Source: Hyalangium minutum (GTDB taxonomy: Bacteria; Myxococcota; Myxococcia; Myxococcales; Myxococcaceae). From it: a DNA stretch of 64,000 nucleotides. The notes under the pieces were generated by a model, which saw nothing but the letters and a program-made list of their open reading frames with translations, was not told where the DNA came from and made no database searches. The translations under genes were made by a program, and so were the position numbers. Numbering within the stretch: position 1 is the first letter of the stretch; each line of letters begins with the position of its first letter. The stretch spans positions 124,001 through 188,000 of the forward strand of contig NZ_JMCB01000002.1 of NCBI RefSeq assembly GCF_000737315.1. Direction: 5' to 3'. This document shows, piece by piece, positions 1 to 64,000 of this stretch.

Positions 1-953
1 TGCTGAGCGATCCGGAGCGCCGGGCCCGGTATGACCGGTTTGGCCACGCCGGAGCGGGCGGTGCCGGCTTCGAGGGCTTTGGCGGCTTCCAGGGCGTCAA
101 CATCAACGACATCTTCGGGGACATCTTCGGCGAGATCTTCGGCGGCGGTGGTGGCCGAGGGCGGGGCCGGGGCGGTGTCGGCCGGGGTGCGGACCTCCGT
201 TACAACCTGGAGATCTCCTTCGAGGAGGCGGCGTTCGGCTGCCGTCCCAAGGTTCCGATTCCGCGTCCCAAGAAGTGCGAGGTGTGCAGCGGCTCGGGGA
301 GCAAGAGCGGCGCGCCGCCCAAGCAGTGCGCCACGTGCGGCGGCGTGGGCGAGGTGCGCTTCACGCAGGGCTTCTTCGCCGTGTCTCGCGCGTGCCACGA
401 CTGCAACGGCACGGGCGCGGTGATTCCGGATCCGTGCTCGAAGTGCAAGGGCTCGGGCAAGGTGCCCTCGGAAGAGGTGCTCGAGGTGAACATCCCCGGT
501 GGCGTGGACAACGGCACCCGGGTGCGCCTGACGGGCATGGGCGAGCCGGGCGAGCGCGGCGGTCCTCCGGGAGACCTCTACGTCACGGTGATCGTCCGCG
601 AGCACCCGCTGTTCCAGCGCGAGGACAACGAGGTGTTCTGCGAGGTGCCCATCTCCTTCACGCAGGCGGCGCTGGGCGCGAAGATCGACGTGCCCACGCT
701 GGACGGGAAGGTGAAGATGACCATCCCCGCGGGCACCCAGTCCGGCAAGGTGTTCCGGCTCAAGGGCAAGGGCATTCCGCACCTGCACAGCCAGCAGCGC
801 GGTGATCAGCACGTGCGCGTCATGATCGAGACGCCCACGGACTTGTCCGCCAAGCAGCGCGAGCTGCTGGAGAAGTTCGCGGAGCTGTCGGGCGAGGAGT
901 CCCACCCGCAGTCCAAGAGCTTCTTCGCCAAGGTGAAGGAGCTGTTCGGCTAG
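1..953 (+). CDS. dnaJ: Chaperone DnaJ (5' truncated by window edge)
   Basis: Frame open from nt 3: end of J-domain (LSDPERRARYDRFGH), G/F-rich region, CxxCxGxG zinc-finger repeats, C-terminal GDLYV and GDQHV motifs. Confidence 0.97.
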   Translation, partial: LSDPERRARYDRFGHAGAGGAGFEGFGGFQGVNINDIFGDIFGEIFGGGGGRGRGRGGVGRGADLRYNLEISFEEAAFGCRPKVPIPRPKKCEVCSGSGSKSGAPPKQCATCGGVGEVRFTQGFFAVSRACHDCNGTGAVIPDPCSKCKGSGKVPSEEVLEVNIPGGVDNGTRVRLTGMGEPGERGGPPGDLYVTVIVREHPLFQREDNEVFCEVPISFTQAALGAKIDVPTLDGKVKMTIPAGTQSGKVFRLKGKGIPHLHSQQRGDQHVRVMIETPTDLSAKQRELLEKFAELSGEESHPQSKSFFAKVKELFG

Positions 954-976
954 GTCCGCTGCGCTAGGCTTCGGGC

Positions 977-1657
977 ATGATCCGCGTGTGCCTCGTGTCC
1001 GTGCTGCTGTTGAGTGCGCTGAGCCCGCTGCCGGGGCTCGCGCAGATCTCGCCGCCGCCTCTCGTGGCCGCGCCCCCCGGGCAGCTCCTCCCCTCCGAGG
1101 AGGGGAGCGACGAGAAGCCCCCAGGAGAGCTCATCCCGCGCTCCCCCGAGACGCTGAACGGCTCGGAGGGCAGAGCGGGGCGTGTCGTGCTCGAGTCCCT
1201 GGGAGGCGTTCTGCTCGGAGCCATAGGAGGAGTGCCTGCCTTCGGCCTGTCCCTGCTGTTCACCTTTGACTGTGACGGCTGCCACAACACCAACGGGGAG
1301 GCGACGATCCTGGCATTGGCCGGCGTCGCGGGCTTCCTCGGCGGAACGGCGCTCGGGGTGAAGCTGGGCGGGGCGCTCATGGGAGGCGAGGGCCGCTACC
1401 TGCCGACACTCGCTGGGGCGGGTCTGGGGACCCTGGCCGGCGTCCTCGTCGCGCTGCCCACGGGGTTGCTCGTTCATGAGCTGCTGGCCGTTGTTCCGTT
1501 GATCGCGGGCCCCTTCGTCGGAGCCATCATCGGCTACGAGCTGTCGCACTCGAACGAGCTCGAGCGCAAGGCGGCGGGCACCGGTGTGAAGGTGCTCCCG
1601 GCTGTGAGCCTGCGTCCCTCGGGCGGAGTGGTGGCAGGGCTGATGGGTTCGTTCTGA
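977..1657 (+). CDS. Hypothetical exported/membrane protein (myxobacterial Gly-rich hydrophobic family)
   Basis: Signal-peptide-like N-terminus, several Gly-rich hydrophobic segments, C-terminal G(L)xGxF motif. Confidence 0.7.
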   Translation: MIRVCLVSVLLLSALSPLPGLAQISPPPLVAAPPGQLLPSEEGSDEKPPGELIPRSPETLNGSEGRAGRVVLESLGGVLLGAIGGVPAFGLSLLFTFDCDGCHNTNGEATILALAGVAGFLGGTALGVKLGGALMGGEGRYLPTLAGAGLGTLAGVLVALPTGLLVHELLAVVPLIAGPFVGAIIGYELSHSNELERKAAGTGVKVLPAVSLRPSGGVVAGLMGSF

Positions 1658-1874
1658 GTCCTGGCTGACTGCGCGCCCGGTGATTACCTCGGTGTAGCCG
1701 TGCCTACCTCGGCGGTGGGCGTGTGCCTGCTCAGCCCTCGACGGTTCGGGAGAACGCGCCTCACGCGAGTGCTTGGGAGTCGACGTTCGCCCGTCCGGGG
1801 GCGGGCGGGCACTCACCATCCCGGAAAGTCATGCGCATCTGGGCGGCCACACCACCCGGTCGGGGGGAGTTCAC

Positions 1875-4800
1875 GTGGCCACGTACCGACTCGTCCGCAA
1901 GCTGGCCGCGGGCGGCATGGCGGAAGTCTTCTTCGCGAAGGTGCTCGGAGCCGAGGGCTTCGAGAAGCCCGTTGCGGTCAAGCGCGTCTTGCCGTCGCTG
2001 TCGCAGAACCAGGAGTTCACCGAGCTGTTCCTTCGCGAGGCCAAGCTCACCGTCTCCCTGCAGCACGCCAACGTCGTCCAGGTGTTTGATCTCGGCTGTG
2101 CCCGCGGCCAGCACTACATGGTGATGGAGTTCGTGGACGGAGAGAACCTCCGCACGCTCCAGCGCGCCGCCGCCAACCAGCAGGTTCCCCTGGGCCTGCG
2201 CGAGGTGTGCTTCATCGTCCAGCAGGTCGCCGAGGGCCTGGCCTACGCCCACGAGAAGCTCGACGCTTCCGGACGTCCGCTCAACATCATCCACCGCGAC
2301 ATCAACCCGTCCAACGTCATGGTGTCCTCGGCCGGCGAGGTGAAGCTCGCCGACTTTGGCATCGCCAAGGCCGCCAACGTTCAGAACGGCACCGAGGTGG
2401 GCGTGGTGAAGGGGAAGATGGGCTACCTCGCCCCCGAGCAGGTGCGCGGCGCTGCAGTGGATCAGCGCGCGGACCTCTTTCTCCTGGGGCTGCTCTTGTA
2501 TGAGCTGCTCTCCGGCCAGCAGCTCTTCTGCGGCCCGGACTACTTCCAGATCCTCCGCGACATCTCGTCCTTTGATGTGAAGACGGTGGTGCCGGTGCCC
2601 GGTGTGCCCGCGCCGCTGTGGAGCATCGTGACTCGGGCGCTGGCGCCGGATCCGGTGGCCCGCTTCCAGCGCGCTCGGGACTTGTCGGACGCGCTGCAGA
2701 ACTTCCTCTTTGATCACCGCCTGCGCGTGGGCCCCCAGGATGTGGCCAAGCTCTTCGCGCGCATCTTCCCTGGGCGGCGCTCGCCGCTGGACACAGGAGT
2801 TCCGGGCACGGCGGAGACCCGTGGCGAGGAGATTCGCCTCGGTGAGCAAGGCGCCTCTCCTCCGGGAGGGACGCGCGGCGTGGCTGTCCGCACCGCGACG
2901 TCGCAGGAGCCCGCTCAGGGCGCGCCTTCGAGGGCGACGCCTGTGCCCTTGCCCCAGACGCAGATCGCGGCTCCCGGGGGCGCCGTGCCGAAGACCGTCG
3001 CCATTCGCACCCACTCGCGCTCGGATCTGCAGCGCCCGGCCACGCCGCCGCCGCTGCCGCAGGGGACGGCGGGAAACCCCGAGCCGGGCCGACGCCTCAC
3101 GCCGGTCCCGCTGCCTCAGCCGCCAAACCCGGACTCCTCGCGGCGGATTCCACTGCCACCGCGCTCCGCGTCGGCTCAGGTGCTGCAGCTCGCCGCCCAG
3201 CGCCCCCGTCCGGCGGTGCGCCGCCCCCTGGGAGAGCTGTTGCTCGCCGCCGGGAAGCTGACAGAGGCGCAGCTCAAGAACATCCTCGACCGGCAGCGGC
3301 GCGAGGGTGGGAAGCTGGGTGAGCGCCTCGTGTCCGAGGGGCTCGTCACGGACGAGGAGTTGGTGGCCGTTGTTGGCGAGCAGTTGGGCATTCCGTTCAT
3401 CTCGGAGGCGCAGCTCCGAGCGCTGCCCGTGCCCACGCTGCTGCTGCCGCTGCTGCCGGTGGAGCACGCCGAGCGCTTCGAGGCCGTTCCCCTCACGCTT
3501 CAGGGCAAGGAGCTCTTCTGCGCCATGCGCGAGCCTCAGAACCTGGAGCGCCTGGACGAGCTCCAGTTCCGCACCGGGTACGCCGTGCGCGGGCTGCTCG
3601 CCAGCGAGGGCGCCATCCGCCGCACCATCAACCGCTTCTATCGCGGGGACGATTCGGCTGCCCCCGACTGGGCCAGCATGATGAAGGTGAGCGCCTCGGA
3701 GCCGCAGCCGGGTGCCTCCCCTGGGTCCCTGCCCGAGGAGACCGCCCTCCAGCCTGTGGAGCCGCCGCCGCCCGCTCCAGCGCCGGAGCCGGTGTCACCT
3801 CCTGTGCCTCCCGCTCCCGCGCCGCAGCCGTCGCGCACGCCGCCGCGCTCGCTGGCGCGCACTCTGCTGGTGGTCGCGGATGATCCAGAGCAGCGGGACG
3901 CGGCCGTGCAGCTCCTCTCGAGGCAGGGCGTGGCGGCGGCCGGCAGCTCCAGTGCCGAGGCCGAGCGCGCGGTGGCCCTCGGTGGTATCGAGGTGGCCCT
4001 GGTCGCAAGCGACACCCTCGCGGATGCATCGGGGGTGGTGGCCCGGCTGATGGCGGCGGCGCCCACCATGGAGGTGCGCGTCCTGCCCTCGCTGGCGGAG
4101 GCACTCGCCGGTGAGGCGGGCCCGCTGGGACGCGCGGCGCGGCTGCACGCACGGGTGCTGGATGCAGCCCTGGCGGCTCTCGGAGGCGCGGGGGTGCAGG
4201 GGGCGGCGCTGGCGAGGTTGGCCCGGCGCGTGGCGCTTCGGCTCGGGGCCGGCAGAGCGGAGGCGGAGCGGGCCTCGGCCGCCGCGTACGCCATGGCCTG
4301 TGCGGCGCGCCTCGAGGGCAAGGAGATCTACGCGAAGCCCGGCTGCGAGGCCGTGCGCGCGCTGCTGGGCAGGGACGCGGGTGAGCTGGCCTCGGTGCTC
4401 GGTGCCCCCTCTGAAGGAACGCCCGCAGCCCAGCCGAGCCGCGCGGCTCTGGCGCTCAACGCGGCCACGGCACTGATGGAGGCGGTGGGGACGGACGCTC
4501 CGAAGCCGGAGGATGCGTCGCGTGCGCTCGTCCGGCTGCGCGAGGAGGGCCGCGTCCCCGCCATCGCCTTGGAGGCCCTGGCCGCCGAGGTGGCCGAGCT
4601 GGTGCTGGGAGATGCCGCCTCTCCCACGATTGTGTTGGCCGAGCCGGATCCCGCGCGCTCCGCCACGCTCCAGGCGCGCTTCCTGGCCGAGGGCGTGCGC
4701 GTGATGCTCGCGGACTCGGTGGCCCGCGCCCGGGAGCTGCTGGCGGGAGGCGCCCGCGTCCTGGTGATGGCCGCTCGCCTGCCGGACGGGGATGGGGCCT

Positions 4801-5009
4801 CGCTGACGCGGGAGCTGCGCGTGGCCACGCCCACCGCCGAGGTGCCCATCTTCATCCTCGCCTCTCCAGAGGATCCGGGGATGGTGGAGGCAGGGCTCGA
4901 TGCCGGGGCGGATGACGTGCTCACCTACCCGGTGAACCCGGACGTGCTGGCGGCGAAGGTGCGCCGGGCGCTCCAGCCGCGCCGTCCCGTGGTGGCGGCG
5001 GCGAGCTGA
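1875..5009 (+). CDS. Ser/Thr protein kinase fused to MshEN/T2SSE_N, degenerate HD-GYP-like and receiver-like domains
   Basis: GGMAEVF, VAVK, HRDINPSN, DFG, APE motifs; tandem LGELLLAAGKL...LGERLVSEGLV motif; C-terminal REC-like fold. Start moved to GTG 1875 after a GGGGGAG RBS. Confidence 0.88.
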   Translation: MATYRLVRKLAAGGMAEVFFAKVLGAEGFEKPVAVKRVLPSLSQNQEFTELFLREAKLTVSLQHANVVQVFDLGCARGQHYMVMEFVDGENLRTLQRAAANQQVPLGLREVCFIVQQVAEGLAYAHEKLDASGRPLNIIHRDINPSNVMVSSAGEVKLADFGIAKAANVQNGTEVGVVKGKMGYLAPEQVRGAAVDQRADLFLLGLLLYELLSGQQLFCGPDYFQILRDISSFDVKTVVPVPGVPAPLWSIVTRALAPDPVARFQRARDLSDALQNFLFDHRLRVGPQDVAKLFARIFPGRRSPLDTGVPGTAETRGEEIRLGEQGASPPGGTRGVAVRTATSQEPAQGAPSRATPVPLPQTQIAAPGGAVPKTVAIRTHSRSDLQRPATPPPLPQGTAGNPEPGRRLTPVPLPQPPNPDSSRRIPLPPRSASAQVLQLAAQRPRPAVRRPLGELLLAAGKLTEAQLKNILDRQRREGGKLGERLVSEGLVTDEELVAVVGEQLGIPFISEAQLRALPVPTLLLPLLPVEHAERFEAVPLTLQGKELFCAMREPQNLERLDELQFRTGYAVRGLLASEGAIRRTINRFYRGDDSAAPDWASMMKVSASEPQPGASPGSLPEETALQPVEPPPPAPAPEPVSPPVPPAPAPQPSRTPPRSLARTLLVVADDPEQRDAAVQLLSRQGVAAAGSSSAEAERAVALGGIEVALVASDTLADASGVVARLMAAAPTMEVRVLPSLAEALAGEAGPLGRAARLHARVLDAALAALGGAGVQGAALARLARRVALRLGAGRAEAERASAAAYAMACAARLEGKEIYAKPGCEAVRALLGRDAGELASVLGAPSEGTPAAQPSRAALALNAATALMEAVGTDAPKPEDASRALVRLREEGRVPAIALEALAAEVAELVLGDAASPTIVLAEPDPARSATLQARFLAEGVRVMLADSVARARELLAGGARVLVMAARLPDGDGASLTRELRVATPTAEVPIFILASPEDPGMVEAGLDAGADDVLTYPVNPDVLAAKVRRALQPRRPVVAAAS

Positions 5010-5219
5010 GTGGCCGAGCAGCCTCGCCCACACACACCCGCGATGCCCACGAGCCACGCGCGTGGCTGGAGACCCACGGCGTTGCGGGGCCAACCCCTCG
5101 AAGTGTCAGGCAGTGGAGGAGGGCATGGGCACTGCAGGCGCCCAGACGTCTTCCCCGGAATCTTCCCGGCGCTCGATTGTCGACGGAGGCGCACCCACAC
5201 TGCTATGCACCCCCCCACC

Positions 5220-7358
5220 ATGGAAGTCCTCTCCCTTTCTTCGCGCCGAGCCCTGGGGCTGGGGCTGGCGCTGCTCCTCACCGCCTGTCCGAAGACGACG
5301 ACCCCCGTTCGAGGAGGTGCTGGAGGGACCGGCGAAGGTTCTCAGCAGACCCTCCCGACGAAGCCTCAGGTCGAGGCGAAGAAGGACGCCACGGCGGACG
5401 CGGCGCTGGCCCAGGCCGTGGAGACTGCGGCGCGCACGCCGGACAAGCTGCAGGCGGCCGAGGTGTTGCTCACAGTGCGCAAGACGTACCCGGGCACCAC
5501 TGCCAGCCAGGAGGCGCTCTACCGCGCCGGTGTCCTCTACTTCGAGTCCGAGAACTACGCCGAGGCCCGGAAGACCTTCAACGAGCTGCTCTTCGAGAAC
5601 CCGCTCTACCCGCAGGCGGAGGACGCCAAGTACAAGCTGGCCCTGTCCGCGCTGGAGGTGGGCGCGTACCGGGATGCGTACCAGACGCTCTCCAGCCTCG
5701 CCGAGCGGGCCGAGGGCGCCCAGCGCGAGAAGCTCCTCCAGGAGGCTGCTCGGGCCGCGGAGGGCGCGGGGCTGTTTGGCGTGGCGCTCGACAACGCGGT
5801 GAAGGCGGCCGAGGACGCGAAGACGCCCCAGGAGCAGGCCGCCGCGGTGCAGCGGGTGGAGCAGCTGGTGGAGGGCCGCGCGTCCTTCGTGGATGTGGCC
5901 CGCGTGGTGGAGGGCATGTCGCCCCGGCACCCGGCGTGGCCCGTGCTGACCTTCAAGCTGGCGCGCATCTACTACCACCTGCGCGACTGGACGCGGCTCG
6001 AGGAGACGCTGAACCGCTTCCTGCAGGAGGCCCCCAGCTCCCCGTTCGCCGGACAGGCCCGCGAGCTGCTGAGCCGCGCCACCCGCCGCGTGGAGGTGCG
6101 TCCCAAGACGGTGGGCGTGCTGCTGCCGATGACGGGCCGCTACAAGCCCATCGGTGAGGCGGTGCTGCGCGGTGTGCAGCTGGGGCTGGCGGGCAGTGAC
6201 ATCGAGCTCATCGTCAAGGACACCCAGGGCGAGGTGATGCTGGCGGGGCAGGCGGTGGAGCAGCTGGCGTTCGACGAGGGCGCCATCGCCGTGCTCGGGC
6301 CGCTGCTGCCGGATGACTCGCGCCGCGCGGCGCTGGTGGCCGAGGAGCTCCAGATTCCCCTGCTGACGATGACGCGCGCCGAGGGAATCACGGAGATTGG
6401 CCCGCACGTGTTCCGCAACATGCTGACGAACTCGGCGCAGGCGCAGGCCATCGCGGACTACGCCATGCGCGTGCGCGGCTTCAAGCGCTTCGCGGTGCTC
6501 TACCCGAACATCCCGTACGGCGTGGAGATGGCCAACGGCTTCTGGGACGAGGTGGTGGAGAAGGGCGGCACGGTGCGCGGCGCGGAGAGCTACGCGCACG
6601 ACCAGACGACCTTCACGGACGAGGCCAAGAAGCTGGTGGGCCGCTACTACCTGGAGGACCGCGCCGACTACCTGGAGGGCATGCGCGACATCCAGGGCGA
6701 GAGCCTGGATGCGTTCCGCAAGCGCAAGGCGGTGGAGAAGCTCAAGGGTGGCCTGGAGCCGGTGGTGGACTTCGAGGCCATCTTCATCCCGGACGACTGG
6801 AAGCGCGTGAGCCTGGTGGGCCCGGCGCTCGCGGTGGAGGACATCATCACCAACGCGTGCGACCCGAGGGACTTGGAGCGCATCCGCAAGACGACGGGGA
6901 AGAAGGACCTGAAGACGGTGACGCTGCTGGGCACCAATACGTGGAGCAGCCCGAAGGGCCGCTCGGGGCTGCCGGAGCTCATCGAGCGCGGCGGCAAGTT
7001 CGTCACCTGCTCGGTGTACGTGGACGGCTTCTTCATCGACTCGCAGCGCCCGGCCACGCGCAAGTTCGTCCAGGCCTTCCGCGAGGCCTACAAGGACGTG
7101 GACAAGGATCCGGGGCTGCTGGAGGCCATTGGGTATGACTCGGCGCTGATGCTGCGGCAGCTCATCGACAAGCAGCGCCCGCGCACGCGCAGCGACATGC
7201 GCGAGGCGCTCCTGAACCTGAAGAACTTCGAGGGCGCCACGGGCCGCACCTCGTTCAGCGACAAGCGCGAGGCGGTCAAGCCGCTCTTCATGCTGTCCGT
7301 GGACAACCGGGGCGTGAAGGAGCTCCCGCCGGAGGCTGCTGGAGGCTCGGGCTCATGA
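5220..7358 (+). CDS. LpoA-like penicillin-binding protein activator lipoprotein (TPR region + periplasmic binding type-1 domain)
   Basis: Lipobox LLLTAC, TPR helices, VGVLLPMTGRY...AVLRG and C-terminal FEGATG motif. Start ATG 5205 or 5220. Confidence 0.8.
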   Translation: MEVLSLSSRRALGLGLALLLTACPKTTTPVRGGAGGTGEGSQQTLPTKPQVEAKKDATADAALAQAVETAARTPDKLQAAEVLLTVRKTYPGTTASQEALYRAGVLYFESENYAEARKTFNELLFENPLYPQAEDAKYKLALSALEVGAYRDAYQTLSSLAERAEGAQREKLLQEAARAAEGAGLFGVALDNAVKAAEDAKTPQEQAAAVQRVEQLVEGRASFVDVARVVEGMSPRHPAWPVLTFKLARIYYHLRDWTRLEETLNRFLQEAPSSPFAGQARELLSRATRRVEVRPKTVGVLLPMTGRYKPIGEAVLRGVQLGLAGSDIELIVKDTQGEVMLAGQAVEQLAFDEGAIAVLGPLLPDDSRRAALVAEELQIPLLTMTRAEGITEIGPHVFRNMLTNSAQAQAIADYAMRVRGFKRFAVLYPNIPYGVEMANGFWDEVVEKGGTVRGAESYAHDQTTFTDEAKKLVGRYYLEDRADYLEGMRDIQGESLDAFRKRKAVEKLKGGLEPVVDFEAIFIPDDWKRVSLVGPALAVEDIITNACDPRDLERIRKTTGKKDLKTVTLLGTNTWSSPKGRSGLPELIERGGKFVTCSVYVDGFFIDSQRPATRKFVQAFREAYKDVDKDPGLLEAIGYDSALMLRQLIDKQRPRTRSDMREALLNLKNFEGATGRTSFSDKREAVKPLFMLSVDNRGVKELPPEAAGGSGS

Positions 7359-8953
7359 GGTACAGCGCGCGGCTGCTGCTCGCGGGGTGGGTGGTGCTCG
7401 GGGTGGGCTGTGCCCACAAGCTGCCGGGGCTCACTCCCGAGGTGTTCTCCGGTCTGCGCGAGCAGCCCGGGAACTACGTGGCGGGAAAGACGGTGGGGCT
7501 GTCGGATGGGCCGCTGCTCAACAACAAGGACTTCGTCTACACCATCGGCTTCTCGCCGGACAGCTCGCGCGTGGCGTACACGCACCTGGGGCCGAAGTTC
7601 TATGAGCTCGCGCTGTGGACGCTGGTCCCAGAGCCCAAGCTCGTGGCTGACAAGACCGTCAACCCCTACGAGTTCGACATCGAGGCCGTGAGCTTCTCTC
7701 CGGACGGCGGGCTGGTGGCCACGGCCGGGCGGGACGGCGCGGTGCGCCTCTTCGATGCCTCCACCAATGAACCCAAGGGACGGGTGCTGGCCGAGGAGCC
7801 CCTCACCGCCATGACCTTCCACCCGAGCGGCCGCTATGTGGTGGTGGGCAGCGCGAAGGGACTCATCTCCGTCTTCAGCGTGCCTCAGCTGGCCTTCGTC
7901 TATGAAGTCCGGGCCCACATGGGGCCGGTGAGCGCGCTGGCCTTCACGGCCGAGGGCGCGCTGTACAGCGGCAGCTGGGACAAGCACGTGCGCGCCTGGG
8001 AGTCTCGGGAGGAGGTGCTGCGCACGGATCAGGCCCGCGTCATCTTCGACAGGCGCGGCGGCTTCAGCGTGGTGCGCGGAGGCGTCAACGGCAAGGCGCA
8101 GGCCTCCTTCGCGCTGGACACGCGCGCCCCCGCCATCATCCTCAACACCGAGACGGCCACCCAGGCCGGCATCGACGTGGCCTTCCTGAAGGACACACTC
8201 ACGGTGCCCACGCCCCTGGGCAACACCGTGGCGAAGCTGGCGCGCGGCCAGTCCCTGCGCTTCAAGTCCCTGCCCGTGGAGAACGTGGACATCGCCATCT
8301 GCGACGTGTGCGTGCCCACGGGCGCTCAGGGCGTGCTGGGGACGCCCTTCCTCGAGCGCTTCGACGTCAGCTTCGATGAGTCCACCCATGAGGCGATCCT
8401 CACCTCGAAGGCGGGCGCCGTGCCGGGTGCGGAGGCGCAGGGCCTGGCGCTGAACCCGAAGAGCGACTTCGTCTTCGAGGGCCACGTCAACGACGTCACC
8501 GTGGATGCCAAGGGCCAGCGGCTGGGCGTGGCGTTCTCGGAGGAGAAGGCGGAGCGCTCGCGCACCGTCTACGAGCGCGAGAAGAACAAGGTCGTCGAGC
8601 CCCAGGCCCCCTTCAATGCGGGCGCGCTGGTGGACGCCGCCACGGGCCAGGTTCTCCAGAAGTGGCCCATCCACCACGGCGTGGTGTCCACGGCCAGCAT
8701 CTCTCCGGATGGGCGCTCACTGGCCTCGGGCGGCTGGGACAAGCGCCTGCTGCTGTTCACCGAGGGCAATGCCCAACCCCTGGATGAGCGTGAGTTCGGC
8801 TGGTCCGTGCGCCGGGTGCGCTTCAGCCCGGATGGGCGCTGGGTCGCCGTTGCCGCGTGGACGCCGCAGAACCCCATCGGAGACCAGGAGAGTGATCCGG
8901 CCGCGGCGCTCTTCGAGGTGGCCTACGAGCAGCCCTCGGTGGAGCGGCGCTGA
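7355..8953 (+). CDS. Lipoprotein with WD40 repeats and an inserted retropepsin-like domain
   Basis: Lipobox LGVGC; FSPDG..ATAGRDGAVRLFD and SGSWDKHVRAW repeats; central FALDTRA...GVLGTPFLERF. ATGA overlap with the upstream gene. Confidence 0.75.
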   Translation: MRYSARLLLAGWVVLGVGCAHKLPGLTPEVFSGLREQPGNYVAGKTVGLSDGPLLNNKDFVYTIGFSPDSSRVAYTHLGPKFYELALWTLVPEPKLVADKTVNPYEFDIEAVSFSPDGGLVATAGRDGAVRLFDASTNEPKGRVLAEEPLTAMTFHPSGRYVVVGSAKGLISVFSVPQLAFVYEVRAHMGPVSALAFTAEGALYSGSWDKHVRAWESREEVLRTDQARVIFDRRGGFSVVRGGVNGKAQASFALDTRAPAIILNTETATQAGIDVAFLKDTLTVPTPLGNTVAKLARGQSLRFKSLPVENVDIAICDVCVPTGAQGVLGTPFLERFDVSFDESTHEAILTSKAGAVPGAEAQGLALNPKSDFVFEGHVNDVTVDAKGQRLGVAFSEEKAERSRTVYEREKNKVVEPQAPFNAGALVDAATGQVLQKWPIHHGVVSTASISPDGRSLASGGWDKRLLLFTEGNAQPLDEREFGWSVRRVRFSPDGRWVAVAAWTPQNPIGDQESDPAAALFEVAYEQPSVERR

Positions 8954-9643
8954 CTAGAAGTTCTGGGAGATGGCGTGCGCGGGCAGCCCTCGGGCCAGCA
9001 GCGCCGAGATGACGCCCTGCACCATCTCCTTCTGGCCGCACACGAAGGCCCGGGTGCCCAGCGCGAGGGGCTCCTCCTTCAGGTGCGCCTGCACGTAGCC
9101 CGTGAGGCCCTGCCAGCCGCTGGCACCGGGCTGGCTCACCGTGGGCACCACGTGGATGTCGGCCTGCTCCCAGGTCTTGAAGTCTCGCGCGTACGCGAAC
9201 GCTCCGGGCGTGCGCGCGCCGAAGTACAGCGTCACCTTCCCGTAGGCCTCCCGCTCCTGGCGGATGCTCTCGATGACGGAGCGGATGGGCGAGATGCCCG
9301 AGCCGGTCGCGAACAGGAGCACATCCCTCTCCCGCGCCTGCTCCAGCGGGAAGCCGGGGCCCTCGGGACGGCTCACGTCCACCTGCTTGCCCAGGCCCAG
9401 GTGGACCAGCGCGTCCGTGAGGGGGCTGGTGGCCTTGACCAGCAAATCCCATTGCTCGGCCCCCGGCGGCGAGGCGAGGGCGAACAGGCCTTCCGTGGCG
9501 CCGGGCAGACGCAGATGGACATACTGTCCCGGCCTCTGGTGTGCCCCTCGCAGAGGAGTGCCCGAGAGGTCGAGCGTCAGATCGGTCAGCCCATCCGCCG
9601 CCGGCGAACAGGCCACCAGGGTGGCCGGGAACCATTCGGTCAT
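8954..9643 (-). CDS. FAD/NAD(P)-binding oxidoreductase (ferredoxin-NADP reductase-like)
   Basis: RPGQYV, FALAS, FATGSGISP, LYFGAR, FVCG motifs. Confidence 0.88.
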   Translation of the reverse strand: MTEWFPATLVACSPAADGLTDLTLDLSGTPLRGAHQRPGQYVHLRLPGATEGLFALASPPGAEQWDLLVKATSPLTDALVHLGLGKQVDVSRPEGPGFPLEQARERDVLLFATGSGISPIRSVIESIRQEREAYGKVTLYFGARTPGAFAYARDFKTWEQADIHVVPTVSQPGASGWQGLTGYVQAHLKEEPLALGTRAFVCGQKEMVQGVISALLARGLPAHAISQNF

Positions 9644-9692
9644 GTCTCTCCCGTTTTAACCCGCGAGCGCGTTTGGCGCCTCCCTGGTAGCC

Positions 9693-10481
9693 TTGGGGGC
9701 TGTGAAGGCCATCATCTGGATATCGCTTTTTATGCTGGGGCTGGGAGGGGTGCTCTTCCCGGCCTATTACCTCTACAAGGCGAGCAAGCTGCCCCCCATG
9801 GACAGCGAGTTCGAGATCGAGAAGCAGCTCAAGCACGCCATTGAAGGCGATCGCATGAGTCTGGTGTCCGGCATGTACGTGAAGCCGGACCGGTCCATCA
9901 CCTTCAACCGTCCGGACTTCACGCGGCTGCCCAAGGACCTGGTGGCCATCTACATCACCCAGATGGGGTGCCCGCAGTTCTTCCAGACGCCGCGCGAGGA
10001 CGGGTTCGCCTGGGCCTGGCGGCTCTTTGTCGGCGCCACCGTGGGTGGCCAGCCGCCGGGAGATGGCGGCTGTGAGCACATCCTCGCCTACCGGATCGCG
10101 TGGAAGCTGGGGGTGCGCGATGAGATGGAGCTGACGGTGGCCTCCAACAAGCTCCACGCCTTCCTCCAGAAGGATCAGCTCATCGCGTACGACCTGGCCA
10201 TCATCCAGTTCGAGCGCGGCGTGGTGGGCGTGGAGGACGCCGCCTACAAGCTCTTCGGCCGCGAGCTGGACAAGCTGTCGCTGGCGGAGCTCGGAGAGCT
10301 GCAGCTGGCCCTGCCGCCGTACGGCTACTACGACGACCTGAAGACCTGCCAGAACGCGGCCATCATGAAGCAGAACCGCGACCTCGTCCTGAAGTACACC
10401 GCCGGCGTGGAGCTGCTGGGCCGCGACAAGGTGAACAACGCCCTCGCCCAGCCGGTCTTCTGCACCCAGCGCAAGCAGTGA
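9693..10481 (+). CDS. Transglycosylase (GT51)-like membrane-anchored protein, probably inactive
   Basis: N-terminal TM; GVVGVEDAAYKLFG..LDKLSLAE matches the GT51 C-terminal motif; no EDxxF motif. Confidence 0.6.
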   Translation: MGAVKAIIWISLFMLGLGGVLFPAYYLYKASKLPPMDSEFEIEKQLKHAIEGDRMSLVSGMYVKPDRSITFNRPDFTRLPKDLVAIYITQMGCPQFFQTPREDGFAWAWRLFVGATVGGQPPGDGGCEHILAYRIAWKLGVRDEMELTVASNKLHAFLQKDQLIAYDLAIIQFERGVVGVEDAAYKLFGRELDKLSLAELGELQLALPPYGYYDDLKTCQNAAIMKQNRDLVLKYTAGVELLGRDKVNNALAQPVFCTQRKQ

Positions 10482-10499
10482 GGTGCCGCGCTCCGGCGC

Positions 10500-12551
10500 C
10501 TACTTGCGGTTGAGGTACGTCCGCTCGAAGTTGCTCATCATGAACTCGACGCTGCGGCGGTCGTCGGCGCTGTCGGCGGCGGCCGCGCCCTTGCGGATGC
10601 GGTCGAACATGTTGCGGGCGGACGAGGCGTCCTTGATTTGCCCCGACTTGATGAGCCCCTCCATGTCGCGCCGGAGGCGATCCACGCTGTTCAGCAGCTC
10701 CTGCTGAGCGGCGGAGCGGGTGTTGCCCGGGCGGGGCGTCGTCTTCACGGTGCCCGGCTTGGACGCCTCGGTCGGATCCACGGGCAGCTGCGGCGTGGGC
10801 GTCGTCTCGGGCGCGGGGGTGGGGTTCACCGGGGTGCCCGGGTTCGGCGTCGGAGGCGTGATGGCTTCGGTGGGGGTCGTCGCGACCGGGTTGGCCGGAG
10901 GCGTCACCGGCGGCGTGGGGTTCGGCTGCGTCGGCTGCGGAGGAGGCGTGACAGGCCCGGTCGGCGTGGCCACGACGGGAGGCGTGTTCACCGGAGTGTC
11001 CGTCCCACGGCTGCGGAACAGCAGCACGCCGACGGCTCCCAGCAGCACCGCGGCAGCCACTGCGATGGGCACCACGCGCTTGTTGGGCGAGGTGAGGCCC
11101 GCGGCGCGCTTCTCCGCGGGAGAGAGCTCGGGCGACGGCAGCGGAGCCGGCGGGGTGGCCTGGCGCGGCACCGGCTCCTCGGCCTTCGCGGCCATGGGGA
11201 CAGGAACGGGTTGCTCCCCGGTCATGGGCGCCAGGGACACCGGATCCGGCGGCGCGGGCACCGCCGGGACCTTCACCGAGTCGGAGATGACGACGACGGC
11301 GGAGACCTCTTCGGTGGACGGAGCCGAGGCGGCGGGGGCGGGCGTGGGCGTGAGGGCCCGGGCAGGAGCGATCTGGGCGGCCGCGGCGGCCTGGGCCCGC
11401 GTGGGCCGCAGCATGGTGCGGCGCAGGCGGTGGAGCTGCTGGCGCAGGGCATCCGCGGAGCTGGGGCGAGCCTCCGGATCCTTCGTCAGCATCTGCAGGA
11501 TGAAGGCATCCAGCGCGGGCGGCAGCTCGGGCACGAACTCCGAGGGCCGAGGCGGCCGCGCGTCCACGTGCTTCATCAGCAGGTCCACCGGCGAGGTGCC
11601 GATGAAGGGCAGCCGGCCGGTGACCATCTCGAAGGTGACGACGCCCATGGCGTACAGGTCCGTCATCGGACCCACGGCCTGGCCGCGGGCCTGCTCCGGC
11701 GCCATGTACTCCGGCGTGCCCACCACCATGTCCGTGCGCGTCTGCGCGGTGCGCGCGGCCGCGCCGCTCTGGCCCTGCTTGGCGAGACCGAAGTCCAGCA
11801 GCTTCACGTAGCGCGTGCCGCCCGGCTCGCGTACCAGGAAGATGTTGCTCGGCTTCAGGTCGCGGTGCACCACGCCCGCGCCGTGCGCGGCGCCCAGCGC
11901 GGCCAGCACCTCATCGAGGATGGAGAGCGCCTCGGTGGGCGGCAGCCGCCCCTTCTCCGCCAGATAGGCGTCGAGCGGCTGCCCATCCAGGAACTCCATG
12001 ACGATGTACTGCCGCCCGTCCGGCACCTGCCCGAAGCCGAAGATGTCGATGATGCCGCGGTGGCGGATGGCGTTGACGGCGCGGGCCTCGGCCAGCAGGC
12101 GAGCCACCTGCTCGGGGGCCTGCGCCAGCTCGGGCCGCAGCACCTTCACCGCCACGCGCTTGCCAATGAGTGGCTGGATGCCGTCGTACACGAAGCCCAT
12201 GCCGCCCACGCCGATGCGCGAGCGCAGCTCGTACTCCCCGAGCTTCATGCCGATCAGCGGATCTCTCGTGGGTGGCTCTTCTCCCCACATGGCGGCGGTG
12301 GCCGCAGCGGCCTGAGAGTCATCCGCGGTGGGGCTGCGAGGAGGTGCCTCCTCGCCCCAGGCGAATGGGGCCGAGCGCCCGCGAGAGGGAGGCTCTTCGC
12401 CCCACACGTTCCGACGATGATCGATCTGGGTGCTCTCTTCGTCGTCTCGGGCCATGAAGGACGAAAGGATGACCGTTCCGTCCCGTGGGCACACGCCGGC
12501 GCCAGGAGGGACTTCCAGACCACAGGTTTCACACGTGCGCGCGGAGGCCAT
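10500..12551 (-). CDS. Membrane-anchored Ser/Thr protein kinase with N-terminal zinc ribbon and Pro/Thr-rich periplasmic tail
   Basis: CETC..CPRD, GVGGMGFVY, VAVK, HRDLKPSN, DFG, APE; TM segment VVPIAVAAAVLLGAVGVLLF. Confidence 0.92.
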   Translation of the reverse strand: MASARTCETCGLEVPPGAGVCPRDGTVILSSFMARDDEESTQIDHRRNVWGEEPPSRGRSAPFAWGEEAPPRSPTADDSQAAAATAAMWGEEPPTRDPLIGMKLGEYELRSRIGVGGMGFVYDGIQPLIGKRVAVKVLRPELAQAPEQVARLLAEARAVNAIRHRGIIDIFGFGQVPDGRQYIVMEFLDGQPLDAYLAEKGRLPPTEALSILDEVLAALGAAHGAGVVHRDLKPSNIFLVREPGGTRYVKLLDFGLAKQGQSGAAARTAQTRTDMVVGTPEYMAPEQARGQAVGPMTDLYAMGVVTFEMVTGRLPFIGTSPVDLLMKHVDARPPRPSEFVPELPPALDAFILQMLTKDPEARPSSADALRQQLHRLRRTMLRPTRAQAAAAAQIAPARALTPTPAPAASAPSTEEVSAVVVISDSVKVPAVPAPPDPVSLAPMTGEQPVPVPMAAKAEEPVPRQATPPAPLPSPELSPAEKRAAGLTSPNKRVVPIAVAAAVLLGAVGVLLFRSRGTDTPVNTPPVVATPTGPVTPPPQPTQPNPTPPVTPPANPVATTPTEAITPPTPNPGTPVNPTPAPETTPTPQLPVDPTEASKPGTVKTTPRPGNTRSAAQQELLNSVDRLRRDMEGLIKSGQIKDASSARNMFDRIRKGAAAADSADDRRSVEFMMSNFERTYLNRK

Positions 12552-12701
12552 CGGGGAATTCAGGGCTCGCAGCCTAGCAGACTGCGGGACTGTCGCCGAT
12601 CTGTCGATTCCAGGAAAGCAGGGAAGCAGACAGGCGCCTCGGAGCGCCTCGCCAACCCCCGTGACGGGTAGATCGCCCTACCCACACGCAGCAGGAGAGG
12701 A

Positions 12702-14330
12702 TCAGGGGCAGCCTGGGGAGTTGAGCTGCTGCCCCGGCTGTCCGGCATTTCCCCCGGTACCCGGAGCTCCACCTACACCGCCGTCCCCGAGCACCATCGT
12801 CGCGCTGCCGGTGTAGGCGGCATTCGGGCCGCACCAGATGCCCACGGAGGGCCCGCCGCCACCGCCGCCGCCGGGGCCGCCCGGACCCCCATGGCCTCCG
12901 GGGCCACCCGGGCCGCCGTCTCCGCCATAGGAGTTGTAGGTGGCCGAGGTGTTGATGCCGCGCGCGCCGCCGATACCACCGGGGCCACCGCCGCCGCCAG
13001 GTCCGCCCTCGCCGCCCTTGCCACCCCGGCCGCCGCCGCGAGTGATGAGCGTCGAGTCTCCCTCGAAGGAGACGTTGGATTGGACCAGCAGCACGGCGAT
13101 GGAGGCGCCACCGCCACCGCCGCCGCCGCCAGCACCACCACCACATCCGCCGCCACCACCACCGCCACTTCCACCTCCCGAGGCGCCTTCGACAATCGGG
13201 GCCGACTCACGCTTGCACGAGCCACCACTGCCACCGCCGCCGCCACCGCTGCCAGGGGTGCCCGGGTCCCCGGAGCCGCCCTGCTGGTTGGCGACCCACT
13301 GGGTGCCAAGCAGCTCGCCCATGCCCGAGCCGCTGGAGCCCGGCGTGCCTGCGTTGCCCGGTTGGCCTGGCAGGCCCGGCCCGCCCGTGCCGGCCGTGCA
13401 GACGATCAGAGGAGGGGAGGTATTGGTGGAACCCGCTGCACCTCCGGCTCCGCCCTCGCCTCCCAAGGCCGTTGGATTGCCCTTCAGCCCTGCGAAGCCC
13501 GCCGAGGAGTTGCCTCCCTGGGCGCCGTTGTTGCCATCTCCGCCTGAGACGTTCACCCCATCGCAGAGGGTGAGGCCACCGGCGCCGTAGCTCCCCGCGT
13601 TGGCAACGCCACCATCGCCGCCGGGGTTGCCCACGCCGCCATCCAACCCCTGGCTCCCATTGGCCCCGAGGGTCCCCTGTGCTCCCAGACCCGCAATGAA
13701 GGTGCTGTAGCGCAGCCGGATGTCCTGCGAGTTGATGACCTGCAGGGCAATGGAGGCGGTGCCTGGGGCAGTCGCGTTGTCGGAGCGGACGGTGAGGTGA
13801 TCCAGCACCGCGGGTGAGCTCGGAGTGATGTCCTTGATGACCAGACCGATGGGACCGCCATCCAGGAAGCTGGTGAAGCTGTTGCTGCGATCCCAGTTGT
13901 TGTCGCGCCCGCCATAGGCGCCGTACAGCGAGATCTGGCTGTCGATGGTGAGCCCTGGTTCGTTGTAGGCGCCCTGCGCGAGGTACACGCGCTTGGGCGC
14001 GTTGGGCGCCTTCGTACGCTCGAGCGCCTCGCCGAGCGTCAGCAGTGGGTCCTCGGAGGTGCCCGCGCCGCCGGCCCTTCCGCGGATCGGATCCACGAAG
14101 ATGCCGCCGTCGGCCATGCCGTCCACGCCGTCGCAGTTGCGATCGCGGAATTCGTCATCGGGCTCGTCGTCATCGCCCTGGAACTGACAGGCCACGCCGC
14201 CATCCGGTTTGACACAGTTGCCGGTGGTCTCGCAGCGCTGCTTCGCCTCATCGAAGTTGAAGCAACCCACGGCGGCGAGCACGCCCACCAGCGATGCCCC
14301 GATCAGGCGGGGCTTCCACGTATTCAGCAT
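12702..14330 (-). CDS. Gly-rich (PGRS-like) lipoprotein with Cys/Asp metal-binding motif and DUF1565-like region
   Basis: GAGGAG RBS before ATG 14330, lipobox LAAVGC, DRNCDGVDG, FVDP..G..GT..DPL motif, long GGxGGxGG tract. Confidence 0.75.
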   Translation of the reverse strand: MLNTWKPRLIGASLVGVLAAVGCFNFDEAKQRCETTGNCVKPDGGVACQFQGDDDEPDDEFRDRNCDGVDGMADGGIFVDPIRGRAGGAGTSEDPLLTLGEALERTKAPNAPKRVYLAQGAYNEPGLTIDSQISLYGAYGGRDNNWDRSNSFTSFLDGGPIGLVIKDITPSSPAVLDHLTVRSDNATAPGTASIALQVINSQDIRLRYSTFIAGLGAQGTLGANGSQGLDGGVGNPGGDGGVANAGSYGAGGLTLCDGVNVSGGDGNNGAQGGNSSAGFAGLKGNPTALGGEGGAGGAAGSTNTSPPLIVCTAGTGGPGLPGQPGNAGTPGSSGSGMGELLGTQWVANQQGGSGDPGTPGSGGGGGGSGGSCKRESAPIVEGASGGGSGGGGGGGCGGGAGGGGGGGGASIAVLLVQSNVSFEGDSTLITRGGGRGGKGGEGGPGGGGGPGGIGGARGINTSATYNSYGGDGGPGGPGGHGGPGGPGGGGGGGPSVGIWCGPNAAYTGSATMVLGDGGVGGAPGTGGNAGQPGQQLNSPGCP

Positions 14331-14338
14331 AACGCTCC

Positions 14339-15340
14339 TCACGGCCACGTCCCGACCAGACCCACCATGCCCCCACCGGGGCCCACGGTGACAGTGGGCT
14401 GCACCGGCTTTTCATCTCCAGGGAACAGATAAAACACGCCCGCCGTCACGAGCGCGGCGGCGCCCACTCCAAAGGTGATGCGGCTCAGGTTCTGGGCGCT
14501 GCGCCCATCTCTGGCGAGCTCATCCGGGTTTCGGATGGGGCTGTCGGGGCTGCCGCCCGAGGAAAGCTCGTTGTACTTGCTCCGCGCCTTCAGGAAGAAG
14601 AACGTGCCCGCACCCGCGGAGGCCACGCCCACTGCGGCGGGCGCCCAGGCCCAGCGGCGCAGATTGGCCTTTGGAGCGGGCTTGGCCGGCACGGGCTCCA
14701 CCACCGGAGGCGGCTTCACCAGGGTGTCGCCCGGAGGTGGCTTCACCAGGGTGTCGCCCGGAGGCGGCTCGGTTCCGCCCGTCGGAGTCGAGGGGGTGGT
14801 GTCGGGAGGCGGCTGTGGAACTTCGGGCGGTGCCTGCGAGGGGCGCAGCTGTCGGATCAGCTGCGGTACCACCGCATCCAGGGACTGAGTGAGCGCGTCG
14901 AGCATTCCGTCCTCTCGGACCCCGGGAATGAGGTTCTCGGACACGAGCCCGCCATCGGATGTCTTGTAGATCTTCGTGCCCACGCGGTAGCCGTCCACGC
15001 GTTGCAGCAGCTCGGCCACCAACACCACGTCGCTCTTGGCCGCCTCGCCCAGCGCGGTGAGGCACCGCAGCTCCGTGCGCTTGCACTTCAAGAGCTGGCG
15101 GCGCTTGGCGGAGGACAGCTTGCGCATGAAGTCCTTCATCCGGATCACCGTGAGGCCCTTGGAGCGGGCCTGCTCGGCGACGTGCTCCTGGGCGAACTCC
15201 ACGACGTGCCCCGGCACGCCCGCTGTGTCCGCGGGGGCGATCAGCACGGTGATGGGCCCATCCGCGGCGGCGGGCGCCTGGTTGAGCAGGACGAAGGTGA
15301 GGAGAAGGGGTGTCAGCACGGGGGGTGACTTTCTCCTCAT
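14339..15340 (-). CDS. Hypothetical exported/membrane protein with Pro-rich linker
   Basis: Signal peptide, Pro-rich linker, two hydrophobic segments, GLVGTWP end; 8 nt from the downstream lipoprotein gene. Confidence 0.7.
   Translation of the reverse strand: MRRKSPPVLTPLLLTFVLLNQAPAAADGPITVLIAPADTAGVPGHVVEFAQEHVAEQARSKGLTVIRMKDFMRKLSSAKRRQLLKCKRTELRCLTALGEAAKSDVVLVAELLQRVDGYRVGTKIYKTSDGGLVSENLIPGVREDGMLDALTQSLDAVVPQLIRQLRPSQAPPEVPQPPPDTTPSTPTGGTEPPPGDTLVKPPPGDTLVKPPPVVEPVPAKPAPKANLRRWAWAPAAVGVASAGAGTFFFLKARSKYNELSSGGSPDSPIRNPDELARDGRSAQNLSRITFGVGAAALVTAGVFYLFPGDEKPVQPTVTVGPGGGMVGLVGTWP
14704..14769. repeat. 27-bp tandem repeat (about 2.4 copies) encoding GDTLVKPPP
   Basis: ccggaggcggcttcaccagggtgtcgc / ccggaggtggcttcaccagggtgtcgc / ccggaggcggct. 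Confidence 0.9.
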
Positions 15341-15523
15341 GCTGCCACTCAAGCAAGACTGTGACTGCGCCCCAGGGCTCTCCCGGGCAAAGGCAGGCCC
15401 CAGGGCTGCCGCTCCCCGTTGTGCCCAGCCACTCTCCCTGTCCTGGAGGGCGGTAGGACACTGCCCTACTTATCTCTTGGGTTGGCTTCGCCTGGGAGCG
15501 GGCTTCGGGCCAAAAGGGCCGGT

Positions 15524-17374
15524 TCAGCGGCGCGGGCGGTCGGGCGGAGGAGCGCGGATTTGCGTCTTCTCGCTGTTTCCCGAGTTGGAGCCAGCATCAT
15601 CCTCCGCCTCGTCCTCGGGGGCCGGACGGGCGGTGGCGACAGGTGCCGGGCGGCGAGGAGGCACGCCAGCGGGGGGCCGGACGGCGGGGCTGGAGCCGGT
15701 GGTCGCCCGGTTGGGCACCCCTGCGGGCGCAGGCAAGGGGCGGCGGGGAGGGGCGGAGGCGGGACGAGAGGAGGCGGCCTCCGCGAGCAGATCCTCGGAG
15801 ATCTCCACCTTGGGTTCGTCCTTGGGAGGCATGCCCGAGTGGGTGGAGTCCTCCTGCGGCGCGCTGAGGTCATCCTCCTCGGCGGCGCGGGCGAAGGGGT
15901 TGCGGGTGGGCGGCGGCGTCTTGTCCTCGTCGGACAGGGCGTTCTGCGCGGGCCGAGGCGGGGGAGGGGACCGGGCCTGCGCCGAAGCGGGCGCCGGAGG
16001 CGGCTTCGCGGCGGACGTGGGAGCCGGCTTGGCCATGGAGGGCGGCAGGTTGGCGGGCACCTGCACCTGCGCGGCGGGTGCGGGCGGCAGGGCGGGTGCG
16101 GCGGGCTTGCCGTCCTTGGCGTGCTGCGCGTCCACCTGGAGCTTCTTCTCGAAGTCCTGCCACTGCTTCTTGTACTCGGAGGGATCCGGCCGGCCCTGCT
16201 CGCGGTGCTTCAGCGAGGGCGCCCAGCGCACCTCGTACGAAGAGCCCACCTGGAACGAGGGCGGAGGCGGCACGCCATAGGTGGCGGGGTCGAAGAAGGA
16301 CTCGTCCAGGTCCTGGAAGCCGTACGCGCGGGCCTTGGAGACGAAGGTGGGGACGATGCCGGTGGGCGCGTGGTAGCCGAGGATGTGGCCGTCCTCGTCC
16401 TTGGTCACCGGGGTGAAGACGAAGATGTCCTGGGTGCGGTAGTCGCCCTTCTCGTTGAGCGGGAGCACCTCGGAGAGGGCAATCGTCTTGCGGCTGCCGT
16501 CATGGAGACGCTCGCAGCAGACGATGAAGTTGATGGCGCTGGCCACCTGGGCGCGCACGGCGACCATGGGCAGCTCCACGGCGGACATGAGGCACAGCGA
16601 CTCGATGCGGCGCAGCGTGTCCGTGGGCGTGTTGGCGTGACAGGTGGCCAGCGAGCCGCCGTGGCCGGTGTTCATCGCCTGCACCAGGTAGAAGGCCTCG
16701 CCGCCGCGCACCTCGCCCACGACGATGCGGTCTGGGCGCAGACGCAGGGCCGAGTGCAGCAGGTCTCCCATGTCCACGCCGCCCTTGCCGAACTTGTCCG
16801 GCGGGCGGCTCTCGAAGGCCACCAGGTGCGACTGGTTGAGCTGGAGCTCCGCCGAGTCCTCGATGGTGAGGATGCGCTCCTCGTCCGGGATGAGCGAGGA
16901 GACGATGTTGAGCAGCGTCGTCTTTCCGGAGCCCGTACCGCCGGACACCAGCATGTTGAGCTTGGTGTGGATGCCCGCGTCGATGAGGCGCGCCATCTGC
17001 GGCGTCATCGACTTGTACTGGATGAGCGCGTCGATCGTCAGCTTGTCCTTGAAGAACTTGCGGATCGAGATGGTGGTGCCGCGCCGGGCGATGGGCGGAA
17101 TCACGACGTGGATACGGCTGCCGTCGGGCAGACGCGCGTCCAGGCGGGGGCGCTCGTCGCTGAGGATGCGGCCGACGAACTGCGCCATGTTGCGCGCGGC
17201 GCCCAGGAGGCCTTCCTCGGAGAAGACGGCGTCTGTTTTCGACAGGCGGCCCTTCTTCTCGATCCAGATGTCGGCCGGACCGTTGATCATGATCTCCGAG
17301 ACGGCGGGATCATCCAGGTACGGGAGGACCGGCTTGAGAAACGCCCGAAGCGACTCTGTGTACATCGAGGACAT
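15524..17374 (-). CDS. cpaF: CpaF/TadA family secretion ATPase with long low-complexity C-terminal tail
   Basis: DARLPDGSR, Walker A GGTGSGKTT, TIEDSAEL, LRLRPDRIVVGEVRG, MNTGH.GS..TCHA. Confidence 0.9.
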   Translation of the reverse strand: MSSMYTESLRAFLKPVLPYLDDPAVSEIMINGPADIWIEKKGRLSKTDAVFSEEGLLGAARNMAQFVGRILSDERPRLDARLPDGSRIHVVIPPIARRGTTISIRKFFKDKLTIDALIQYKSMTPQMARLIDAGIHTKLNMLVSGGTGSGKTTLLNIVSSLIPDEERILTIEDSAELQLNQSHLVAFESRPPDKFGKGGVDMGDLLHSALRLRPDRIVVGEVRGGEAFYLVQAMNTGHGGSLATCHANTPTDTLRRIESLCLMSAVELPMVAVRAQVASAINFIVCCERLHDGSRKTIALSEVLPLNEKGDYRTQDIFVFTPVTKDEDGHILGYHAPTGIVPTFVSKARAYGFQDLDESFFDPATYGVPPPPSFQVGSSYEVRWAPSLKHREQGRPDPSEYKKQWQDFEKKLQVDAQHAKDGKPAAPALPPAPAAQVQVPANLPPSMAKPAPTSAAKPPPAPASAQARSPPPPRPAQNALSDEDKTPPPTRNPFARAAEEDDLSAPQEDSTHSGMPPKDEPKVEISEDLLAEAASSRPASAPPRRPLPAPAGVPNRATTGSSPAVRPPAGVPPRRPAPVATARPAPEDEAEDDAGSNSGNSEKTQIRAPPPDRPRR

Positions 17375-17451
17375 GGCGGAGCAAGGCTAGCCCGAGCCGC
17401 GCCCTGAACCCAACATCCCGTGGTCGCTTCCCTGCCGAGGGGAGGGGCGGC

Positions 17452-18690
17452 CTACATCCTCCCGAGCGCGTGCAACCCCAGGCCGGCCACGGCCGCCAAG
17501 GCGATGACGGCCATGGGGGTCAGCCGGGCCTTGGAGCGGAAGAGGACGGCGAGGGCCACGGCGAAGACGAGCCCGGTGGGCACGTCATGCACGGCGGCGC
17601 GCAGCAAGGGGAGCGCGGTGCCACCAATGAGGCCCACGACGCCCACAGTGACGCCCTCGAGGAAGACGCGGGCGCGCGGGTGGTGGAGCATGCGCTCCAG
17701 CGGGTCATGGGCGAGCAGCGTCAGCCCGAAGGCCGGGGCGAAGATGCCGGCGGTGATCGCCAGGGCTCCGGCCAAGCCGCCTCCGAGGTAGCCCACGAAG
17801 GTGCCGAAGATGATCAAAGGAGAAGGCAGCACTCCGCCAAGCGCGAGCCCATCGAGGAACTGCGCATCGGTCATCCACCCGCCCCGAGCCACCGCGTCAT
17901 TCTGGAGGAAGGGGATGGCGGTGTAAGCGCCACCGAAGGTCAGCAGGCCGGCGCGCAGGCCGGAGACGAGCAGGGAGAGCGTGCTCGGAGGCGCTCCGTT
18001 GGGAGCGGCGGCCGAGGCGGTGAGCGGCGCGGCGCTCTCGGGGGCATGGAAGGCGAGGAACAGGCCCACGCCCGTGGCGCACGCGGCGGTGAGGGCCAGT
18101 GCTCCCGCGCGCGAGCCTGCCTGGAGAAGTACGGTGGTGAGGCCGGCCCAGATGAGCGTGAGGGCGAAGTGCACCCCGAGCAGCTGGGCCACTGCGGCCA
18201 GCCCGGCGATGGCGAGCAACGGGCGCGACGTGAGCGAGTGGCCGCCGATGCGGTGGACGGCGCGGACGATGAGGGCGGCGACGGCGGCCTGCACCATCGT
18301 GAAGGCGGCCTTCACCCAGGGTGAACCCAGCCCGAAGTGCACATAGAGCCACGAGCACAGGAGCATGAGCAGGAGTCCAGGGAGCATGAAGCCCAGGCCG
18401 GCCAGCAGCCCGCCCACGCGGCCTCGGGAGAGCATGCCGAAGTAGACGCACAGCTCATGGGCCTCGGGGCCGGGGAGCACCTGGTACAGGGCGAGGGCCC
18501 GGTTGAAGTGGGCGGCGCTGACCCACTTCTCTTCCTCCACCAGCTCCTGGCGGACCATGGCGATCTGCGCGACGGGGCCGCCCCACGCCAGCAGCCCGAA
18601 GCGCAGGAAGCGCCAGAAGAGGCGGGGGAGCGGCTCGGTGGGGACGCGGGGCTCGGCCGACACGGGGCCGTGCGCCTCGGAGGGATTCAA
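17452..18690 (-). CDS. chrA: Chromate efflux transporter (CHR family)
   Basis: Duplicated FG(L)xxxGG motifs (FGLLAWGGP, LLTFGGAY), QVLPGP and VLPSP; TTG start with GGAG RBS. Confidence 0.92.
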   Translation of the reverse strand: MNPSEAHGPVSAEPRVPTEPLPRLFWRFLRFGLLAWGGPVAQIAMVRQELVEEEKWVSAAHFNRALALYQVLPGPEAHELCVYFGMLSRGRVGGLLAGLGFMLPGLLLMLLCSWLYVHFGLGSPWVKAAFTMVQAAVAALIVRAVHRIGGHSLTSRPLLAIAGLAAVAQLLGVHFALTLIWAGLTTVLLQAGSRAGALALTAACATGVGLFLAFHAPESAAPLTASAAAPNGAPPSTLSLLVSGLRAGLLTFGGAYTAIPFLQNDAVARGGWMTDAQFLDGLALGGVLPSPLIIFGTFVGYLGGGLAGALAITAGIFAPAFGLTLLAHDPLERMLHHPRARVFLEGVTVGVVGLIGGTALPLLRAAVHDVPTGLVFAVALAVLFRSKARLTPMAVIALAAVAGLGLHALGRM

Positions 18691-18843
18691 GGTATCTCCA
18701 CGGGACTCCCGTGACTCTGCTGCCTCCCTCCCTCTCCGTCCAGCAACGAGCTTGTCAACGCCCGGCGGTGAACGCCTCCGCGCCGCTTTTTTACCCTACC
18801 TGCTACGTCCTCATGCTTGGATGGGACCTCTAGGGGAGGGTGT

Positions 18844-19518
18844 ATGCGGGAGAACCTACCGGCGGATTGGAGTGAGGTGTTGAGGGAGTCGCTGGAGTCG
18901 CCCTCGTTCCGGAAGCTCGAGCGCTTCGTGGAGGCCGAGCGCCGCAAGGCCATCGTCTATCCCTCGGAGGAGGAGCTCTTCTCCGCGTTCCGGCTGACGC
19001 CCTACGCCCATGTCCGGGTACTGCTGCTGGGGCAGGACCCGTACCACGGGCCAGGTCAGGCGCACGGGCTGGCTTTCTCGGTGAAGCCGGGAGTGCCCCT
19101 GCCGCCCTCCCTGGTGAACATCTTCAAGGAGCTGCAGAGCGACCTGGGGCCGCCCCTGCGCACGAGCGGCTCGCTGGTACCTTGGGCGGAGCAGGGCGTG
19201 CTGCTGCTCAACGCCGTGCTGACCGTGCGCCAGGGCGAGGCCAACAGCCACGAGGGCCAGGGCTGGGAGGAGTTCACGGACGCAGTCATCCGGGCGGTGA
19301 ACGCGAAGCCGGAGCCGGTGGTGTTCCTGCTCTGGGGGAACTACGCGCGCAAGAAGCGGAAGCTCATCGACACGCAGCGTCATGAAGTCCTCGAGTCTCC
19401 GCACCCCTCGCCGCTCTCGGCCTCGGGAGGCTTCTTCGGCAGCCGCCCGTTCAGCCGCATCAATGAGGCGCTCATGCTCCGAGGGCAGCCTCCCATCGAC
19501 TGGCACCGGGTAGGGTAA
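18844..19518 (+). CDS. ung: Uracil-DNA glycosylase (family 1)
   Basis: GQDPYHGPGQAHGLAFSV, PPSLVNIFKEL, VLLLN, HPSPLSA. Confidence 0.97.
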   Translation: MRENLPADWSEVLRESLESPSFRKLERFVEAERRKAIVYPSEEELFSAFRLTPYAHVRVLLLGQDPYHGPGQAHGLAFSVKPGVPLPPSLVNIFKELQSDLGPPLRTSGSLVPWAEQGVLLLNAVLTVRQGEANSHEGQGWEEFTDAVIRAVNAKPEPVVFLLWGNYARKKRKLIDTQRHEVLESPHPSPLSASGGFFGSRPFSRINEALMLRGQPPIDWHRVG

Positions 19519-19572
19519 CGTCCCGAGCATTCGGCGAGTCGTCGCGCGGTGCCTCTCTGCTAGGGTAGCCGC

Positions 19573-20073
19573 GTGTCGCTGATCTGGATGCTGATCCACT
19601 TCTTCTGTGCGGTGTTCGCCGCCGTGGGCGTAGGGCTGCTCGTGGCCGGGCTTCGCGATGCCTGGAAGTCCTCCCGCACCCAGAAGTGGCCTCGGGCCCA
19701 GGGCACGGTCGTCTCCACCGAGGAGCTCCAGCACCAGCGGCCCGTGCCCGAAGAGTCCGGCGGCGGCACCCGCATCCACTATGAGGCCCGGATCCATTAC
19801 GAATATTCAGTAGGTCGAGTCCATATCGGCTCGACGGTTGTAAGGCTCGGCCCCACCGAGACCAGCAACGAGAAGCAGGTCCAGGCCACCCTGGCGCGTT
19901 ACCTGCCCGGGCAGACCGTCCAGGTCGCCTACAACCCCCAGGATCCCACCGAGTCCGTGCTGGAAACCGGCCTCCACCCTCTGGACTTCACCCGGGCCAT
20001 CATCGGCGTGATCTTCTTGGTGCTGGCCGTTTCGATGGAGTTCATCGCCCGCTGGTTTGCCGCCTGGCTGTAA
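19573..20073 (+). CDS. DUF3592-like membrane protein
   Basis: TM - W...GTVV...Y.Y.V...V.YNP.DP..SVL - TM architecture. Confidence 0.75.
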   Translation: MSLIWMLIHFFCAVFAAVGVGLLVAGLRDAWKSSRTQKWPRAQGTVVSTEELQHQRPVPEESGGGTRIHYEARIHYEYSVGRVHIGSTVVRLGPTETSNEKQVQATLARYLPGQTVQVAYNPQDPTESVLETGLHPLDFTRAIIGVIFLVLAVSMEFIARWFAAWL

Positions 20074-20197
20074 TGGTCCTCAGGGGTGGAGAACCCTATC
20101 AGTCGTTATGGAAGCCAGATCGGCCGGATCAGGAGCAACCGTATCGGGAAGCGTGCGATAATCCGTACACTGACTCATTCCAACGAGGTTGCTGTCC

Positions 20198-21226
20198 ATG
20201 TCCATCCGCTCTACGAACTCTTCCGGCTCGGGCCTGATCAATCGTCCTGCTACGCAGGACAAGCCCGCCACCCAGGCTCCCGCGCAGAACACTGTCGCTC
20301 AGCAGAAGTCCTCTGGCCTGCCGGACCGGCTGCAGAGCACGTTCGAGCGGGGCAACGAGATCAACAAGAACTGGAACAAGAGCTACTCCACTGACCGCGC
20401 GATGAACACCCCGAAGCTGCCCTCCAAGGGCCTCGGCGGCGCGCTGGCGGGTCTGCTGGGCAAGCTGCCCAAGTACGAGAAGAGCGGCAGCTTCGAGAAG
20501 AGCGTGGCGTACGCGAAGACCGAGGGCAGCTTCGGCGACCCGAACGGCATCGCGTCCGGCAACTACCGCGCCAGCTTCCTCGAGGCCGGCGTGAACGGCA
20601 GCGGCTCGGTGGCCTTCGAGAACGGCGCCCTCAAGGCGCACGGCGAGGTGCACGCGCAGGCCACGCTGATCGACGCGGCGGCGGACTTCCGCGCCAAGCT
20701 CGGGCCTCTGTCGGCCGAGGGCCAGGGCCACGCGTGGGTGGGCGCCAAGGCGAACGCCTCGGGTGACCTGACCATCGACCCGGTGAACGGCAAGTACGGG
20801 CTCGAGGTGGGCGGCGATGCCTTCGTGGGCGCCAAGGCTGGCGTCGAGGGCAAGGTGAGCCTGGGTGAGTACGGCGGCGTCGGTGGCAAGGCCGAGGCCT
20901 GGGCCGGCGTGGGTGTGTCCGCCAACGCCTCCGTGAAGCTGGAGAACGGCCGCTTCAAGGCGCGCTTCGAGCTGGGCGCGGCGCTCGGCATCGGCTTCAA
21001 GCTGGGCTTCAACGTCGACATCAACTTCAAGAAGATCGGCGACGCGGTCAAGAACGTCTTCAAGAAGCCGGTGGAGTTCGTGAAGAACATCGGCAGCAAG
21101 GTGGGCGAGGTGTTCAAGGGCGCCGCTGACGCCGTGAAGGACGTGGGTAGCAAGATCGCCGACGGCGTGAAGGCCGTGGGCAGCGCGGTGGGCGGCGCGC
21201 TCAAGAAGGTGTTCAGCGGCTGGTAA
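20198..21226 (+). CDS. Hypothetical protein: disordered Ser/Thr/Asn N-terminus, Gly/Ala-rich beta region, amphipathic C-terminal helices
   Basis: GAGG RBS before ATG 20198, strong GC3 codon bias; no Sec signal visible. Confidence 0.75.
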   Translation: MSIRSTNSSGSGLINRPATQDKPATQAPAQNTVAQQKSSGLPDRLQSTFERGNEINKNWNKSYSTDRAMNTPKLPSKGLGGALAGLLGKLPKYEKSGSFEKSVAYAKTEGSFGDPNGIASGNYRASFLEAGVNGSGSVAFENGALKAHGEVHAQATLIDAAADFRAKLGPLSAEGQGHAWVGAKANASGDLTIDPVNGKYGLEVGGDAFVGAKAGVEGKVSLGEYGGVGGKAEAWAGVGVSANASVKLENGRFKARFELGAALGIGFKLGFNVDINFKKIGDAVKNVFKKPVEFVKNIGSKVGEVFKGAADAVKDVGSKIADGVKAVGSAVGGALKKVFSGW

Positions 21227-21255
21227 GCTGAGGCCCAGCGGTCGCTTTCATTCCT

Positions 21256-21286
21256 GAGGGCCCACTTCCTAGCGGAGTGGGCCCTC
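21256..21286 (+). other. Intergenic stem-loop (11-bp perfect stem) without U-tract
   Basis: GAGGGCCCACT-tcctagcgg-AGTGGGCCCTC. Confidence 0.6.
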
Positions 21287-21302
21287 TGCTATTTGGAGAA
21301 GC

Positions 21303-22484
21303 ATGAGCACTCCCAACTTTGAGAAGCTCCTGAAGCAAGGCGACATCGAGAAGGGTCGCAACGAGGCGCAGGCTGCCCTCATGAAGGACCCCAACGATCG
21401 CCGCGCGCTGCTGGCGCTGGCGAAGGTGGCGGCCCTCGAGGGCGATGAGCCGCTGGCCGAGTCGCTCCTGCAGAAGGTGGCGGGCGGCACCGCGGATGAC
21501 GAAGCGGATGCTCAGCTGGTGCGCGCCGCGCTCCACATGCAGAAGGGCGAGTTCGAGCAGGCCGGCGCCATCTACATGAAGCTCGCGGAGGATCCGCCGC
21601 GCGCCGAGGCGCTCTACGGCGTGGGCTACTTCCTCACCGAGGCTGGGCAGAACGAGCTGGCCAAGAAGGCGCTGGTGAAGGCGGTGGAGATGGAGCCGGA
21701 GGTGGGCGTGTACCACTTCCAGCTGGCGCGGGTGCTGTTCGCGATGGGCGAGCTGAAGGGCGCCTTCGAGCACCTGGAGACGTCGCTCAAGCTCAACCCG
21801 GGGCACATCCCCTCGTACGTGGTGATGTCGGTGGCGCTGCAGGCGGGTGGCGAGCTGGAGGCGGCGGAGGACATCCTGCGCTCGGGCTTGAAGGCGTTCC
21901 CGGACGAGCCGCACATGCTGGAGCAGCTGAGCAACGTGCTGGCGGGCAAGGGTGACATCAACGGCGCGGCCGAGGTGGCCGAGCAGCTGGCGAAGGCGCA
22001 GCCCAACCACCCGAGTGCGATTGGCAACCTGGCGCGGTTCCGGATGGCGCAGGGACGGCTGGGCGACGCGCTGTCGCTGTGCCACGCGCTGGCCGAGCGC
22101 GGGATGGCCACGGGGCAGAGCCGCTCGGTGGAGGCCATGGTGTACGAGGCCATGAATCCTCCGGACATCGATGGGGCGCAGGCGGCGTGGCGCGCGGCGG
22201 CGGAGCTGGATCCGGACGACTGGCGGGCGCCGAACAACCTGGGTCTGCTGCTGATGCGTGGGCCGGAGGTGGAGACGATCCGCGAGGGCAGGGATGCGCT
22301 GGAGGAAGCGCACCGCCGCGATCCGGAGCGTCCCGAGCCGCGGCTCAACCTGGCCCTGGCGTGCGTGAAGCTGGGCGACAAGGCCCGGGCGAAGGAGCTG
22401 ACGAAGGACCTGCTGTCGCGCGTCGCGACGCTGGAGCCGGAGCAGCGCGAGCAGGCCGAGCGGCTGGCGAAGCAGCTCGCCTGA
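21303..22484 (+). CDS. Tetratricopeptide repeat protein
   Basis: Repeated TPR-like helices (AEALYGVGYFL, YHFQLARVL, APNNLGLLL, PRLNLALAC). Confidence 0.88.
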   Translation: MSTPNFEKLLKQGDIEKGRNEAQAALMKDPNDRRALLALAKVAALEGDEPLAESLLQKVAGGTADDEADAQLVRAALHMQKGEFEQAGAIYMKLAEDPPRAEALYGVGYFLTEAGQNELAKKALVKAVEMEPEVGVYHFQLARVLFAMGELKGAFEHLETSLKLNPGHIPSYVVMSVALQAGGELEAAEDILRSGLKAFPDEPHMLEQLSNVLAGKGDINGAAEVAEQLAKAQPNHPSAIGNLARFRMAQGRLGDALSLCHALAERGMATGQSRSVEAMVYEAMNPPDIDGAQAAWRAAAELDPDDWRAPNNLGLLLMRGPEVETIREGRDALEEAHRRDPERPEPRLNLALACVKLGDKARAKELTKDLLSRVATLEPEQREQAERLAKQLA

Positions 22485-22522
22485 GCGGGGGAGCGGAGCT
22501 GGAGCTGGGTGCCCCTGACGCG

Positions 22523-23239
22523 ATGAACAACCCCTCCAGTCGATGGAAGTGGCTGCTGGCGGCAGTGGCGCTGGCGGCCTGCGCGACCACGCCGTTGGGG
22601 AGCGAGGGCCCGGGCTGCGAAGAGGCAGCCGAGGTCGCTCTCTCCGAGGAGGCGTGCGCGGACGAGAGCCGCCTGGTGCCGCTGTGCGCCGGCGAGCAAT
22701 GCGGGCTGTACCGGTGCAGGGAGGTGAAGGAGTTCCTGGTGCTGGGGCGCGTGGTGCTGGCGCGCGGGGCGGCTGCGGTGTTGCCCAACCCCACGGCAGG
22801 AGCCCAGCGCAACTGGGGGAGCGCGCAGGAGTTGCCGCGGGACACGCGGCCTGTGTTCATCATCCCGTGGAGGCACCGGCCGCCGCTGCTGCCCAGTCAG
22901 CAGCAGATGCTGGACGAGGCGGCGAAGGAGCGGAGAAAGCCCCACGAGCAGCACCACATCTTCCCCAGGATGTTCAGGTCCTGGTTTACCCAGCAAGGCA
23001 TCGATATCGACGAGTACGTCATTCTCCTGGAGGTGGAGAAGCATCGGAGCATCCATCGGGGGGCGAACGGTGGACCGTGGAACGATGCCTGGGCTCGGTT
23101 CATCAATAAGCGCAGCAGTGACAGAGTGCCAAAAGAGGAGATCCACAAGTATGCGGGCCAGCTCATCTATGAGTTTGAGCTGTTCGGCCCAGTCATGCGG
23201 TTCAGAAGTCAGTTACCGCCGCTGCCTCTGGGATATTGA
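22523..23239 (+). CDS. sitA6: SitA6-family (TIGR02269/DUF2380) polymorphic toxin lipoprotein, copy 1
   Basis: Lipobox LAAVALAAC, C...C.LYRC motif, GAQRNWG, HHIFP...HRSIH...WNDAW nuclease-like motif; double-CXXCG gene follows. Confidence 0.85.
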   Translation: MNNPSSRWKWLLAAVALAACATTPLGSEGPGCEEAAEVALSEEACADESRLVPLCAGEQCGLYRCREVKEFLVLGRVVLARGAAAVLPNPTAGAQRNWGSAQELPRDTRPVFIIPWRHRPPLLPSQQQMLDEAAKERRKPHEQHHIFPRMFRSWFTQQGIDIDEYVILLEVEKHRSIHRGANGGPWNDAWARFINKRSSDRVPKEEIHKYAGQLIYEFELFGPVMRFRSQLPPLPLGY

Positions 23240-23245
23240 AGTGCC

Positions 23246-23968
23246 ATGCAGTTCTACTGGCTGAAGAGGGTTGAGAATCCGCAGTGCTCGGGTGGATACG
23301 ACTTCGGGCATCAATGGGGCCTGCCCGGGGTTCATTGCCCTATGTGCAACGACACCTGGGCATCCACAGGAGAGACCTATCCGTCGGTGGATCTGTCCCA
23401 GCTGCCTGCCGAGGAGCAGAGGAAATATCTGCCGCGGGTCGAGGAGAACTATGAGGAATTCGAGCGGTTGCGCGAGCAGGTGCGCCCGCTGGTGCCTCCA
23501 GGCGCTCGGCTCTGGCCCGGGACGCAGTTCGGCCCTTTGATTGGCCGAGCCCAGGGGGAGTTTGGCCCGCTGGTGCTGTTCTACGTGTGGGAGCCGTTGA
23601 TGCGGCGCGAGCCCATGGAGCGCTTGCAGGCGGAGGGCCTGAAGGGCTTGAAGGGGTGCCGTACGGCGCTGCGCTTCCGCAAGAAGAACCCGCCGGAGTT
23701 CCTCGAAATGGAGTTGCTGCTTCGGGGCAGACTGCACCCCGGCTGCCTGCCAGAGCTCACTCCTCCTTGTCCTCAATGCAAGGGGGGCAGCGCGAGCTGG
23801 CCGGAGGAGCCTGTCCTGGACGCGTCCACGCTGCCGCAAGACCTGGACCTGTTCCGGCTGGCCGACTTCATGAGGGTCATCGTCACCGAGCGCTTCGTGG
23901 AGGCGGTGCAGCGCCTGAGCTACGCGCAGGACCTCGCCTTCCAGCAACTGCCAGTGCGCGGCGGTTAG
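23246..23968 (+). CDS. sitI6: SitI6-family double-CXXCG immunity protein (TIGR02264), copy 1
   Basis: WGLPGVHCPMC, LRPGT-like LWPGTQFGP, PCPQCKG, DLFRL; 6 nt after the toxin gene. Confidence 0.85.
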   Translation: MQFYWLKRVENPQCSGGYDFGHQWGLPGVHCPMCNDTWASTGETYPSVDLSQLPAEEQRKYLPRVEENYEEFERLREQVRPLVPPGARLWPGTQFGPLIGRAQGEFGPLVLFYVWEPLMRREPMERLQAEGLKGLKGCRTALRFRKKNPPEFLEMELLLRGRLHPGCLPELTPPCPQCKGGSASWPEEPVLDASTLPQDLDLFRLADFMRVIVTERFVEAVQRLSYAQDLAFQQLPVRGG

Positions 23969-24013
23969 CACACGCTTGTCCCCGCACGGGCGTGTGTCTC
24001 GGTGCGCGTCAGG

Positions 24014-25186
24014 TCAGGGCTGTGTGGAAACCTGATCGGGATCAACTCCAGCGTCAGAGTCCGACGCTGCCGCCAGCGGCATGAGCCACTCCCGAGCCAG
24101 ACCGGCGGCCTCGGCCTTGAGCTGGAACACCTCTTCCGCCACGTCCGAGGCCCCTCGATGGCCGAGGGCACGCAGGCGCTGGCGCAGCGCTTGCTCCAGC
24201 TCCGCGGCGCTCGCGTAGCGCTCCGAGGGCTCCGGCCGGAGCAGCTTGTGGAGGATGAAGCGCGTGGGCTCGGGAACCTCGCGGGCGGCCCGCTCCACCT
24301 CGTCGAAGTTCAGGGAGCGGACGCGCTGGAGGAGCTGATCCAGCTCCTGGCCTGCCAGGACGTGCTGGCGTACCCCCAGCTCCTGAACGAACCCCTCCAC
24401 CGCCCCCAGTGCTTCTGGAGGCAGCAGGGCCAGATCCTTGCCCAGCTGCCGCAGGTCCACCTCCTCCTCCCGCCAGAGCAGGTGCTGGCCCGTCAGCAGC
24501 TCCAACAGGATCAGTCCCAGCGCGAAGAGGTCCGAGCGCCCATCCATGGACCGGCGGAGGATCTGCTCGGGCGAGGCATAGACATCGCGCCCGCCCACGC
24601 GGGCCCGCGAGGACGTCTGCCGGCCGCTGAGCTGGGAGCGCGCCAGCCCGAAGTCCAGCAACTTCACCTGCCCCCGCGGGCCGATGCGGATGCGGTCGGG
24701 GTGGAGGCCTCGGTGGATGATGCCCAGTGGTGCTCCCCGCGCATCCGTGAGCGTATGGGCGTGGTGCAGGGCGCTGGCCACCTCGGCGCCCACGTGGAGC
24801 ACGAACGTCTCGGAGCAGTAGCGTCCGCACAGCAACGCGTCGTTGAAGAGCGCGTCCACGGAGTCTCCCTCGACGTACTCCGTGACGGCGTAGAGGGTGC
24901 CCGCGTGCTCGTGCAGCGCGTACAGGCGGGCGATGGCCGGGTGCGAGAGCCGGGTGGCCAGCTGCGCCTCCTCCACCAGCCTCCGGCGCGCCTTGGGTGA
25001 AGCCTCCGCGGCAACGGTCTTGAGCACCACCTGCTCGCCCACCCGGCCCTGGCGGTGGACCCGCGCCAGCAGCAGCCGCTCGCCCCGGGGGCCCTCGCCC
25101 AGCTCCTGGAGGTGCTCATAGCTCACTTCATCCACGCTGAAGAGGAACGCTCCAGGGGCTGTCGCGGCGGGCTTCTTCTTGGACAT
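24014..25186 (-). CDS. Ser/Thr kinase-like protein, probable pseudokinase
   Basis: VVLK, DFG and SPE present, but the catalytic loop reads HRGLHPDRI. Confidence 0.82.
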   Translation of the reverse strand: MSKKKPAATAPGAFLFSVDEVSYEHLQELGEGPRGERLLLARVHRQGRVGEQVVLKTVAAEASPKARRRLVEEAQLATRLSHPAIARLYALHEHAGTLYAVTEYVEGDSVDALFNDALLCGRYCSETFVLHVGAEVASALHHAHTLTDARGAPLGIIHRGLHPDRIRIGPRGQVKLLDFGLARSQLSGRQTSSRARVGGRDVYASPEQILRRSMDGRSDLFALGLILLELLTGQHLLWREEEVDLRQLGKDLALLPPEALGAVEGFVQELGVRQHVLAGQELDQLLQRVRSLNFDEVERAAREVPEPTRFILHKLLRPEPSERYASAAELEQALRQRLRALGHRGASDVAEEVFQLKAEAAGLAREWLMPLAAASDSDAGVDPDQVSTQP

Positions 25187-25303
25187 GGGCAGGCTCCTTC
25201 GCTCGGCGGCGCGGGCGGGAGACTACCGTGGGCGTGCCTCGTGCGCGAGTGACCTGGTGAGTAGGAGCAGGCCTCGCGCTGCGGCGCTCCGTGTCAAGGG
25301 GCT

Positions 25304-27094
25304 TTACAAATCATAGTACTTGAATTGCTGCTCCCACCGTTTGGCCGGACGGCTCTGGAGGAGGTTACGGAGGAAGGGACCGTCATCGGAGCCCTCACGA
25401 TCGTTCTTCCACCGCTCAATGGGCATGGAGATGAAGCAGACCGGCAGCTTGCGGCCATCCGGAAGCTCCGCCTCGGTCCAACGGGCCCACGCGTTCCCTT
25501 GGACTGGAATCCAGAGCCGACCGTGGAGGAGCGTTCCTTTGGGGAGGTCTTCGAGCTGGCTCTTATACACACGGCTGACCACCTCCCCGCTGCGGAGGGC
25601 CACCACATCTTCTGTGTTAGGCCGTGAGGCGTCGAGAAAGACGAGGAACGGGGATCCCGTATCCGGGGCTTCGGCATAGGGGAACCACTGCCGCTCAATC
25701 ATGGCGGCGACAATCTTGGGCGGACAGTCTCCTGGGGGAGGTGTGGCCTGCATGGTGGCGCACGCTGTGTTCATGGCCGCCACGGCAGCGGGGACCAGCA
25801 GGCACCACTCGGGGGAGCCGGGGGCAGGAGCGCGCTTCGCGTCGGGAGAGAGGGTCTGGCGCTTCTTCATGGGAGGATCGTCCTTGCGCGTGGCAGGTGG
25901 GGGCAGGGCGCTGGTGGAGGGGGAAGGTGGCTCAGTGACGGGTGACGAGCCAGGGGCCAGGGAGGCTTTGGAAGCTTCGGAAGGCGGAGGGGACATTGGC
26001 GCCACGGGTCGCATCCAGGAGGAGAGGGAACTGGCGGCCAGCGCCAGGCCTCCGAGGCCCCCCGCCAGGACCGCGCCCCACGCGAGCCTTCGGGGGAGGC
26101 GTGCAAGCTGAGGCGGGCCTGCTTCCGCGGACACGTCTGGCTCTTCGCTCCCGGCCGGTGCTGGCAACAGCGCCTCCCATGCGGCGCTCCCGTCGTCCAG
26201 GCTGCCCAGATCGCGCTCCAGCGCCTCGGCGGTGGCGTGCCGCTGGCGGGGATCCTTGGACAACAGCCGCATCACCGCCTGGCTCAATGTCACGGGCAGG
26301 AAGGGGTGGAGCTCATGCGGTGGTGTGGGGATGCGCAGCTCGATCTCTGCATCGAGGCGCTGGCGCTCGGCGGCGGAGAAGAAGGGGCTCTGGCCGGTCA
26401 GCAACTCGTAGAAGGTGACGCCCAGCGCATAGAGGTCGTCCGCCGGTTGGAACTCGTACCGGGCTTCAGGGTCCTCCGCGTGCAGCCGGGCGAAGTGCAG
26501 GGACTCCGGGCTGCGATAGACAGGCGTGCCTGGCGGAAGGTGCTCCTGGGTGAGCGGCGTGGAGTGCGCATAGTCCCCCGCGCCCCAATCCACGATGACG
26601 GGCTCTCCATTGGGGCGCACGAGGATATTGGCGGGCTTGAGGTCGCGGTGGAAGATGCCCTGCTGGTGCGCAGTGCCGAGCGCATCCGCGAGCGCGATGA
26701 AGAGCCGCAGCGCCTGACGCAGGGTGGGGCGGTGGCGCAGGGCCCACACGCGCAAGGTGTCCCCCTGCACGAACTCCATGACGAGGTAGAAGTACCCATC
26801 CTCCAGATCTGGCCAGCGCCCATGGGCCAGGACCCTGACGATATGGCGGTGCTGGAGCCGGAGCAGACACGCCAGCTCCCGCTTCATCCGGTCGTCGGTA
26901 CGCTTCCTGTCATGAGGTGCGCTGGCCGCCCGGCGCAGGGCGAACTTCAGCGCGTAGCTCCGGCCCTGGCGCGTCGCGAGATAGACGACACCAAAGCCCC
27001 CGCTGGACAGCCGCTGCTCGAGGCGGAAGCTGTCCACCATGGCCCCGGGGCTCAAGAAGCCCGGGTGGATGAGGTGGGGAGGGGACCCCTTCAT
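25304..27094 (-). CDS. Ser/Thr protein kinase with TM segment, Pro-rich linker and C-terminal extracytoplasmic domain
   Basis: SGGFGVVY, YALK, HRDLKPAN, DWG, SPE; TM LAWGAVLAGGLGGLALAA; ATGA overlap with the DUF2381 gene. Confidence 0.9.
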   Translation of the reverse strand: MKGSPPHLIHPGFLSPGAMVDSFRLEQRLSSGGFGVVYLATRQGRSYALKFALRRAASAPHDRKRTDDRMKRELACLLRLQHRHIVRVLAHGRWPDLEDGYFYLVMEFVQGDTLRVWALRHRPTLRQALRLFIALADALGTAHQQGIFHRDLKPANILVRPNGEPVIVDWGAGDYAHSTPLTQEHLPPGTPVYRSPESLHFARLHAEDPEARYEFQPADDLYALGVTFYELLTGQSPFFSAAERQRLDAEIELRIPTPPHELHPFLPVTLSQAVMRLLSKDPRQRHATAEALERDLGSLDDGSAAWEALLPAPAGSEEPDVSAEAGPPQLARLPRRLAWGAVLAGGLGGLALAASSLSSWMRPVAPMSPPPSEASKASLAPGSSPVTEPPSPSTSALPPPATRKDDPPMKKRQTLSPDAKRAPAPGSPEWCLLVPAAVAAMNTACATMQATPPPGDCPPKIVAAMIERQWFPYAEAPDTGSPFLVFLDASRPNTEDVVALRSGEVVSRVYKSQLEDLPKGTLLHGRLWIPVQGNAWARWTEAELPDGRKLPVCFISMPIERWKNDREGSDDGPFLRNLLQSRPAKRWEQQFKYYDL

Positions 27095-28017
27095 GGCGCG
27101 GGCTCAGCGGGGCTCGCGCGATCGTCGCCCGAGAGGCGGGGAAACATGAAAGTCAGGGTCATGGCGGGCTGCTCTTGGGAGGGCACCTTCAGAGACAGAA
27201 TATATTCGCCTCGGGCTGGCGGTTCAGGGCTCAGGACGTCGACCACGACCAGGGCCTCGGGCCGGGGCAGCATGCGCTTCGCGCGCACCCCGCGCACCGT
27301 GAGCTGGTTTGGGGTGGTTGCTGGGGCCGTGAGCGAGGCCTCTTGAAATTCCCAGGGCTGCCCGCTGGGCGGCTGGGGAATGCGCAGGGCAAGCACGAAC
27401 CACCCAGGCCCCGCGTGCACCCACCCGCTGACCTTGAGACTGGAGCGATTCGCGTCCTGGACCTCCGTGATAGTGAGTGGGCTGGTGGAGAGGCCGTGCT
27501 CATCGAGCACACCCGAGACGACAAGGTCCGCCAGGGTGCCCGCCCCTGCCTGAGCCTGGGCCTGGGCGAGCTCCGCCTGGCACGCGGCGAGCGTCTGGAT
27601 GTGCCGGGAGATGTTCACTTGGAGGTCCACCTCGGAGGGCCGCGACACGAGCGCGAGCAGGGCCTCCTGCGGCGTGCTGTCGTCCCGGAAGCGGACGCTG
27701 AGCCACAGCCGTTCATGGGCGTCGAGCTTCACCCGAAGCTGAAGGACGAGAGAGCGCGCGCCGGCATCCACCAGTTGCACGCGCGTGGCATCCAGGACGA
27801 CCGAGTCCTTGTCGATGTCGGCATCGAAGCTCAGCAGGGTGCGCAGGTCTGGTGCCAGGTGGACTTCGGGGACGGGAGCACCTGAGCCCGCCACGGTGAC
27901 ATCGCGCTGTCGCAGGGCGCGAGGGGGCGCAGGTTGGGCTGCGGCGCTGTGGGCGGCCAAGAGAACGGCGAGCATCAACCATCTTGTAGGTAGGGACAGT
28001 GCGAGGTAACCTCCCAC
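27091..28017 (-). CDS. DUF2381 (TIGR02268) family exported protein; start uncertain (ATG 27975 possible)
   Basis: Signal peptide LAVLLAAHSAAA, EVHLAP...LLSFD, LSVRFRD..P, VDLQVNI, short coiled coil; typical position next to a myxobacterial kinase. Confidence 0.75.
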   Translation of the reverse strand: MGGYLALSLPTRWLMLAVLLAAHSAAAQPAPPRALRQRDVTVAGSGAPVPEVHLAPDLRTLLSFDADIDKDSVVLDATRVQLVDAGARSLVLQLRVKLDAHERLWLSVRFRDDSTPQEALLALVSRPSEVDLQVNISRHIQTLAACQAELAQAQAQAGAGTLADLVVSGVLDEHGLSTSPLTITEVQDANRSSLKVSGWVHAGPGWFVLALRIPQPPSGQPWEFQEASLTAPATTPNQLTVRGVRAKRMLPRPEALVVVDVLSPEPPARGEYILSLKVPSQEQPAMTLTFMFPRLSGDDRASPAEPAP

Positions 28018-28109
28018 GTAGGAAAGCTAGCACAGCCTCCGCGCGTCCTGGTCATCGGGGCCAGGGCCTCTCTGCAGGGGGCGCGGTGTACTCACGAGGG
28101 GAGCGATTC

Positions 28110-28457
28110 ATGAACCTGGCGCACTGGTGGGCTTCGCGTTGGACGCAGGTGAGAGGGTTGTTCAACAGCAGGGGTTCCTCGCGGACACCTGTCTCGGCAG
28201 GTTCCGGCGAACCGGGGGGTGAGTCGCGCCCCGGCGAGCTGAAAGAGACCTACGGCCGCATCGCTCGCATCGCGACGCATGCGCGGCCGGACGAAGACCG
28301 GAGGATGCAGCTGTGCCGCTGCTCCGTGTGCGGCGTGGTGAAGCTGTGCACGCCTGACAGTGACTTCTACGCGCAGCATGCGTGGGATCCGCTCATGTGC
28401 CAGGACTGCTTCTTCCAACTGGTGGTGGACGTGCAGTGCCGTGGGGTGAAGGCGTAA
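28110..28457 (+). CDS. Small hypothetical Cys-rich (putative zinc-binding) protein
   Basis: GAGGGGAG RBS before ATG 28110; CRCSVC..C...CQDC motif. Confidence 0.55.
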   Translation: MNLAHWWASRWTQVRGLFNSRGSSRTPVSAGSGEPGGESRPGELKETYGRIARIATHARPDEDRRMQLCRCSVCGVVKLCTPDSDFYAQHAWDPLMCQDCFFQLVVDVQCRGVKA

Positions 28458-28504
28458 GGAAGACTCCGGGGCTCTTGGGGGCGGTGGGATAGGCTCTCGC
28501 TGCG

Positions 28505-29218
28505 ATGAGCGGTGATTTGGCCAAGAGAAAGTGGCTTCTGGCGGCAGTGGCGCTGGCGGCGTGTGCAACGGCACCGCTGGCAAGTGAGGAGCCGGGCTGC
28601 GAGACGGCTGCGGAAGCTGTGCTCGCCGAGGAGGCCTGTGCGAACCCCAGTCGCCTGATAGCGCTGTGCGCTGGCGAGCAGTGCGGGCTGTACCGGTGCG
28701 AGGAGGTGAAGGAGCACCTGGCTCTGGGGCGCGTGGTGCTGGCGCGCGGGGCGGCTGCGGTGTTGCCTAACCCCGCAGCAGGAGCCCAGCGCAATTGGGG
28801 AAGCGCACAGGAATTGCCGCAGGACACGCGGCCTGTGTTCATCATCCCGTGGAGGCACCGGCCGCCGCTGCTGCCCAGTCAGCAGCAGATGCTGGACGAG
28901 GCGGCGAAGGAGCGGAGAAAGCCCCACGGGCAGCACCACATCTTCCCCAGGATGTTCAAGGGATGGTTCACTGAAAAAGGCATCAACATTGACGAGTACG
29001 TCATCCTCCTGGGGGTGGAGAAACACCGGAGCATCCACCGGGGAGCTAAAGGGGGCCCGTGGAATGACGCATGGGATAGGTTCATCCAAGCGAGGAGGGC
29101 AACGGCGACGAGAGAGGAGATCCACAAATACGCGGGCCAGCTCATTTACGAGTTCGAGCTGTTCGGCCCGGTCATGCGGTTTAAGAGCCCGCCACCTCCA
29201 CTGCCTCCAGGGTATTGA
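28505..29218 (+). CDS. sitA6: SitA6-family polymorphic toxin lipoprotein, copy 2
   Basis: Same lipobox and HHIFP motif as copy 1; near-identical N-terminal and middle sequence. Confidence 0.85.
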   Translation: MSGDLAKRKWLLAAVALAACATAPLASEEPGCETAAEAVLAEEACANPSRLIALCAGEQCGLYRCEEVKEHLALGRVVLARGAAAVLPNPAAGAQRNWGSAQELPQDTRPVFIIPWRHRPPLLPSQQQMLDEAAKERRKPHGQHHIFPRMFKGWFTEKGINIDEYVILLGVEKHRSIHRGAKGGPWNDAWDRFIQARRATATREEIHKYAGQLIYEFELFGPVMRFKSPPPPLPPGY

Positions 29219-29224
29219 GCAAAC

Positions 29225-29944
29225 ATGAGGTTCTACCTGCTGGATGGTGTCCCGGACCCAAAGTACTCGGGCGGGTACGACTACGGGCACCAATGGGGAC
29301 TGCCCGGGGTGCAATGCTCGGTCTGCAAGGCCACGTGGTCCTCCACGGGAGGTGCCTACCCCTCGGTGGATCTGTCTTATCTTCCGCCCGAGGAGCAAAA
29401 GAAGTACTTGCCGCGAGTCGAGGAGAACTACGAGGAGTTTAAGCGGCTGAAGGAGCAGGTGCGCCCGCTGGTACCTGCCGGTGTACCCCTTTGGCCAGGG
29501 ACCAAGTTTGGTCCCATGAATGGCCGGGCCTGGGGGGAGTTTGGCCCGCTGGTCTTGGCTCACGCGTGGGAGCTGTTGGTGCGGCGCGAGCCTCTGGAGC
29601 GGCTGCAGGCGGAGGGTTTGAGGGGCTTGAAGGGCTGCCGAACGGCGCTGCGCTTTCGCAAGAAGAACCCACCAGAACTGCTGGAGATGGAGCTGCTGCC
29701 CCGGGGCGCGCTTCACCCAGACTGTTTGCCGGAACGCCCCCCGCCTTGTCCCCAATGCGAGCGGGATGGCTTCGATTGGCCGGAGAAACCCCTGCTGAAC
29801 GCGGCCACACTGCCAGAGGACCTGGATGTGTTCCGGTTGGCCAACTTCATGACGATGATCATCGGTACCGAGCGCTTCGTGGAGGCGGTGCGGCGCTTGG
29901 GCTACGAGCAGGACATCGCCTTCAGGGAACTGCCAGCCCGCTGA
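29225..29944 (+). CDS. sitI6: SitI6-family double-CXXCG immunity protein, copy 2
   Basis: WGLPGVQCSVC, LWPGTKFGP, PCPQCER, DVFRL. Confidence 0.85.
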   Translation: MRFYLLDGVPDPKYSGGYDYGHQWGLPGVQCSVCKATWSSTGGAYPSVDLSYLPPEEQKKYLPRVEENYEEFKRLKEQVRPLVPAGVPLWPGTKFGPMNGRAWGEFGPLVLAHAWELLVRREPLERLQAEGLRGLKGCRTALRFRKKNPPELLEMELLPRGALHPDCLPERPPPCPQCERDGFDWPEKPLLNAATLPEDLDVFRLANFMTMIIGTERFVEAVRRLGYEQDIAFRELPAR

Positions 29945-30002
29945 GCCGCTCGCGCTCCAAACGCTTCTGCGCCTCGCCCAGTCTCGTGCTACCCCTCACC
30001 CC

Positions 30003-30806
30003 ATGATCGCTCCGTTCCTCGCTGCCACCCATGTCACGCCCTTGGGAGAGGGGCGCTACCGCAGCCGCTTCGAGGCCCCCTGGTACCAGGGTCGTGGCGC
30101 CTACGGCGGCGTGGTGGCCGGGCAGATCCTGCGCGCCATGGAGCACGTGGTGGCGGATCCCGACCGTCCGCTGCGCTCGTTCACCGTGCACTTCTGCGCC
30201 CCCGCCACCGAGGGCGAGGCGGAGGTCCGCGTGCGCATCGAGCGCTCCGGCAAGCTCGTCACCCATGCTACCGCCCGCACCGAGAACGCCGCCGGCGTGG
30301 TGTCCTTCGCCACCGCCACCTTCGGCACTCCTCGCCCTACCACCCCTCGCTATCTCGACGCGAAGCGGCCCGTGGCGCCTGCCCCCAGCGAGGTCAGCGT
30401 GGTGCCCGAGGAGGTGCCGATGCCCACCTTCTGCCAGTTCTTCGAGTACCGCTTCTGCGTGGGCTCGGCGCCGTACTCGGCCTCCGAGCCCCGGCTGGGT
30501 GGGTGGATCCGCCCGAAGGGAGAGCCCCTGGCTCTGGACGCCGCGCTCTGTGTGGGGCTGCTGGACGCGTACCCTCCCTCGGTCCTGTGCTCGCTCTCGG
30601 AGCTGCGGCCCGTGGCCAGCGTGGACTTCACCGTCCACTTCTTCCACGCGCTGCCTCGCCCAGGGGACCGGCCAGGCGAGCACTACCTCCGCACGGGCGT
30701 CTCCCGCTGGGCCGGTGAGGGCTTCGCGGAGGACCTCCAGGAGCTGTGGTCCGAAGAGGGAGAGCTGATCGCCCAGTGCCGCCAGTGCATCGCCGTGCTT
30801 GGCTGA
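30003..30806 (+). CDS. Acyl-CoA thioesterase (TesB-like double hot-dog family)
   Basis: W.QGRGAYGG, LRSFTVHF, LLDAYPP, SVDFTVHF, LWSEEG.LIA. Confidence 0.85.
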   Translation: MIAPFLAATHVTPLGEGRYRSRFEAPWYQGRGAYGGVVAGQILRAMEHVVADPDRPLRSFTVHFCAPATEGEAEVRVRIERSGKLVTHATARTENAAGVVSFATATFGTPRPTTPRYLDAKRPVAPAPSEVSVVPEEVPMPTFCQFFEYRFCVGSAPYSASEPRLGGWIRPKGEPLALDAALCVGLLDAYPPSVLCSLSELRPVASVDFTVHFFHALPRPGDRPGEHYLRTGVSRWAGEGFAEDLQELWSEEGELIAQCRQCIAVLG

Positions 30807-30845
30807 ATCCCCTCGGAGCTTCCTGGCGACTTTTGTACACCGGGG

Positions 30846-33800
30846 GTGAGTTCGTATGCTCACGGCGTGAGTCCGACGAGTTCCATGCATCCGGAGTACG
30901 AGGACGAGCTGCACCTCGCCCTGGTGGAGGGAGTGCTGTCCCGGGATCAGGTCGAGCCCCTGCGCGCGGAGGTGGTTCGCCTGGGCCGGAGCCCTCTGGA
31001 CCTGTTGATGGAGCGCGGCCAGCTCTCCCCCGAGACGCTCTCCTCCCTGCGAGGCGAGCTCCACCGCCAGGCCCCACCCGCCGTTGCGGGCCAGCCGCAG
31101 GAGCCCGCCACCCAGAAGCCCGGAGCTGCTTCCCAGGCGGACTCCTCCTCCGAGCCCGTCTTCCCCCTGCGGAACTGGGACCGCTACCAGCCCGTGCGCT
31201 TCCTGGGGCAGGGCGGCATGGGCCAGGTGTTCCTCGCGTACGACCCGCGCCTGCGCCGCAACGTGGCCATCAAGTTCGTGCGCGAGGGCAGCCCCGAGCT
31301 CGCCCAGCGCTTCCTCTCCGAGGCCCGCGCCCAGGCCCGCGTCCAGCACCAGCGCGTCTGTGAGATGTACGAGGTCGGCGAGGCTCAGAGCCGCGCGTAC
31401 ATCGCCATGCAGTACGTGGAGGGGCGCTCGCTCGGCCAGCTCGCGCCCGAGCTCACGCTGGAGCAGAAGATCCTCGTGATGCGCGATGTCTGCGAGGGTG
31501 TGCACGCCGCTCACCGTGCGGGGCTGATTCACCGCGACCTGAAGCCCTCCAACGTCCTGGTAGAGCGCACCGAGGACGGAGGCCTCAAGCCCTACGTCAT
31601 GGACTTCGGCCTCGCGCGGGACTGGCAGGGCGAGAACACCGCCACGGGCTCGGTGCTGGGCACTCCCCACTACATGGCGCCCGAGCAGGCCCGGGGCGAG
31701 GTGTCCCAGCTGGACCGGCGCGTGGACGTCTACAGCCTGGGCGCCACACTCTACCAAGTGCTCACGGGCCAGCCTCCCTTCGCTGGCCTCAACGCCCTGG
31801 AGATCGTGAGCCGGATCCAGACCGAGGAGCCGCCGTCTCCGCGCACGCTCGTGCCGGATCTGCCGGTCGACCTGGAGGCCATCGTCCTCAAGTGCCTCGA
31901 GAAGGACCGCGCGGCGCGGTACGACTCGGCGCGCGCCCTGGCCGAGGACTTGGAGCGGTTCCTCTCAGGCGAGCCCGTCCTGGCGAGTTCCGCGGGGCCG
32001 CTGTACCGGCTGCGCAAGAAGGTCCGCAAGCACCGCGTCCTGGTGGCTGTCGGCACCGCGGCCACGCTGGTGCTGGGCGTCGCCGTGGGACAGGCCGCCC
32101 TGGCCCGCCGCGAGGTGGTGGAGCGTGAGCGCCTCTCCCGCAGCTTCACCGAGAGGGTGGAGCGCATCGAGGCCATGTCCCGCTACTCCTCCATGGCGCC
32201 GCTGCACGACACCACCGCCGACCGTCAGGCCATCCGCCAGCAGATGGAGGAACTGGAGGCCGAGGTCCACGCGGGCGGCGCTCAGGCCGAGGGGCCCGGC
32301 GACTACGCCGTGGGCCGTGCACTCTTCGCGCTCGGGGATGCCGAGGGGGCGCGCACCCAGCTCGAGGCCGCATGGCAGAGTGGCTTCCGCGAGGCGCGCG
32401 TGGCCTATGCCCTGGCGCTGGCGCTTGGGCAGCTCTACCAGGAGCAGCTCCTGGAGGTGGAGCGCCTGCGCAGTGCCCCGCAGCGCGAGGCCCGCCGCCG
32501 CGAGCTCGAGCAGCGCTACCGCGATCCCGCCCTCGGCTACTTGAAGCAGAGCGTGCAGAGCGGTGGCGCGGAGGTTCCCTCCACCGAGTACGTCACGGCG
32601 CTCATGGCCTTCTACGAGGGCCGCTACGAGGACGCCCTGACGCACCTGGAGAAGATGGGCACCCTCAACCCCTGGTTCTACGAAGCGCCCCTGCTCCGTG
32701 GGGACATCCTCCAGGCCCGTGCCAGCCGCAGGTTGTACCAGGGTGACCGCGCCGGAGCGCTGTCTGATCTGGAGACGGCCGGGCAGGCCCAGGCCCTTGC
32801 CGCCGACATCGGCGAGAGCGAGTTCGCCGTCTACCACGCCATGGCGCGGCTGCAGCTCACCGCGCTGACCCTGGAGCTCTACGGCCAGGGCGAGGTGCGG
32901 CCTCATTATGAGAAGGGCCTGGAAGCGCTCTCCCGCGCGCTCACCGTCATACCGGATCACTTCAAAGCCCGGCTGCTGGAGTCCCGCCTCCACCGCCGGA
33001 TGGTGGATCAGCTGACGCAGCAAGGCGCCGAGGTGTTGCCGCTGCTGGAGAAGGCCCTCGCCGCCTCACGCACCGCCGCGGCGCTCGCGCCCAGCCAACC
33101 GCAGGTCCACACCGAGCTGGCTTTCGTCTTCCGCCGCTGGGCGCTCTACCGCCAGAGCCGGGGCGAGGATCCGTCCGAGCAGCTGCGCGAGGCCGCCGCA
33201 GCCCTCGAGCGCATCCGCCCGGAAGAGCGGAACTCCTCGTTCCACAGCGAGATGGGGAACATCTTCAAGGTGTGGGCCGACGCCGAGGAGCAATCCGGCA
33301 AGGACTCCCTCGAGCACCGCGGACAGGCCATCGACGCATACCGTGCGGCCCTCCAGCTGGATGCGAGCCAGGCAGAGACCTGGAGCAGCCTGGGTACCGC
33401 CTACTTCAAGCGGGGCACGAGCCCGCACCCCCGTGATGCCGATGGCGACCTGGAGCAGGCCTGGACCGCGCTCGAGCGTGCGCAGAGCATCGACCCGGGC
33501 AACTACGTCCACTACTTCTATGGAGGGCAGGTGCAGGAGTGGCGGGCCCGCCGGAAGTACAACCGTGGCCGCGGAGTGGAGCCGGAGCTGGAGCAGGCCC
33601 TGGCGCAGTACCGCAAGGGGCTGGCCATCAACAGCAAGCTGCCTCAGTTCCACAACCTCCTGGGCGGAGCGCTGCTGTGGAGGGCGGAGCTGACGTGGGA
33701 AGAGGGCGGTGACGCCTCCCTGTGGCTCGATCAGGCCCAGCCCGCCTTCGAGCAAGCCCGCACCGTGGCCCCTCAGCAGGCCTTCGCGTACAACGGATTG

Positions 33801-34514
33801 GGCGAGGTGCATGCGTGGCGGGCGTTGTTCCAGCTCCGCGCGAAGCAGGATCCCCTCCCCAGTGGCCGCGCGGCCCTCGAGGCCTACCAACAGGCCCTCG
33901 ACCGGGCTCCTCGCAACGCGCAGTCCTGGACCAACATGGCCAAGGTCCGTGTCTCCCTGGCCCTCTGGGCGCTGGAGCAAGGCAGAGACCCTGGGCCCGA
34001 GCTCGATCGGGCCACGGAGGCGCTGCGCCAGGCGCTCAGCATCAACCCGCGCATGGCGAACGCCCTGCGCTACCAGGGCGAGACACTCGGAATCCGTGCG
34101 CGCTGGCTGGCGCGCCAGGGCCAAGGGCGCCAGGGGGACTTCGAAGCCGCCGCCACCGCCCTCCAGCAGGCCATTGGCGCGGATCCCGAATGGCAGGAGT
34201 ACCGCCTCTCCGCGGCCATGCTCCACCGCGAGTGGGGGAAATGGCTGGCGGCCACGGGGAGCGATCCCACCCCGGTGCTGAGGCAGGGGCTGGCCTGGAT
34301 CGACGAGTCGCTGGCTTCCCGTCCCAAGTGGGCCCACGCCCGAGCTGTCCGGGCCCGCCTGCTTCTGGCGCTGGCGGAGACCTCGGTGGAGCCTCCGCAG
34401 CAGCAGGCCTGGAAGAGCGAGGCCCGGAAGGAGCTGGAACAGGCGCTCGCCAGCAATCCCCACCTCGTGAGCGAGTGGGGCCAGAGCCTCGTCTCACGAG
34501 GTCTCACGCCCTAG
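30846..34514 (+). CDS. Membrane Ser/Thr protein kinase with large extracytoplasmic TPR region (start may be ATG 30885)
   Basis: GQGGMGQVF, VAIK, HRDLKPSN, DFG, APE; TM VLVAVGTAATLVLGVAVG; many TPR helices. Confidence 0.92.
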   Translation: MSSYAHGVSPTSSMHPEYEDELHLALVEGVLSRDQVEPLRAEVVRLGRSPLDLLMERGQLSPETLSSLRGELHRQAPPAVAGQPQEPATQKPGAASQADSSSEPVFPLRNWDRYQPVRFLGQGGMGQVFLAYDPRLRRNVAIKFVREGSPELAQRFLSEARAQARVQHQRVCEMYEVGEAQSRAYIAMQYVEGRSLGQLAPELTLEQKILVMRDVCEGVHAAHRAGLIHRDLKPSNVLVERTEDGGLKPYVMDFGLARDWQGENTATGSVLGTPHYMAPEQARGEVSQLDRRVDVYSLGATLYQVLTGQPPFAGLNALEIVSRIQTEEPPSPRTLVPDLPVDLEAIVLKCLEKDRAARYDSARALAEDLERFLSGEPVLASSAGPLYRLRKKVRKHRVLVAVGTAATLVLGVAVGQAALARREVVERERLSRSFTERVERIEAMSRYSSMAPLHDTTADRQAIRQQMEELEAEVHAGGAQAEGPGDYAVGRALFALGDAEGARTQLEAAWQSGFREARVAYALALALGQLYQEQLLEVERLRSAPQREARRRELEQRYRDPALGYLKQSVQSGGAEVPSTEYVTALMAFYEGRYEDALTHLEKMGTLNPWFYEAPLLRGDILQARASRRLYQGDRAGALSDLETAGQAQALAADIGESEFAVYHAMARLQLTALTLELYGQGEVRPHYEKGLEALSRALTVIPDHFKARLLESRLHRRMVDQLTQQGAEVLPLLEKALAASRTAAALAPSQPQVHTELAFVFRRWALYRQSRGEDPSEQLREAAAALERIRPEERNSSFHSEMGNIFKVWADAEEQSGKDSLEHRGQAIDAYRAALQLDASQAETWSSLGTAYFKRGTSPHPRDADGDLEQAWTALERAQSIDPGNYVHYFYGGQVQEWRARRKYNRGRGVEPELEQALAQYRKGLAINSKLPQFHNLLGGALLWRAELTWEEGGDASLWLDQAQPAFEQARTVAPQQAFAYNGLGEVHAWRALFQLRAKQDPLPSGRAALEAYQQALDRAPRNAQSWTNMAKVRVSLALWALEQGRDPGPELDRATEALRQALSINPRMANALRYQGETLGIRARWLARQGQGRQGDFEAAATALQQAIGADPEWQEYRLSAAMLHREWGKWLAATGSDPTPVLRQGLAWIDESLASRPKWAHARAVRARLLLALAETSVEPPQQQAWKSEARKELEQALASNPHLVSEWGQSLVSRGLTP

Positions 34515-34527
34515 CCGCCGGGACGGC

Positions 34528-34872
34528 TTACTTCCCCTTGGGCTTGGGCGGGTCTCGCGTCACCTCCAGGTCCCCGGCCGTCGCGGTGGGGGGCTCGGGA
34601 TTCGTGCTCACCAGCTCTGTGACGTCGAAGGGATAATGCCCGTCGGCCCACTCGGCGACGTAGTAGGTCTTCGAAGACTTGTCCGGGTCGGAGCCGTCCA
34701 AGACGAACAAACTGGTCTGGCCGACGAAGGGAGAGTTCGAGTCGAAGTCCACGTTGACCTTATCCGTCCGGCCATCCATCTCGAAGGTGACCTCGTACCC
34801 CGGCTTCACGACGGGAGGATCAGGGACATAGCCAATGCCGCTGGATTTGATCTTGACGTGTTGGGTGGTCAT
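34528..34872 (-). CDS. Small hypothetical beta-rich protein (114 aa; cupredoxin-like fold possible)
   Basis: GAGG RBS before ATG 34872; high GC3; preceded by a sigma54 promoter. Confidence 0.65.
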   Translation of the reverse strand: MTTQHVKIKSSGIGYVPDPPVVKPGYEVTFEMDGRTDKVNVDFDSNSPFVGQTSLFVLDGSDPDKSSKTYYVAEWADGHYPFDVTELVSTNPEPPTATAGDLEVTRDPPKPKGK

Positions 34873-34940
34873 ACAAGGACCTCTGCTCGTTCCGAGCTGA
34901 TGGGGTGCAAGTCTCATTCGCGAGACGCAGGTAGTATCGT

Positions 34941-34956
34941 TGCACTGCCTGTGCCA
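34941..34956 (-). promoter_or_regulatory. Sigma54 -24/-12 promoter
   Basis: Minus strand TGGCACAGGCAGTGCA: GG and GC at the consensus spacing, about 70 bp upstream of ATG 34872 and next to a sigma54 activator gene. Confidence 0.7.
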
Positions 34957-35054
34957 GAGAAGGATGTCGCACGCGCGAAACATCGAAGGCGCGCAGGTGG
35001 CGTGTCAAGCCGCAGCGCCGACGTGTCAGTGGGCCGCGCTGATCTGTCACCCGC

Positions 35055-36692
35055 TCAGGACTCGGTGAGCCCCAGCTCCCGGATGCGGCGCTGGAGACCG
35101 CGCTTGGAGACCTCGAGCCGCTGCACCATGGCGTCCAGGTCTCCTTTGCACTCGCGGAAGCAGCGGGTGATCTCCTCGGTGCTCAGGTCTCCCACAGTCC
35201 GCAGGCTGGGGCTCCGGTCGATCAGCATGTAGAGCGAGGGGCGGGTGATGCCCAGCCGCTCGGCGGCGGCCTTGATGTCCCACGCGGTACCTCGCAGGGC
35301 CTCCAGCAGCTCCGTGTCCGTCACATCGGACGGCTTGCGCCGGGAGGGAGCGGGCTCCTGCGCAGCGGCCGGCCTCTGCGGTGCCGGGGAGGCCAAGGGA
35401 ATGGAGCGCTTCGGGATGGGCGAGGCAGCGGCATCCAGCTCCTGCTCGATGCGCGGGGTGGCCTGCAGCCCCGGGAGCCCCCGGCTTCCGATGACGATCT
35501 GCCGCGTGAGGTTGCGCAGCTGGCGGACGTTGCCGGGCCAGGAGAAGCGCACCATTCGCACCGCCAGCGCGGGAGGCAGCCACGGCTCGCTCTGCGAGGC
35601 GGAGTCCAAGCGGTGGGCCTCGCCCAGTGCCGCCAGTTCCTCTCGCGCGAAGTGGTGGAAGAGCACGCCGATGTCGTCCCGGCGGTCCCTCAGCGGAGGC
35701 ACTTGGATTTCGTAGCCGGCCAGCCGGTGCAGCAGCGGGGCCTTGAAGAGATCCTGCCGGATGCGGTCCTCCAGGTCGGCATCCGTGGCGGTGATCAGCC
35801 GCACGTCCACGGACACGGGCGCGTGGCCGCCCACCGGGTAGACCTCGCCCGTCTCCAGCACGCGCAGCAGCAGCACCTGGACCTCGGGCGGGGCCTCGCC
35901 CACCTCATCCAGGAAGAGGGTGCCTCCGTGGGCTGCGCGGAAGAAGCCCTCGCGATCCTGGGTGGAGCCGGTATAGGCGCCCTTTCGTGCGCCGAAGAGC
36001 TCGGCTGCGGCCAGCTCCTTGGGCAGCGCGCCCAGGTTGACGCTGATGAAGGGCCCCGCGCGCCGGGGGCTGCGCATGTGGATGGCGCGCGCCACCAGCT
36101 CCTTGCCCGAGCCAGTCTCTCCTCGGATGAGGACGGGCACCTTGAGATCCGCCACGCGGGTGCTGTCCTCGCGCACCCGGCGGGTGCTGGCGCTGTTGCC
36201 CACCATGCCCAGATCGTCCGGAATGTCTGGCTCGATGGAGGGCGCCAGGTGGAGCAGCAGCACGATGCGCTCGGCCAGCACGAGCGGAATGCCGGCGGCC
36301 AGCTCCTCGGCACTGAACTCCCGGGCGCCGACGAGCGGCTCATGCACCACGCGCACCTGCGTGCCGCCCTCCTCCACGCGCAGCCGAATCCCTCCGGTCT
36401 CCGTGCGCTCGAACACGAGGGGCTTGCGGCTGAGGAAGGTGTCCGCCAGGGGCATGCCCAGGGGCCCACCCGGGCGGACGAAGTCCGGCCCCACGCGCGA
36501 TACGGACACGCTGCCCCCCGAACTCAGGGAGCCCAGGAGCAGCCGCTCTCCCGCGCGGTGGGGCGTCGGGTGGGAGACGATGGTCAGAGCTGGCACGGGA
36601 CGCGACACCTGCTCCGAAGAGCGGGTGGGCGTGGCGGCCGTCGAGATGTCTGCAAACTTCTTTTCCTGCATGAGCGCCTGCTTCGGGGGCAT
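35055..36692 (-). CDS. Sigma54-dependent enhancer-binding protein with FHA-like N-terminus
   Basis: GETGSGKE, GAYTGS (GAFTGA variant), LFLDEVGE, WPGNVRQL, C-terminal HTH; N-terminal beta-rich D.FLSR motif. Confidence 0.9.
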   Translation of the reverse strand: MPPKQALMQEKKFADISTAATPTRSSEQVSRPVPALTIVSHPTPHRAGERLLLGSLSSGGSVSVSRVGPDFVRPGGPLGMPLADTFLSRKPLVFERTETGGIRLRVEEGGTQVRVVHEPLVGAREFSAEELAAGIPLVLAERIVLLLHLAPSIEPDIPDDLGMVGNSASTRRVREDSTRVADLKVPVLIRGETGSGKELVARAIHMRSPRRAGPFISVNLGALPKELAAAELFGARKGAYTGSTQDREGFFRAAHGGTLFLDEVGEAPPEVQVLLLRVLETGEVYPVGGHAPVSVDVRLITATDADLEDRIRQDLFKAPLLHRLAGYEIQVPPLRDRRDDIGVLFHHFAREELAALGEAHRLDSASQSEPWLPPALAVRMVRFSWPGNVRQLRNLTRQIVIGSRGLPGLQATPRIEQELDAAASPIPKRSIPLASPAPQRPAAAQEPAPSRRKPSDVTDTELLEALRGTAWDIKAAAERLGITRPSLYMLIDRSPSLRTVGDLSTEEITRCFRECKGDLDAMVQRLEVSKRGLQRRIRELGLTES

Positions 36693-36774
36693 GACTGCGA
36701 GGACACAGCGAGTGTAGCGCCTCTTGGTGCTACATAGAGCGTGATAGCCCCGGGCGCGATAGGCTGCATGCAGG

Positions 36775-37758
36775 ATGAGTGAGACCCGCGAGTTGCGAGC
36801 CAGGCTCGAGGAGACTCAGGCAGAGCTTCGCCGCACGAGGGATCACCTGGAGAAGCTGCGGGCGCACCAAGCTCGGGAGCGGCAGTTTCTGCAGCAAGAG
36901 CTGGAGCAGGCGCGGCACGAGGTAAGCGGGCTGAGAGGACGCCTCGAGGCCTTGGAGCGCTTCGAGAACGAGCCCTCGCCGTCCTCGGACGAGAATCAGC
37001 CCGAGCCCGTAGCGGTGGAGCGCTCGGCCACCGCGCTCGTGGCGCTCGCCCGGAGCCCCGAGACAGGCCTCACGCCTCTCGCCATCTCCACGCTCGCCCG
37101 GCTCTTGAACGTGGCACCCGTCGACGTGCGGCTGCGCCTGGCATCGCCGCTCCCGGCGGCGCTGGCCCGGTTGCCGCTCGCTCAGGCCGAGGAACTCCGT
37201 GTCTCGCTCCGGGAGGAAGGCTTCCTCGCGGTCATCCATGAGGTGTCACCCGCCCTTCCGAGGAAGTGGGTGCGTGTGAAGCGGTTCGCGCTCGAAGAGG
37301 AGGGCCTGCGGGTGGAGAACCCGAACCGCGAGAGCTTCCCGGTGCGCTACGCGGAGCTGCGCCTGTTGATGCGGGGGCGCAGGACCACCACCCACGTCGA
37401 GACGAAGCAGGAGGTGGACTACGAAGTCCACCAGCAGCGCTACCGCCGGACGCCGAAAGAGGTGGAGGAGAAGCGCCAGACGGTGGAGAACTTCCTCTGG
37501 GTGATGGGCAAGGGCTTCCGGGCCATCTTCAACGAATCCACCCAGTTCACGGGCCTGGGCGCGCTGCGCACCTTCACCGTGCACGAGAACCTCCAGCGCC
37601 TGATGGCCGAGCTCCACCAGCGCGCGCCTCACGTGGCGCGGGACGAGCGCTTCGTGCAGCAGTCCCGCTTCGTCATGCCGCTCGTGGATCCGGGCCGTGG
37701 CCAGGAGCTGTTGGCCGAGGTGCTGCTCCAGGCGGTGGAGGAGGGGCTCTGGTCATGA
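36775..37758 (+). CDS. Hypothetical protein with N-terminal coiled coil
   Basis: Heptad-rich first 60 aa; clean ORF with high GC3. Confidence 0.7.
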   Translation: MSETRELRARLEETQAELRRTRDHLEKLRAHQARERQFLQQELEQARHEVSGLRGRLEALERFENEPSPSSDENQPEPVAVERSATALVALARSPETGLTPLAISTLARLLNVAPVDVRLRLASPLPAALARLPLAQAEELRVSLREEGFLAVIHEVSPALPRKWVRVKRFALEEEGLRVENPNRESFPVRYAELRLLMRGRRTTTHVETKQEVDYEVHQQRYRRTPKEVEEKRQTVENFLWVMGKGFRAIFNESTQFTGLGALRTFTVHENLQRLMAELHQRAPHVARDERFVQQSRFVMPLVDPGRGQELLAEVLLQAVEEGLWS

Positions 37759-37952
37759 GCGAGGCGCGCGAGCTGAGCGACAAGCTCAACCAGGTGCGGG
37801 AGGAACTGCGCCAGACGCGGGAGCAACTGGACAAGCTCCGGACGCAGCACGCGCGCGAGCAGCAGGCCCTGCAGCAGTCGCTGGAGGAGGCGCGGCGGGA
37901 GGCGGAGCGGCTGCGTGCGCGTGTCAAGAAGGCCGAGGAGCGCGTAAAGTAG
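37755..37952 (+). CDS. 65-aa coiled-coil protein, paralogue of the upstream gene's N-terminus
   Basis: ATGA overlap; 31 of 57 residues identical to residues 1-57 of 36775..37758 (manual alignment). Confidence 0.7.
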   Translation: MSEARELSDKLNQVREELRQTREQLDKLRTQHAREQQALQQSLEEARREAERLRARVKKAEERVK

Positions 37953-37956
37953 GGCC

Positions 37957-38697
37957 ATGGCGAAGACCGCACCCCGCAGCCGCAGCAAGGCCCCCGCGAA
38001 GAAGAAGCCCACCCGCTCGGCGGCTCCGAAGCCGAGCGCCTCGTCCGCGAAGCCCGCTCCGGCCCGCGAGGCTCCCAAGGCTCCCAAGGCTCCGGAGGTG
38101 ACCATCCTGGAGCCCGAGCCCCTCCGCCCCGCGCGGAAGGCACTGCCCGCGGGAGACGCCGTGGACAAGGGCCGCGCGCTGCCCTTCGAGATCGACCCCA
38201 AGCGCGTCGAGGAGAGCCTCAAGAAGCTCCAGGGCGAGATGGTCCACTGGGCCAACAAGGGCCGCTACACGAAGGTGCGCTTCAAGTTCCGCGGCAAGCA
38301 GCTCCTGCCGGACCTGCCCCTGGCCGCCGTCGTCGCCGCCGAGGGCCTCACCTTCTACTGGGGCGGCATCCTCCGCATGCTCGTCGCCAACGTGGTGGGC
38401 AAGAGCGTGCTCTCGGTGGAGTTCATCAACGACTCGGAGAAGAAGGTCCAGGCGGGCAAGGAGGCGCTCTTGTCCGGAGACGTGGACCAAGCGCTCACCC
38501 TGTTCCGAGAGGCCCTCGCGATGGACCGCGACAATGCCTCCGCGCACCTCAATGTGGGCGTGGCGCTGAAGCTCAAGGGAGACCGGGAGGGCGCCCTGGC
38601 CGCCTTCGAAAAAGCGAAGGAAAAAGACCCGGAAGGGTCCGTGGGCGCGGAGGCCGAGCGGCTTGCCGCCCCGCTGCGTCCCAAGAGTGTGGCATAG
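37957..38697 (+). CDS. TPR protein with Lys/Ala/Pro-rich N-terminal tail
   Basis: AKKKP/APKAPK N-terminus; C-terminal TPR SAHLNVGVAL...A...FEKA. Confidence 0.75.
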   Translation: MAKTAPRSRSKAPAKKKPTRSAAPKPSASSAKPAPAREAPKAPKAPEVTILEPEPLRPARKALPAGDAVDKGRALPFEIDPKRVEESLKKLQGEMVHWANKGRYTKVRFKFRGKQLLPDLPLAAVVAAEGLTFYWGGILRMLVANVVGKSVLSVEFINDSEKKVQAGKEALLSGDVDQALTLFREALAMDRDNASAHLNVGVALKLKGDREGALAAFEKAKEKDPEGSVGAEAERLAAPLRPKSVA

Positions 38698-38749
38698 CCT
38701 CCTCCACCACCGGCCGGGCAGCCCTGCCAACACCCCCTCGTTTCCCCTG

Positions 38750-38778
38750 TTGACGTAGGAAGATCCGAGGGTTACGAA
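38750..38778 (+). promoter_or_regulatory. Possible sigma70-type promoter of gyrA
   Basis: TTGACG-17 bp-TACGAA; the -10 match is weak. Confidence 0.35.
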
Positions 38779-38847
38779 CGCTCCAACGCCGGGCGGATAG
38801 CCCCCTTCGGGCGGGCCCGCCCCCACTCTCCAGAGCGCTCCATCTCC

Positions 38848-41625
38848 ATGGCCGACGACACCACCGACAAGCCGGCAACGCCCCCCGCGCCTCCGCCTCC
38901 GGGCAGCGCTGGGGAGCTCATCCCCGTCAACATCGAAGACGAGATGCGCCGTTCGTATCTCGACTACTCCATGTCCGTCATCATCGGGCGCGCCCTGCCC
39001 GATGTGCGTGACGGACTGAAGCCCGTGCACCGCCGCATCCTCTTCGCGATGCACGAGCTGGGGAACACCCACAACCGCGCGTACAAGAAGTCCGCCCGCG
39101 TGGTGGGTGACGTGATTGGTAAGTACCACCCCCACGGTGACAGCGCCGTCTATGACGCGATGGTGCGTCTGGCTCAGGAGTGGAGCCTGCGCTACCTGCT
39201 CGTGGACGGGCAGGGCAACTTCGGCAGCGTCGACGGCGACTCGCCCGCGGCCATGCGTTACACGGAAGTGCGCATGGACCGCCTGGCCGAGGAGCTGCTG
39301 GCGGACATCGACAAGGAGACGGTCGGATTCGGGCCCAACTACGACGACTCGCTGACCGAGCCGCTCGTGATGCCCACGAAGTTCCCCAACCTCCTGGTCA
39401 ACGGCAGCAGCGGCATCGCCGTGGGCATGACGACGAACATCCCGCCCCACAACATGGGCGAGGTGATCGACGGCACGCTGCACCTCATCGACAACCCGGA
39501 CGCCACCGTCCAGGACCTGATGAAGTTCATCCCGGGCCCGGACTTCCCCACCGCCGGCATGATTACCGGCCGCGAGGGCATCCTCCGCGCCTACACCACG
39601 GGCCGCGGGCAGATCACCCTGCGTGGCAAGACGGAGATCGAGGAGAGCAAGAAGGGCGACCGTGAGGCCATCATCATCACGGAGATCCCCTACCAGGTGA
39701 ACAAGGCGCGGCTCATCGAGAAGATCGCCGACCTGGTGCGCGAGAAGAAGCTGGAGGGCATCAGCGACATCCGCGACGAGAGCGACCGGCAGGGCATGCG
39801 CATCGTCGTGGAGCTCAAGCGCGATGCCATCTCGGGCGTGGTGCTCAACAACCTGTACGCCACCACCCCGCTGGAGACGACGTTCGGCGCGGTGATGCTG
39901 GCCATCGACGGCGGCCAGCCGCGCACGCTCACACTCAAGGAGCTGCTGGACCGGTTCATCGCCCACCGCCGCGACGTCATCACCCGCCGCAGCCGCTATG
40001 AGCTGAAGAAGGCGCTGGCCCGCCTCCACATCGTGGAAGGCTTGCTCGTCGCGCAGGATCTCATCGACCTGGTGGTCAGCCTCATCCGCGCCTCGAAGGA
40101 TCCAGACGAGGCGCGCTGGGGCCTGATGCACATCCTGGCTCCGGCGCTCTACGAGCACGAGCGCTTCCGCAACCTGCCGCGCATCGACTACGCGCAGGCG
40201 GCGGCACAGATGGAGCTGCTGGTCAGCCGCGCCAAGGCCGAGGAGCCCAACTACGGCGGCCTGGAGCACAAGTACGCGGGCGCGGGCTTCAGCGAGGACC
40301 AGGCGCAGAACATCCTCGAGATGCGCCTGCAGCGCCTCACCGGCATGCAGCGCGAAGAGCTCTTCAAGGAGCTGCTCGCCCTGGTGCGCGACATTGCCCG
40401 GCTGCGGGACATCCTCGCCAACGAGCGCAGCCTGCTCAACGTCATCAAGACGGAGCTGCACGACATCCGCGCCCGCTACAGCGACAAGCGCCGCACCGAA
40501 ATCACCGGCGAGGTCTCCGAGATTACGAGCGAGGACCTCATCGCCGAGGAGGACATGGTCGTCACCCTGTCCCATACCGGCTACGTGAAGCGCTCGCCGC
40601 TGAGCGAGTACCGCGCCCAGAAGCGCGGCGGACGGGGCAAGACGGGCGCCGCGACGAAGGAAGACGATTTCGTCACGGACCTGTTCGTGGCCAGCACCCA
40701 CGCGTTCCTCATGCCCATCACCACCAAGGGCAAGCTGTACTCGCTGAAGGTGCACCAGATTCCGCAGGCCAGCCGCACCTCGCGCGGCAAGGCCATCATC
40801 AACCTCATTCAGTTCGGCGAGGGCGAGAAGCTGGCCCAGGTGCTCGTGACGAAGGACTTCCCGGAGAACCGGTACGTCTTCTTCGTCACCAAGCGCGGCG
40901 TGGTGAAGCGCACGGACTTGAGCGCGTTCGCCAACGTGCGCATCAGCGGCATCATCGCGCTGGGCATCGACGAGGGCGATGAGCTGGTGGCGGTGAAGAT
41001 CACCGACGGCAGCAAGGACATCCTCCTGTCCACCGCGCAGGGCATGAGCATCCGCTTCCCGGAGGACGAGGTGCGCTCCATGGGCCGCCAGGCCTACGGC
41101 GTGAAGGGCATCACGCTGGAGGAGGGCGACGAGGTGGTGGGCGCGGACGTGGTGGAGAAGGGCAACACCATCCTTACGGTGACGGAGAACGGCTACGGCA
41201 AGCGCACCGAGGAGGCCGAGTACCGCATCCAGGGCCGCGGCGGTAAGGGCATCATCGACATCAAGACCACCGAGCGGAACGGCAAGGTGGTGGGCCTGGT
41301 GCAGGTGACGGACGGCGACGAGGTGATGCTCGTCACCAACGGCGGCATGCTCATCCGCATGAAGGCCAAGGAGATCTCCGTCATCGGCCGCAACACGCAG
41401 GGCGTGCGGCTCATCGCCCTGGAGAACGGTACGGAGAAGGTGACGGGCATCTCCAAGCTGCCCGAGTCCAGCAGCGAGGCCGAGGAGCCGGAGGGCGGCG
41501 GCTCCGCGGGTGGCTCCAGCGCGGACGAAGAGCAGGCTCCCGCAGCGGAGAACTCCTCCGAGATTTCGGACACCGAGGACTCCGGAAACTCCGAGCCGGG
41601 TGAGGACACTCCAGAAGAGAGTTGA
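38848..41625 (+). CDS. gyrA: DNA gyrase subunit A
   Basis: [25 protein letters not shown] (catalytic Tyr), GyrA-box QKRGGRG, pinwheel repeats, acidic tail. Confidence 0.98.
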
Positions 41626-41727
41626 TTTGCGGGTTTTCCCAGCCTGGCGGGGCATGTGAGGGCAATCCCCCCGTGTGCCTCGGCAGGCCTGGGTGTTCTA
41701 ATGAGACCAGGAGGTCTCCGGAACACC

Positions 41728-42945
41728 ATGGGAGATTCCATCAGCCAGGGGGCAGTCTCGGAGCCGCGGATCTCGGATGACTCACTGGGCGTCCAGCTCG
41801 AGGTGGCGGAGGAGCGTCTCCGCATCGTGCTCGGGCTCACGGACGGCATCGTCTTCGAGTTCGACCAGGACGGGCGCTACGTCGGCATCTGGACCCGGTC
41901 GGACGAGCTGCTGTCCATGCCGCGCGAGCAGGCGCTGGGCCGCACCTTGATGGAGGTCCACGGCCCCCAGGGCGGCGCGTTCTTCATGGAGCGCCTGAAG
42001 CAGACCCTTGAGACGAAGCAGCCCGTGCGCTTCGAGTACAGCCTGGAGGTGGTGGGTGGGCACCACTGGTTCGCCGCGGAGTCCATGCTGGTGCCGAACC
42101 GGCCCACGGTGGCCTTCCTGGTGCGCGACATCACCCAGCAGAAGTCCATGGAGCAGCGGCTCATCCAGGCGGATCGGCTGGCGTCCCTGGGCACGCTGGC
42201 GGCGGGCGTGGCCCACGAGGTGAACAACCCGCTGAGCTACGTCTCCTCGAACCTCAACTTCATCGCGGAGAGCCTGACGTCGGTGCGGCAGGCGCTGAAC
42301 AGCGGGGAAGGGGTGGTCGACGCGGCCTATCTGGATCGCCTGCTGGCGGAGTGCGCGGAGGCGCTCGATGAGGCGCGGGAGGGCACCACCCGCATCCGGC
42401 ATGTGGTCGGAGATTTGAAGACGTTCGCTCGCGGCCAGGAGTCGGAGGACGGGCTGGCGAACGTGAAGCGGGCCCTGGAGTCCTCGCTGAGCCTGGTGAT
42501 GCCGGAGCTGCGCTACCGGGCCCGGCTGAACCGGAACCTGGAAGAGGTGCCCCCGGTGCGAGGCAATGAGGCCCGGCTGGGGCAGGTGTTCCTCAACCTG
42601 CTGATCAACGCCTCCCAGGCCATCGTGGCGGGGGCTCCGGACCGGAACCAGGTGGACGTTCACCTGCGCGAGGAGGGGCACTGGGTGGTCATCGAAGTCC
42701 AGGACACCGGGCACGGGATTCCGGCGGATCTGTTGAAGCTCATCTTCGATCCGTTCTTCTCGACGAAGCCGGTGGGTGTGGGCACGGGGCTGGGGCTCTC
42801 CATCTGCCATGGCATCGTGACGGGCATGGGCGGAGAGATCTCCGTGGAGAGCACCGTGGGCCGGGGGACGTGCTTCCGGGTGCGGCTGCCGATTCCCGCT
42901 CAGGTGCTGGCGTCCATGCGCCCCAAGGCGCTGGCGGCTTCCTGA
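41728..42945 (+). CDS. PAS-domain sensor histidine kinase (start 41701 or 41728)
   Basis: PAS-like region, H-box AHEVNNPL, NLLINA, DTG.GI, IFDPFFSTK, GTGLGL. Confidence 0.92.
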   Translation: MGDSISQGAVSEPRISDDSLGVQLEVAEERLRIVLGLTDGIVFEFDQDGRYVGIWTRSDELLSMPREQALGRTLMEVHGPQGGAFFMERLKQTLETKQPVRFEYSLEVVGGHHWFAAESMLVPNRPTVAFLVRDITQQKSMEQRLIQADRLASLGTLAAGVAHEVNNPLSYVSSNLNFIAESLTSVRQALNSGEGVVDAAYLDRLLAECAEALDEAREGTTRIRHVVGDLKTFARGQESEDGLANVKRALESSLSLVMPELRYRARLNRNLEEVPPVRGNEARLGQVFLNLLINASQAIVAGAPDRNQVDVHLREEGHWVVIEVQDTGHGIPADLLKLIFDPFFSTKPVGVGTGLGLSICHGIVTGMGGEISVESTVGRGTCFRVRLPIPAQVLASMRPKALAAS

Positions 42946-42955
42946 AGCGCGGGCG

Positions 42956-43840
42956 TTACGGCTTCGCTGCCTTGCGCAGGGTCGAGGCCCCCTCGGCGAT
43001 GGCCTCGTCGAGTTGGGCTCCCGCCTTCCCGAACCCTCGCCTCTGGAGCTGGCGGTAGAGCGAGGAGAGCTGGCGGCCGGCCTTCGAGGCGAGCGAGTTC
43101 AGCTCCGGGCTTCGGCCATGCAGCGTCTCCGTCAGTACGTGGAGGTCGTGCATGTCTCCCAGGGTGTCTTGGAGGGCCTTGAGGCGCTCGAGGAGCTTGG
43201 GGGCGCCGTGCAGTTCCTCGAAAGGCTCCAGCAGGTAGCGCGCGCGCTTGGCGGTGATGCGGGCCTCGTGGCAGCGCTCGACGTCGGAGGGGCCCTGGAT
43301 GCGGTCCAGCCGCTGGCGCAGGCGCTGGCCCAGGCGCCGCAGCTTCTGGGCGGTGTACTTCCCGAAGCGGCCCTTACCGGGGGCCTTCGCGCGCTTCACC
43401 TGCCGGCGCAGGCGGTGGGCGAGGCGGGGGAAGTCCTGGGTAAACCGCTCGCGGATCTCCTGGAGGTGCTCGGCGTGGTGCTGGGTGAGGTTTGAGCGCA
43501 GGCGGGAGGCGGCGCCCGAGCGAGAGCGGCGGGCACGGGACTGCTGGGTGAGCCAGGCAGCGTGGACCTCGGCATCTCGGGCGGGGTTGGTGAGGTGGGC
43601 GAAGCCTCTCAGGGCCTCGATGCTCTTGGCAGACACGGCCCCAGCGAAGAGCTTGCGGTAGGTGCGGAGGTAGGTGCGCACGTGGCGCAGCTCGACGCGC
43701 AGGTCGTGCAGGGCCTCGGTGTCACGGGAGTCGTCGAGGCGCTCGACGGTGGCCGCGGCGCGCTTCAGGTGGTGGAGCGTGAGCTTCCGGGCTCCATGCA
43801 CCGCCGTCATGCGCGCGAGCTTCTTGGAGGTGGGCGCCAC
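42956..43840 (-). CDS. CHAD domain protein
   Basis: LHDLRVELR, RDAEV, HEARITAKRARY, LQDTLGDMHD. Confidence 0.88.
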   Translation of the reverse strand: MAPTSKKLARMTAVHGARKLTLHHLKRAAATVERLDDSRDTEALHDLRVELRHVRTYLRTYRKLFAGAVSAKSIEALRGFAHLTNPARDAEVHAAWLTQQSRARRSRSGAASRLRSNLTQHHAEHLQEIRERFTQDFPRLAHRLRRQVKRAKAPGKGRFGKYTAQKLRRLGQRLRQRLDRIQGPSDVERCHEARITAKRARYLLEPFEELHGAPKLLERLKALQDTLGDMHDLHVLTETLHGRSPELNSLASKAGRQLSSLYRQLQRRGFGKAGAQLDEAIAEGASTLRKAAKP

Positions 43841-44090
43841 GGAATCTCTCCCCGCCGCGCGCTGGGCGCGGCCATGCGGATCCGAACCTCAAAGCTTCCA
43901 GCAGGAACAGCCAGAGGACAGCAGGTCCGCGCTGGAGCGTGCAGGAGGTGACAGTGGGTGGAGGGAGGTGGCGAGCAGGGAAGGGCGCTGCAAAGCTCAC
44001 ATGCAAACAGGGGGCTTGGTTGCTCGGGGAGGTGGCGGGCGGAGGCGGACGAGGTGCAATGAATCTGACCGCTCATCCGTAGGAGGAGAC

Positions 44091-44393
44091 ATGAACATCA
44101 CGGGTCTTCGTGGAATGGGGTCCCGGTTCGTCCGGTACCTGAGCGACGGTCGAGTCCCCCTGTGGAAGAAGCTCGCGGGGTTGCTGGCGGTGGTCTACTT
44201 CCTGTCTCCGGTGGACGCGATCCCGGACTTCATCCCCATCCTGGGGTGGCTGGACGATTTGGGCGTGCTGTCGGCCGCGGCCTTCTGGATGGCGCGGCAG
44301 GTGCAGCAGTACCGCCCCGAGCCCACGCCGGACGGGATGCCGAGAGATCTCGAGGGCCGCCCGCGCTTTCCTCCCGCGCGCGACCCTGCCTGA
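44091..44393 (+). CDS. YkvA/DUF1232 family membrane protein
   Basis: AGGAGG RBS; YFLSPVDAIPDFIPILGWLDD. Confidence 0.88.
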   Translation: MNITGLRGMGSRFVRYLSDGRVPLWKKLAGLLAVVYFLSPVDAIPDFIPILGWLDDLGVLSAAAFWMARQVQQYRPEPTPDGMPRDLEGRPRFPPARDPA

Positions 44394-44401
44394 GCGAGCG
44401 C

Positions 44402-45151
44402 TCACGCCGCCTTGCCGACCGCCTCGCGCCACGCCGCGAGGATGTGCTCGGCGATCTCGGGCACGCCGATGTCCTTGTTCACCTGCGTGAAGAGGAACGG
44501 GCCGTCGCCCCGCATCTTGCGTGAGTCGCGGTCCATCACGCCCAGGTCCGCTCCCACGTGCGGTGCCAGGTCCTTCTTGTTGATGACCAGCAGGTCCGAC
44601 TGGGTGATGCCCGGCCCGCCCTTGCGCGGCACCTTGTCTCCCCCTGCCACGTCGATGACGTAGATCGTGTAGTCGACCAGCTCCCGGCTGTACTGCGCCG
44701 CCAGGTTGTCTCCGCCGCTCTCGACGATGAGCAGCTCCGGCTTCACGTCGTGCATCAGCCCTTCGAGCGCGTCGAGGTTGTGGCTGATGTCCTCGCGGAT
44801 CGCCGCGTGAGGGCAGCCGCCCGTCTCCACCGCCCGGATCCGCTCGGAAGGCAGCGCCTTGTTGCGGTGGAGGAACTCGGCGTCCTCCTTCGTGAAGATG
44901 TCGTTCGTCACGACGCCCAGCGAGTACTTGTCCCGGAGGTGCCGGCACAGCGCCAGTACCAGCGCTGTCTTTCCGCTCCCCACCGGCCCTCCGATGCCCA
45001 CCGTGAACGAGCGCTGATGGTAGTCGCGCGGGAGCCGCGGCTCGCGCTCCCGGAACAGGCCAGGGCCCGACCAGTGCTCGTGGGTATGCCCGTGGTCATG
45101 GTCGTGGCTGTGCCCGTGGTCATGGTCGTGGTCGTGATCGTGGTCGTGCAT
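44402..45151 (-). CDS. ureG: Urease accessory GTPase UreG with His-rich N-terminus
   Basis: [32 protein letters not shown]; (HD)n/HGH N-terminus. Confidence 0.97.
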
Positions 45152-45159
45152 GGTGCTCC

Positions 45160-45825
45160 TCAGGACAGGAACAGACGGGAATAGAGACGATCGTGGGTGG
45201 CGCCGAGCAGATCCACGAGCGGCGCAGGCTGTGACAGCTCGTTCAGGCCCAGGGCCCCACAGCGTTCGAGCACGGCGCCCAGAACGCCCGTCAGCTCGTC
45301 ATGGAGGCGCTGCGCCTCGTGCGGACCGAGCAGCCCCAGCCGCACCGCGGCCGAGGCCACCCCGCGCAGCGCCAGGTGCAGGAACAGCTCCTGCGCTTGG
45401 TCGAGCGGCACTGCAAGGGTCCGCAGCGTGATGCCGAACATGGGCGCGTAGTGCGCCCTCAGGGTCCGCGCGCGGATGGCGGCGTGGAGCTGTTGCAGCT
45501 CCGCCTCGGAGAAGATGCGCGCCGCGGTGGCCACCAGCGTCCGCCCCTGCGTCCGGCTGGTTCGGTTGGCCACGTGGTTGGAGAGGAACGCGTCGCACCA
45601 CGCGTCCAGCCGGGCCGGGCCAGCGTCTGGGCCGTAGGCGGCGCGGAGAAACGGCAGGCTCCCATGGCCGGCCTGCCAGAGCACTCCCTCGATGAAGGTG
45701 CGCAGGGCCGCCGCGTCCGGCACCTCGCCCTGTTGCGCGGCCGCCTCCAGCCCGGCGGAGTGCGAGAAGCCTCCGGTCGGAAAGGCCGAGTCAGCGAGCT
45801 GCAGCACGCGCCAGCGGGTCGTCAT
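45160..45825 (-). CDS. ureF: Urease accessory protein UreF
   Basis: [29 protein letters not shown]-terminal [11 protein letters not shown]. Confidence 0.95.
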
Positions 45826-45829
45826 GCGC

Positions 45830-47541
<1,712 letters not shown>

Positions 47542-47545
<4 letters not shown>

Positions 47546-48219
47546 GGCGTGCCTCCTGCCTGCTGCGTGGGAGCAACGGGAACGAGCGTCACCGTCTTCC
47601 GGTCCCCGGGCTCGAAGCGCACCGCCGTGCCCGAGGGGATGTCCAGCCGCATCCCCGTGGCCTGGGCCCGGTCGAACTCGAGCGCGCGGTTGGTGTGCTC
47701 GAAGGGATAGTGGCTGCCCACCTGGATGGGGCGGTCCCCCTTGTTCTCCACCGCGAGCGTCACGCGCGGGCGGCCCGGGTTGAGGGCAATCTCTCCCGCC
47801 TTCGTGAGCACTTCGCCCGGAGTGGGCTCAACCGCCGCTGGGGTTGCCGCGAACACCGAGGCCGCGGGCACCGGCAGGAAGCTCCCGTAGAGCGCCAGCG
47901 CCAGGTCCCCCTGCTCGAGCGAGATGGGGTGGTGGACGGTGACGAGCTTGGTGCCGTCCGGGAACGTGCCCTCCACCTGCACCTCGGCGACCAGCTCCGG
48001 GACGCCGGGCAGCACCTGCGCCCGGCCCAGCATCCGCCGGCCCACATCCATCAGCTCGGCGACGGAGCGCCCATCCCGGATGAGCTCCAGCAGTTGGGTG
48101 GAGATGAGAGCGATGGCCTCGGGGTAGTTGAGCCGAAGTCCTCGAGCCAGCCGCTTCTGCGCCAGGAAGCCGGCAGCGTGCAGCGTGAGCTTGTCCAACT
48201 CGCGCGGGACCAGATGCAT
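47542..48219 (-). CDS. ureAB: Fused urease gamma-beta subunit
   Basis: LNYPEA...[12 protein letters not shown] (gamma) followed by [11 protein letters not shown]...[14 protein letters not shown] (beta); GTGA overlap with ureC. Confidence 0.96.
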
Positions 48220-48279
48220 GGAGGGGGTCTCCCTTGAGACAACCTGACGCGTTCATCATGGTGCGCTGCGTCAGCGAAG

Positions 48280-49119
48280 TCACCATTTCCGTGCGAGAGG
48301 GTCGTCTCCCAGCAGCGAGGGCAGGGTCCGCAGGCGGGAGCGCACGGCGGACAGGGCCTCCTCCACGGAGGTGGCGGCCACGCGCAGCAGGGCGCCGTCT
48401 TCTCCCAAGGGACTCGCAGTCTCGATGACCGAAGCCCGGCGCCGCAGCGGGGCGGGGGAAGTCAGCAGGGCTTCGCGGAGCGCCGCCACCTGCGGACCGA
48501 ACACCGCGAGCAGCGCCAGGGCCTCGAAGCGGCCCATGCGAGGGGCCAGGGCTCCCTCCTCGGGTGTGAGGCGGACCGCATCCAGCAGCAGGGGAACACC
48601 GCCGCGCTGGACGAGGAGCCGGGACAGGTAGTGAGCGAAAGCCCACCGCTCGCCTCGGGCGGCGCGCCCGCAGGTGAAGGCATCCAGCAGGACCAGGGAG
48701 GCGCTGGGAGCGAGCGTGACGGAGGTCTCCTGCTCGTAGCGAGCCCCCGTGAAGCAGGCCACCGGGTCGGGCAGCAGGACGAGCAATCCCTCCTCGCCGA
48801 CCTGGGCCTGGAGCAGCTGCCGGCAGCCACGCGGAGAGCGGTACACCTTGGTGGCGGACTGCGTGGAGAGCAGGCCCGTGGCCCGGGCCCCCACGCTCAC
48901 GTCGATGTGAAGCGAATCCCCATCCACCAGTCCGCCGCCGAAGCTGGCCAGGTAGGCCCACGCGCCGCGGCCATGGTTGCGAGGCAGCAGGAACTTGAGA
49001 GGACTGTTCGCCCGCGCGGCGCGGACAAAGGTTCCCCGTGTGCCGTGCTCGAGCGCGAGGACGCCTCGGCCGGGAACATGCTCCAGGCGGTCTTCTAAGG
49101 TGTACGCGGGGGCTTCCAT
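48280..49119 (-). CDS. ureD: Urease accessory protein UreD
   Basis: GGGLVDGD, LSTQSATKVYRS, LPDPV..F..A.YEQ, GR.ARGERW.F; position in the operon. Confidence 0.92.
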   Translation of the reverse strand: MEAPAYTLEDRLEHVPGRGVLALEHGTRGTFVRAARANSPLKFLLPRNHGRGAWAYLASFGGGLVDGDSLHIDVSVGARATGLLSTQSATKVYRSPRGCRQLLQAQVGEEGLLVLLPDPVACFTGARYEQETSVTLAPSASLVLLDAFTCGRAARGERWAFAHYLSRLLVQRGGVPLLLDAVRLTPEEGALAPRMGRFEALALLAVFGPQVAALREALLTSPAPLRRRASVIETASPLGEDGALLRVAATSVEEALSAVRSRLRTLPSLLGDDPLARKW

Positions 49120-49127
49120 GGTGCTGC

Positions 49128-49757
49128 TCAGCCGTCCCGGTTCTCGAAGTGGACGAAGTCGAGCAGGAACGTGGCGGCCATCACCAGGGTGCGCAGCCGC
49201 GCGTCGCGGAGGTTCTCGAAGGTGACGCCGAAGTTGTCCGCGTCCGTGAACAGCTCCTTGCCGAGGCCGCTCCAGCGCTTCTGGATGAGGCCCACCTCTT
49301 GGCCGTTCTGCTCGATGTGGAACGTCCACGGCTTGAAGAAAGGGCCGCGCAGCGTGGCCAGCAGCTCGCCCGAGGGGCCCAGCACGTCATAGAGCCGGGC
49401 GAAGAAGGCGAAGCGCTGGTGCACGCTGCCCAGCTTGTGGCCCTCGCCGTCCTCGATGTCCATCTGCGAGAGCCAGAACCTCCAGGGCCGCTGCAGGCGC
49501 AGCGCGGTGGCGCCCCCGGGCGTCTTCAGCTCCATGGTGAAGGGGCGGCTGGCCTTGAGGAAGCTGCGCAGCAGGAACAGGCCGAGGCCGCTGCCCACCT
49601 CGCCCGCGATGAAGAGCGCCTGCCCGTCGTCTCCCACCACCTGGTAGCGGTTGCGGCCCTCGAAGCCGACGAGGATCTCCCCCCATTCCTTGGTCTGCCG
49701 CACGCGCAGGGCGCTGTGGCGTTGGAGCACGGAGAGGGCCAGCGAGTCAGAGGGCAT
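49128..49757 (-). CDS. Phospholipid scramblase/LURP-one-like protein
   Basis: FEGRNRY, RPFTME, L.RPW, IQKRWSG..KELFTDADNF.V.F motifs. Confidence 0.8.
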   Translation of the reverse strand: MPSDSLALSVLQRHSALRVRQTKEWGEILVGFEGRNRYQVVGDDGQALFIAGEVGSGLGLFLLRSFLKASRPFTMELKTPGGATALRLQRPWRFWLSQMDIEDGEGHKLGSVHQRFAFFARLYDVLGPSGELLATLRGPFFKPWTFHIEQNGQEVGLIQKRWSGLGKELFTDADNFGVTFENLRDARLRTLVMAATFLLDFVHFENRDG

Positions 49758-49823
49758 GGAGGCCTCGGAGCAAAGGGTCGGCACACCCTAGCGCCCCGAG
49801 GCCCTCAAGTCAGGACAGAACCC

Positions 49824-52448
49824 TCACCGAGTGGCGAGAGTGTCCACGTGCTGGCGCAGCTTCGCCTCGTCGCCCATGCAGGCGCTGAGCCCCGGCAGCG
49901 GCTGGGCGGCCTGGGCAATCTTCCCGCGCGTGCGAGGCCCCGCCGCCACGAGCCACGCCACGCCCAGGGCCAGTTCGGCCACCTCGGTCACGCCGGTGAG
50001 GCCGGCGGCGAGCGAGAGCAGCGCCTCCACCGCCTTCTTCACCTGGGCGCCGTGCAGCGGGTGGTTGCTGGTGATGCCCTGGCGCAGCAGCTCCAGCAGC
50101 GCGAGCGCCGTGGCGCGGGCCTGCCGCACCGGCTCCGGTCCCGAGCCCGTGCCCGCCCAGAGCCCGCTGGCGAGCTGCTGGGACAGCAACTCAGTGGCGT
50201 CCGCGCCGTGGGCCGGTGCCTGCTCGGCGGCGGGGAGCGCCTCCTCCATTTCCATGCGGGCCGCGCCTTCGCTGGCACTCAACGCGTCGTCGTCCATGGG
50301 CTCAGGGGCGACACTCCGGCCTTTGACCATGCGCTCCAGCTCGGAGGCGGCCTCGAGGACCCGATCGGCCGCTCGGCGGAGAGCACCGGTGCTCCCATGC
50401 GCGCTGGCCGCCTTCTCCTTCGCGACGATGGGCATGGGGGCCGCGGCCATTGGCGCCGCAGCCGGACGTGCCGGAGCCGGAGGAGGAGGGCTGCCCGGGG
50501 CCGCGCCGCCCACAGCCGCGAAGGAACCGGTGATGGCCTGCTTCTTTTGGGGGGCCGCTCTGTTGCGCGGCATGACCGAGCGGCTCAGGTCCATCGAGTC
50601 CATCTTCGCCTCCTCCTGCTTCGCCGTGCCGAACATGTCCCAGCCCGCGGGAACATTCACGGGGACGACGCGCGTCTCCGGCTGGCCCGAGGCCCGGCGG
50701 TCTCCGGTGCGCTCCTCCACCACCACGAACGAGGTGTACTTGGTGACGATCTGGTGTTGGACGGCGAACTGGACGATGCGCTCCTTCATCCGCTGGGCGC
50801 GGCGCGGATCCACCAACTCCGCGGACTCCCAGGTGCGGATGCGCTCGGCGGCCCACAGCTTCTCCACGGCGGGCCGATCCGACGCCGCCGGGAAGTCCAC
50901 CGGGAGGGTGAGAGAGAAGGACTCCTGCCCCGAGCGGCCCCGGAGTGTCACCTTGCCCTGGCCCGGAGCGGTGTAGCGGCCGAACAGTGTCCACGGCACC
51001 GCGTCCACCAGCGGCGGCAGCTCGGCCGGAGCGAGCTCGGCGCCCGAGACGCCGTCGAAGCTGGCCGTCAGCTCCGTGACACGCGGGGCGAGCGCGCGGG
51101 AGAACTGGGCCACCACCTTGTCATCGATGCGCTCGCCGGGGTGGATGAACTCCACCGCGCCGCCCGTGTTCCGTGCCATGTCCTTGAGCAGCGCGTCGCT
51201 CACGTTGGTGCCGATGCCGAAGGAGTACACGCGCGTCGTCTTCCGCGCCGCGAGCACCGCCTTGAGGATCTCCGCCTCGTTGCCCACCTGTCCGTCCGTC
51301 AGCAGCACCACCACGCCGTCCGGCGCGCCCTGCACGGCGGCCAGCATGGGCTGCAGCAGCTCCGTGCCGCCCGAGGCTTGCAGCGCGGCCACCCACCGGT
51401 CCGCCTGCTCCAGCGTGTGCTGCGTGAAGACAGACGGCTCGTGGGAGAACTTCCGGAAGCTGTTCTCGAAGGCGATGATGTTGAAGCGATCGCCCTCGCG
51501 CAGGTGGCGCAGGCACAGCCGCAGCGCGCCCTGGGCCTGCGGCAGGCTCTCGCCGCCCATGGAGCCCGAGGTGTCCACCACGAACACCACCTCCTGGCGC
51601 TTGGCCGCGCCCGCCATCGCGAGCAGATCCGGCACCACGGTGAGCGCGAAGGTGCCCTCGCCCTCTCCCTTGCGGTGAGTGACGACGGTCGTCAGCGAGG
51701 CGCTCGTGTCATCGCTCCGCACGGTGATGACGAAGTCCCGGTCCAGGGCCACCTCGCCCTTGGCGAACTTCACGCGGACCTTGTGGCCGTCCTTCTCCAG
51801 GGTGAGCGCGTGCGAGGGGCTCTCCACCACCACCGCGCGGCCCAGGTCCACCAGCAGGTCCATCTTCAGGCCGTAGGCCACGTTCCCAATCGGAGGGGTG
51901 ATGCGATCGGCGTCCGGCACCTGGTTCGTGGGGCTGAACGTGCCGTGCCCCGTGCGGTCTCCCTGGCCCGAGCCCGGGATGTAGCGGGGCGCCACCAGCG
52001 TGGGCAGCATCCACCGCACGCTGCCTTCTTCCACTTGGATGGCCTGGAGGAACTCCACCTCGACGAGCGTCTCCTCGTTCGGCAGCAGGTTGCCCACCTG
52101 GGCGGTGAAGACGTTGGGGCGCTCCTGGTCGAGCAGTGCGGCGCCGTGGCCCGCGGTGATGGCGTCGTCATAGTCCTGGAACGCCTTCTCGCGCTCCTTC
52201 ACCACGCCCTGCACCTTGCGGCCGTTGCACTCCATGGAGAAGCCGATGAGCGTCCCGTCCGAGGGGAGCGGGAAGATATAGACGGCCTCTACGGGCCGGC
52301 TCTCGGTGTTGCGGTAGCGCTGGCGCACGCGCACCCGCGCATGACCGCCGAGCAGCTCACCGGTGACTTCCACGCCCTGCAGAGGGATCTGCGCGCCGCT
52401 CCGCATGAACAGCCCGCACTTCAACTGGCCTGCCGTCTCGATGGTCAT
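49824..52448 (-). CDS. VIT + vWA domain protein
   Basis: VIT (VRQRYRN..PVEAVYIFPLP), MIDAS DTSGSM, LTDG, SFGIG, TKYTSFVVVE. Confidence 0.92.
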   Translation of the reverse strand: MTIETAGQLKCGLFMRSGAQIPLQGVEVTGELLGGHARVRVRQRYRNTESRPVEAVYIFPLPSDGTLIGFSMECNGRKVQGVVKEREKAFQDYDDAITAGHGAALLDQERPNVFTAQVGNLLPNEETLVEVEFLQAIQVEEGSVRWMLPTLVAPRYIPGSGQGDRTGHGTFSPTNQVPDADRITPPIGNVAYGLKMDLLVDLGRAVVVESPSHALTLEKDGHKVRVKFAKGEVALDRDFVITVRSDDTSASLTTVVTHRKGEGEGTFALTVVPDLLAMAGAAKRQEVVFVVDTSGSMGGESLPQAQGALRLCLRHLREGDRFNIIAFENSFRKFSHEPSVFTQHTLEQADRWVAALQASGGTELLQPMLAAVQGAPDGVVVLLTDGQVGNEAEILKAVLAARKTTRVYSFGIGTNVSDALLKDMARNTGGAVEFIHPGERIDDKVVAQFSRALAPRVTELTASFDGVSGAELAPAELPPLVDAVPWTLFGRYTAPGQGKVTLRGRSGQESFSLTLPVDFPAASDRPAVEKLWAAERIRTWESAELVDPRRAQRMKERIVQFAVQHQIVTKYTSFVVVEERTGDRRASGQPETRVVPVNVPAGWDMFGTAKQEEAKMDSMDLSRSVMPRNRAAPQKKQAITGSFAAVGGAAPGSPPPPAPARPAAAPMAAAPMPIVAKEKAASAHGSTGALRRAADRVLEAASELERMVKGRSVAPEPMDDDALSASEGAARMEMEEALPAAEQAPAHGADATELLSQQLASGLWAGTGSGPEPVRQARATALALLELLRQGITSNHPLHGAQVKKAVEALLSLAAGLTGVTEVAELALGVAWLVAAGPRTRGKIAQAAQPLPGLSACMGDEAKLRQHVDTLATR

Positions 52449-52455
52449 CTGGCTT

Positions 52456-52959
52456 CTACCTTTCCTCTGACTGCTCGATGAGGGCGCGCACGCGTTCGGC
52501 GAGCGCCCGGGTCTTCTCGTCTGCGGTGTCCGCGAGGTGCAGCTCCAGCCCCGGCGCCAGCTCCCACCGCCGGTAGCCTGTCACGGGCAACTGTCGCCCT
52601 GCTTGCACGGGCCCCGGCGTGGACACTCCGGAGGCCGGGGAGGGTTCCGACAGTGCCGTCGGAGCCGGTGGCAAGATGTCAGTGGGCACCTGGGCCTCGG
52701 ACAGCGCCTTCAGCTCCTCCGGGCTCAGCCGGGTCAGCTCCACCTGAATGGCATCGAGCGGCAGGAAGCGGGCCTGCAGCACGCGGATGGCCTTGAGCCG
52801 CTGCAGGTGCTCCTCGCCGTACACGGTGTCCGGCCCCTTGAAGGGCGGAGCGGGGAGCAGCCCTCGCTGGACGTAGTAGCGCACCGTGCGGGGGGAGACC
52901 CCTGCCTCGGCGGCCAGCTCGGCCAGCTTCCACTCGGTCTGTGTCTTCGTCGGGCTCAC
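52456..52959 (-). CDS. MerR-like helix-turn-helix regulator
   Basis: LAELAAEAGVSPRTVRYYVQRGLLP...Y...HL.RL; start reassigned to GTG 52959. Confidence 0.85.
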   Translation of the reverse strand: MSPTKTQTEWKLAELAAEAGVSPRTVRYYVQRGLLPAPPFKGPDTVYGEEHLQRLKAIRVLQARFLPLDAIQVELTRLSPEELKALSEAQVPTDILPPAPTALSEPSPASGVSTPGPVQAGRQLPVTGYRRWELAPGLELHLADTADEKTRALAERVRALIEQSEER

Positions 52960-52961
52960 GA

Positions 52962-53005
52962 GACAGACAGTAAGACCCGACAGTTTAACTGTCAAGAAGA
53001 CAGTT
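52962..53005 (-). promoter_or_regulatory. Sigma70 promoter with overlapping palindromic operator
   Basis: Minus strand TTGACA (52995-52990), 17 bp, TACTGT (52972-52967); perfect palindrome GACAGTT-T-AACTGTC at 52979-52993; extra GACAG half-sites at 52962, 52966 and 52999. Confidence 0.75.
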
Positions 53006-53056
53006 GGTGGAATCTTGCCACTGGCGAGAAGGCCTCCCGGCGAGCCTCCCTCGGCC

Positions 53057-53803
53057 TCACCGCCCCATTCCTAGCGAGCGCAGCAAATCCAGGGGGATGG
53101 GGATGACGGTCTGGTTGCCGCTGTTGCTGATCTCCACCAGCGTCTGCAGGTAGCGGAGCTGGAGCGAGGAGGGGTTTCGAGAGAGCACATCGGCGGCCTG
53201 GGCGAGGCGCTCGGCAGCCTGGTGCTCGCCCTCGGCGGCGATGACCTTGGCGCGGCGCTCGCGCTCGGCCTCGGCCTGGCGGGCGATGGCGCGCTGCATC
53301 TCCACCGGCAGGTCCACGTTCTTCACCTCCACGTTGGAGACCTTGATGCCCCACGGGCCCGTGTGCGCGTCGAGCACCTGCTGGATCTCCTTGTTGACGC
53401 GGTCGCGCTGGGAGAGCAGGTCGTCCAGCTCCACCTGCCCGAGGATGGCGCGCAGCGTGGTCTGCGCCAGCTGGCTGGTGGCGTAGAGGTAGTCCTCCAC
53501 CTGGAGCACGGCCTTGTCGGCCTGGATGACGCGGAAGTAGACGACGGCGCTCACCTTCACGCTGACGTTGTCCTTGGTGATGACGTCCTGGGGGGGCACG
53601 TCCCGTGCCACGGTGCGCAGATCGATGATGACCATGCGCTCCACGAAGGGGATGAGCCAGCGGAAGCCGGCGCGCTTGAGCCCCACATAGCGGCCGAGCC
53701 GGAAGACGACTCCGTTCTGGTACTCGGTGACGATGCGGACGCCGGAGATGAAGAGGAAGAAGAGGAAGACCACGGGAATCAACAGGCCAAGGAGCTCGCT
53801 CAT
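53057..53803 (-). CDS. Slipin/stomatin-like SPFH protein
   Basis: [54 protein letters not shown]. Confidence 0.95.
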
Positions 53804-55152
53804 GTCTTCACCTCGTCGACGTACAGGGTGAGGCCCTCCACGCGGCGCACCACCACGGGGGTTCCGGCTTGGATGGGAGAGGCGGAGACGGCCCGCCAGC
53901 GCTCGCCGTGGACGAACACCTCGCCCCCCTCGGAGGAGACGGGCCCGAGCGTGGTGCCGCGTTCCCCTGGCAGCCCCGCGTCTCCGGCAAGCTGCGGCAG
54001 ATGGCGGGTCTGCGCGCTGCGGAAGGCGAGGAACACGGCGAAGCCGGCGACCACGATGGCCGTGGGGAGCACCAACGGCAGGGGCACGGACGCGCGCGAG
54101 GAAGGGTCGACGAACCATTCCGGGTCGAAGCGATCCACCAGCAGCACGCCTCCGAGGATGAGCAGCAGCGCCCCGCCAGCGCCGAGCAGGCCGCTGGTGA
54201 CGAAGATCTCCGCGATGAGCATGCCGATGCCCAGGAAGAGGAGCAGGACGGCGCCGGTGCGCACGGGCAAGGCCGAGGAGGCCAGCAGGGCGAGCACGAA
54301 GGCCACGATGCTGATGAGGCCCGGGGCGAAGACGCCCGGATGGGTCAGCTCCACCATGAGCCCGAGCGCGGCCACGAGGAAGAGCATGTAGACGATGGCG
54401 GGCTCCGCGAGCCCATGGAGCAGGCGCTGGGAGAGACTCGGCGAGAGCTCCACCACCTGGGCCTCGCGCGTGGCGAGCTGCCGAGGCCCATCCGCTGTCT
54501 CGACGCGCCGGCCATCCGCCCATGCGAGGAACGCCTCCTCCGAGGAGGCCACCGTCTCCACGACGTGCAGCTCCACGGCGCGGTCGGCGGGGACGCTGAC
54601 GCTCTCACGCACGGCGGTGGCGGCCCACTCGGCGTTGCGGCCGCGCTGGCGGGCGATGCTCTCGGCGAAGGCGGCGGTGTCGTTCTCGATCTTCCGGGCC
54701 ATGGCCTCGCCCGCCTGTTGGGGATCTTCCCCGGTCAGTCCGAGGACGGGGTGCGCCGCGCCAATGTTCGTTCCCGGCGCCATGGCGGCCAGGTGCGATG
54801 CGAGGGTGACGAAGACGCCCGCGCTCCCCGCCCGGGCGCCCGAGGGCCCCACCCAGACCAGCACCGGCACGCGCGAGGCGAGGAAGGCCCGGACGATGGC
54901 GCGGGTGGACTCCAAGGAGCCGCCGGGCGTGTCCACCCGGACGAGCAACGCGGCATGGCCCGCCTCCTCCGCCTTTCGGACGCACTCGGTCAGATAGGCG
55001 CCCGAGCCGGCATCCACGATGCCTTCGAGCACACAGCGGGACACGATGGGCCTGTCACGAGGGGACTCGGCGAGGACGCCGCTCGCCAGCATCAGCCCGA
55101 GCAGCGGGAGGACACGGGCCCTCCGCCAGGCCATGCGAGTCCCGGAGTTCAT
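53800..55152 (-). CDS. nfeD: NfeD-family membrane serine protease (long form)
   Basis: [24 protein letters not shown]-terminal OB-fold G.V..HGERW; ATGA overlaps with both neighbours. Confidence 0.92.
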
Positions 55153-56441
55153 GCGGGAGCGCTCGGTTGGGAGGCGAGGGCCAGCCCTCGAGGCGCCAGG
55201 GGCCTGTCGTGGGCCAGTGCATCCATCATTCGCAGTTCGTCGAGCAGCAGCCGGGGGAAGAGGAAGTTCTGGCGGACGTGCTCCCGGCCCCGCTCGCCCA
55301 GACACTGGGCCTCTTGTGGGTGGCGCAGCAGGTGGAGCACGGCTTCGGCGCACTCCTCCACGTTGTCCACGAGGATGCCGCCCGTGCCCTCGGGCATCTG
55401 GATCGGGATGCCGCCGGCACGTCCGGCGACGACGGGGGTGCCCTTCCACAGTGCCTCGGACACGACGAGCCCGAAGCCCTCGCGGATGGACTTCTGGATG
55501 ACGACGTCCGAGAGCGACTGGAAGGCGTTGACCTCCATGTTTCCCACGCCCACCAGGTTGGTGAAGATGTGGATGCGATTGTCGCCTGTGGTGACGTCGC
55601 GGATCTGCCGGTAGATGTCCCAGCCTTCGGGATCATCCAGGGCGAGCGAGCCCACCATGGCCAGCTGCAGCTCAGGGATGTGGGCACGCACGCGCCGGTA
55701 TGCGGCGATGACGCCCAGGGGGTCCTTCCACGGATCGAAGCGGCTGATCTGGGTGACGAGAGGCCGGCTCAGACGCACGCCGAGCCACTCGAGCAACTGG
55801 CGCGCAAGGTCCACCGGGAGGGGGAGGTTCTTGGGGCTGAGCGGATCAATGGCCGGCGAGTGGATGGCCACGCGGCCGATGGGGAACCTCGGGGGGATGA
55901 ACTCGGGCAGGGTGAAGATGGCGGCGTCGTAGGGGTAGAGGAACGGGCGGAGGAACTCCCAGGCCTCGGGGTTGGGGCTGGAGGTGTCGATGTGACAGCG
56001 CCAGATCCATCGCGCGTCCTGGCGGTCGGCGAGCATGGCCAAGGCGGCCGGCTGCGGATCGTGGACGACGATGAAGTCATAGTCCGTGGACAGGTTGCGG
56101 GCGTTGAGCTGCGAGTGGGCGAGGTACGTGGCCTTGTCCGTCTCGGAGAAGCCGCCGGGGGCTCCCTGAAGACCGTTGTGGAGACGCTTGGTGACCTGAA
56201 AGAAGGCCTGGTCGCCCCGGATGAGCTGCCAGTCGGCCACCAGACCTAGATCATTGAGCAGCGCAACGCCCGAACGGAGGAGTTCCGAGACTCCGCCTCC
56301 GTACGGCGTGGCGTTGAGGTGCAGGACGCGGGCGCCGCGCAGGCGCTCGGCCAGATGGAGCACCTCCTCGATGTGCTCCTCGGGGGCAATGCCCCTGTAC
56401 GCGGAGAACGAGCGCTTCCCGAGATCGACGAGGTCCAGCAT
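55149..56441 (-). CDS. GT4 glycosyltransferase, trehalose synthase (TreT)-like
   Basis: [56 protein letters not shown]. Confidence 0.88.
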
Positions 56442-56635
56442 GGAGCCCTCCGGGACGAAGTTGGGTCTGGAGCCACCGCGCGACAGCCGGGCCGAAGGGC
56501 AAGCCCGGGGCGGGGGGCGCAGGGCGGGGGCTTGCCCGGCTGGGGGCCGCATCCGATGCCGAACGGATGCGCTCGCAGCGCATTGCCTGAAGTGAGGCCG
56601 GTTCCTAGCGTCCTCGGAGGCCCTTAGGAGGACTT

Positions 56636-56827
56636 ATGCGTCGTGCCGTACTCATCGCTGTCTCTTTGGCTGCTCTTTCCACTGCCTGCCGGACGACCCA
56701 GCCGCAGGGCGCGGACAACCAGGTGCCCATCGACAACCCAGGGCAGGAGTCCATCCAGACGGTCCCTGCGGAGCCCCCAGGCCCTGGCAGCCCCATCACT
56801 GCCCCGGTGGACGCTCCCAAAGGGTAG
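56636..56827 (+). CDS. Small Pro-rich lipoprotein
   Basis: AGGAGG RBS, MRR + hydrophobic core + LSTAC lipobox. Confidence 0.7.
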   Translation: MRRAVLIAVSLAALSTACRTTQPQGADNQVPIDNPGQESIQTVPAEPPGPGSPITAPVDAPKG

Positions 56828-56854
56828 AAGCCACTGAGCCGAAGCAGCCGCGCG

Positions 56855-57748
56855 CTACTGGAAGATGTCCGAGCGGGCGGCCTCGGCGATGGCGACGACA
56901 GCGGGGTGACGCAGCCGGCGCTCGACGGTGATGGCGTAGAAGCAGTTCTCGATCTCGTCGGTGCGGCCGATGACGGTGACGTCGAACTGGCGGACGACCT
57001 CGGCCTCGATGACGGAGGGCATGGCGAAGACGCCGAGCCCGCGCTGACCGAAGGCCTTGAGGAGGGCGCTGTCGTCGAAGTCGCCGACGATGGTGGGGCG
57101 CACGCCCTTGCCATCGAACCAGACGTCGAGCGCGTGGCGGACGGCGCTGGCCTCGGAGGGCATGAGCATGGGGGCGCCGTGGAGGGAGCGGGGGAAGTCC
57201 TTCTTGAGGTGGCCGTGGATGGCCGCAGCGAAGAAGGACACCCCGCACTTGCCGAGCAGGTGGTTGAAGGCTCGGACACTGACGGGCTCTGAGCCGGGGG
57301 CATCGGCGAGCACGACGTCCAGCTCATGCAGGGCGAGCGAGGCGAGGAGCTGGGGGAGGGGGCCTTCGCGGCAGATGATGCGCAGGGGGCCGACGTCGAG
57401 GGCGGGCTGGAGGAGCCGCTCGGCGACGACCTTGGGGACGACGTCAGCGACGCCGACCTGAAGGCGGAGTTGCTGGCCGGAGGGGAGGCCGCTGACGACG
57501 TTCTTGAGCTCGTTGCCGAGGCGGAAAATCTCATCGGCGTAGCGCATGACGGTGCGGCCGACGTCAGTGAGGACGAGCTTGCGACCCTGTCGCTCGAAGA
57601 GCTTGTGGCCGAGCGCCTCCTCGAGGAGCTTGATCTGGCTGCTGATGGTGGGCTGGGCGAGGTGGAGTTCTTCGCCGGCCTTGGCGATGGTGCCGGCCCG
57701 GGCCACGGTCCAGAAGTAGAGCAGGTGGTGGTAATTGAGCCAGCTCAA
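56855..57748 (-). CDS. nhaR: LysR-family transcriptional activator NhaR
   Basis: MSWLNYHHLLYFW..AR.G, QPTISSQI..LE, DDSALLKAFG..G.G.F. Confidence 0.9.
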   Translation of the reverse strand: MSWLNYHHLLYFWTVARAGTIAKAGEELHLAQPTISSQIKLLEEALGHKLFERQGRKLVLTDVGRTVMRYADEIFRLGNELKNVVSGLPSGQQLRLQVGVADVVPKVVAERLLQPALDVGPLRIICREGPLPQLLASLALHELDVVLADAPGSEPVSVRAFNHLLGKCGVSFFAAAIHGHLKKDFPRSLHGAPMLMPSEASAVRHALDVWFDGKGVRPTIVGDFDDSALLKAFGQRGLGVFAMPSVIEAEVVRQFDVTVIGRTDEIENCFYAITVERRLRHPAVVAIAEAARSDIFQ

Positions 57749-57922
57749 GCTTTCCTCAAGGGGTCGGGACGAACGTTCGATGCTCGGGTAGGTAAGGGGT
57801 TCCGTACTGGGGGTGACGTGGCGGGCTGGCCGAAGGGTGGGCGTACGAGGGTAGGAGGGGTGTAGGGTCTAGGCGAGTGGCCGGGCGGCCGGGCGTTAAA
57901 GGCAGGAAGGATCAGAACGCGC

Positions 57923-57951
57923 TTGACGTAGGAGAGGAGTCCCCGTAAATC
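57923..57951 (+). promoter_or_regulatory. Sigma70-type promoter of tRNA-Phe
   Basis: TTGACG-17 bp-TAAATC followed by a GC-rich discriminator. Confidence 0.65.
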
Positions 57952-57976
57952 GGCGCTGCTTTGCGCGGTGACACCC

Positions 57977-58049
57977 GCCCAGGTAGCTCAGTCGGTAGAG
58001 CAGGGGACTGAAAATCCCCGTGTCGGTGGTTCGATTCCGCCCCTGGGCA
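57977..58049 (+). tRNA. tRNA-Phe: tRNA-Phe (GAA); CCA end not encoded
   Basis: Acceptor GCCCAGG/CCTGGGC, D-arm AGCTCAGTCGGTAGAGC, anticodon stem GGGGA-CTGAAAA-TCCCC, T-loop GGTTCGATTCC. Confidence 0.97.
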
Positions 58050-58069
58050 CAAGAAGCTGAAGAAATTTC

Positions 58070-58105
58070 AGGGCCTTGAACTTCGGTTCAAGGCCCTTCT
58101 TTTTT
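58070..58105 (+). terminator. Rho-independent terminator (possibly bidirectional)
   Basis: 12-bp perfect stem AGGGCCTTGAAC-TTCG-GTTCAAGGCCCT followed by TCTTTTTT. Confidence 0.88.
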
Positions 58106-58194
58106 GCCCGCCGAGAGGAAGGCCTGTGCCGGCGTGGGGCTCCAGGGAACTGCTCTGCACCCGTCCACACCCTCCACAGGCCTCCCATCCTCGG

Positions 58195-58368
58195 CTAGTA
58201 GTTAGGCTCGCACAGCGAAGGCACGTTGATGCATTCGCAGCAGATATCCAACTCAGAGACCTCGGTCCCGAGGGTCGCCGACATCTCCAGGCGAGACTCC
58301 AGCTCGGTCAGCTGAAACTCCTCCATCAGCTCATCGGTTGCGACAGACACGGGCTTCTTTGCGGCCAT
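58195..58368 (-). CDS. 57-aa putative RiPP precursor peptide MAAKKPVSVATDELMEEFQLTELESRLEMSATLGTEVSELDICCECINVPSLCEPNY
   Basis: Translated by hand; GGAGG RBS 7-8 nt upstream; 32 nt after the acyltransferase stop; below the ORF-track cutoff. Confidence 0.75.
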   Translation of the reverse strand: MAAKKPVSVATDELMEEFQLTELESRLEMSATLGTEVSELDICCECINVPSLCEPNY

Positions 58369-58400
58369 GGTGTTTCCTCCGGTGGTACGACAGTCAAGGT

Positions 58401-59561
58401 TCAGGGGCTCCCGGCGCTCGCCAGCGCGCCTACGTCGAGCAGCTTGCGGATCCGCGCATTCGACAAGTCCAGCGCGGCCCGTGCGGAAGGGCGCTCAACG
58501 GCTGCGCGGAACACGTCAGCTGCCTCCTGGTCGAGCATGAGGCAGCTGTGGCGGGCCTTGTCGAGCAGGACCGGCTGCTCCCCATACACCAGCAGCGCGA
58601 ACCGGCCGGTATCGGCGCGCAGCTCCGCGGCGCCCTCCTCGACCGTCCGCGCGGCGGGACGCACATCCGTGTTTCGCTGGAGATAGCGCTCGACGTAAAG
58701 CCAGCCTTCCCACTGCCCCAGCGCATCGGCCACGGACTGTTCCAGCAGGCGGTACAGCGCCTGGGTTGTGCTGGCGGCGTACTGCTCACGATCGTCTCCG
58801 GACGGGACAATCGGCGGATGAAAGGTCAGCGACAGGGAATGATCGGCGTCGCGCCGGCACACCACGGGCACCACGGGTACGCCTGAGAGGTGGCTCAGAT
58901 AGGCGATTCCAGCACGCGCCATGAGCTGCTGGCCGAAGAACTCCACGGGCACCATGCTGCCGTTGTCCTTGTTGTTACCGACTCCCGCGTTGCCGTCGAT
59001 GTAGAGGACGAGCGACGCGCCGCGCCTGAGGGCACGCAGGCCGAACAGGAGGCTGTTGCGGTCTTGGGCGTTGACCGTGCGGAGCGTGCCCGTCCAGCCC
59101 CGGGCCCGCGCGGCATCCTGCACCCCCTCGAGGATGTCCTGCCCCTGCTTGTTCAGCGTATTCCCAGCCAGGAACAACACGCAGTCGGTTCCGGCGCGCA
59201 TCAGGAAGTGGAACAAGTGCCGATACGAACCCGCGTGGTAGGTGCAGAAGATGTGGCTGCCCGCCGTCCGTCCGTCCAAGAAGATGCCAGCCAGATCACG
59301 CAGGCGCGTCGTCTGCACCAGGTCGTATTGCTTCTGGTCGAGCACCGCCATGCGCTGCTGGAAGATCACCTCCGCGATGACCGCCTCCCGGCGCTCGCGC
59401 GGCAGCCGCGGGAAGAAGTAACGCAGGTTGGCGTCGCACAGGTGGTAGGCATTGTTGAACGCATCGGACTGGCGCGGCGCACTGACGACACCGTCCAAGG
59501 CGCGGCGCAGCGCCACGATGAGCTCGTCTGCCTTGCGAGCATAGTGTGCGTCCACGCTCAT
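58401..59561 (-). CDS. LpxL/LPLAT-like acyltransferase with C-terminal RRE/PqqD-like extension
   Basis: TYHAGSY, LVLYIDGN, VEFFG, GIAYLSHLSGVPVVP, QWEGW parallel LpxL blocks; ATGA overlap with the upstream gene fixes the start at 59561. Confidence 0.8.
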   Translation of the reverse strand: MSVDAHYARKADELIVALRRALDGVVSAPRQSDAFNNAYHLCDANLRYFFPRLPRERREAVIAEVIFQQRMAVLDQKQYDLVQTTRLRDLAGIFLDGRTAGSHIFCTYHAGSYRHLFHFLMRAGTDCVLFLAGNTLNKQGQDILEGVQDAARARGWTGTLRTVNAQDRNSLLFGLRALRRGASLVLYIDGNAGVGNNKDNGSMVPVEFFGQQLMARAGIAYLSHLSGVPVVPVVCRRDADHSLSLTFHPPIVPSGDDREQYAASTTQALYRLLEQSVADALGQWEGWLYVERYLQRNTDVRPAARTVEEGAAELRADTGRFALLVYGEQPVLLDKARHSCLMLDQEAADVFRAAVERPSARAALDLSNARIRKLLDVGALASAGSP

Positions 59562-60862
59562 GCGGACATCCCCTGAGAGTTGGAGGCGGCACGTGCCGGG
59601 GGAGCGATGAGCGCCTGCCGCACGAGCCGCACGCCCCGTCCCAGCGTGGACAGAACCACCATCGCCGAGAACAGCATGCCGGCCAGGTACGCCAGCACCA
59701 TCACCACGCTCCCGGAGACAGCGACAAGCGCCTCGAGCGGCTCCGTGCTCGCAAACCGGGCCAGGACGGCGCCCAGCAGCTGCGGCAACGACGTCACAAG
59801 GACCCAGGTGGTGCGCGCGGCGAACACCGCGAAGGTGGCGAAGAACACAGTGGACGCCAGCGCATAGACGGCCAGCGCCACCCGGGAGCCCGCGAGGGGC
59901 GGCGGTCCCTTGTCCCGGCGTCCCATCACGAGGGAGGCCGCGCGTGTCAGCACGTTCGCGCCCCAGGCACGCGCCTGGTCGCGCAGGTTGGGCAGGCGGA
60001 ACAGGTCGGAGTAGACCCAATAGCCATCGAAACGGAAGAACGGATTGAGCGTCACGAAGAGTGTGGTCAAGCTGGCGCCCATGAAGGCGGCAATTGCAGC
60101 GCTCTGGGTTGCCAGTTGCACGGGCGCCGCCAGCGCCGTGACGATCAGCTGGAAATAGACCCCGCCGAGGTTGACACGCATCCGGCCTGCGCGCGGCAGC
60201 CGCCACGCCTCGGTGACATTGCAAAACAGCACGGGGAAGACCAGATACAGACCGATTCCAATTTCGGCGGGCTCGGCGCCGGAGTAGCGCGAGGCCGCCG
60301 CGTGCCCGAGCTCATGGAACGCGAGCGCGCTGAACAGCAGGACGTAGAACAGCAGGGCGTCGCCCAGCGTCATGTTGAAGGTGGTGACCGCTACGCGCAC
60401 GCTGCTGAGCTGGTAAGGCGTGGCCAGCAACCACCCGCCCAGCAGCACGGCGCACGCCAGCAGCGTCGTGATGAGCGCTCGCGGCGCGAACAGGAAGGTG
60501 AACGGGGAACAGGCGCGCGCCACGGTCTCAGGACCGGCCAACTGCCGCGCGAAGAACACGTAGGGAGAGTGGTTGCTGGCCGCTGGCGCGGCTTTCTTGT
60601 CGGTGGAGACTAACCCCGCGGGTATCAACTGGGTTTCAATGACCGAGCGCACCTGCTCGGCGGTGAACTTCACGTCGCCTTCATTCAAGCGCGCCACGAT
60701 CGCGTCGAGCGACGACTCGCGCTCCAGACACTCGAGCAGCCGCGCCAGCCTTTCGGAGCCATGAAAGGCGCGGCGCCCGACGAAAATGCAGTACCGGCGG
60801 CCGCTCTGCGGATCATCCGTCTTGGACAAAGACAGTGCGTCGGTCAGGTAGTATCGATCCAA
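59558..60862 (-). CDS. M50 (site-2 protease) membrane metalloprotease with N-terminal RRE/PqqD-like domain; TTG start probable
   Basis: HELGH zinc motif, GLYLVFPVLFCNVTEAW, LNPFFRFDGY third-ligand motif, multiple TMs. Confidence 0.82.
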   Translation of the reverse strand: MDRYYLTDALSLSKTDDPQSGRRYCIFVGRRAFHGSERLARLLECLERESSLDAIVARLNEGDVKFTAEQVRSVIETQLIPAGLVSTDKKAAPAASNHSPYVFFARQLAGPETVARACSPFTFLFAPRALITTLLACAVLLGGWLLATPYQLSSVRVAVTTFNMTLGDALLFYVLLFSALAFHELGHAAASRYSGAEPAEIGIGLYLVFPVLFCNVTEAWRLPRAGRMRVNLGGVYFQLIVTALAAPVQLATQSAAIAAFMGASLTTLFVTLNPFFRFDGYWVYSDLFRLPNLRDQARAWGANVLTRAASLVMGRRDKGPPPLAGSRVALAVYALASTVFFATFAVFAARTTWVLVTSLPQLLGAVLARFASTEPLEALVAVSGSVVMVLAYLAGMLFSAMVVLSTLGRGVRLVRQALIAPPARAASNSQGMSA

Positions 60863-60893
60863 GCGGGACTCTGGCTGAGAGGGTCTTGTTCCG

Positions 60894-60920
60894 ACTATAT
60901 AGTAAAAGTTCAGAATAACG
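60894..60920 (-). promoter_or_regulatory. AT-rich patch with candidate -10 box for the peptide operon
   Basis: Palindrome ACTATATAGT (60894-60903) containing TATAGT/TACTAT about 30 nt upstream of TTG 60862; no clear -35. Confidence 0.35.
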
Positions 60921-61218
60921 CGAATCCAGTTCTGTCGCGGATGGGCTGAGCGCGTAGCACCGCTCGCCGATGCGCCCGACCAGGAACTGCGCCGGCGGCT
61001 TCGCGCTCGTCGCCAGGACACGCCCCCCGCTAGCACCGACGTGCGCGTGCATGTGGAGCAGCCGCGTCGCCTTGGCCGCCACGCTCGCGCTGCAGCTGAC
61101 GTCTCCCTCAGGGCTTGGAGTCGATGACCGCGCCCGCCTGGGCTCCTTGCAGGTGGTGGCGCAGCGGGATCCGAGGTATTAGGTTGGATGTAAGAGACCC
61201 AACCTATTGGGGTAGATT

Positions 61219-61812
61219 ATGGACCTGAAGGCCGTCATCGCGCTCGAGCGGGCAGGCATGGACCCGGCTCACCCGGAGCGCCTGTGGGTGCCCACCGCGC
61301 TCGGCGAGCAGGGCCGGGTGGTGCCCCTGGACCAGGACCTGCCTGTCCCCGTCATGGACGACGGACACCGCGTGGTCTGGCTTCCTCTCGAGCCGTTCTC
61401 CCGGCTCTGGACGGGCTCGGCGGTGGCCCCGGCTCTCTCCCGCGCCTCCCCGCCCGAGTACGAGCCCTTCTTCATCCTCCTTGAGGCCACGGCCGCCGAG
61501 TACTGCGATGCCACCGGTCGTCCCGAGCGCGACAGGGAGTTCGAGCGCCTCTACCGGCAGCTGCGTCGTCGGCCGGACGGCGTGGATCCCAACCCCTTGT
61601 TTTCCTACCTGCGCGCCGCGGCCCGGCTCTACCTCTCCCTGCGGGATGTGAGCCGCGCCGAGTTCGAGTCTGTGGCCGACCGCCTGCGCCTCTCGGCCAG
61701 GACCTTCAGCACCCGGATCGACAGCACCAACTACCACCACTTCGTGCTCGAGGAGTTCTTCCACCCCACGGGACCGCTCCTCACCACGGGCTGGTCGGGA
61801 GGGCTCTCATGA
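61219..61812 (+). CDS. Hypothetical protein
   Basis: Clean ORF with ATGA overlap to the next gene. Confidence 0.65.
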   Translation: MDLKAVIALERAGMDPAHPERLWVPTALGEQGRVVPLDQDLPVPVMDDGHRVVWLPLEPFSRLWTGSAVAPALSRASPPEYEPFFILLEATAAEYCDATGRPERDREFERLYRQLRRRPDGVDPNPLFSYLRAAARLYLSLRDVSRAEFESVADRLRLSARTFSTRIDSTNYHHFVLEEFFHPTGPLLTTGWSGGLS

Positions 61813-62882
61813 GCGAGTACCAGTATTACGAGTTCCGGGCCGTGGACCGGCCGCTCACCCAGCGGGAGCGGGCCGAGCTTCGTGCACTCTCTACCCGCGC
61901 CAACATCTCCGCGTACCACTTCTCCAACGTCTATCACTGGGGCAGTTTCAAGGGCTCCCCGGACGAGATGGTGGAGCGCTACTTCGATGCCCACCTCTAT
62001 GTGGCGAACTGGGGCGAGCGCCGGCTCGTGCTCCGTCTTCCTGCCCGGCGCTTCGACCTGCAGCGCGCCAGGCCCTACCAGGAAGGCCGCCGCACCGCGG
62101 TGCAGAGGAAGGGCGACCACGTCATGCTTCGCTTCGAGCTCGACGAAGCCTGGTCCGAGGACGTCCAGGGGGAAGGGTGGCTCACCTCCCTCCTGCCCCT
62201 TCGCGAGGAGCTTCTCTCGGGAGATCTGCGCTCGCTCTATCTCGGGTGGCTGGCACAGGCCGCGCTGGGGCAGTTGAGTGCGGACGACGAGGAGCCGCCC
62301 GTTCCCCCAGGGCTAGGCTCCCTCTCCTCAGCGCTCACCGCGCTCGCGGACTTCCTGCTCATCCCTCCCGAGCTGTTGGAGGTGGCCGCTCGGACCAGTG
62401 CCGCTGAAAAGCCGGTGCCGCGCGAGGAGTTGGAGACGTGGGTTCAGGCGCTACCCGCGCTGGAAAAGGATGCCCTGCTGGTGCGGTTGATCGACAAGGC
62501 CGGGGTGGCCCCTGGCCGAGTCGCGGAGAAGGCCATTCCTCCCCGGAGGCTGGTGGGCGCACTGCTCCGGGAAGCCGTAGCGCTCCAAAAAGCCAAGGAG
62601 CGGCGGGAACAGGAGCGCCAGGTCGCGGCTCGGGAGAAGGAACTCGAGGCGCTCGCGGCCCAGGGCTCCGCTGCTTGGGGGCGGGTGGATCAGCTCTTCT
62701 CCAGCCGTCGCCCCACGGATCATGCGGCCGGTGTGAGGCTCCTCGTGGACCTGAGAGAGGTCGCGCGCCGGAAGGGGACGGAGGACGCGTTCTCCCGCCG
62801 CTTGGGCCAGCTCCGCGAGCGCAATGCCCGAAGAGCCGGGCTGATCTCCCGCATGGACAAGGAAGGCCTGCACGCACCCTGA
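61809..62882 (+). CDS. Conserved hypothetical protein (MSEYQYYEF... family, usually near SWIM/helicase genes)
   Basis: MSEYQYYEFRAVDRPLT, YFDAHLYVANWG, GDLRSLYLGWL motifs recalled from this family. Confidence 0.7.
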   Translation: MSEYQYYEFRAVDRPLTQRERAELRALSTRANISAYHFSNVYHWGSFKGSPDEMVERYFDAHLYVANWGERRLVLRLPARRFDLQRARPYQEGRRTAVQRKGDHVMLRFELDEAWSEDVQGEGWLTSLLPLREELLSGDLRSLYLGWLAQAALGQLSADDEEPPVPPGLGSLSSALTALADFLLIPPELLEVAARTSAAEKPVPREELETWVQALPALEKDALLVRLIDKAGVAPGRVAEKAIPPRRLVGALLREAVALQKAKERREQERQVAAREKELEALAAQGSAAWGRVDQLFSSRRPTDHAAGVRLLVDLREVARRKGTEDAFSRRLGQLRERNARRAGLISRMDKEGLHAP

Positions 62883-62903
62883 ACTCCCGCCTCGCCTGAA
62901 CGT

Positions 62904-64000
62904 ATGGCTCCTCCAGAGACCGAAACCCATCCCGAATCTTCTTCCCGCCGCGCAGCTCCTCAGCCGCTGGAGCCTCTGCGGAGGTGGCTCACCCGCGACG
63001 CGCTTTATGAGATAGCGGGCCCGCGGATGTACCGCCAGGGCCAGGCATGCCTGGCCCAGCACCGCGTGACTTCCTTCGAGGCACTACCCGACGTCCTCAC
63101 GGGGCAGGTGCTCAACCGCCGGGGACATCCCTACCCAGTCACCATCGGCACGGATGCGGATGGTTTCTCGGCGGAGTGCGAGTGCGAGCCCTTCTGGAAC
63201 GAGGGCTTCTGCAAGCATGCTGTCGCGCTGGGGCTGGCCTTTCTCCAAGCGGGGGGGGCCGTCTCGGAGCGGGCCCGGCCGCCGACCCGGTCCGAGCGGC
63301 CGCAGAGCTCCGAGCACCTTCAGGAGTGGTTGGAGGAGCACCACCTCGCTCATGCCCGGCGCATCCCCCTGGCCGTGGTGGAGCCCTTCCTGGAGCGGGG
63401 CTTCAATGGCACGCCCGGTTTCTATGGACTGGCGCACCTGCCCGTCACCGCGCCCTTGGATGGGTCTCTCGATTTGCGGCGGCAGGTGTTTGGGACCCCC
63501 GCGCAGAACCTGCTGCGCGAGGCCGTCTGGGCCTGGCTGGCTGCTGAGGCCGAGCGGGTTCGCAGGGGACTCGAATCCGAACAGGAGCGCGCCGCGGCGC
63601 CTCGTCCACCGCCCACCGATGTGCGGCTGATTCCCTGGAGAGAGGCGCTCGAGAGAGCCAGGGCGCGGGTGCGAGAGCAGGCCGTGCCTCGCCTGCTGCC
63701 GGGCAAGCCCGACATCACGATGCAAGAGCGCCCCTTGCTCCTCTTCATCGAGGAGCCGGGCAGTCCCTCTGCCGTCTTCGCGGGGAAGGACAGCTGGACG
63801 GGGATGATACGCGTGCGCGTGTCCGTGGATCCTCGCGCGCTGCTCGAGGAGCGGGGAGGGTTGTCCTGCTGGTGCACACCTGGAGGAGAAGCTCGCTGCG
63901 TCCATGTCCTCTCCGCACTTGATGCGTTGCTGGACATGCAGGGGGAGTCGCTCTGGGCCTCGTTCAACTCGAGGCTCGCGGAGCTGCTCTTCGAGCTGCC
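62904..64000 (+). CDS. Tandem SWIM zinc-finger protein, probably the N-terminus of an SNF2 helicase (3' truncated)
   Basis: Frame open to the window end; CECEPFWNEGFCKH and CWCTPGGEARCVH SWIM motifs. The helicase part is not in the window. Confidence 0.75.
   Translation, partial: MAPPETETHPESSSRRAAPQPLEPLRRWLTRDALYEIAGPRMYRQGQACLAQHRVTSFEALPDVLTGQVLNRRGHPYPVTIGTDADGFSAECECEPFWNEGFCKHAVALGLAFLQAGGAVSERARPPTRSERPQSSEHLQEWLEEHHLAHARRIPLAVVEPFLERGFNGTPGFYGLAHLPVTAPLDGSLDLRRQVFGTPAQNLLREAVWAWLAAEAERVRRGLESEQERAAAPRPPPTDVRLIPWREALERARARVREQAVPRLLPGKPDITMQERPLLLFIEEPGSPSAVFAGKDSWTGMIRVRVSVDPRALLEERGGLSCWCTPGGEARCVHVLSALDALLDMQGESLWASFNSRLAELLFEL

What the first reader, a model, noticed from the sequence alone, without database searches (positions are those of the whole stretch)
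24014..28017. DUF2381 plus kinase C-terminus look like a VirB9/VirB10 (type IV secretion core) pair wired to a kinase
Seen: the kinase has cytoplasmic domain - TM - Pro-rich linker - C-terminal domain with LPKGTLLHGRL...AWARWTEAELPDGRKLPV (nt ~25437-25550); DUF2381 has a signal peptide, EVHLAP..LLSFD beta domain, coiled linker and second beta domain; the genes overlap (ATGA). Known: VirB10/TrbI has TM - Pro-rich linker - a domain with IPxGxxLxG...RxxxxWxxxxxPxGxxxxL, and VirB9 is a two-domain periplasmic partner. Inference from remembered motifs only: a minimal envelope-spanning core complex with a kinase in place of the ATPases, embedded in a toxin locus.
Basis: inference. Interest (0 to 1): 0.7.

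Follow-up and report, generated by a model that had tools for sequence, protein, structure and literature searches.

The report
VirB9/VirB10-like pair fused to kinase
A myxobacterial two-gene cassette encodes a secreted protein and a membrane Ser/Thr kinase whose periplasmic parts fold like VirB9 and VirB10, the core pair of type IV secretion machines, yet it lacks the rest of that machine and so looks like secretion hardware reused for signalling.

Summary
DUF2381 (27091-28017, -) overlaps by ATGA a 596-aa Ser/Thr kinase (25304-27094, -) built as kinase, TM helix, Pro-rich linker and a ~140-aa C-terminal domain (CTD). A pseudokinase follows, and SitA6/SitI6 toxin-immunity pairs flank the cassette.

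For the AlphaFold CTD model, the 12 best PDB matches are all VirB10 family (TrwE, Xanthomonas VirB10, CagY, ComB10). For the DUF2381 model, the five best are DotH, VirB9 and TrwF (E down to 6e-9). Profile-profile comparison is weak but specific (44-52% and 21% for cognate pairs, under 1% when swapped).

DUF2381 and the CTD are adjacent in every locus with enough sequence to judge, even where the CTD is a stand-alone lipoprotein-like gene without a kinase. Nothing else is conserved. There is no other T4SS gene, and the CTD lacks the VirB10 antenna helices.

I read it as a T4SS-core-derived periplasmic module that controls a Hanks kinase, not a channel. Complex formation and the signal are untested. 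I found no prior description.

The parts
27091..28017 (-). DUF2381/TIGR02268 gene (308 aa from GTG 28017; the database gene call starts at the ATG 14 codons downstream, 294 aa). Secreted VirB9-like protein.
   Evidence: Pfam PF09544 119 bits and TIGR02268 160 bits. Best PDB fold matches are DotH, Xanthomonas VirB9 and TrwF.
27934..28017 (-). Signal-peptide-like N-terminus of DUF2381 (residues ~1-28, ...LLAAHSAAA|QP). No lipobox cysteine.
   Evidence: Hydropathy peak and the sequence itself. Low pLDDT in the model.
27604..27918 (-). DUF2381 N-terminal beta-sandwich domain (residues 34-138), VirB9-NTD-like.
   Evidence: AlphaFold strands. Fold matches: 7mue_AH (DotH NTD) TMt 0.60, 7o3t_B (TrwF NTD) TMt 0.62, 8rt6_v TMt 0.67 at rmsd 3.0. 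hhalign to a VirB9 profile covers this domain.
27514..27591 (-). Helical linker of DUF2381 (residues 143-168).
   Evidence: AlphaFold secondary structure.
27145..27486 (-). DUF2381 C-terminal beta domain (residues 178-291).
   Evidence: AlphaFold model. The full-length alignments to DotH (291 columns), VirB9 and TrwF span both domains.
27091..27094 (-). ATGA: the DUF2381 stop overlaps the K1 start (translational coupling likely).
   Evidence: Sequence. virB9 and virB10 of pTiC58 also overlap by 4 nt.
25304..27094 (-). K1: 596-aa bitopic Hanks-type Ser/Thr kinase with a VirB10-like topology and C-terminal domain.
26195..27031 (-). K1 kinase domain (residues ~22-300). Motifs present: GxGxxG-like loop, VAIK Lys, HRDLKPAN, DWG in place of DFG, SPE. 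Probably active.
   Evidence: Pfam Pkinase 124 bits; alignment of the window's kinases.
26018..26086 (-). K1 transmembrane helix (residues ~337-359), preceded by RLPRR.
   Evidence: Hydropathy and the sequence.
25811..26017 (-). Pro/Ser/Ala-rich periplasmic linker (residues ~360-428). Contains Met409 with an AAGGA 10 nt upstream.
   Evidence: Sequence.
25724..25810 (-). Conserved 'neck' (residues ~429-457): short hydrophobic stretch plus Cys motif C-x12-[LA]x[GA]C-x(2-4)-QVRPxPxxCP. In stand-alone forms it reads as a lipoprotein signal peptide with a lipobox.
   Evidence: Alignment of about 70 family members. C25, C37 and C133 of the CTD construct are invariant or nearly so.
25325..25735 (-). 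K1 C-terminal beta domain (residues ~454-590): VirB10-CTD-like barrel without the antenna helices.
   Evidence: AlphaFold pLDDT 83.8. The 12 best PDB matches are all VirB10 family, with chain identities confirmed. hhalign versus VirB10 profile: P=1.4e-4.
25439..25546 (-). It is the only stretch with detectable sequence similarity to VirB10 (LiexGtxxxGey...RvFvxWxrlxtPxgvxI).
24014..25186 (-). K2: 390-aa soluble kinase-like protein, 117 nt downstream of K1. HRG-L-HPDR replaces HRD-L-KxxN and the Gly loop is degenerate, so it is a predicted pseudokinase. It is not conserved with the cassette elsewhere.
   Evidence: Pfam Pkinase 99.7 bits; alignment; absent next to the other cassettes.
22541..23968 (+). 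SitA6-family lipoprotein toxin plus SitI6 immunity gene (left flank, convergent with K2). Context, not part of the conserved module.
   Evidence: TIGR02269 and TIGR02264 above cut-off. 80.7% nt identity to the right-hand copy.
28505..29944 (+). Second SitA6/SitI6 pair (right flank, divergent from DUF2381). Context.
   Evidence: The same arrangement occurs in the orthologous Hyalangium locus L001.

Best explanation
The conserved unit is a two-gene cassette.

Its first product, DUF2381, is a secreted two-domain beta protein that is a remote structural homologue of VirB9/DotH. Its second product is a bitopic Hanks-type Ser/Thr kinase. Everything in that kinase beyond the kinase domain copies VirB10: one TM helix, a Pro-rich periplasmic linker and a C-terminal beta-barrel-like domain. 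The copy is truncated and lacks the antenna that forms the outer-membrane pore in real T4SS.

Shown:
- the folds and the topology;
- the ATGA coupling;
- the invariable adjacency of the two genes across paralogues and genera;
- split and kinase-less versions of the pair;
- the absence of all other T4SS parts.

Inferred: as in the T4SS core complex, the VirB10-like domain (and perhaps the conserved Cys-rich neck before it) binds the VirB9-like protein in the periplasm. The assembly state or conformation of that complex is transmitted through the single TM helix to the cytoplasmic kinase domains. Clustering would favour trans-autophosphorylation, with the downstream pseudokinase K2 as a lineage-specific partner or substrate.

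So this is T4SS core hardware exapted as the extracytoplasmic sensor and scaffold of a eukaryotic-like kinase. It is not a secretion channel. The input signal is unknown. An envelope or cell-contact cue is the most plausible, given the frequent neighbouring toxin/immunity genes and the reported link of M. xanthus STPK-DUF2381 clusters to phase variation and sporulation bias.
For: Fold of the kinase CTD:
- AlphaFold model pLDDT 83.8.
- Foldseek PDB ranks 1-12 are all VirB10 family: 6gyb_C E=1.3e-3 TMq 0.41, then TrwE, CagY and ComB10, with prob 0.95-1.00. The next hits have prob <=0.15. Chain identities were confirmed by sequence.

Fold of DUF2381:
- AlphaFold model pLDDT 83.8.
- Top five hits are 7muc_AH E=5.8e-9, 6gyb_B 3.4e-7, 8rt6_B 1e-6, 7mue_AH 2.6e-6 and 7o3t_B 8e-4.
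- These chains are VirB9 and TrwF. 7muc_AH and 7mue_AH are DotH by residue count (PMC8486379).

Sequence level:
- hhalign CTD vs VirB10: Prob 44-52%, P=1.4-2.4e-4.
- hhalign DUF2381 vs VirB9: Prob 21%, P=1e-3.
- Swapped controls: Prob 0.6% and 0.1%.
- Pfam TrbI and Transposon_TraM are the only families hit by more than one of 44 CTD members.

Association:
- DUF2381 is immediately followed by a kinase gene in all 11 fused loci (L001-L010, L030). The CTD is present in all 10 whose contig reaches the 3' end. No other gene family is shared among them.
- The stand-alone CTD is still adjacent to DUF2381 in L024, L025 and L027/L028.
- Pairwise divergence of DUF2381 tracks the CTD (r=0.98) slightly better than it tracks the kinase domain (r=0.95).

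Other:
- K1 has intact catalytic motifs and K2 lacks them.
- Invariant cysteines in the CTD fit an oxidising, periplasmic location.
- Literature: STPK/DUF2381 clusters in M. xanthus are regulated in phase variation, and insertions in them are enriched in spores (PMC3986340; bioRxiv 10.64898/2026.08.28.747804).
Against: - Sequence-level support is below any conventional threshold. There is no Pfam TrbI or CagX hit for the window's own proteins, and PDB sequence-profile searches found nothing.
- CTD TM-scores are only 0.36-0.41 and E-values 1e-3 to 1e-1. Part of the hhalign match for DUF2381 covers the signal peptide.
- No interface or oligomer was modelled. The mirror-tree correlation is expected for co-duplicated neighbours anyway.
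- Kinase-less pairs show the module has a function of its own that is not signalling through a fused kinase.
- The hydrophobic, lipobox-like neck after a TM helix is topologically odd and unexplained.
- No signal, substrate or phenotype is known for this locus.
Confidence: 0.55

Rival explanations
1. One reading: the pair assembles into a ring-shaped, envelope-spanning core complex (a minimal conduit). The kinase domain replaces the T4SS ATPases as the cytoplasmic energiser or gate. The conduit would possibly serve traffic of the neighbouring lipoprotein toxins.
For: - Both core-complex folds are present, in the VirB9-then-VirB10 gene order and with a VirB10-like topology.
- VirB10 is known to couple cytoplasmic ATP use to outer-membrane gating (established T4SS knowledge).
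- Toxin/immunity genes lie next to the cassette in 5 of about 13 independent loci.
- How SitA toxins cross the envelope is unresolved, and no envelope factor was found for SitA6, possibly because of redundancy (PMC8546572).
Against: - The CTD stops where the VirB10 antenna helices begin, and the model has no helix pair. There is therefore no known way to span the outer membrane.
- No VirB4/6/7/8/11 or coupling protein is conserved with the pair.
- Kinase-less versions exist.
- Most cassettes have ordinary metabolic neighbours.
- A protein kinase is not a mechanical ATPase.
Confidence: 0.12
2. Envelope-attack (danger) sensor. The periplasmic VirB9/VirB10-like complex detects incoming toxins or membrane perturbation during outer-membrane exchange or T6SS attack. 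It signals through the kinase to defence or immunity functions, in analogy to TagQRST-PpkA of Pseudomonas.
For: - Immunity genes (TsiV, Imm11, SitI3, SitI6) recur directly beside the cassettes. In L002 and L030 they lie on the same strand just downstream of the kinase.
- The periplasmic partner evolves faster than the kinase domain: 61% vs 82% identity between orthologues.
- The family is massively expanded into paralogues, as recognition modules often are.
Against: - sitAI loci alone number 25-80 per myxobacterial genome (PMC8546572), so adjacency may only reflect shared residence in variable islands. No background frequency was computed.
- Roughly half of the loci examined show no toxin or immunity neighbour.
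- There are no expression or phenotype data linking the two.
Confidence: 0.15
3. The resemblance is convergent or generic. DUF2381 is just a two-Ig-like-domain periplasmic protein and the CTD a small beta domain. They act as an ordinary ligand-binding co-receptor pair with no evolutionary link to T4SS.
For: - Beta-sandwich folds are common, and many Ig-like proteins appear in the DUF2381 hit list from E=1e-3.
- CTD TM-scores are below 0.5.
- Sequence profiles give under 55% probability.
- No PDB sequence hit.
Against: - Two different folds, encoded by adjacent translationally coupled genes, each retrieve as their best matches the two partners of one known complex.
- VirB9-family hits are 3-6 orders of magnitude better than the generic Ig hits and cover both domains.
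- The 12 best CTD hits are exclusively VirB10.
- Cognate profile pairs score far above swapped pairs.
- The TM plus Pro-rich linker plus CTD topology also matches VirB10.
Confidence: 0.15

Closest known systems
VirB10/TrbI/TrwE/CagY/ComB10 (T4SS core, Pfam PF03743)
   Same: - N-in bitopic topology with one TM helix, a Pro-rich periplasmic linker and a C-terminal beta-barrel-type domain.
- Shared motif (L-x-x-G-T-x-x-x-G ... R-x-x-x-x-W-x-x-x-x-x-P-x-G).
- Encoded immediately after, and overlapping, the VirB9-like gene.
   Different: - The cytoplasmic part is a 330-aa Hanks kinase instead of a short tail.
- The CTD is about 140 aa instead of about 200, and lacks the antenna helices and the last part of the barrel.
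- A Cys-rich, lipobox-like neck is present.
- No Pfam-level match.
- No T4SS context.
- Dozens of paralogues per genome.
VirB9/TrbG/TrwF/CagX/DotH (T4SS core)
   Same: - Signal peptide followed by two beta-sandwich domains joined by a linker.
- Best fold matches over both domains.
- Gene order and coupling with the VirB10-like gene.
   Different: - No significant sequence-profile match (Prob 21%).
- The linker is a helical hairpin.
- No VirB7-type lipoprotein gene is conserved nearby.
- Restricted to Myxococcota among the named hits.
PpkA with TagQ/TagR/TagS/TagT (threonine phosphorylation pathway of the Pseudomonas aeruginosa H1-T6SS)
   Same: From established knowledge: a bitopic Hanks kinase whose periplasmic domain works with a separate periplasmic or outer-membrane partner to report envelope events. 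This is a functional analogy for how the cassette may work.
   Different: No homology of the periplasmic parts (PpkA has a vWA domain). No T6SS genes here. Analogy only, not tested.
M. xanthus STPK / 'PKc-like' / DUF2381 clusters (MXAN_1233-4, 2176-7, 3182-3, 4840-1; MXAN_4374)
   Same: Same gene families (DUF2381/TIGR02268 next to Ser/Thr kinases of about 596 aa). They are reported as phase-variation-regulated, and insertions in them are enriched in spores (PMC3986340; bioRxiv 10.64898/2026.08.28.747804).
   Different: Those papers treat them as kinase clusters of unknown mechanism. They do not mention a VirB9/VirB10 relationship. Orthology to the window's cassette was not established here.

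Membership tests
VirB10/TrbI family | C-terminal domain with the VirB10 beta-barrel fold | tested here: met
   Foldseek PDB: ranks 1-12 are all VirB10-family chains, prob 0.95-1.00, E 1.3e-3 to 0.11, TMq 0.36-0.41. Chain identities confirmed. The match is moderate, not strong.
VirB10/TrbI family | Significant match to the family's sequence profile (Pfam PF03743 gathering score) | tested here: not met
   No TrbI hit for K1. Only 2 of 44 CTD homologues reach E=0.028. hhalign against a 12-sequence VirB10 profile gives Prob 44-52% over 40 columns.
VirB10/TrbI family | N-in single TM helix followed by a Pro-rich periplasmic region | tested here: met
   Hydropathy peak at residues 337-359 preceded by RLPRR, then a linker of about 70 aa rich in Pro/Ser. 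The topology itself was not tested experimentally.
VirB10/TrbI family | Antenna projection (helix-loop-helix that forms the outer-membrane pore) | tested here: not met
   The model has no helix pair after residue 47 of the CTD construct. The extended hhalign alignment ends at the VirB10 'VDxHFxxRFGGA' start of the antenna, leaving more than 60 template columns unmatched.
VirB10/TrbI family | Encoded in a T4SS gene cluster (VirB4, VirB6, VirB8, VirB11, coupling protein) | tested here: not met
   No such Pfam families in the genes scanned between 3 and 42945, which include all near neighbours. No third conserved gene in 10 related loci. The only secretion-type ATPase (15527-17386) is 6.6 kb away and is not conserved with the cassette.
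VirB9/TrbG/CagX/DotH family | Secreted protein with two beta-sandwich domains matching the VirB9 NTD and CTD | tested here: met
   Model with two beta domains. DotH E=5.8e-9 over 291 columns, Xanthomonas VirB9 3.4e-7, TrwF 1e-6. Single-domain matches TMt 0.60-0.67 at rmsd 3.0-4.5.
VirB9/TrbG/CagX/DotH family | Significant sequence-profile match (Pfam CagX/VirB9) | tested here: not met
   No Pfam hit other than DUF2381. hhalign Prob 21%, P=1e-3. A small VirB9 HMM scores over 5 bits on 20 of 122 DUF2381 proteins versus 0 of 122 reversed decoys. DotH itself also fails this test against VirB9 (PMC8486379).
VirB9/TrbG/CagX/DotH family | Physical complex with the VirB10 partner | not testable with these tools
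   No multimer prediction was available. The evidence is indirect only: ATGA coupling, adjacency in every related locus with enough sequence to judge, and correlated divergence r=0.98.
DUF2381 / TIGR02268 | Score above the curated cut-offs | tested here: met
   PF09544 119.3 bits (cut-off 29.2); TIGR02268 160.4 bits (cut-off 76.15).
Hanks-type Ser/Thr protein kinase (active) | Gly loop, VAIK Lys, HRD-x-K-x-x-N catalytic loop, DFG, APE | tested here: met
   K1: SGGFGVV, ALKF, HRDLKPAN, DWG, SPE; Pkinase 123.8 bits. K2 fails, with HRGLHPDR and a degenerate Gly loop, and is a predicted pseudokinase.
Known anti-phage defence kinases (PADLOC PD-T4-6, MADS mad6) | Full-length match including the non-kinase parts and the partner genes | tested here: not met
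   The hits cover only the kinase domain of K1 and K2. DUF2381 has no PADLOC hit. The NCBIfam MAD6 score of 141 is far below the cut-off of 460.

The most novel reading that the evidence does not exclude
The VirB9-like/VirB10-like pair is an autonomous outer-membrane-associated periplasmic ring descended from a T4SS core. Myxobacteria have multiplied it into dozens of variants and use it at the interface with outer-membrane-exchange toxins, either as family-specific entry or retention stations for lipoprotein toxins or as their detectors. The kinase-fused versions report engagement to the cytoplasm. The conserved lipobox-like neck (and possibly an internal start at Met409) would give a lipid-anchored form.
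Probability: 0.1. Interest if true: 0.9.

Novelty: new variant of a known kind. Interest (0 to 1): 0.72.

Why it matters
VirB9 and VirB10 are known only as parts of type IV secretion, conjugation and DNA-uptake machines.

A free-standing VirB9/VirB10-like pair would be a clear case of secretion-machine parts exapted for signalling. Here the pair has lost the pore-forming antenna, has multiplied into many paralogues per genome and is usually fused to a eukaryotic-like kinase.

It would matter in three ways:
- It would give DUF2381 and a whole class of myxobacterial kinases a structural rationale.
- It suggests a testable mechanism for the STPK-DUF2381 clusters already linked to phase variation and sporulation bias in M. 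xanthus.
- It opens a possible link to the unresolved question of how outer-membrane-exchange toxins are handled in the envelope.

Tried and rejected
**Sequence searches against solved structures**
- Direct sequence and profile searches of both proteins against PDB sequences found nothing relevant.
- Profile versus a single VirB9 or VirB10 sequence gave Prob <=4%. I therefore built 12-member VirB9 and VirB10 alignments from plasmid T4SS loci.
- A small local VirB10-CTD HMM scored at most 3.9 bits on CTD family members. That is better than reversed decoys and always on the same motif, but not significant.

**Homologue searches**
- The word-indexed homologue search found only one CTD relative. 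The exhaustive representative search was needed to find 110 clusters.

**Other T4SS parts**
- None found.
- The TadA/VirB11-like ATPase at 15527-17386 was considered and rejected as a component. It is separated from the cassette by six unrelated genes and is absent from the other cassettes.

**Defence-system membership**
- Rejected. PADLOC hits cover the kinase domain only.

**Operon signals**
- The promoter/terminator scan of 23900-28600 was uninformative.

**Context look-ups**
- Two DUF2381 proteins (Corallococcus, Melittangium) were not on record.
- L026 and L029 are too short to show what lies upstream of the CTD.

**Literature**
- Searches for DUF2381, TIGR02268, and VirB9/VirB10 with Myxococcus or kinases found no description of this relationship.

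Full report
**What is in the window**

The window is about 69% G+C. The closest related loci come from Hyalangium, Archangium and Cystobacter. L001, from a Hyalangium MAG, is syntenic with the window. The source is therefore an Archangiaceae-type myxobacterium.

Three genes lie on the minus strand of the finding:
- DUF2381, 27091-28017, 308 aa.
- K1, 25304-27094, 596 aa.
- K2, 24014-25186, 390 aa.

DUF2381 passes the curated cut-offs of PF09544 and TIGR02268. K1 and K2 have protein-kinase domains.

The DUF2381 stop and the K1 start overlap as ATGA. K2 follows after 117 nt.

K1 has one strongly hydrophobic helix (about 337-359) after an RLPRR cluster, then a linker of about 70 residues rich in Pro/Ser, then a C-terminal region.

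SitA6-family lipoprotein toxin and SitI6 immunity genes flank the three genes on both sides. The two pairs are 80.7% identical direct repeats.

**The kinases**

K1 keeps the catalytic signature: VAIK Lys, HRDLKPAN, DWG for DFG, SPE. K2 has HRGLHPDR and a degenerate glycine loop, so it lacks the catalytic Asp and Asn and is a predicted pseudokinase.

PADLOC and NCBIfam hits to defence kinases cover only the kinase domains and fall far below family cut-offs.

**The C-terminal domain of K1 is a family of its own**

It has no Pfam or NCBIfam model. The word-indexed search found a single relative. An exhaustive HMMER search of 1.84 billion representatives found 110 clusters.

In all of them the domain is at the very C-terminus. 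In 44 clusters it sits on a protein longer than 400 aa, mostly about 600 aa.

An alignment of 44 members (A2) shows invariant or near-invariant cysteines. It also shows the consensus ...GC.G.QVRP.P..CP...G.LP.GTLL.G.LW....GRYTEA.LP.G...PVC.

**Test of the VirB10 idea**

AlphaFold2 on A2 gave a confident model: pLDDT 83.8, with one helix followed by eight strands.

Foldseek against the PDB returned VirB10-family chains as ranks 1-12:
- Xanthomonas VirB10 (6gyb_C, E=1.3e-3, TMq 0.41).
- R388 TrwE (7o3j_A, 8rt6_A).
- CagY (6x6s, 6x6k, 6odi, 8cb2).
- ComB10 (2bhv).

These have probabilities 0.95-1.00. Rank 13 onward drops to 0.15 or less. A VirB10 sequence profile confirmed what these chains are.

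At sequence level:
- Pfam TrbI and Transposon_TraM are the only families hit by more than one of the 44 members, two each at E about 0.02-0.03. That the Bacteroidetes TraM is a VirB10 counterpart is my own knowledge.
- I built VirB9 and VirB10 alignments from 12 diverse plasmid T4SS loci.
- hhalign of the CTD profile against VirB10 gave Prob 44-52%, P=1.4-2.4e-4.
- The swapped control (CTD versus VirB9) gave Prob 0.6%.

An extended alignment shows the CTD ending where the VirB10 antenna begins. The model has no helix pair there.

The domain is therefore VirB10-like in fold and topology, but it is shorter and lacks the outer-membrane-spanning element. It does not meet the family's sequence threshold.

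**Test of the VirB9 idea**

A profile search gave 159 DUF2381 proteins. Every one that carries an organism name is from a myxobacterium, several from the same genome.

AlphaFold2 on a 122-sequence alignment (A4) gave pLDDT 83.8, with two beta domains (34-138 and 178-291) joined by helices.

The five best Foldseek PDB hits are:
- 7muc_AH, E=5.8e-9, 291 columns.
- 6gyb_B, 3.4e-7.
- 8rt6_B, 1e-6.
- 7mue_AH, 2.6e-6, TMt 0.60.
- 7o3t_B, 8e-4, TMt 0.62.

CagX (6x6j_AX) and a TrwF domain (8rt6_v, TMt 0.67, rmsd 3.0) follow further down. Generic Ig-like proteins start only at E about 1e-3.

A VirB9 profile identifies 6gyb_b as VirB9 and assigns 7o3t and 8rt6 to TrwF. The two Legionella chains have exactly the residue counts of DotH 104-361 and DotH 104-263. 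[quoted passage not shown]

hhalign of DUF2381 against VirB9 gave Prob 21%, P=1e-3 over the N-terminal domain, partly over the signal peptide. The swapped control gave 0.1%. A small VirB9 HMM scores over 5 bits on 20 of 122 DUF2381 proteins and on none of their reversed decoys.

The fold evidence is strong. The sequence evidence is weak, as it also is for DotH.

**The pair is the conserved unit**

Eleven related loci carry the kinase-fused form (L001-L010 and L030). In each, DUF2381 is followed directly by a kinase gene. The CTD is found on that kinase in all 10 loci whose contig reaches its 3' end. Clustering all plausible genes of ten loci found no other shared family.

Three further loci show the domain as a separate gene, with an N-terminus that reads as a lipoprotein signal peptide:
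- L024: CTD then DUF2381.
- L025: K1-like kinase with TM helix, then CTD, then DUF2381 as three ORFs.
- L027/L028: DUF2381 then CTD, with no kinase at all.

These split and kinase-less forms argue that the two periplasmic proteins work together, and that the kinase is a frequent but dispensable addition.

In the fused proteins the same hydrophobic-plus-lipobox 'neck' is retained after the TM helix and linker. I cannot explain its role there.

Pairwise identities of DUF2381 correlate with those of the CTD (r=0.98) a little better than with the kinase domain (r=0.95). Between the window and its orthologue, DUF2381 is 61% identical while the kinase domain is 82%. Both results are compatible with a co-evolving periplasmic pair. 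Neither is proof.

**What it is not**

None of the genes scanned across the first 43 kb of the window is a T4SS component. The one exception is a TadA/VirB11-family ATPase at 15527-17386. Six unrelated genes separate it from the cassette, and it is absent next to the other cassettes.

No VirB7-like gene is conserved. Without an antenna, inner-membrane channel parts or ATPases, a secretion function is unlikely.

**Most likely mechanism**

I infer that K1 sits in the inner membrane like VirB10, and that its periplasmic domain binds the secreted VirB9-like DUF2381. Assembly or a conformational change of this complex would regulate the cytoplasmic kinase. K2 would be a local pseudokinase partner.

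The folds, topology, coupling and co-occurrence are shown. The interaction, the oligomeric state, the direction of signalling and the signal itself are inferred.

PpkA with TagQRST in Pseudomonas is the nearest functional analogy (my knowledge, not tested).

The M. xanthus literature links STPK/DUF2381 clusters to phase variation and sporulation bias, without a mechanism.

**Toxin context**

Toxin or immunity genes sit beside the cassette in the window and L001 (SitAI6), L002 and L030 (TsiV), L025 (CXXCG and Imm11) and L027/L028 (CdiA_C lipoprotein toxin plus SitI3).

That is about 5 of 13 independent loci. However, sitAI loci alone number 25-80 per genome (PMC8546572), and I could not compute a background. 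I treat this as a lead, not a finding.

**Novelty**

Full-text searches found no paper relating DUF2381 or these kinases to VirB9/VirB10.

The component families are known. The relationship, the fusion to a Hanks kinase and the T4SS-independent expansion appear new. I rate it a new variant of a known kind, with interest 0.72.

The main uncertainties are the modest CTD fold scores and the untested interface.

Noticed in passing
window 15527-17386 (-), with 14339-15352 (-) and 12702-14348 (-): A TadA/VirB11-family secretion ATPase (NCBIfam TadA 271 bits, VirB11 216 bits, both below cut-off) carries an extra C-terminal region of about 320 aa. Downstream of it lie a signal-peptide/TM protein and a very Gly-rich lipoprotein, neither with a family match. 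It is not conserved next to DUF2381 cassettes elsewhere.
   Followed up: partly
window 22541-23968 (+) and 28505-29944 (+): Two sitA6-sitI6 toxin-immunity pairs, 80.7% identical at DNA level, form direct repeats around the kinase cassette. The region has lower third-position G+C than its surroundings, as a variable island would. The orthologous Hyalangium locus L001 has sitA6 plus two sitI6 genes on the same side.
   Followed up: partly
L002:7167-10191, L030:8520-9557, L025:1-895 and 4444-5485, L027:2935-4791: Immunity or toxin genes lie directly beside DUF2381+CTD cassettes in other genomes: TsiV (twice in L002, once in L030), a CXXCG/SitI6-like gene and Imm11 (L025), and a CdiA_C lipoprotein toxin plus SitI3 (L027). 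No background frequency was computed, so enrichment is unproven.
   Followed up: partly
L024:235-1768, L025:1601-4401, L027:1259-2734: The VirB10-like domain also occurs as a stand-alone gene of 160-180 aa with a lipoprotein-type signal peptide, still adjacent to DUF2381. It is found in either gene order, and with a separate kinase or with no kinase at all.
   Followed up: yes
window 25868-25870 (- strand ATG, K1 Met409) and upstream AAGGA: An in-frame Met with a Shine-Dalgarno-like AAGGA 10 nt upstream sits just before the K/R cluster, hydrophobic stretch and lipobox-like Cys of the neck. A database protein (P0001, 184 aa, 73% identical) begins exactly there. An internal start giving a free lipoprotein CTD is possible but untested.
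   Followed up: no
window 20189-21226 (+): A 345-aa Gly/Ala/Lys-rich protein has no match in Pfam, NCBIfam or PADLOC. It lies just upstream of a TPR protein and the left sitA6 gene.
   Followed up: no
window 1698-5009 (+), 10500-12677 (-), 30846-34514 (+): Three more Ser/Thr kinases are in the window: one fused to MshEN and receiver domains, one of 725 aa, and one of 1222 aa with a long TPR-like C-terminus. This density is usual for myxobacteria.
   Followed up: no
L012:2120-2123 (pTiC58 virB9/virB10): By annotation coordinates, the genuine virB9 and virB10 genes of the Agrobacterium Ti plasmid also overlap by 4 nt. This is the same coupling as DUF2381/K1.
   Followed up: no

Follow-up and report, generated by a model that had tools for sequence, protein, structure and literature searches.

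This locus raises the question of whether a short ORF on the minus strand of the Hyalangium minutum genome encodes the precursor of a modified ribosomal peptide, and what its neighboring enzymes would do to that peptide. The ORF lies at 58195..58368 of the window (the whole stretch of DNA that was analyzed, 64,000 nucleotides long), and its direct translation is MAAKKPVSVATDELMEEFQLTELESRLEMSATLGTEVSELDICCECINVPSLCEPNY, that is, 57 aa followed by a stop codon. A Shine-Dalgarno GGAGG, also read directly from the sequence, is located at 58376..58380 on the minus strand, 7 nt upstream of the ATG at 58368, and the peptide gene begins 32 nt past the stop of the upstream acyltransferase gene. The original prediction had described a 57-aa precursor-like peptide with a GGAGG ribosome-binding site and the Cys pattern CCxC-x6-C, and all of this was found as described, with the strand being minus. 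The gene is the last of three minus-strand genes that form a cassette, in the order protease, acyltransferase, and peptide. We consider it fairly probable that the cassette product is a ribosomal peptide precursor that is fatty-acylated at the Cys43/Cys44 dyad and then loses its leader.

Length or existence of the ORF alone was weak evidence for a gene, because short ORFs are abundant in DNA with 69% GC, and 104 ORFs of at least 40 aa overlapped the 50-64 kb part of the window. This abundance would favor a chance, untranslated ORF, but the comparative data contradict it, and we regard such an ORF as a practically negligible explanation. The composition of the ORF (GC3 of 0.81 versus GC2 of 0.38) and the GGAGG at the correct spacing both stand against chance, and so does the conservation of the gene at the same position in other genera and phyla. 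The leader motif EFQLTELESRLEM (residues 17-29; 58282..58320, minus strand) was near-invariant as EFQLTELExRLEM in eight homologues, and CCEC (Cys43, Cys44, Glu45, and Cys46; 58231..58242, minus strand) was present in seven of them. Inspection of the codons block by block showed that variation within these two blocks was only synonymous, with swaps such as GAG/GAA, CTG/TTG/CTC/TTA, TGC/TGT, and CGC/AGA. Block-wise inspection was used instead of dN/dS of the whole peptide (0.35-1.18), which hypervariability in the N-terminus, linker, and tail made uninformative. When the family profile was searched against the six-frame translation of the window, the peptide ORF was the sole match with an E-value of 4.5e-20, and the next best was 0.97. 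An Rfam scan of 57500..59000 returned nothing above threshold except a tRNA, which means that the region is not explained by any known RNA. The protein collection already contains an identical 57-aa product (P0001), the homologue in Cystobacter fuscus carries the NCBI name “hypothetical protein,” and a 58-aa gene has been called at the corresponding position in Archangium. No NCBIfam or Pfam family was found for the window peptide and 12 relatives. Judged from these sequence comparisons, the ORF is a real gene that is selected at the protein level, and it is very likely that this gene is functionally linked to the acyltransferase and the protease.

The leader motif is constant against a variable N-terminus, linker, and C-terminal tail, and the CCEC motif in the core is also conserved, which is unusual; we propose that modification takes place at its Cys43-Cys44 dyad. 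Cys53 (58210..58212, minus strand) completes the pattern as its fourth Cys, and a Cys 3-8 residues past CCEC is kept in the homologues of Myxococcota, Lysobacteraceae, Oxalobacteraceae, and Tahibacter, with one locus (L008) missing it. No Lys or Arg occurs beyond residue 26 of the window peptide, and the last 28 residues hold neither of them, so the earlier statement that the putative core has no Lys was borne out. The core is acidic and Cys-rich, with four Cys within 11 residues, and the C-terminus reads ...CEPNY. The ELE-x-R-x-E-M/L part of the leader motif was also seen in Bacteroidota peptides. Its R-x-E-M half was found only in loci with a protease gene, while the Lysobacteraceae peptides have ELETQLKAL instead and the Spirosoma peptides do not have it at all. 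This distribution hints that the protease reads the R-x-E-M half, and the F-x-L part or other features may serve the acyltransferase. Cleavage between RLEM and the following Ser, as first suggested, is possible.

The first gene of the cassette (59558..60862, minus strand, with the start at TTG 60862 or GTG 61021/61036) encodes an HExxH site-2-type intramembrane metalloprotease with about 6 hydrophobic segments and, at the N-terminus, a soluble domain of roughly 90 residues. The motifs HELGH and NPFFRFDG are located at 60302..60316 and 60023..60046, respectively, and the stop codon of the gene overlaps the ATG of the acyltransferase gene. Profile searches matched the protease to NF041824, the model of the daptide HExxH protease (E-value 1.8e-34, 119.5 bits, cut-off 300, profile positions 27-358 of 379), and at lower scores to NF058609 of YydH/LiaK (E-value 1.7e-10, 41 bits, cut-off 225) and to M50 of Pfam (PF02163, E-value 5.2e-05). 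The similarity to the daptide peptidase, which is fused to a RiPP recognition element (RRE), includes the N-terminal part. Alignment of the protease N-terminal domain with the acyltransferase C-terminal domain by hhalign gave no similarity (probability 0.2), so these two domains are not detectable paralogues. In C. fuscus NCWS (L001, 7465-8768), the protease is encoded in two frames that overlap near the 3′ end, and the C-terminus of the protein diverges from all homologues, which points to a frameshift or an assembly error.

The middle gene (58401..59561, minus strand) encodes a protein of 386 aa, to which an LpxM/PatA-like fold with an extra C-terminal domain was assigned from Pfam, AlphaFold2, and Foldseek. 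The protein passed the gathering score of PF03279 (E-value 1.6e-11, 44.4 bits, cut-off 22.3), its AlphaFold2 model had a mean pLDDT of 83.8, and Foldseek matched this model to LpxM (5knk, E-value 9.5e-11) and PatA (5f2z, E-value 2.2e-10), both with a probability of 1.0. These alignments span 255-304 of the 386 residues, so the extra C-terminal domain lies outside them. Identity was 83% to the Archangium enzyme and 82% to the Cystobacter enzyme, and no hydrophobic segment or N-terminal membrane helix was found in the protein. The NCBIfam equivalog models of LpxL/PatA gave only 15-30 bits against cut-offs of 209-491, the best being 29.5 against 384. A PDB sequence-profile search with the whole protein returned nothing relevant, so that sequence gave no alignment of the catalytic His to a solved structure. 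The presumed catalytic residue is His109 in the motif YHAGSYR (59220..59240, minus strand), where H109, S112, Y113, and R114 were invariant among 25 homologues. From its position after a beta strand in the model, H109 is presumed to be the His of the HX4D/E motif, and the position of the acid is occupied by the invariant Arg114 (H-A-G-S-Y-R).

The C-terminal domain of the acyltransferase (residues 308-386; 58404..58640, minus strand) was predicted by AlphaFold2 of the domain alone to consist of four beta strands followed by two helices, with a pLDDT of 86.1. Foldseek found nothing for it at an E-value of 1e-3 or below, and the top matches were winged-helix domains, among them many leader-binding RREs. 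TbiB1 with its leader (5v1v_A) gave an E-value of 0.024, a probability of 1.0, and TM values of 0.60/0.55, and 6jx3_B, ThcOx, SuiB, CteB, and PbtF (8t19) were also in the top list, where E-values were weak throughout (0.02-1.2) and the best match was the winged-helix domain of NO66, a non-RiPP protein. A PDB sequence-profile search with the domain returned only spurious armadillo-repeat matches. The predicted structure is thus suggestive of an RRE-like/winged-helix domain.

When the peptide itself was the query, a single relative was found, that of C. fuscus with 71% identity, where the same three-gene order stands between different flanks. The acyltransferase as query yielded 32 clusters of the protein collection and 59 loci in species-representative genomes, and exact look-up added 4 loci. 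Protease, acyltransferase, and one or two peptides were found together in Archangium violaceum, Tahibacter amnicola, two metagenome/MAG contigs, and an Oxalobacteraceae MAG (L003). Peptides of these close relatives have the form ...EF(Q/R)L(T/N/S)ELExRLEM...(Y/I/G)CCEC...C, and the CCEC-type cassette is conserved in at least six loci. Family peptides adjoin the acyltransferase in 60 of 65 loci (two duplicate pairs and the window itself included) from three phyla, with one to five peptides per locus, all on the strand of the enzyme. Neither HMM nor CC scan found a peptide at L004, L007, L032, L040, and L059. The idea of a precursor-like peptide tied to its neighboring enzymes was therefore supported, since the leader is kept beside the homologous acyltransferase and HExxH protease in Myxococcota, Pseudomonadota, and Bacteroidota, which is the opposite of the missing leader conservation that the original prediction had named as refuting. 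A profile built from 18 peptides retrieved 105 clusters from a collection of 5.8 billion proteins, none of which had a Pfam domain, and the names, where given, were “hypothetical protein” with one exception. This exception is P0181 (= L063 7454-7627), a CCEC-type precursor that carries the JGI label “capsular polysaccharide biosynthesis protein,” apparently an annotation error. The acyltransferase family itself comprised 402 clusters at 50% identity (E-value ≤ 1e-30).

Other members of the family differ in the peptide and in the accompanying genes. The Lysobacteraceae peptides, with the form ...EFRLSELETQLKALLP...YYCCECVGNPxCP, adjoin the acyltransferase, and no protease gene was present within 6 kb at the Lysobacteraceae and Spirosoma loci. 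Arcicella, Saprospiraceae, Lewinella, and Chitinophagales have three to five tandem peptides with the leader ELExR(L/F/Q)E(M/L/T) and with R-C or K-C cores, and examples of such Bacteroidota cores are ARCSGNKVE, ERCSNRCNGNDV, and AKCKSEEK. A second and larger subfamily was found in about 40 loci of Spirosoma, Fibrisoma, and Cytophagales (within L009-L060), where one to three tandem peptides lie directly upstream of the enzyme, at roughly 5340-5900 of each locus. These peptides have the form MKKQFSIK...AAKxESxNLLKF...CC...FSL, in which CC is invariant except in one, and there was neither a protease nor an arginase gene near the loci. Peptides of 91-94 aa were seen in Myroides odoratus (L038, 4274-8371), L039, and L020; they contain ...ARCSNRCNGNDVDVE... 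followed by a 30-residue tail, next to them are genes for an arginase-like protein and the acyltransferase, and the HExxH protease is replaced by an S41 C-terminal processing peptidase. Tandem acyltransferase paralogues were found at L025 (5704-8052) and L027 (5899-8207), and fused double-length forms of 829-854 aa were found in P0041, P0048, and P0165. Tandem or fused acyltransferases may mean two acylation events, and some cores have two dyads (CRCKC, KKCNNC).

The position of the modification was approached through the dyad. A [C/R/K]-C dyad was present in nearly all family peptides, K-C variants included, and its first residue changed together with the gene content of the locus. All nine loci with an arginase-family gene had R-C or K-C peptides, whereas 49 of the 51 peptide-bearing loci without an arginase gene had C-C, the exceptions being L025, which is truncated by the end of its contig, and L054 with S-C; these counts come from related genomes and amount to about 4-5 independent lineages per side. 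No other result told more about the chemistry. In the selidamides, a peptide arginase converts Arg to ornithine, which is then acylated. The association of R/K-C with arginase and of C-C with its absence therefore suggests that the residue before the invariant Cys carries or gains a nucleophile, which would be a thiol, an epsilon-amine, or a delta-amine. Since a nucleophile would always stand at this position, we place the modification at the Cys43-Cys44 dyad, most likely at Cys43. Alternatively, the acyl group could go first to the invariant second Cys and, in the Orn/Lys types, move later by an S-to-N shift, or this Cys could be a recognition element. The original prediction had offered Cys thiols, Ser/Thr hydroxyls, or the new N-terminal Ser as acyl acceptors; of these, the Cys dyad alone is conserved across the family, and the lack of conservation at Ser, at Thr, and at the position that follows RLEM makes O-acylation or N-terminal acylation less likely.

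The nature of the acyl group was suggested by Bacteroidota clusters. In a Saprospiraceae MAG (L047, 641-13026; also L048 and L057), a ketosynthase gene and four to five tandem peptides with ELE leaders and ARC cores are clustered with genes for an HExxH protease, an arginase-family protein, the acyltransferase, an AMP-ligase, a PPTase-like protein, a FabA-like protein, a second ketosynthase, and a DUF2306 membrane protein. This cluster looks like a RiPP/fatty-acid hybrid, and that it has fatty-acid genes of its own speaks for a fatty acyl group as what the acyltransferase transfers.

Taking these data together, we infer a pathway, and the inference extends to the acylation itself, its donor and acceptor residue, the sequence of events, and where the leader is cleaved. 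In this pathway, the leader (roughly residues 1-29, with the motif given above) would dock the unmodified peptide on both enzymes, that is, on the C-terminal winged-helix RRE-like domain of the acyltransferase and on the N-terminal domain of the protease. The acyltransferase would then move a fatty acyl group from acyl-ACP or acyl-CoA onto the Cys43-Cys44 dyad, most likely onto the thiol of Cys43, where relatives have Lys or an Arg that is converted to ornithine. Lipidation would tether the peptide to the membrane, and the intramembrane protease would then separate it from its leader, releasing an anionic lipopeptide with four Cys and about 15-28 residues. That the peptide is the precursor of an acylated RiPP is in our view probable. 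An acyl group attached as a thioester to Cys43/Cys44 falls somewhat short of an even chance, and it counts against this proposal that a lipid linked by a thioester would be chemically labile and that few natural products would be expected to carry one.

Within the same RiPP pathway, the acyl group could sit elsewhere, on a Ser/Thr hydroxyl or on the new N-terminal amine as in goadvionins, lipolanthines, and lipoavitides. Ser and Thr are present in the core, LpxM and PatA are O-acyltransferases, and the known N-terminal lipidations of RiPPs come after proteolysis. But no Ser/Thr position is conserved across the subfamilies in the way that the [C/R/K]-C dyad is, and the Spirosoma-type loci (about 40) hold acyltransferase and peptide without a nearby protease gene. 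The leader-binding-like domain of the acyltransferase also speaks against it, since an enzyme with such a domain suggests the uncut precursor as its substrate, and we consider this alternative unlikely. Another explanation accepts the peptide as real and has the acyltransferase-like protein do no fatty acylation of it, so that the protein would transfer an acyl group that is short or unusual, serve as a scaffold, or have a lipid as its substrate, with the peptide only regulating the protease or serving as its substrate. The replacement of the acid of HX4D/E by Arg, the scores of all NCBIfam LpxL/PatA models far below their cut-offs, and the window cassette without fatty-acid genes would fit this. 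However, the coupling of enzyme and peptide extends across three phyla, His109 is invariant, the Bacteroidota clusters have their own fatty-acid synthesis genes, and the correlation with arginase suggests that the peptide provides a nucleophile, so we find this explanation decidedly unlikely.

The peptide might also be a Cys-rich unlipidated bacteriocin or a metal-binding peptide, in which the Cys residues form disulfides or a metal site and the protease acts as leader peptidase and exporter-like partner. The spacing of the four Cys, the anionic core, and a leader/protease logic like that of daptides are in accordance with it. But it would leave unexplained why the most constant partner of the peptide is an acyltransferase with a leader-binding-like domain and why C-C switches to R/K-C together with arginase, and the cassette is without an exporter or immunity gene, which makes it an improbable reading. 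We keep fatty acylation at the dyad as the preferred reading. Tentatively, and with more doubt than confidence, we further propose an undescribed RiPP class in which an acyltransferase of the LpxL/PatA fold with a built-in leader-recognition domain lipidates a [Cys/Lys/Orn]-Cys dyad, members of the CC type would carry S-fatty-acyl (thioester) Cys, and a daptide-type RRE-site-2 protease would remove the leader.

Compared with known systems, the leader and protease resemble those of daptides. In the daptide paper, the MpaA precursors have the leader motif ELExMEAP, an N-terminal RRE domain is fused to an intramembrane site-2 protease (MpaP), and the leader is cut off by an intramembrane peptidase that depends on the RRE; daptides end in an invariant Thr, and their core abounds in branched aliphatic residues. 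The window peptide has a similar acidic ELE-type leader (ELESRLEM), its protease is likewise an HExxH membrane protease with a soluble N-terminal domain that matches NF041824, and its relatives often have several tandem precursor genes. Unlike daptides, the window peptide ends in Tyr and has no aliphatic helical core, and the tailoring enzyme is an acyltransferase. It is not a daptide itself, as the C-terminal Thr and the genes for oxidative decarboxylase (MpaB/C), aminotransferase, and methyltransferase are lacking and the protease reached 119.5 bits where 300 are needed.

Selidamides (kamptornamide, phaeornamide, and nostolysamides) are RiPPs that are fatty-acylated on the side chains of Lys or Arg-derived ornithine by GNAT enzymes. 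The likeness lies in the leader-dependent side-chain lipidation of a ribosomal peptide that is proposed here, and in the Bacteroidota relatives that pair an arginase-family gene with R-C cores, as selidamides pair a peptide arginase with acylated ornithine. A Lys/Arg candidate acceptor occurs in these relatives, with R-C/K-C and the arginase gene, and not in the window peptide, where the conserved candidate is Cys. The window peptide was rejected as a selidamide, because no GNAT family was found by Pfam/NCBIfam in the seven ORFs of 55149..62882, the acyltransferase has the LpxM/PatA fold instead, and the core of the peptide has no Lys or Arg.

The acyltransferase shares its fold and Pfam family with LpxL/LpxM/PatA over residues 1 to about 300, and the invariant His of YHxGSYR is placed like their catalytic His. 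Its identity to them is about 15-17%, about 80 residues at its C-terminus form an additional domain, an N-terminal membrane helix is lacking, and the gene context consists of peptides rather than lipid A or PIM genes. It is not an orthologue of these enzymes, given the low equivalog scores, the extra domain, and the invariant Arg114 in place of the motif acid.

Several other classes were also excluded. The HExxH membrane protease is distantly related to YydH/LiaK of epipeptides (YydF), but the score for NF058609 was 41 against 225, the cassette has no radical-SAM epimerase, and the precursor is unrelated. Pfam scans of chosen ORFs in the 49-64 kb part found no LanB/LanC, LanM, LanKC, or LanL, which excluded a lanthipeptide. 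The N-terminus MAAKKPVSVATDELMEE has neither a hydrophobic h-region nor a lipobox and the Cys residues are at positions 43-53, so the peptide is not a bacterial lipoprotein. Lipidation of Cys with a membrane-anchored product is known from eukaryotic S-palmitoylation by DHHC enzymes and from bacterial lipoprotein lipidation by Lgt/Lsp/Lnt. The likeness to these processes is the proposed Cys (di-Cys) target, and as the enzymes are unrelated it is an analogy only. In our proposal, the system works like a hybrid, in which leader and peptidase follow the daptides, side-chain lipidation follows the selidamides, and the acyltransferase fold comes from envelope-lipid synthesis.

A full-text literature search, in which subscription journals were outside the coverage, found no published description of this system, and no curated family for this peptide system was found in NCBIfam or Pfam. 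The only RiPP lipopeptides named in a 2026 paper are GNAT-modified ones (selidamides, lipolanthines, goadvionins, lipoavitides, and aphotorhaptins). If our proposal is true, a second, unrelated acyltransferase fold would lipidate ribosomal peptides, which would widen the enzymology of RiPP lipidation and possibly provide genetically encoded lipidation tools with Cys as well as Lys/Orn chemistry. The S-fatty-acyl Cys product would then be a bacterial natural-product counterpart of S-palmitoylation, with the window as the founding myxobacterial example. The family is not small: its enzymes form about 400 clusters and its peptides 105 or more, distributed among Myxococcota, Pseudomonadota, and Bacteroidota, and the minimal three-gene cassette of the window is the simplest system for testing the chemistry.

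The surroundings of the cassette comprise a tRNA-Phe gene, a LysR regulator, trehalose synthase, and two ORFs of unknown function. About 100 nt 3′ of the peptide gene, a 12-bp GC-rich hairpin (58070..58097) resembles a terminator on both strands by consensus match, and tRNA-Phe (GAA) at 57977-58050 on the plus strand is convergent on the cassette, so that the hairpin would be a terminator common to both. The two ORFs of 197 aa (61219-61812) and 357 aa (61809-62882) lie on the plus strand, divergent from the cassette, and overlap by ATGA; they had no Pfam/NCBIfam family and no counterpart in the related loci. The flanking genes of the window were not conserved at the Cystobacter, Archangium, Tahibacter, metagenome/MAG, and Oxalobacteraceae loci. 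The flanks differ in every genome examined, and the cassette may move as a unit. Further along the minus strand (49824-55449) there is an unrelated neighborhood with a VIT/VWA protein, a MerR regulator, and an SPFH/NfeD pair, and beyond this pair, the trehalose synthase gene (55149-56552) is followed by that of the NhaR-like LysR regulator (56855-57748).

Follow-up and report, generated by a model that had tools for sequence, protein, structure and literature searches.

The described systems closest in fold to the enzyme of this study are the acyltransferases LpxL, LpxM, and LpxP (PF03279; 5KN7), the mycobacterial PIM acyltransferase PatA (5F2Z), and the Vi-antigen beta-hydroxyacyltransferase VexE. 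The textbook catalytic motif is H(X)4D/E. In PatA, it is Glu200, and not the acid at position +5, that tunes the general base, His126 (PMC8519569). VexE carries a Tyr at +5 and is still active, depending on His466 and on Asp532, the equivalent of PatA Glu200 (PMC9597891). The acceptors of PatA and VexE are glycolipid or nucleotide-sugar hydroxyls, and neither protein has an RRE-type domain; both thereby differ from the enzyme described below, with its RRE-like tail and proposed peptide acceptor.

For the lipidation of ribosomal peptides, a different fold has been described. The known RiPP lipidations listed in October 2026 (selidamides, lipolanthines, goadvionins, lipoavitides, and aphotorhaptins) all rely on GNATs (PMC13647313). 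The literature searched held no description of an LPLAT or LpxL-type enzyme in a RiPP pathway, although such an absence is no proof. The selidamide systems, in which KspN/PhaN GNATs work with peptide arginases, resemble the present case in the proposed fatty acylation of a side chain and in the leader-bearing ribosomal precursor. They differ in that our enzyme is an LPLAT and not a GNAT, that the precursors belong to other families, and that no arginase is encoded in the cassette.

The window, i.e. the whole stretch of 64,000 nucleotides from Hyalangium minutum that was analysed (contig NZ_JMCB01000002.1, positions 124,001 to 188,000), encodes an LpxL-like protein with the sequence HAGSYR in place of the canonical motif. 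This enzyme is predicted to be a leader-guided acyltransferase that lipidates a ribosomal peptide, a reading to which we assign a probability of roughly 0.6.

The cassette in the window

The features of the locus are collected in Table 1. The mechanical open reading frame of the enzyme extends farther 5' than the ATG at 59561. This ATG was nevertheless taken as the start, because it overlaps the stop codon of the upstream protease gene (ATGA), coincides with the start of every homologue, and permits alignment to relatives from residue 1 onward. The TTG start of the protease was likewise set by homologue alignment.

Table 1. Features of the enzyme locus, in window coordinates.
Feature	Position	Strand	Basis or location
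LPLAT-like::RRE-like enzyme gene, 386 aa	58401..59561	-	ORF and translation
LPLAT (LpxL/LpxM/PatA-type) acyltransferase domain, residues 41-302	58656..59441	-	hhalign, Foldseek
HAGSYR, residues 109-114: His109, predicted catalytic base; Arg114 in place of the +5 Glu/Asp	59220..59237	-	
Asp189 (IDGN motif), predicted charge-relay partner of His109	58995..58997	-	alignment, 173/173 conservation
RRE-like (winged-helix, PqqD-type fold) C-terminal domain, residues 313-382	58416..58625	-	AF2, Foldseek
Candidate precursor gene, 57 aa	58195..58368	-	directly downstream of enzyme gene
HExxH intramembrane metalloprotease, 434 aa, TTG start	59558..60862	-	NCBIfam, Pfam; stop overlaps enzyme start
12-bp GC-rich hairpin	58070..58097	.	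between precursor gene and tRNA-Phe
tRNA-Phe(GAA), abuts cassette (context only)	57977..58050	+	

The candidate precursor (full sequence MAAKKPVSVATDELMEEFQLTELESRLEMSATLGTEVSELDICCECINVPSLCEPNY) is preceded by GGAGG 7 nt 5' of its ATG. It can be divided into a leader, FQLTELESRLEM, and a core, ICCECINVPSLC; the parts as listed for this peptide are a leader ending ..EEFQLTELESRLEM and a core SATLGTEVSELDICCECINVPSLCEPNY. The core is Cys-rich and contains neither Lys nor Arg. Precursor sequences gave no match to Pfam or NCBIfam.

The protease shows a near-full-length match to the daptide HExxH protease (NCBIfam daptide_HExxH, NF041824; E 1.8e-34), although its 119.5 bits lie under the 300-bit equivalog cut-off. 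It shares with that family a HELGH motif (60302-60316) and multiple TM segments, of which six or seven TM-like ones were counted in this polytopic protein. Additionally, it was matched by RiPP_HExxH_LiaK (YydH/LiaK; E 1.7e-10) and weakly by Pfam M50. Daptide pathways employ an oxidative decarboxylase, an aminotransferase, and a methyltransferase as tailoring enzymes; in contrast, no daptide tailoring gene is present in the window cassette.

No acyl-activating gene, ACP, arginase, or GNAT gene was found in the three-gene cassette, and the acyl donor would therefore come from primary metabolism. The hairpin downstream of the precursor gene is likely a bidirectional terminator that ends the cassette. 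On the other side, the genes diverging from 61219 had no Pfam match, and those between 61219 and 64000 were ruled out as cassette members, as no homologues occur in any related locus. The flanks are also not syntenic with those of the 82%-identical Cystobacter fuscus cassette. Taken together, the unit is the three-gene cassette. With exact gene coordinates, its GC3 was 0.81-0.85 compared to 0.87-0.93 in the neighbouring genes (window G+C ~69%), a difference that is weak evidence for a genomic island.

Catalytic domain and C-terminal tail

Pfam PF03279 (Lip_A_acyltrans) matched residues 175-284 of the enzyme only (E 1.6e-11; 44.4 bits against a cut-off of 22.3 bits), and the scores with the NCBIfam lipid A equivalogs were far under every cut-off (best 29.6 vs 384 bits). 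Searches of PDB sequences with the whole enzyme or the family profile returned nothing useful. Profile-profile comparison by hhalign aligned residues 41-302 with E. coli LpxL/LpxM (probability 98.3%, E 2e-14). The AF2 model of the full-length enzyme (pLDDT 85.8, pTM 0.86) was matched by Foldseek to LpxM of A. baumannii (5kn7; E 4.6e-11, probability 1.0) and to PatA of M. smegmatis (5f2z; TM 0.72 on the target, probability 1.0). With LpxL, LpxM, and LpxP, the enzyme thus has in common the fold, the aligned catalytic His and PDxD-type Asp, and a C-terminal half that matches Pfam. It differs from them by the lack of a TM anchor, by Arg at +5, by an added RRE-like tail of 85 aa, and by its context, which is a RiPP cassette and not a set of lipid A genes.

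The family is large. Among 1.84 billion representative proteins, an HMM search found 2318 matches at E<=1e-3, of which 893 reached E<=1e-10 and 405 reached E<=1e-30, corresponding to at least 405 clusters at 50% identity at the last threshold. Most among the best 150 matches are ~380 aa long. Close homologues numbered 33, the nearest being those of Archangium violaceum (83%) and Cystobacter fuscus (82%). Relatives appear in databases as lauroyl/myristoyl acyltransferase or KDO2-lipid IV(A) lauroyltransferase, and those under such names are probably misnamed. All conservation counts given here refer to 173 aligned family representatives from an unbiased HMM search.

According to the hhalign equivalences, His109 corresponds to LpxL His132 and Arg114 to LpxL Glu137. 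All 173 relatives have His109, Asp189, Gly190, and Gly218. At position 114, 161 of them carry R and 6 carry K, while D/E is absent, so that HAGSYR is no chance feature of one protein. Ser112 (163/173), Tyr113 (161/173), and Arg216 are nearly invariant as well. Such conservation makes H-x-G-S-Y-R the signature of a large and distinct subfamily, and this set of invariant and nearly invariant residues leads us to expect a working active site. The first-pass annotation had described an LpxL-type fold with His-x4-Arg in place of His-x4-Asp/Glu, which the LpxM and PatA matches, the profile alignment, and the 173 relatives bear out.

The same annotation had further proposed a nucleophile that needs no acidic partner. 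This part found no support, since in this superfamily the +5 acid is not the charge-relay partner of the His, as PatA and VexE illustrate, and Asp189 is present throughout the family. Asp189 aligns with the first Asp of LpxL PDHD, and the same LpxL column holds PatA Glu200. As Asp189 is both invariant and equivalent to PatA Glu200, the His109-Asp189 dyad is probably intact, and His109 probably pairs with Asp189 as a working dyad. The enzyme resembles PatA in this combination of a His with a distal acid, and it resembles VexE in having a His and an Asp without an acid at +5. In VexE, moreover, the LPLAT domain is fused to a substrate-handling domain (TPR). Cys106 (CTYH) was also considered as a catalytic nucleophile and rejected, being A, V, T, S, or L in 22 of the 173 relatives.

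Arg164 of PatA, the arginine of GRLR in LpxL, corresponds to position 161 of the enzyme and is not conserved in the family (E/D in 74/173, R/K in 31/173). In this respect the family departs from PatA, and donor binding must differ from that of the known enzymes. E/D at 161 together with Arg114 looks like a reversed salt bridge in an alignment that is weakly conserved at this point.

The absence of an N-terminal membrane anchor, claimed earlier, was confirmed. Within the first 60 residues, the maximum 19-residue hydropathy was 0.71, compared to 1.56 in E. coli LpxL. No hydrophobic anchor is present at the N-terminus, the alignment begins past the LpxL TM segment, and residues 1-40 form a polar helix.

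The tail had been said to follow the RRE pattern. In the full-length AF2 model as in that of the isolated tail (pLDDT 84.2), residues 313-382 fold into four short strands and then helices. When the tail alone was compared with the PDB by Foldseek, TbiB1 in complex with its TbiA leader ranked first (E 0.014, probability 1.0; TM 0.59/0.57), and the match extended over all 88 residues of the target. The next matches were lasso B1 (6jx3), ThcOx, CteB, SuiB, and McbB, all RRE-bearing RiPP proteins, with the winged-helix domain of NO66 interleaved among them. The E-values are modest (0.014-0.09); RRE-bearing proteins make up a tiny fraction of the 350,000 chains, and their enrichment among the matches is therefore meaningful. 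Like the RRE/PqqD-like domains of TbiB1, lasso B1, CteB, SuiB, and McbB, the tail shows three strands and then helices in a winged-helix arrangement, and it is fused to an enzyme in RiPP context beside a precursor gene. Unlike them, it has an extra N-terminal strand, a second helix that is very short in the model, and no PF05402 similarity.

At the sequence level, the tails of the window protein and 20 relatives gave no match to PF05402 (PqqD) or any other relevant Pfam family at E<=10, and the tail had no match in NCBIfam. A match of the tail profile to designed armadillo repeats was considered spurious, its score adding up over Ala-rich repeats. The greater part of the tail is retained in 157/173 relatives, with F321, L332, K335, and L374 conserved. 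The models thus support an RRE-like tail at the level of fold, with leader binding as its putative role, and the earlier assignment stands on the AF2 fold and the leader-bound TbiB1 match, though without a PqqD/RRE match in sequence. As a separate observation, the protease and the arginases encoded at related loci (see below) have N-terminal domains that look RRE-like by pattern only; profile-profile comparison revealed no similarity between these domains and the tail.

Precursor genes at related loci

In total, 61 loci were compared: the window, 56 loci from two collections (of which L001 and L002 carry one and the same cassette), and 4 retrieved by contig. Short genes encoding Cys-containing precursors adjoin the enzyme gene in 57 of them, across three phyla. 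The cores contain CC, CCxC..C, RC, or KC, and the sole core feature common to all precursor types is a Cys with a Cys, Arg, or Lys directly before it. The residues that follow the leader motif are not conserved, whereas this Cys and the residue before it are.

In the clade of the window, the trio of precursor, protease, and enzyme recurs in 8 distinct loci with unrelated flanks. Beyond the window these are L001, L003, L004, and L059-L062, from Cystobacter, Oxalobacteraceae, Tahibacter, and metagenomes. Their precursors share the leader EF(Q/R/K)L.ELE.RLEM, and in 11 of 12 the core shows CCxC directly after an aromatic or aliphatic residue, the fourth Cys coming 2-6 residues later.

A second group comprises loci from Arcicella (L009, L019), Myroides, Weeksellaceae, and an alphaproteobacterial MAG. 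Its core, RC(S/N)NRCNGNDV(D/E)V, is kept across phyla. Next to it lie the enzyme gene and one for an arginase-family protein that is extended by an additional N-terminal domain; the accompanying peptidase is of the HExxH type in some of these loci and of the S41 type in the others.

Loci of the Saprospiraceae/Chitinophagales group (L021, L023, L043, L044, and L053) carry 3-5 tandem precursors with a leader of the ELExR type and RC or KC cores, next to the enzyme, ACP-like genes, a KS, and a FabA-like dehydratase. L023, L043, L044, and L053 each encode both an HExxH protease and an arginase, and the last three of them add genes for an acyl-AMP ligase and a PPTase-like protein. In L021, neither an HExxH protease nor an arginase was seen on a contig that ends just past the precursors. 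With this one exception, an HExxH protease accompanies ELExR[L/F/Q/H/Y]E-leader precursors in all 15 loci that have them.

Across the set, a gene of the peptide-arginase type lies beside RC cores in 9 loci. This pairing of enzyme, arginase-family gene, and RC core mirrors the conversion of Arg to Orn and subsequent acylation in the selidamides (PMC13647313). KS and FabA-like dehydratase genes occur in 7 loci; acyl-AMP ligase and PPTase-like genes join them in 5 of these, and an ACP-like gene does so in at least 5. The presence of these KS, FabA-like, acyl-AMP ligase, and ACP-like genes implies a dedicated acyl donor.

The simplest arrangement was found in 38 Spirosoma-type loci, where 1-3 precursor genes of the form MKKQF.IK...AK.ES.N.LKF....CC......PVFSL lie immediately 5' of the enzyme gene. 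No pathway-type gene was recognised nearby beyond precursor(s) and enzyme, and there is no adjacent protease. LytTR/LuxR regulators at the Spirosoma loci were discarded as a functional link, being inseparable from the shared ancestry of these syntenic loci. Within the DNA fetched for L028, L036, L050, and L055, no recognisable precursor was detected; in the first two of these, the enzyme gene heads a fatty-acid-type operon running off the locus.

The retargeting from lipid to peptide that had been suggested at the outset is thus strongly supported by context that the first-pass annotation had not taken in, namely the adjacent precursor, the overlapping gene for a RiPP-type protease, and the recurrence in 57/61 loci, with peptide acylation as the predicted activity.

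Proposed peptide acylation and its alternatives

The LPLAT fold, the missing anchor, the RRE-like tail, and the cassette of protease and Cys-rich peptide together make peptide fatty acylation the most likely activity. The best explanation of the enzyme is a soluble or peripheral member of the LPLAT superfamily that was recruited into a RiPP pathway. Its C-terminal domain would bind the leader of the 57-aa precursor, and the His109-Asp189 pair would then serve to place a fatty acyl group, with acyl-ACP or acyl-CoA as the donor, on a side chain of the Cys-rich core. Arg114 probably assumes the donor-binding role of the Glu-Arg pair of LpxM and PatA, with the catalytic base unchanged. Finally, the co-translated HExxH intramembrane protease would cut off the leader of the ELExRLEM type, probably at the membrane.

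Two kinds of acceptor are conceivable. In the window precursor, the acceptor would most likely be a Cys thiol of the CC motif; Cys is the universal core residue, and its use would mean S-acylation. Alternatively, the residue before the Cys is the acceptor, and in relatives this may be an Orn or Lys just before the conserved Cys. An Orn or Lys at this position would parallel the selidamides; in the window clade, the position is filled by Cys. Against acylation of a thiol, and so against lipidation in this form, speaks that a thioester product would be labile, and no precedent for an S-acylated RiPP was found in the literature searched. The more specific proposal that an RRE-guided LPLAT S-acylates the conserved Cys and founds an undescribed RiPP class is put forward tentatively, as a possibility that we would not bet on.

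The alternative that survives best is N-terminal acylation. Here, the protease would first cut off the leader, and the enzyme would then acylate the freed N-terminus of the core, in the manner of the GNATs of lipolanthine, goadvionin, and lipoavitide biosynthesis. The translational coupling of the protease and enzyme genes (ATGA) would suit such a sequence of events, and among known RiPP lipopeptides it is more common for the N-terminus to be lipidated once the leader is gone (PMC13647313). An RRE-type domain, however, implies that recognition depends on the leader, which in this scheme is gone before acylation. Moreover, the Spirosoma-type loci, 38 in number, have no adjacent protease, and conservation falls on the Cys and the residue before it and not on the residues after the leader, where a new N-terminus would arise. 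We therefore consider N-terminal acylation unlikely.

A second alternative treats the enzyme as an inactive scaffold, whose RRE-like tail shows the leader to the protease or another enzyme while the LPLAT domain has become a pseudoenzyme through the exchange of Glu for Arg. The broken H(X)4D/E motif and the loss of the PatA Arg164 equivalent would be expected in such a protein, and stand-alone RRE proteins that serve proteases do exist (e.g., lasso B1). On the other hand, the four residues invariant in all 173 relatives (His109, Asp189, Gly190, and Gly218) fit a live active site, VexE is active with a non-acidic residue at +5, and at Spirosoma-type loci the enzyme is the sole pathway-type gene recognised beside the precursor. 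A scaffold is accordingly judged very improbable.

It is equally hard to credit that the enzyme is an ordinary lipid or glycolipid acyltransferase, such as a paralogue of the lipid A late acyltransferases, beside incidental small ORFs: the passed PF03279 gathering score, the database names of relatives, and the fatty-acid genes without a visible precursor in L028 and L036 point that way, but the lipid A equivalog scores far under cut-off, the lack of a membrane anchor, the RRE-like fold of the tail, the homologous precursor genes flanking the enzyme in 57/61 loci of three phyla, and the co-located RiPP-type proteases and peptide arginases all argue against it.

If leader-guided peptide acylation is correct, genetically encoded lipopeptides would be accessible by a second route, independent of the GNATs, through a peptide acyltransferase of the LPLAT fold with a fused RRE. 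In many genomes precursor and enzyme apparently suffice, which makes for a compact system, and its coupling to fatty-acid-building genes in some lineages suggests unusual acyl groups. Furthermore, it would show how a membrane-lipid enzyme turned into a peptide enzyme, by losing its anchor, acquiring a domain that binds leaders, and reversing the Glu-Arg pair. Should the acceptor be cysteine, RiPP chemistry would gain S-acylation, and bacteria would have, for ribosomal peptides, an equivalent of protein S-palmitoylation. On CC cores the acyl group would then stay as a thioester, whereas on RC and KC cores it would pass to a neighbouring Orn or Lys, and lipidated Cys-rich peptides would be the products of hundreds of compact and portable two- or three-gene cassettes in Bacteroidota, Myxococcota, and Proteobacteria.

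Positions 114 and 161 and possible RRE-type N-terminal regions

Alignment of the LPLAT-like enzyme, a predicted peptide acyltransferase, with LpxL and PatA placed their canonical arginine (Arg164 in PatA) at position 161, where 74 of 173 relatives carry E or D. The canonical +5 glutamate position is filled by an arginine (residue 114). The Glu-Arg pair of LpxL/PatA is apparently reversed at positions 114/161, judging from the aligned sequences.

The N-termini of the HExxH protease and of the arginases show a strand-strand-helix pattern, which suggests additional RRE-type domains. No similarity between these regions and the RRE-like tail of the LPLAT-like enzyme was found with hhalign.

Features of the window and related loci (L-numbers; coordinates within each locus)
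Feature	Sequence	Position	Strand	Remark
Residue 161, LPLAT-like enzyme	window	59079-59081
Residue 114 (Arg), LPLAT-like enzyme	window	59220-59222
HExxH protease N-terminus	window	60578-60862	(-)	~95 aa
Arginase N-terminal extension	L009	4639-4983		~115 aa
Arginase N-terminal extension	L043	4540-4884		~115 aa
tRNA-Phe(GAA) + 12-bp hairpin	window	57977-58097		abutting cassette
Three consecutive ORFs	window	61219-63998	(+)	197, 357, >372 aa
HExxH protease ORF, Cystobacter fuscus	L003	4701-5903
MerR-type regulator, P-type ATPase with HMA, HMA protein	L062	7976-10925
Multicopper oxidase	L060	10339-11158
RC-core precursor region	L009	2571-3134
RC-core precursor region	L019	2150-2903
RC-core precursor region	L034	4274-4558
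RC-core precursor region	L035	2659-2943
RC-core precursor region	L016	3837-4112
LytTR-domain protein + LuxR-type response regulator	L007	3328-5532		~39 similar loci

Edges and neighbours of the cassette

In the window, the cassette of precursor, enzyme and protease genes abuts tRNA-Phe(GAA) as well as a 12-bp hairpin that is shared. Since the 82% identical cassette of Cystobacter fuscus lies between different flanks and without the tRNA, movement of the cassette is suggested, a reading qualified by a cassette GC3 just slightly below that of the adjacent genes. The protease ORF of the C. fuscus copy stops ~100 nt ahead of the enzyme gene, and its product is ~34 aa shorter than the window protease; this may reflect a frameshift or a different C-terminus. 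For the three ORFs divergent from the window cassette, neither Pfam or NCBIfam matches nor homologues in any related locus were found.

Copper-handling genes adjoin two cassettes of the window's clade (L062 and L060). This could hint at metal binding by the CCxC..C peptides, or the proximity could be coincidence.

Recurrent core and regulator genes

A near-identical core, RC(S/N)NRCNGNDV(D/E)V, was observed in precursors of Arcicella, Myroides, Weeksellaceae and an alphaproteobacterial MAG. The leaders of these precursors are unrelated to one another, and in every case the core lies beside both the LPLAT-like enzyme and a gene of the arginase family.

In Spirosoma-type loci, the genes just upstream of the precursor-enzyme pair encode a LytTR-domain membrane protein and a response regulator of the LuxR type; the Myroides and Weeksellaceae loci carry a histidine kinase and a LuxR-type regulator. 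While this association is inseparable from the synteny of the loci, a signalling role for the precursor-derived peptides is possible.
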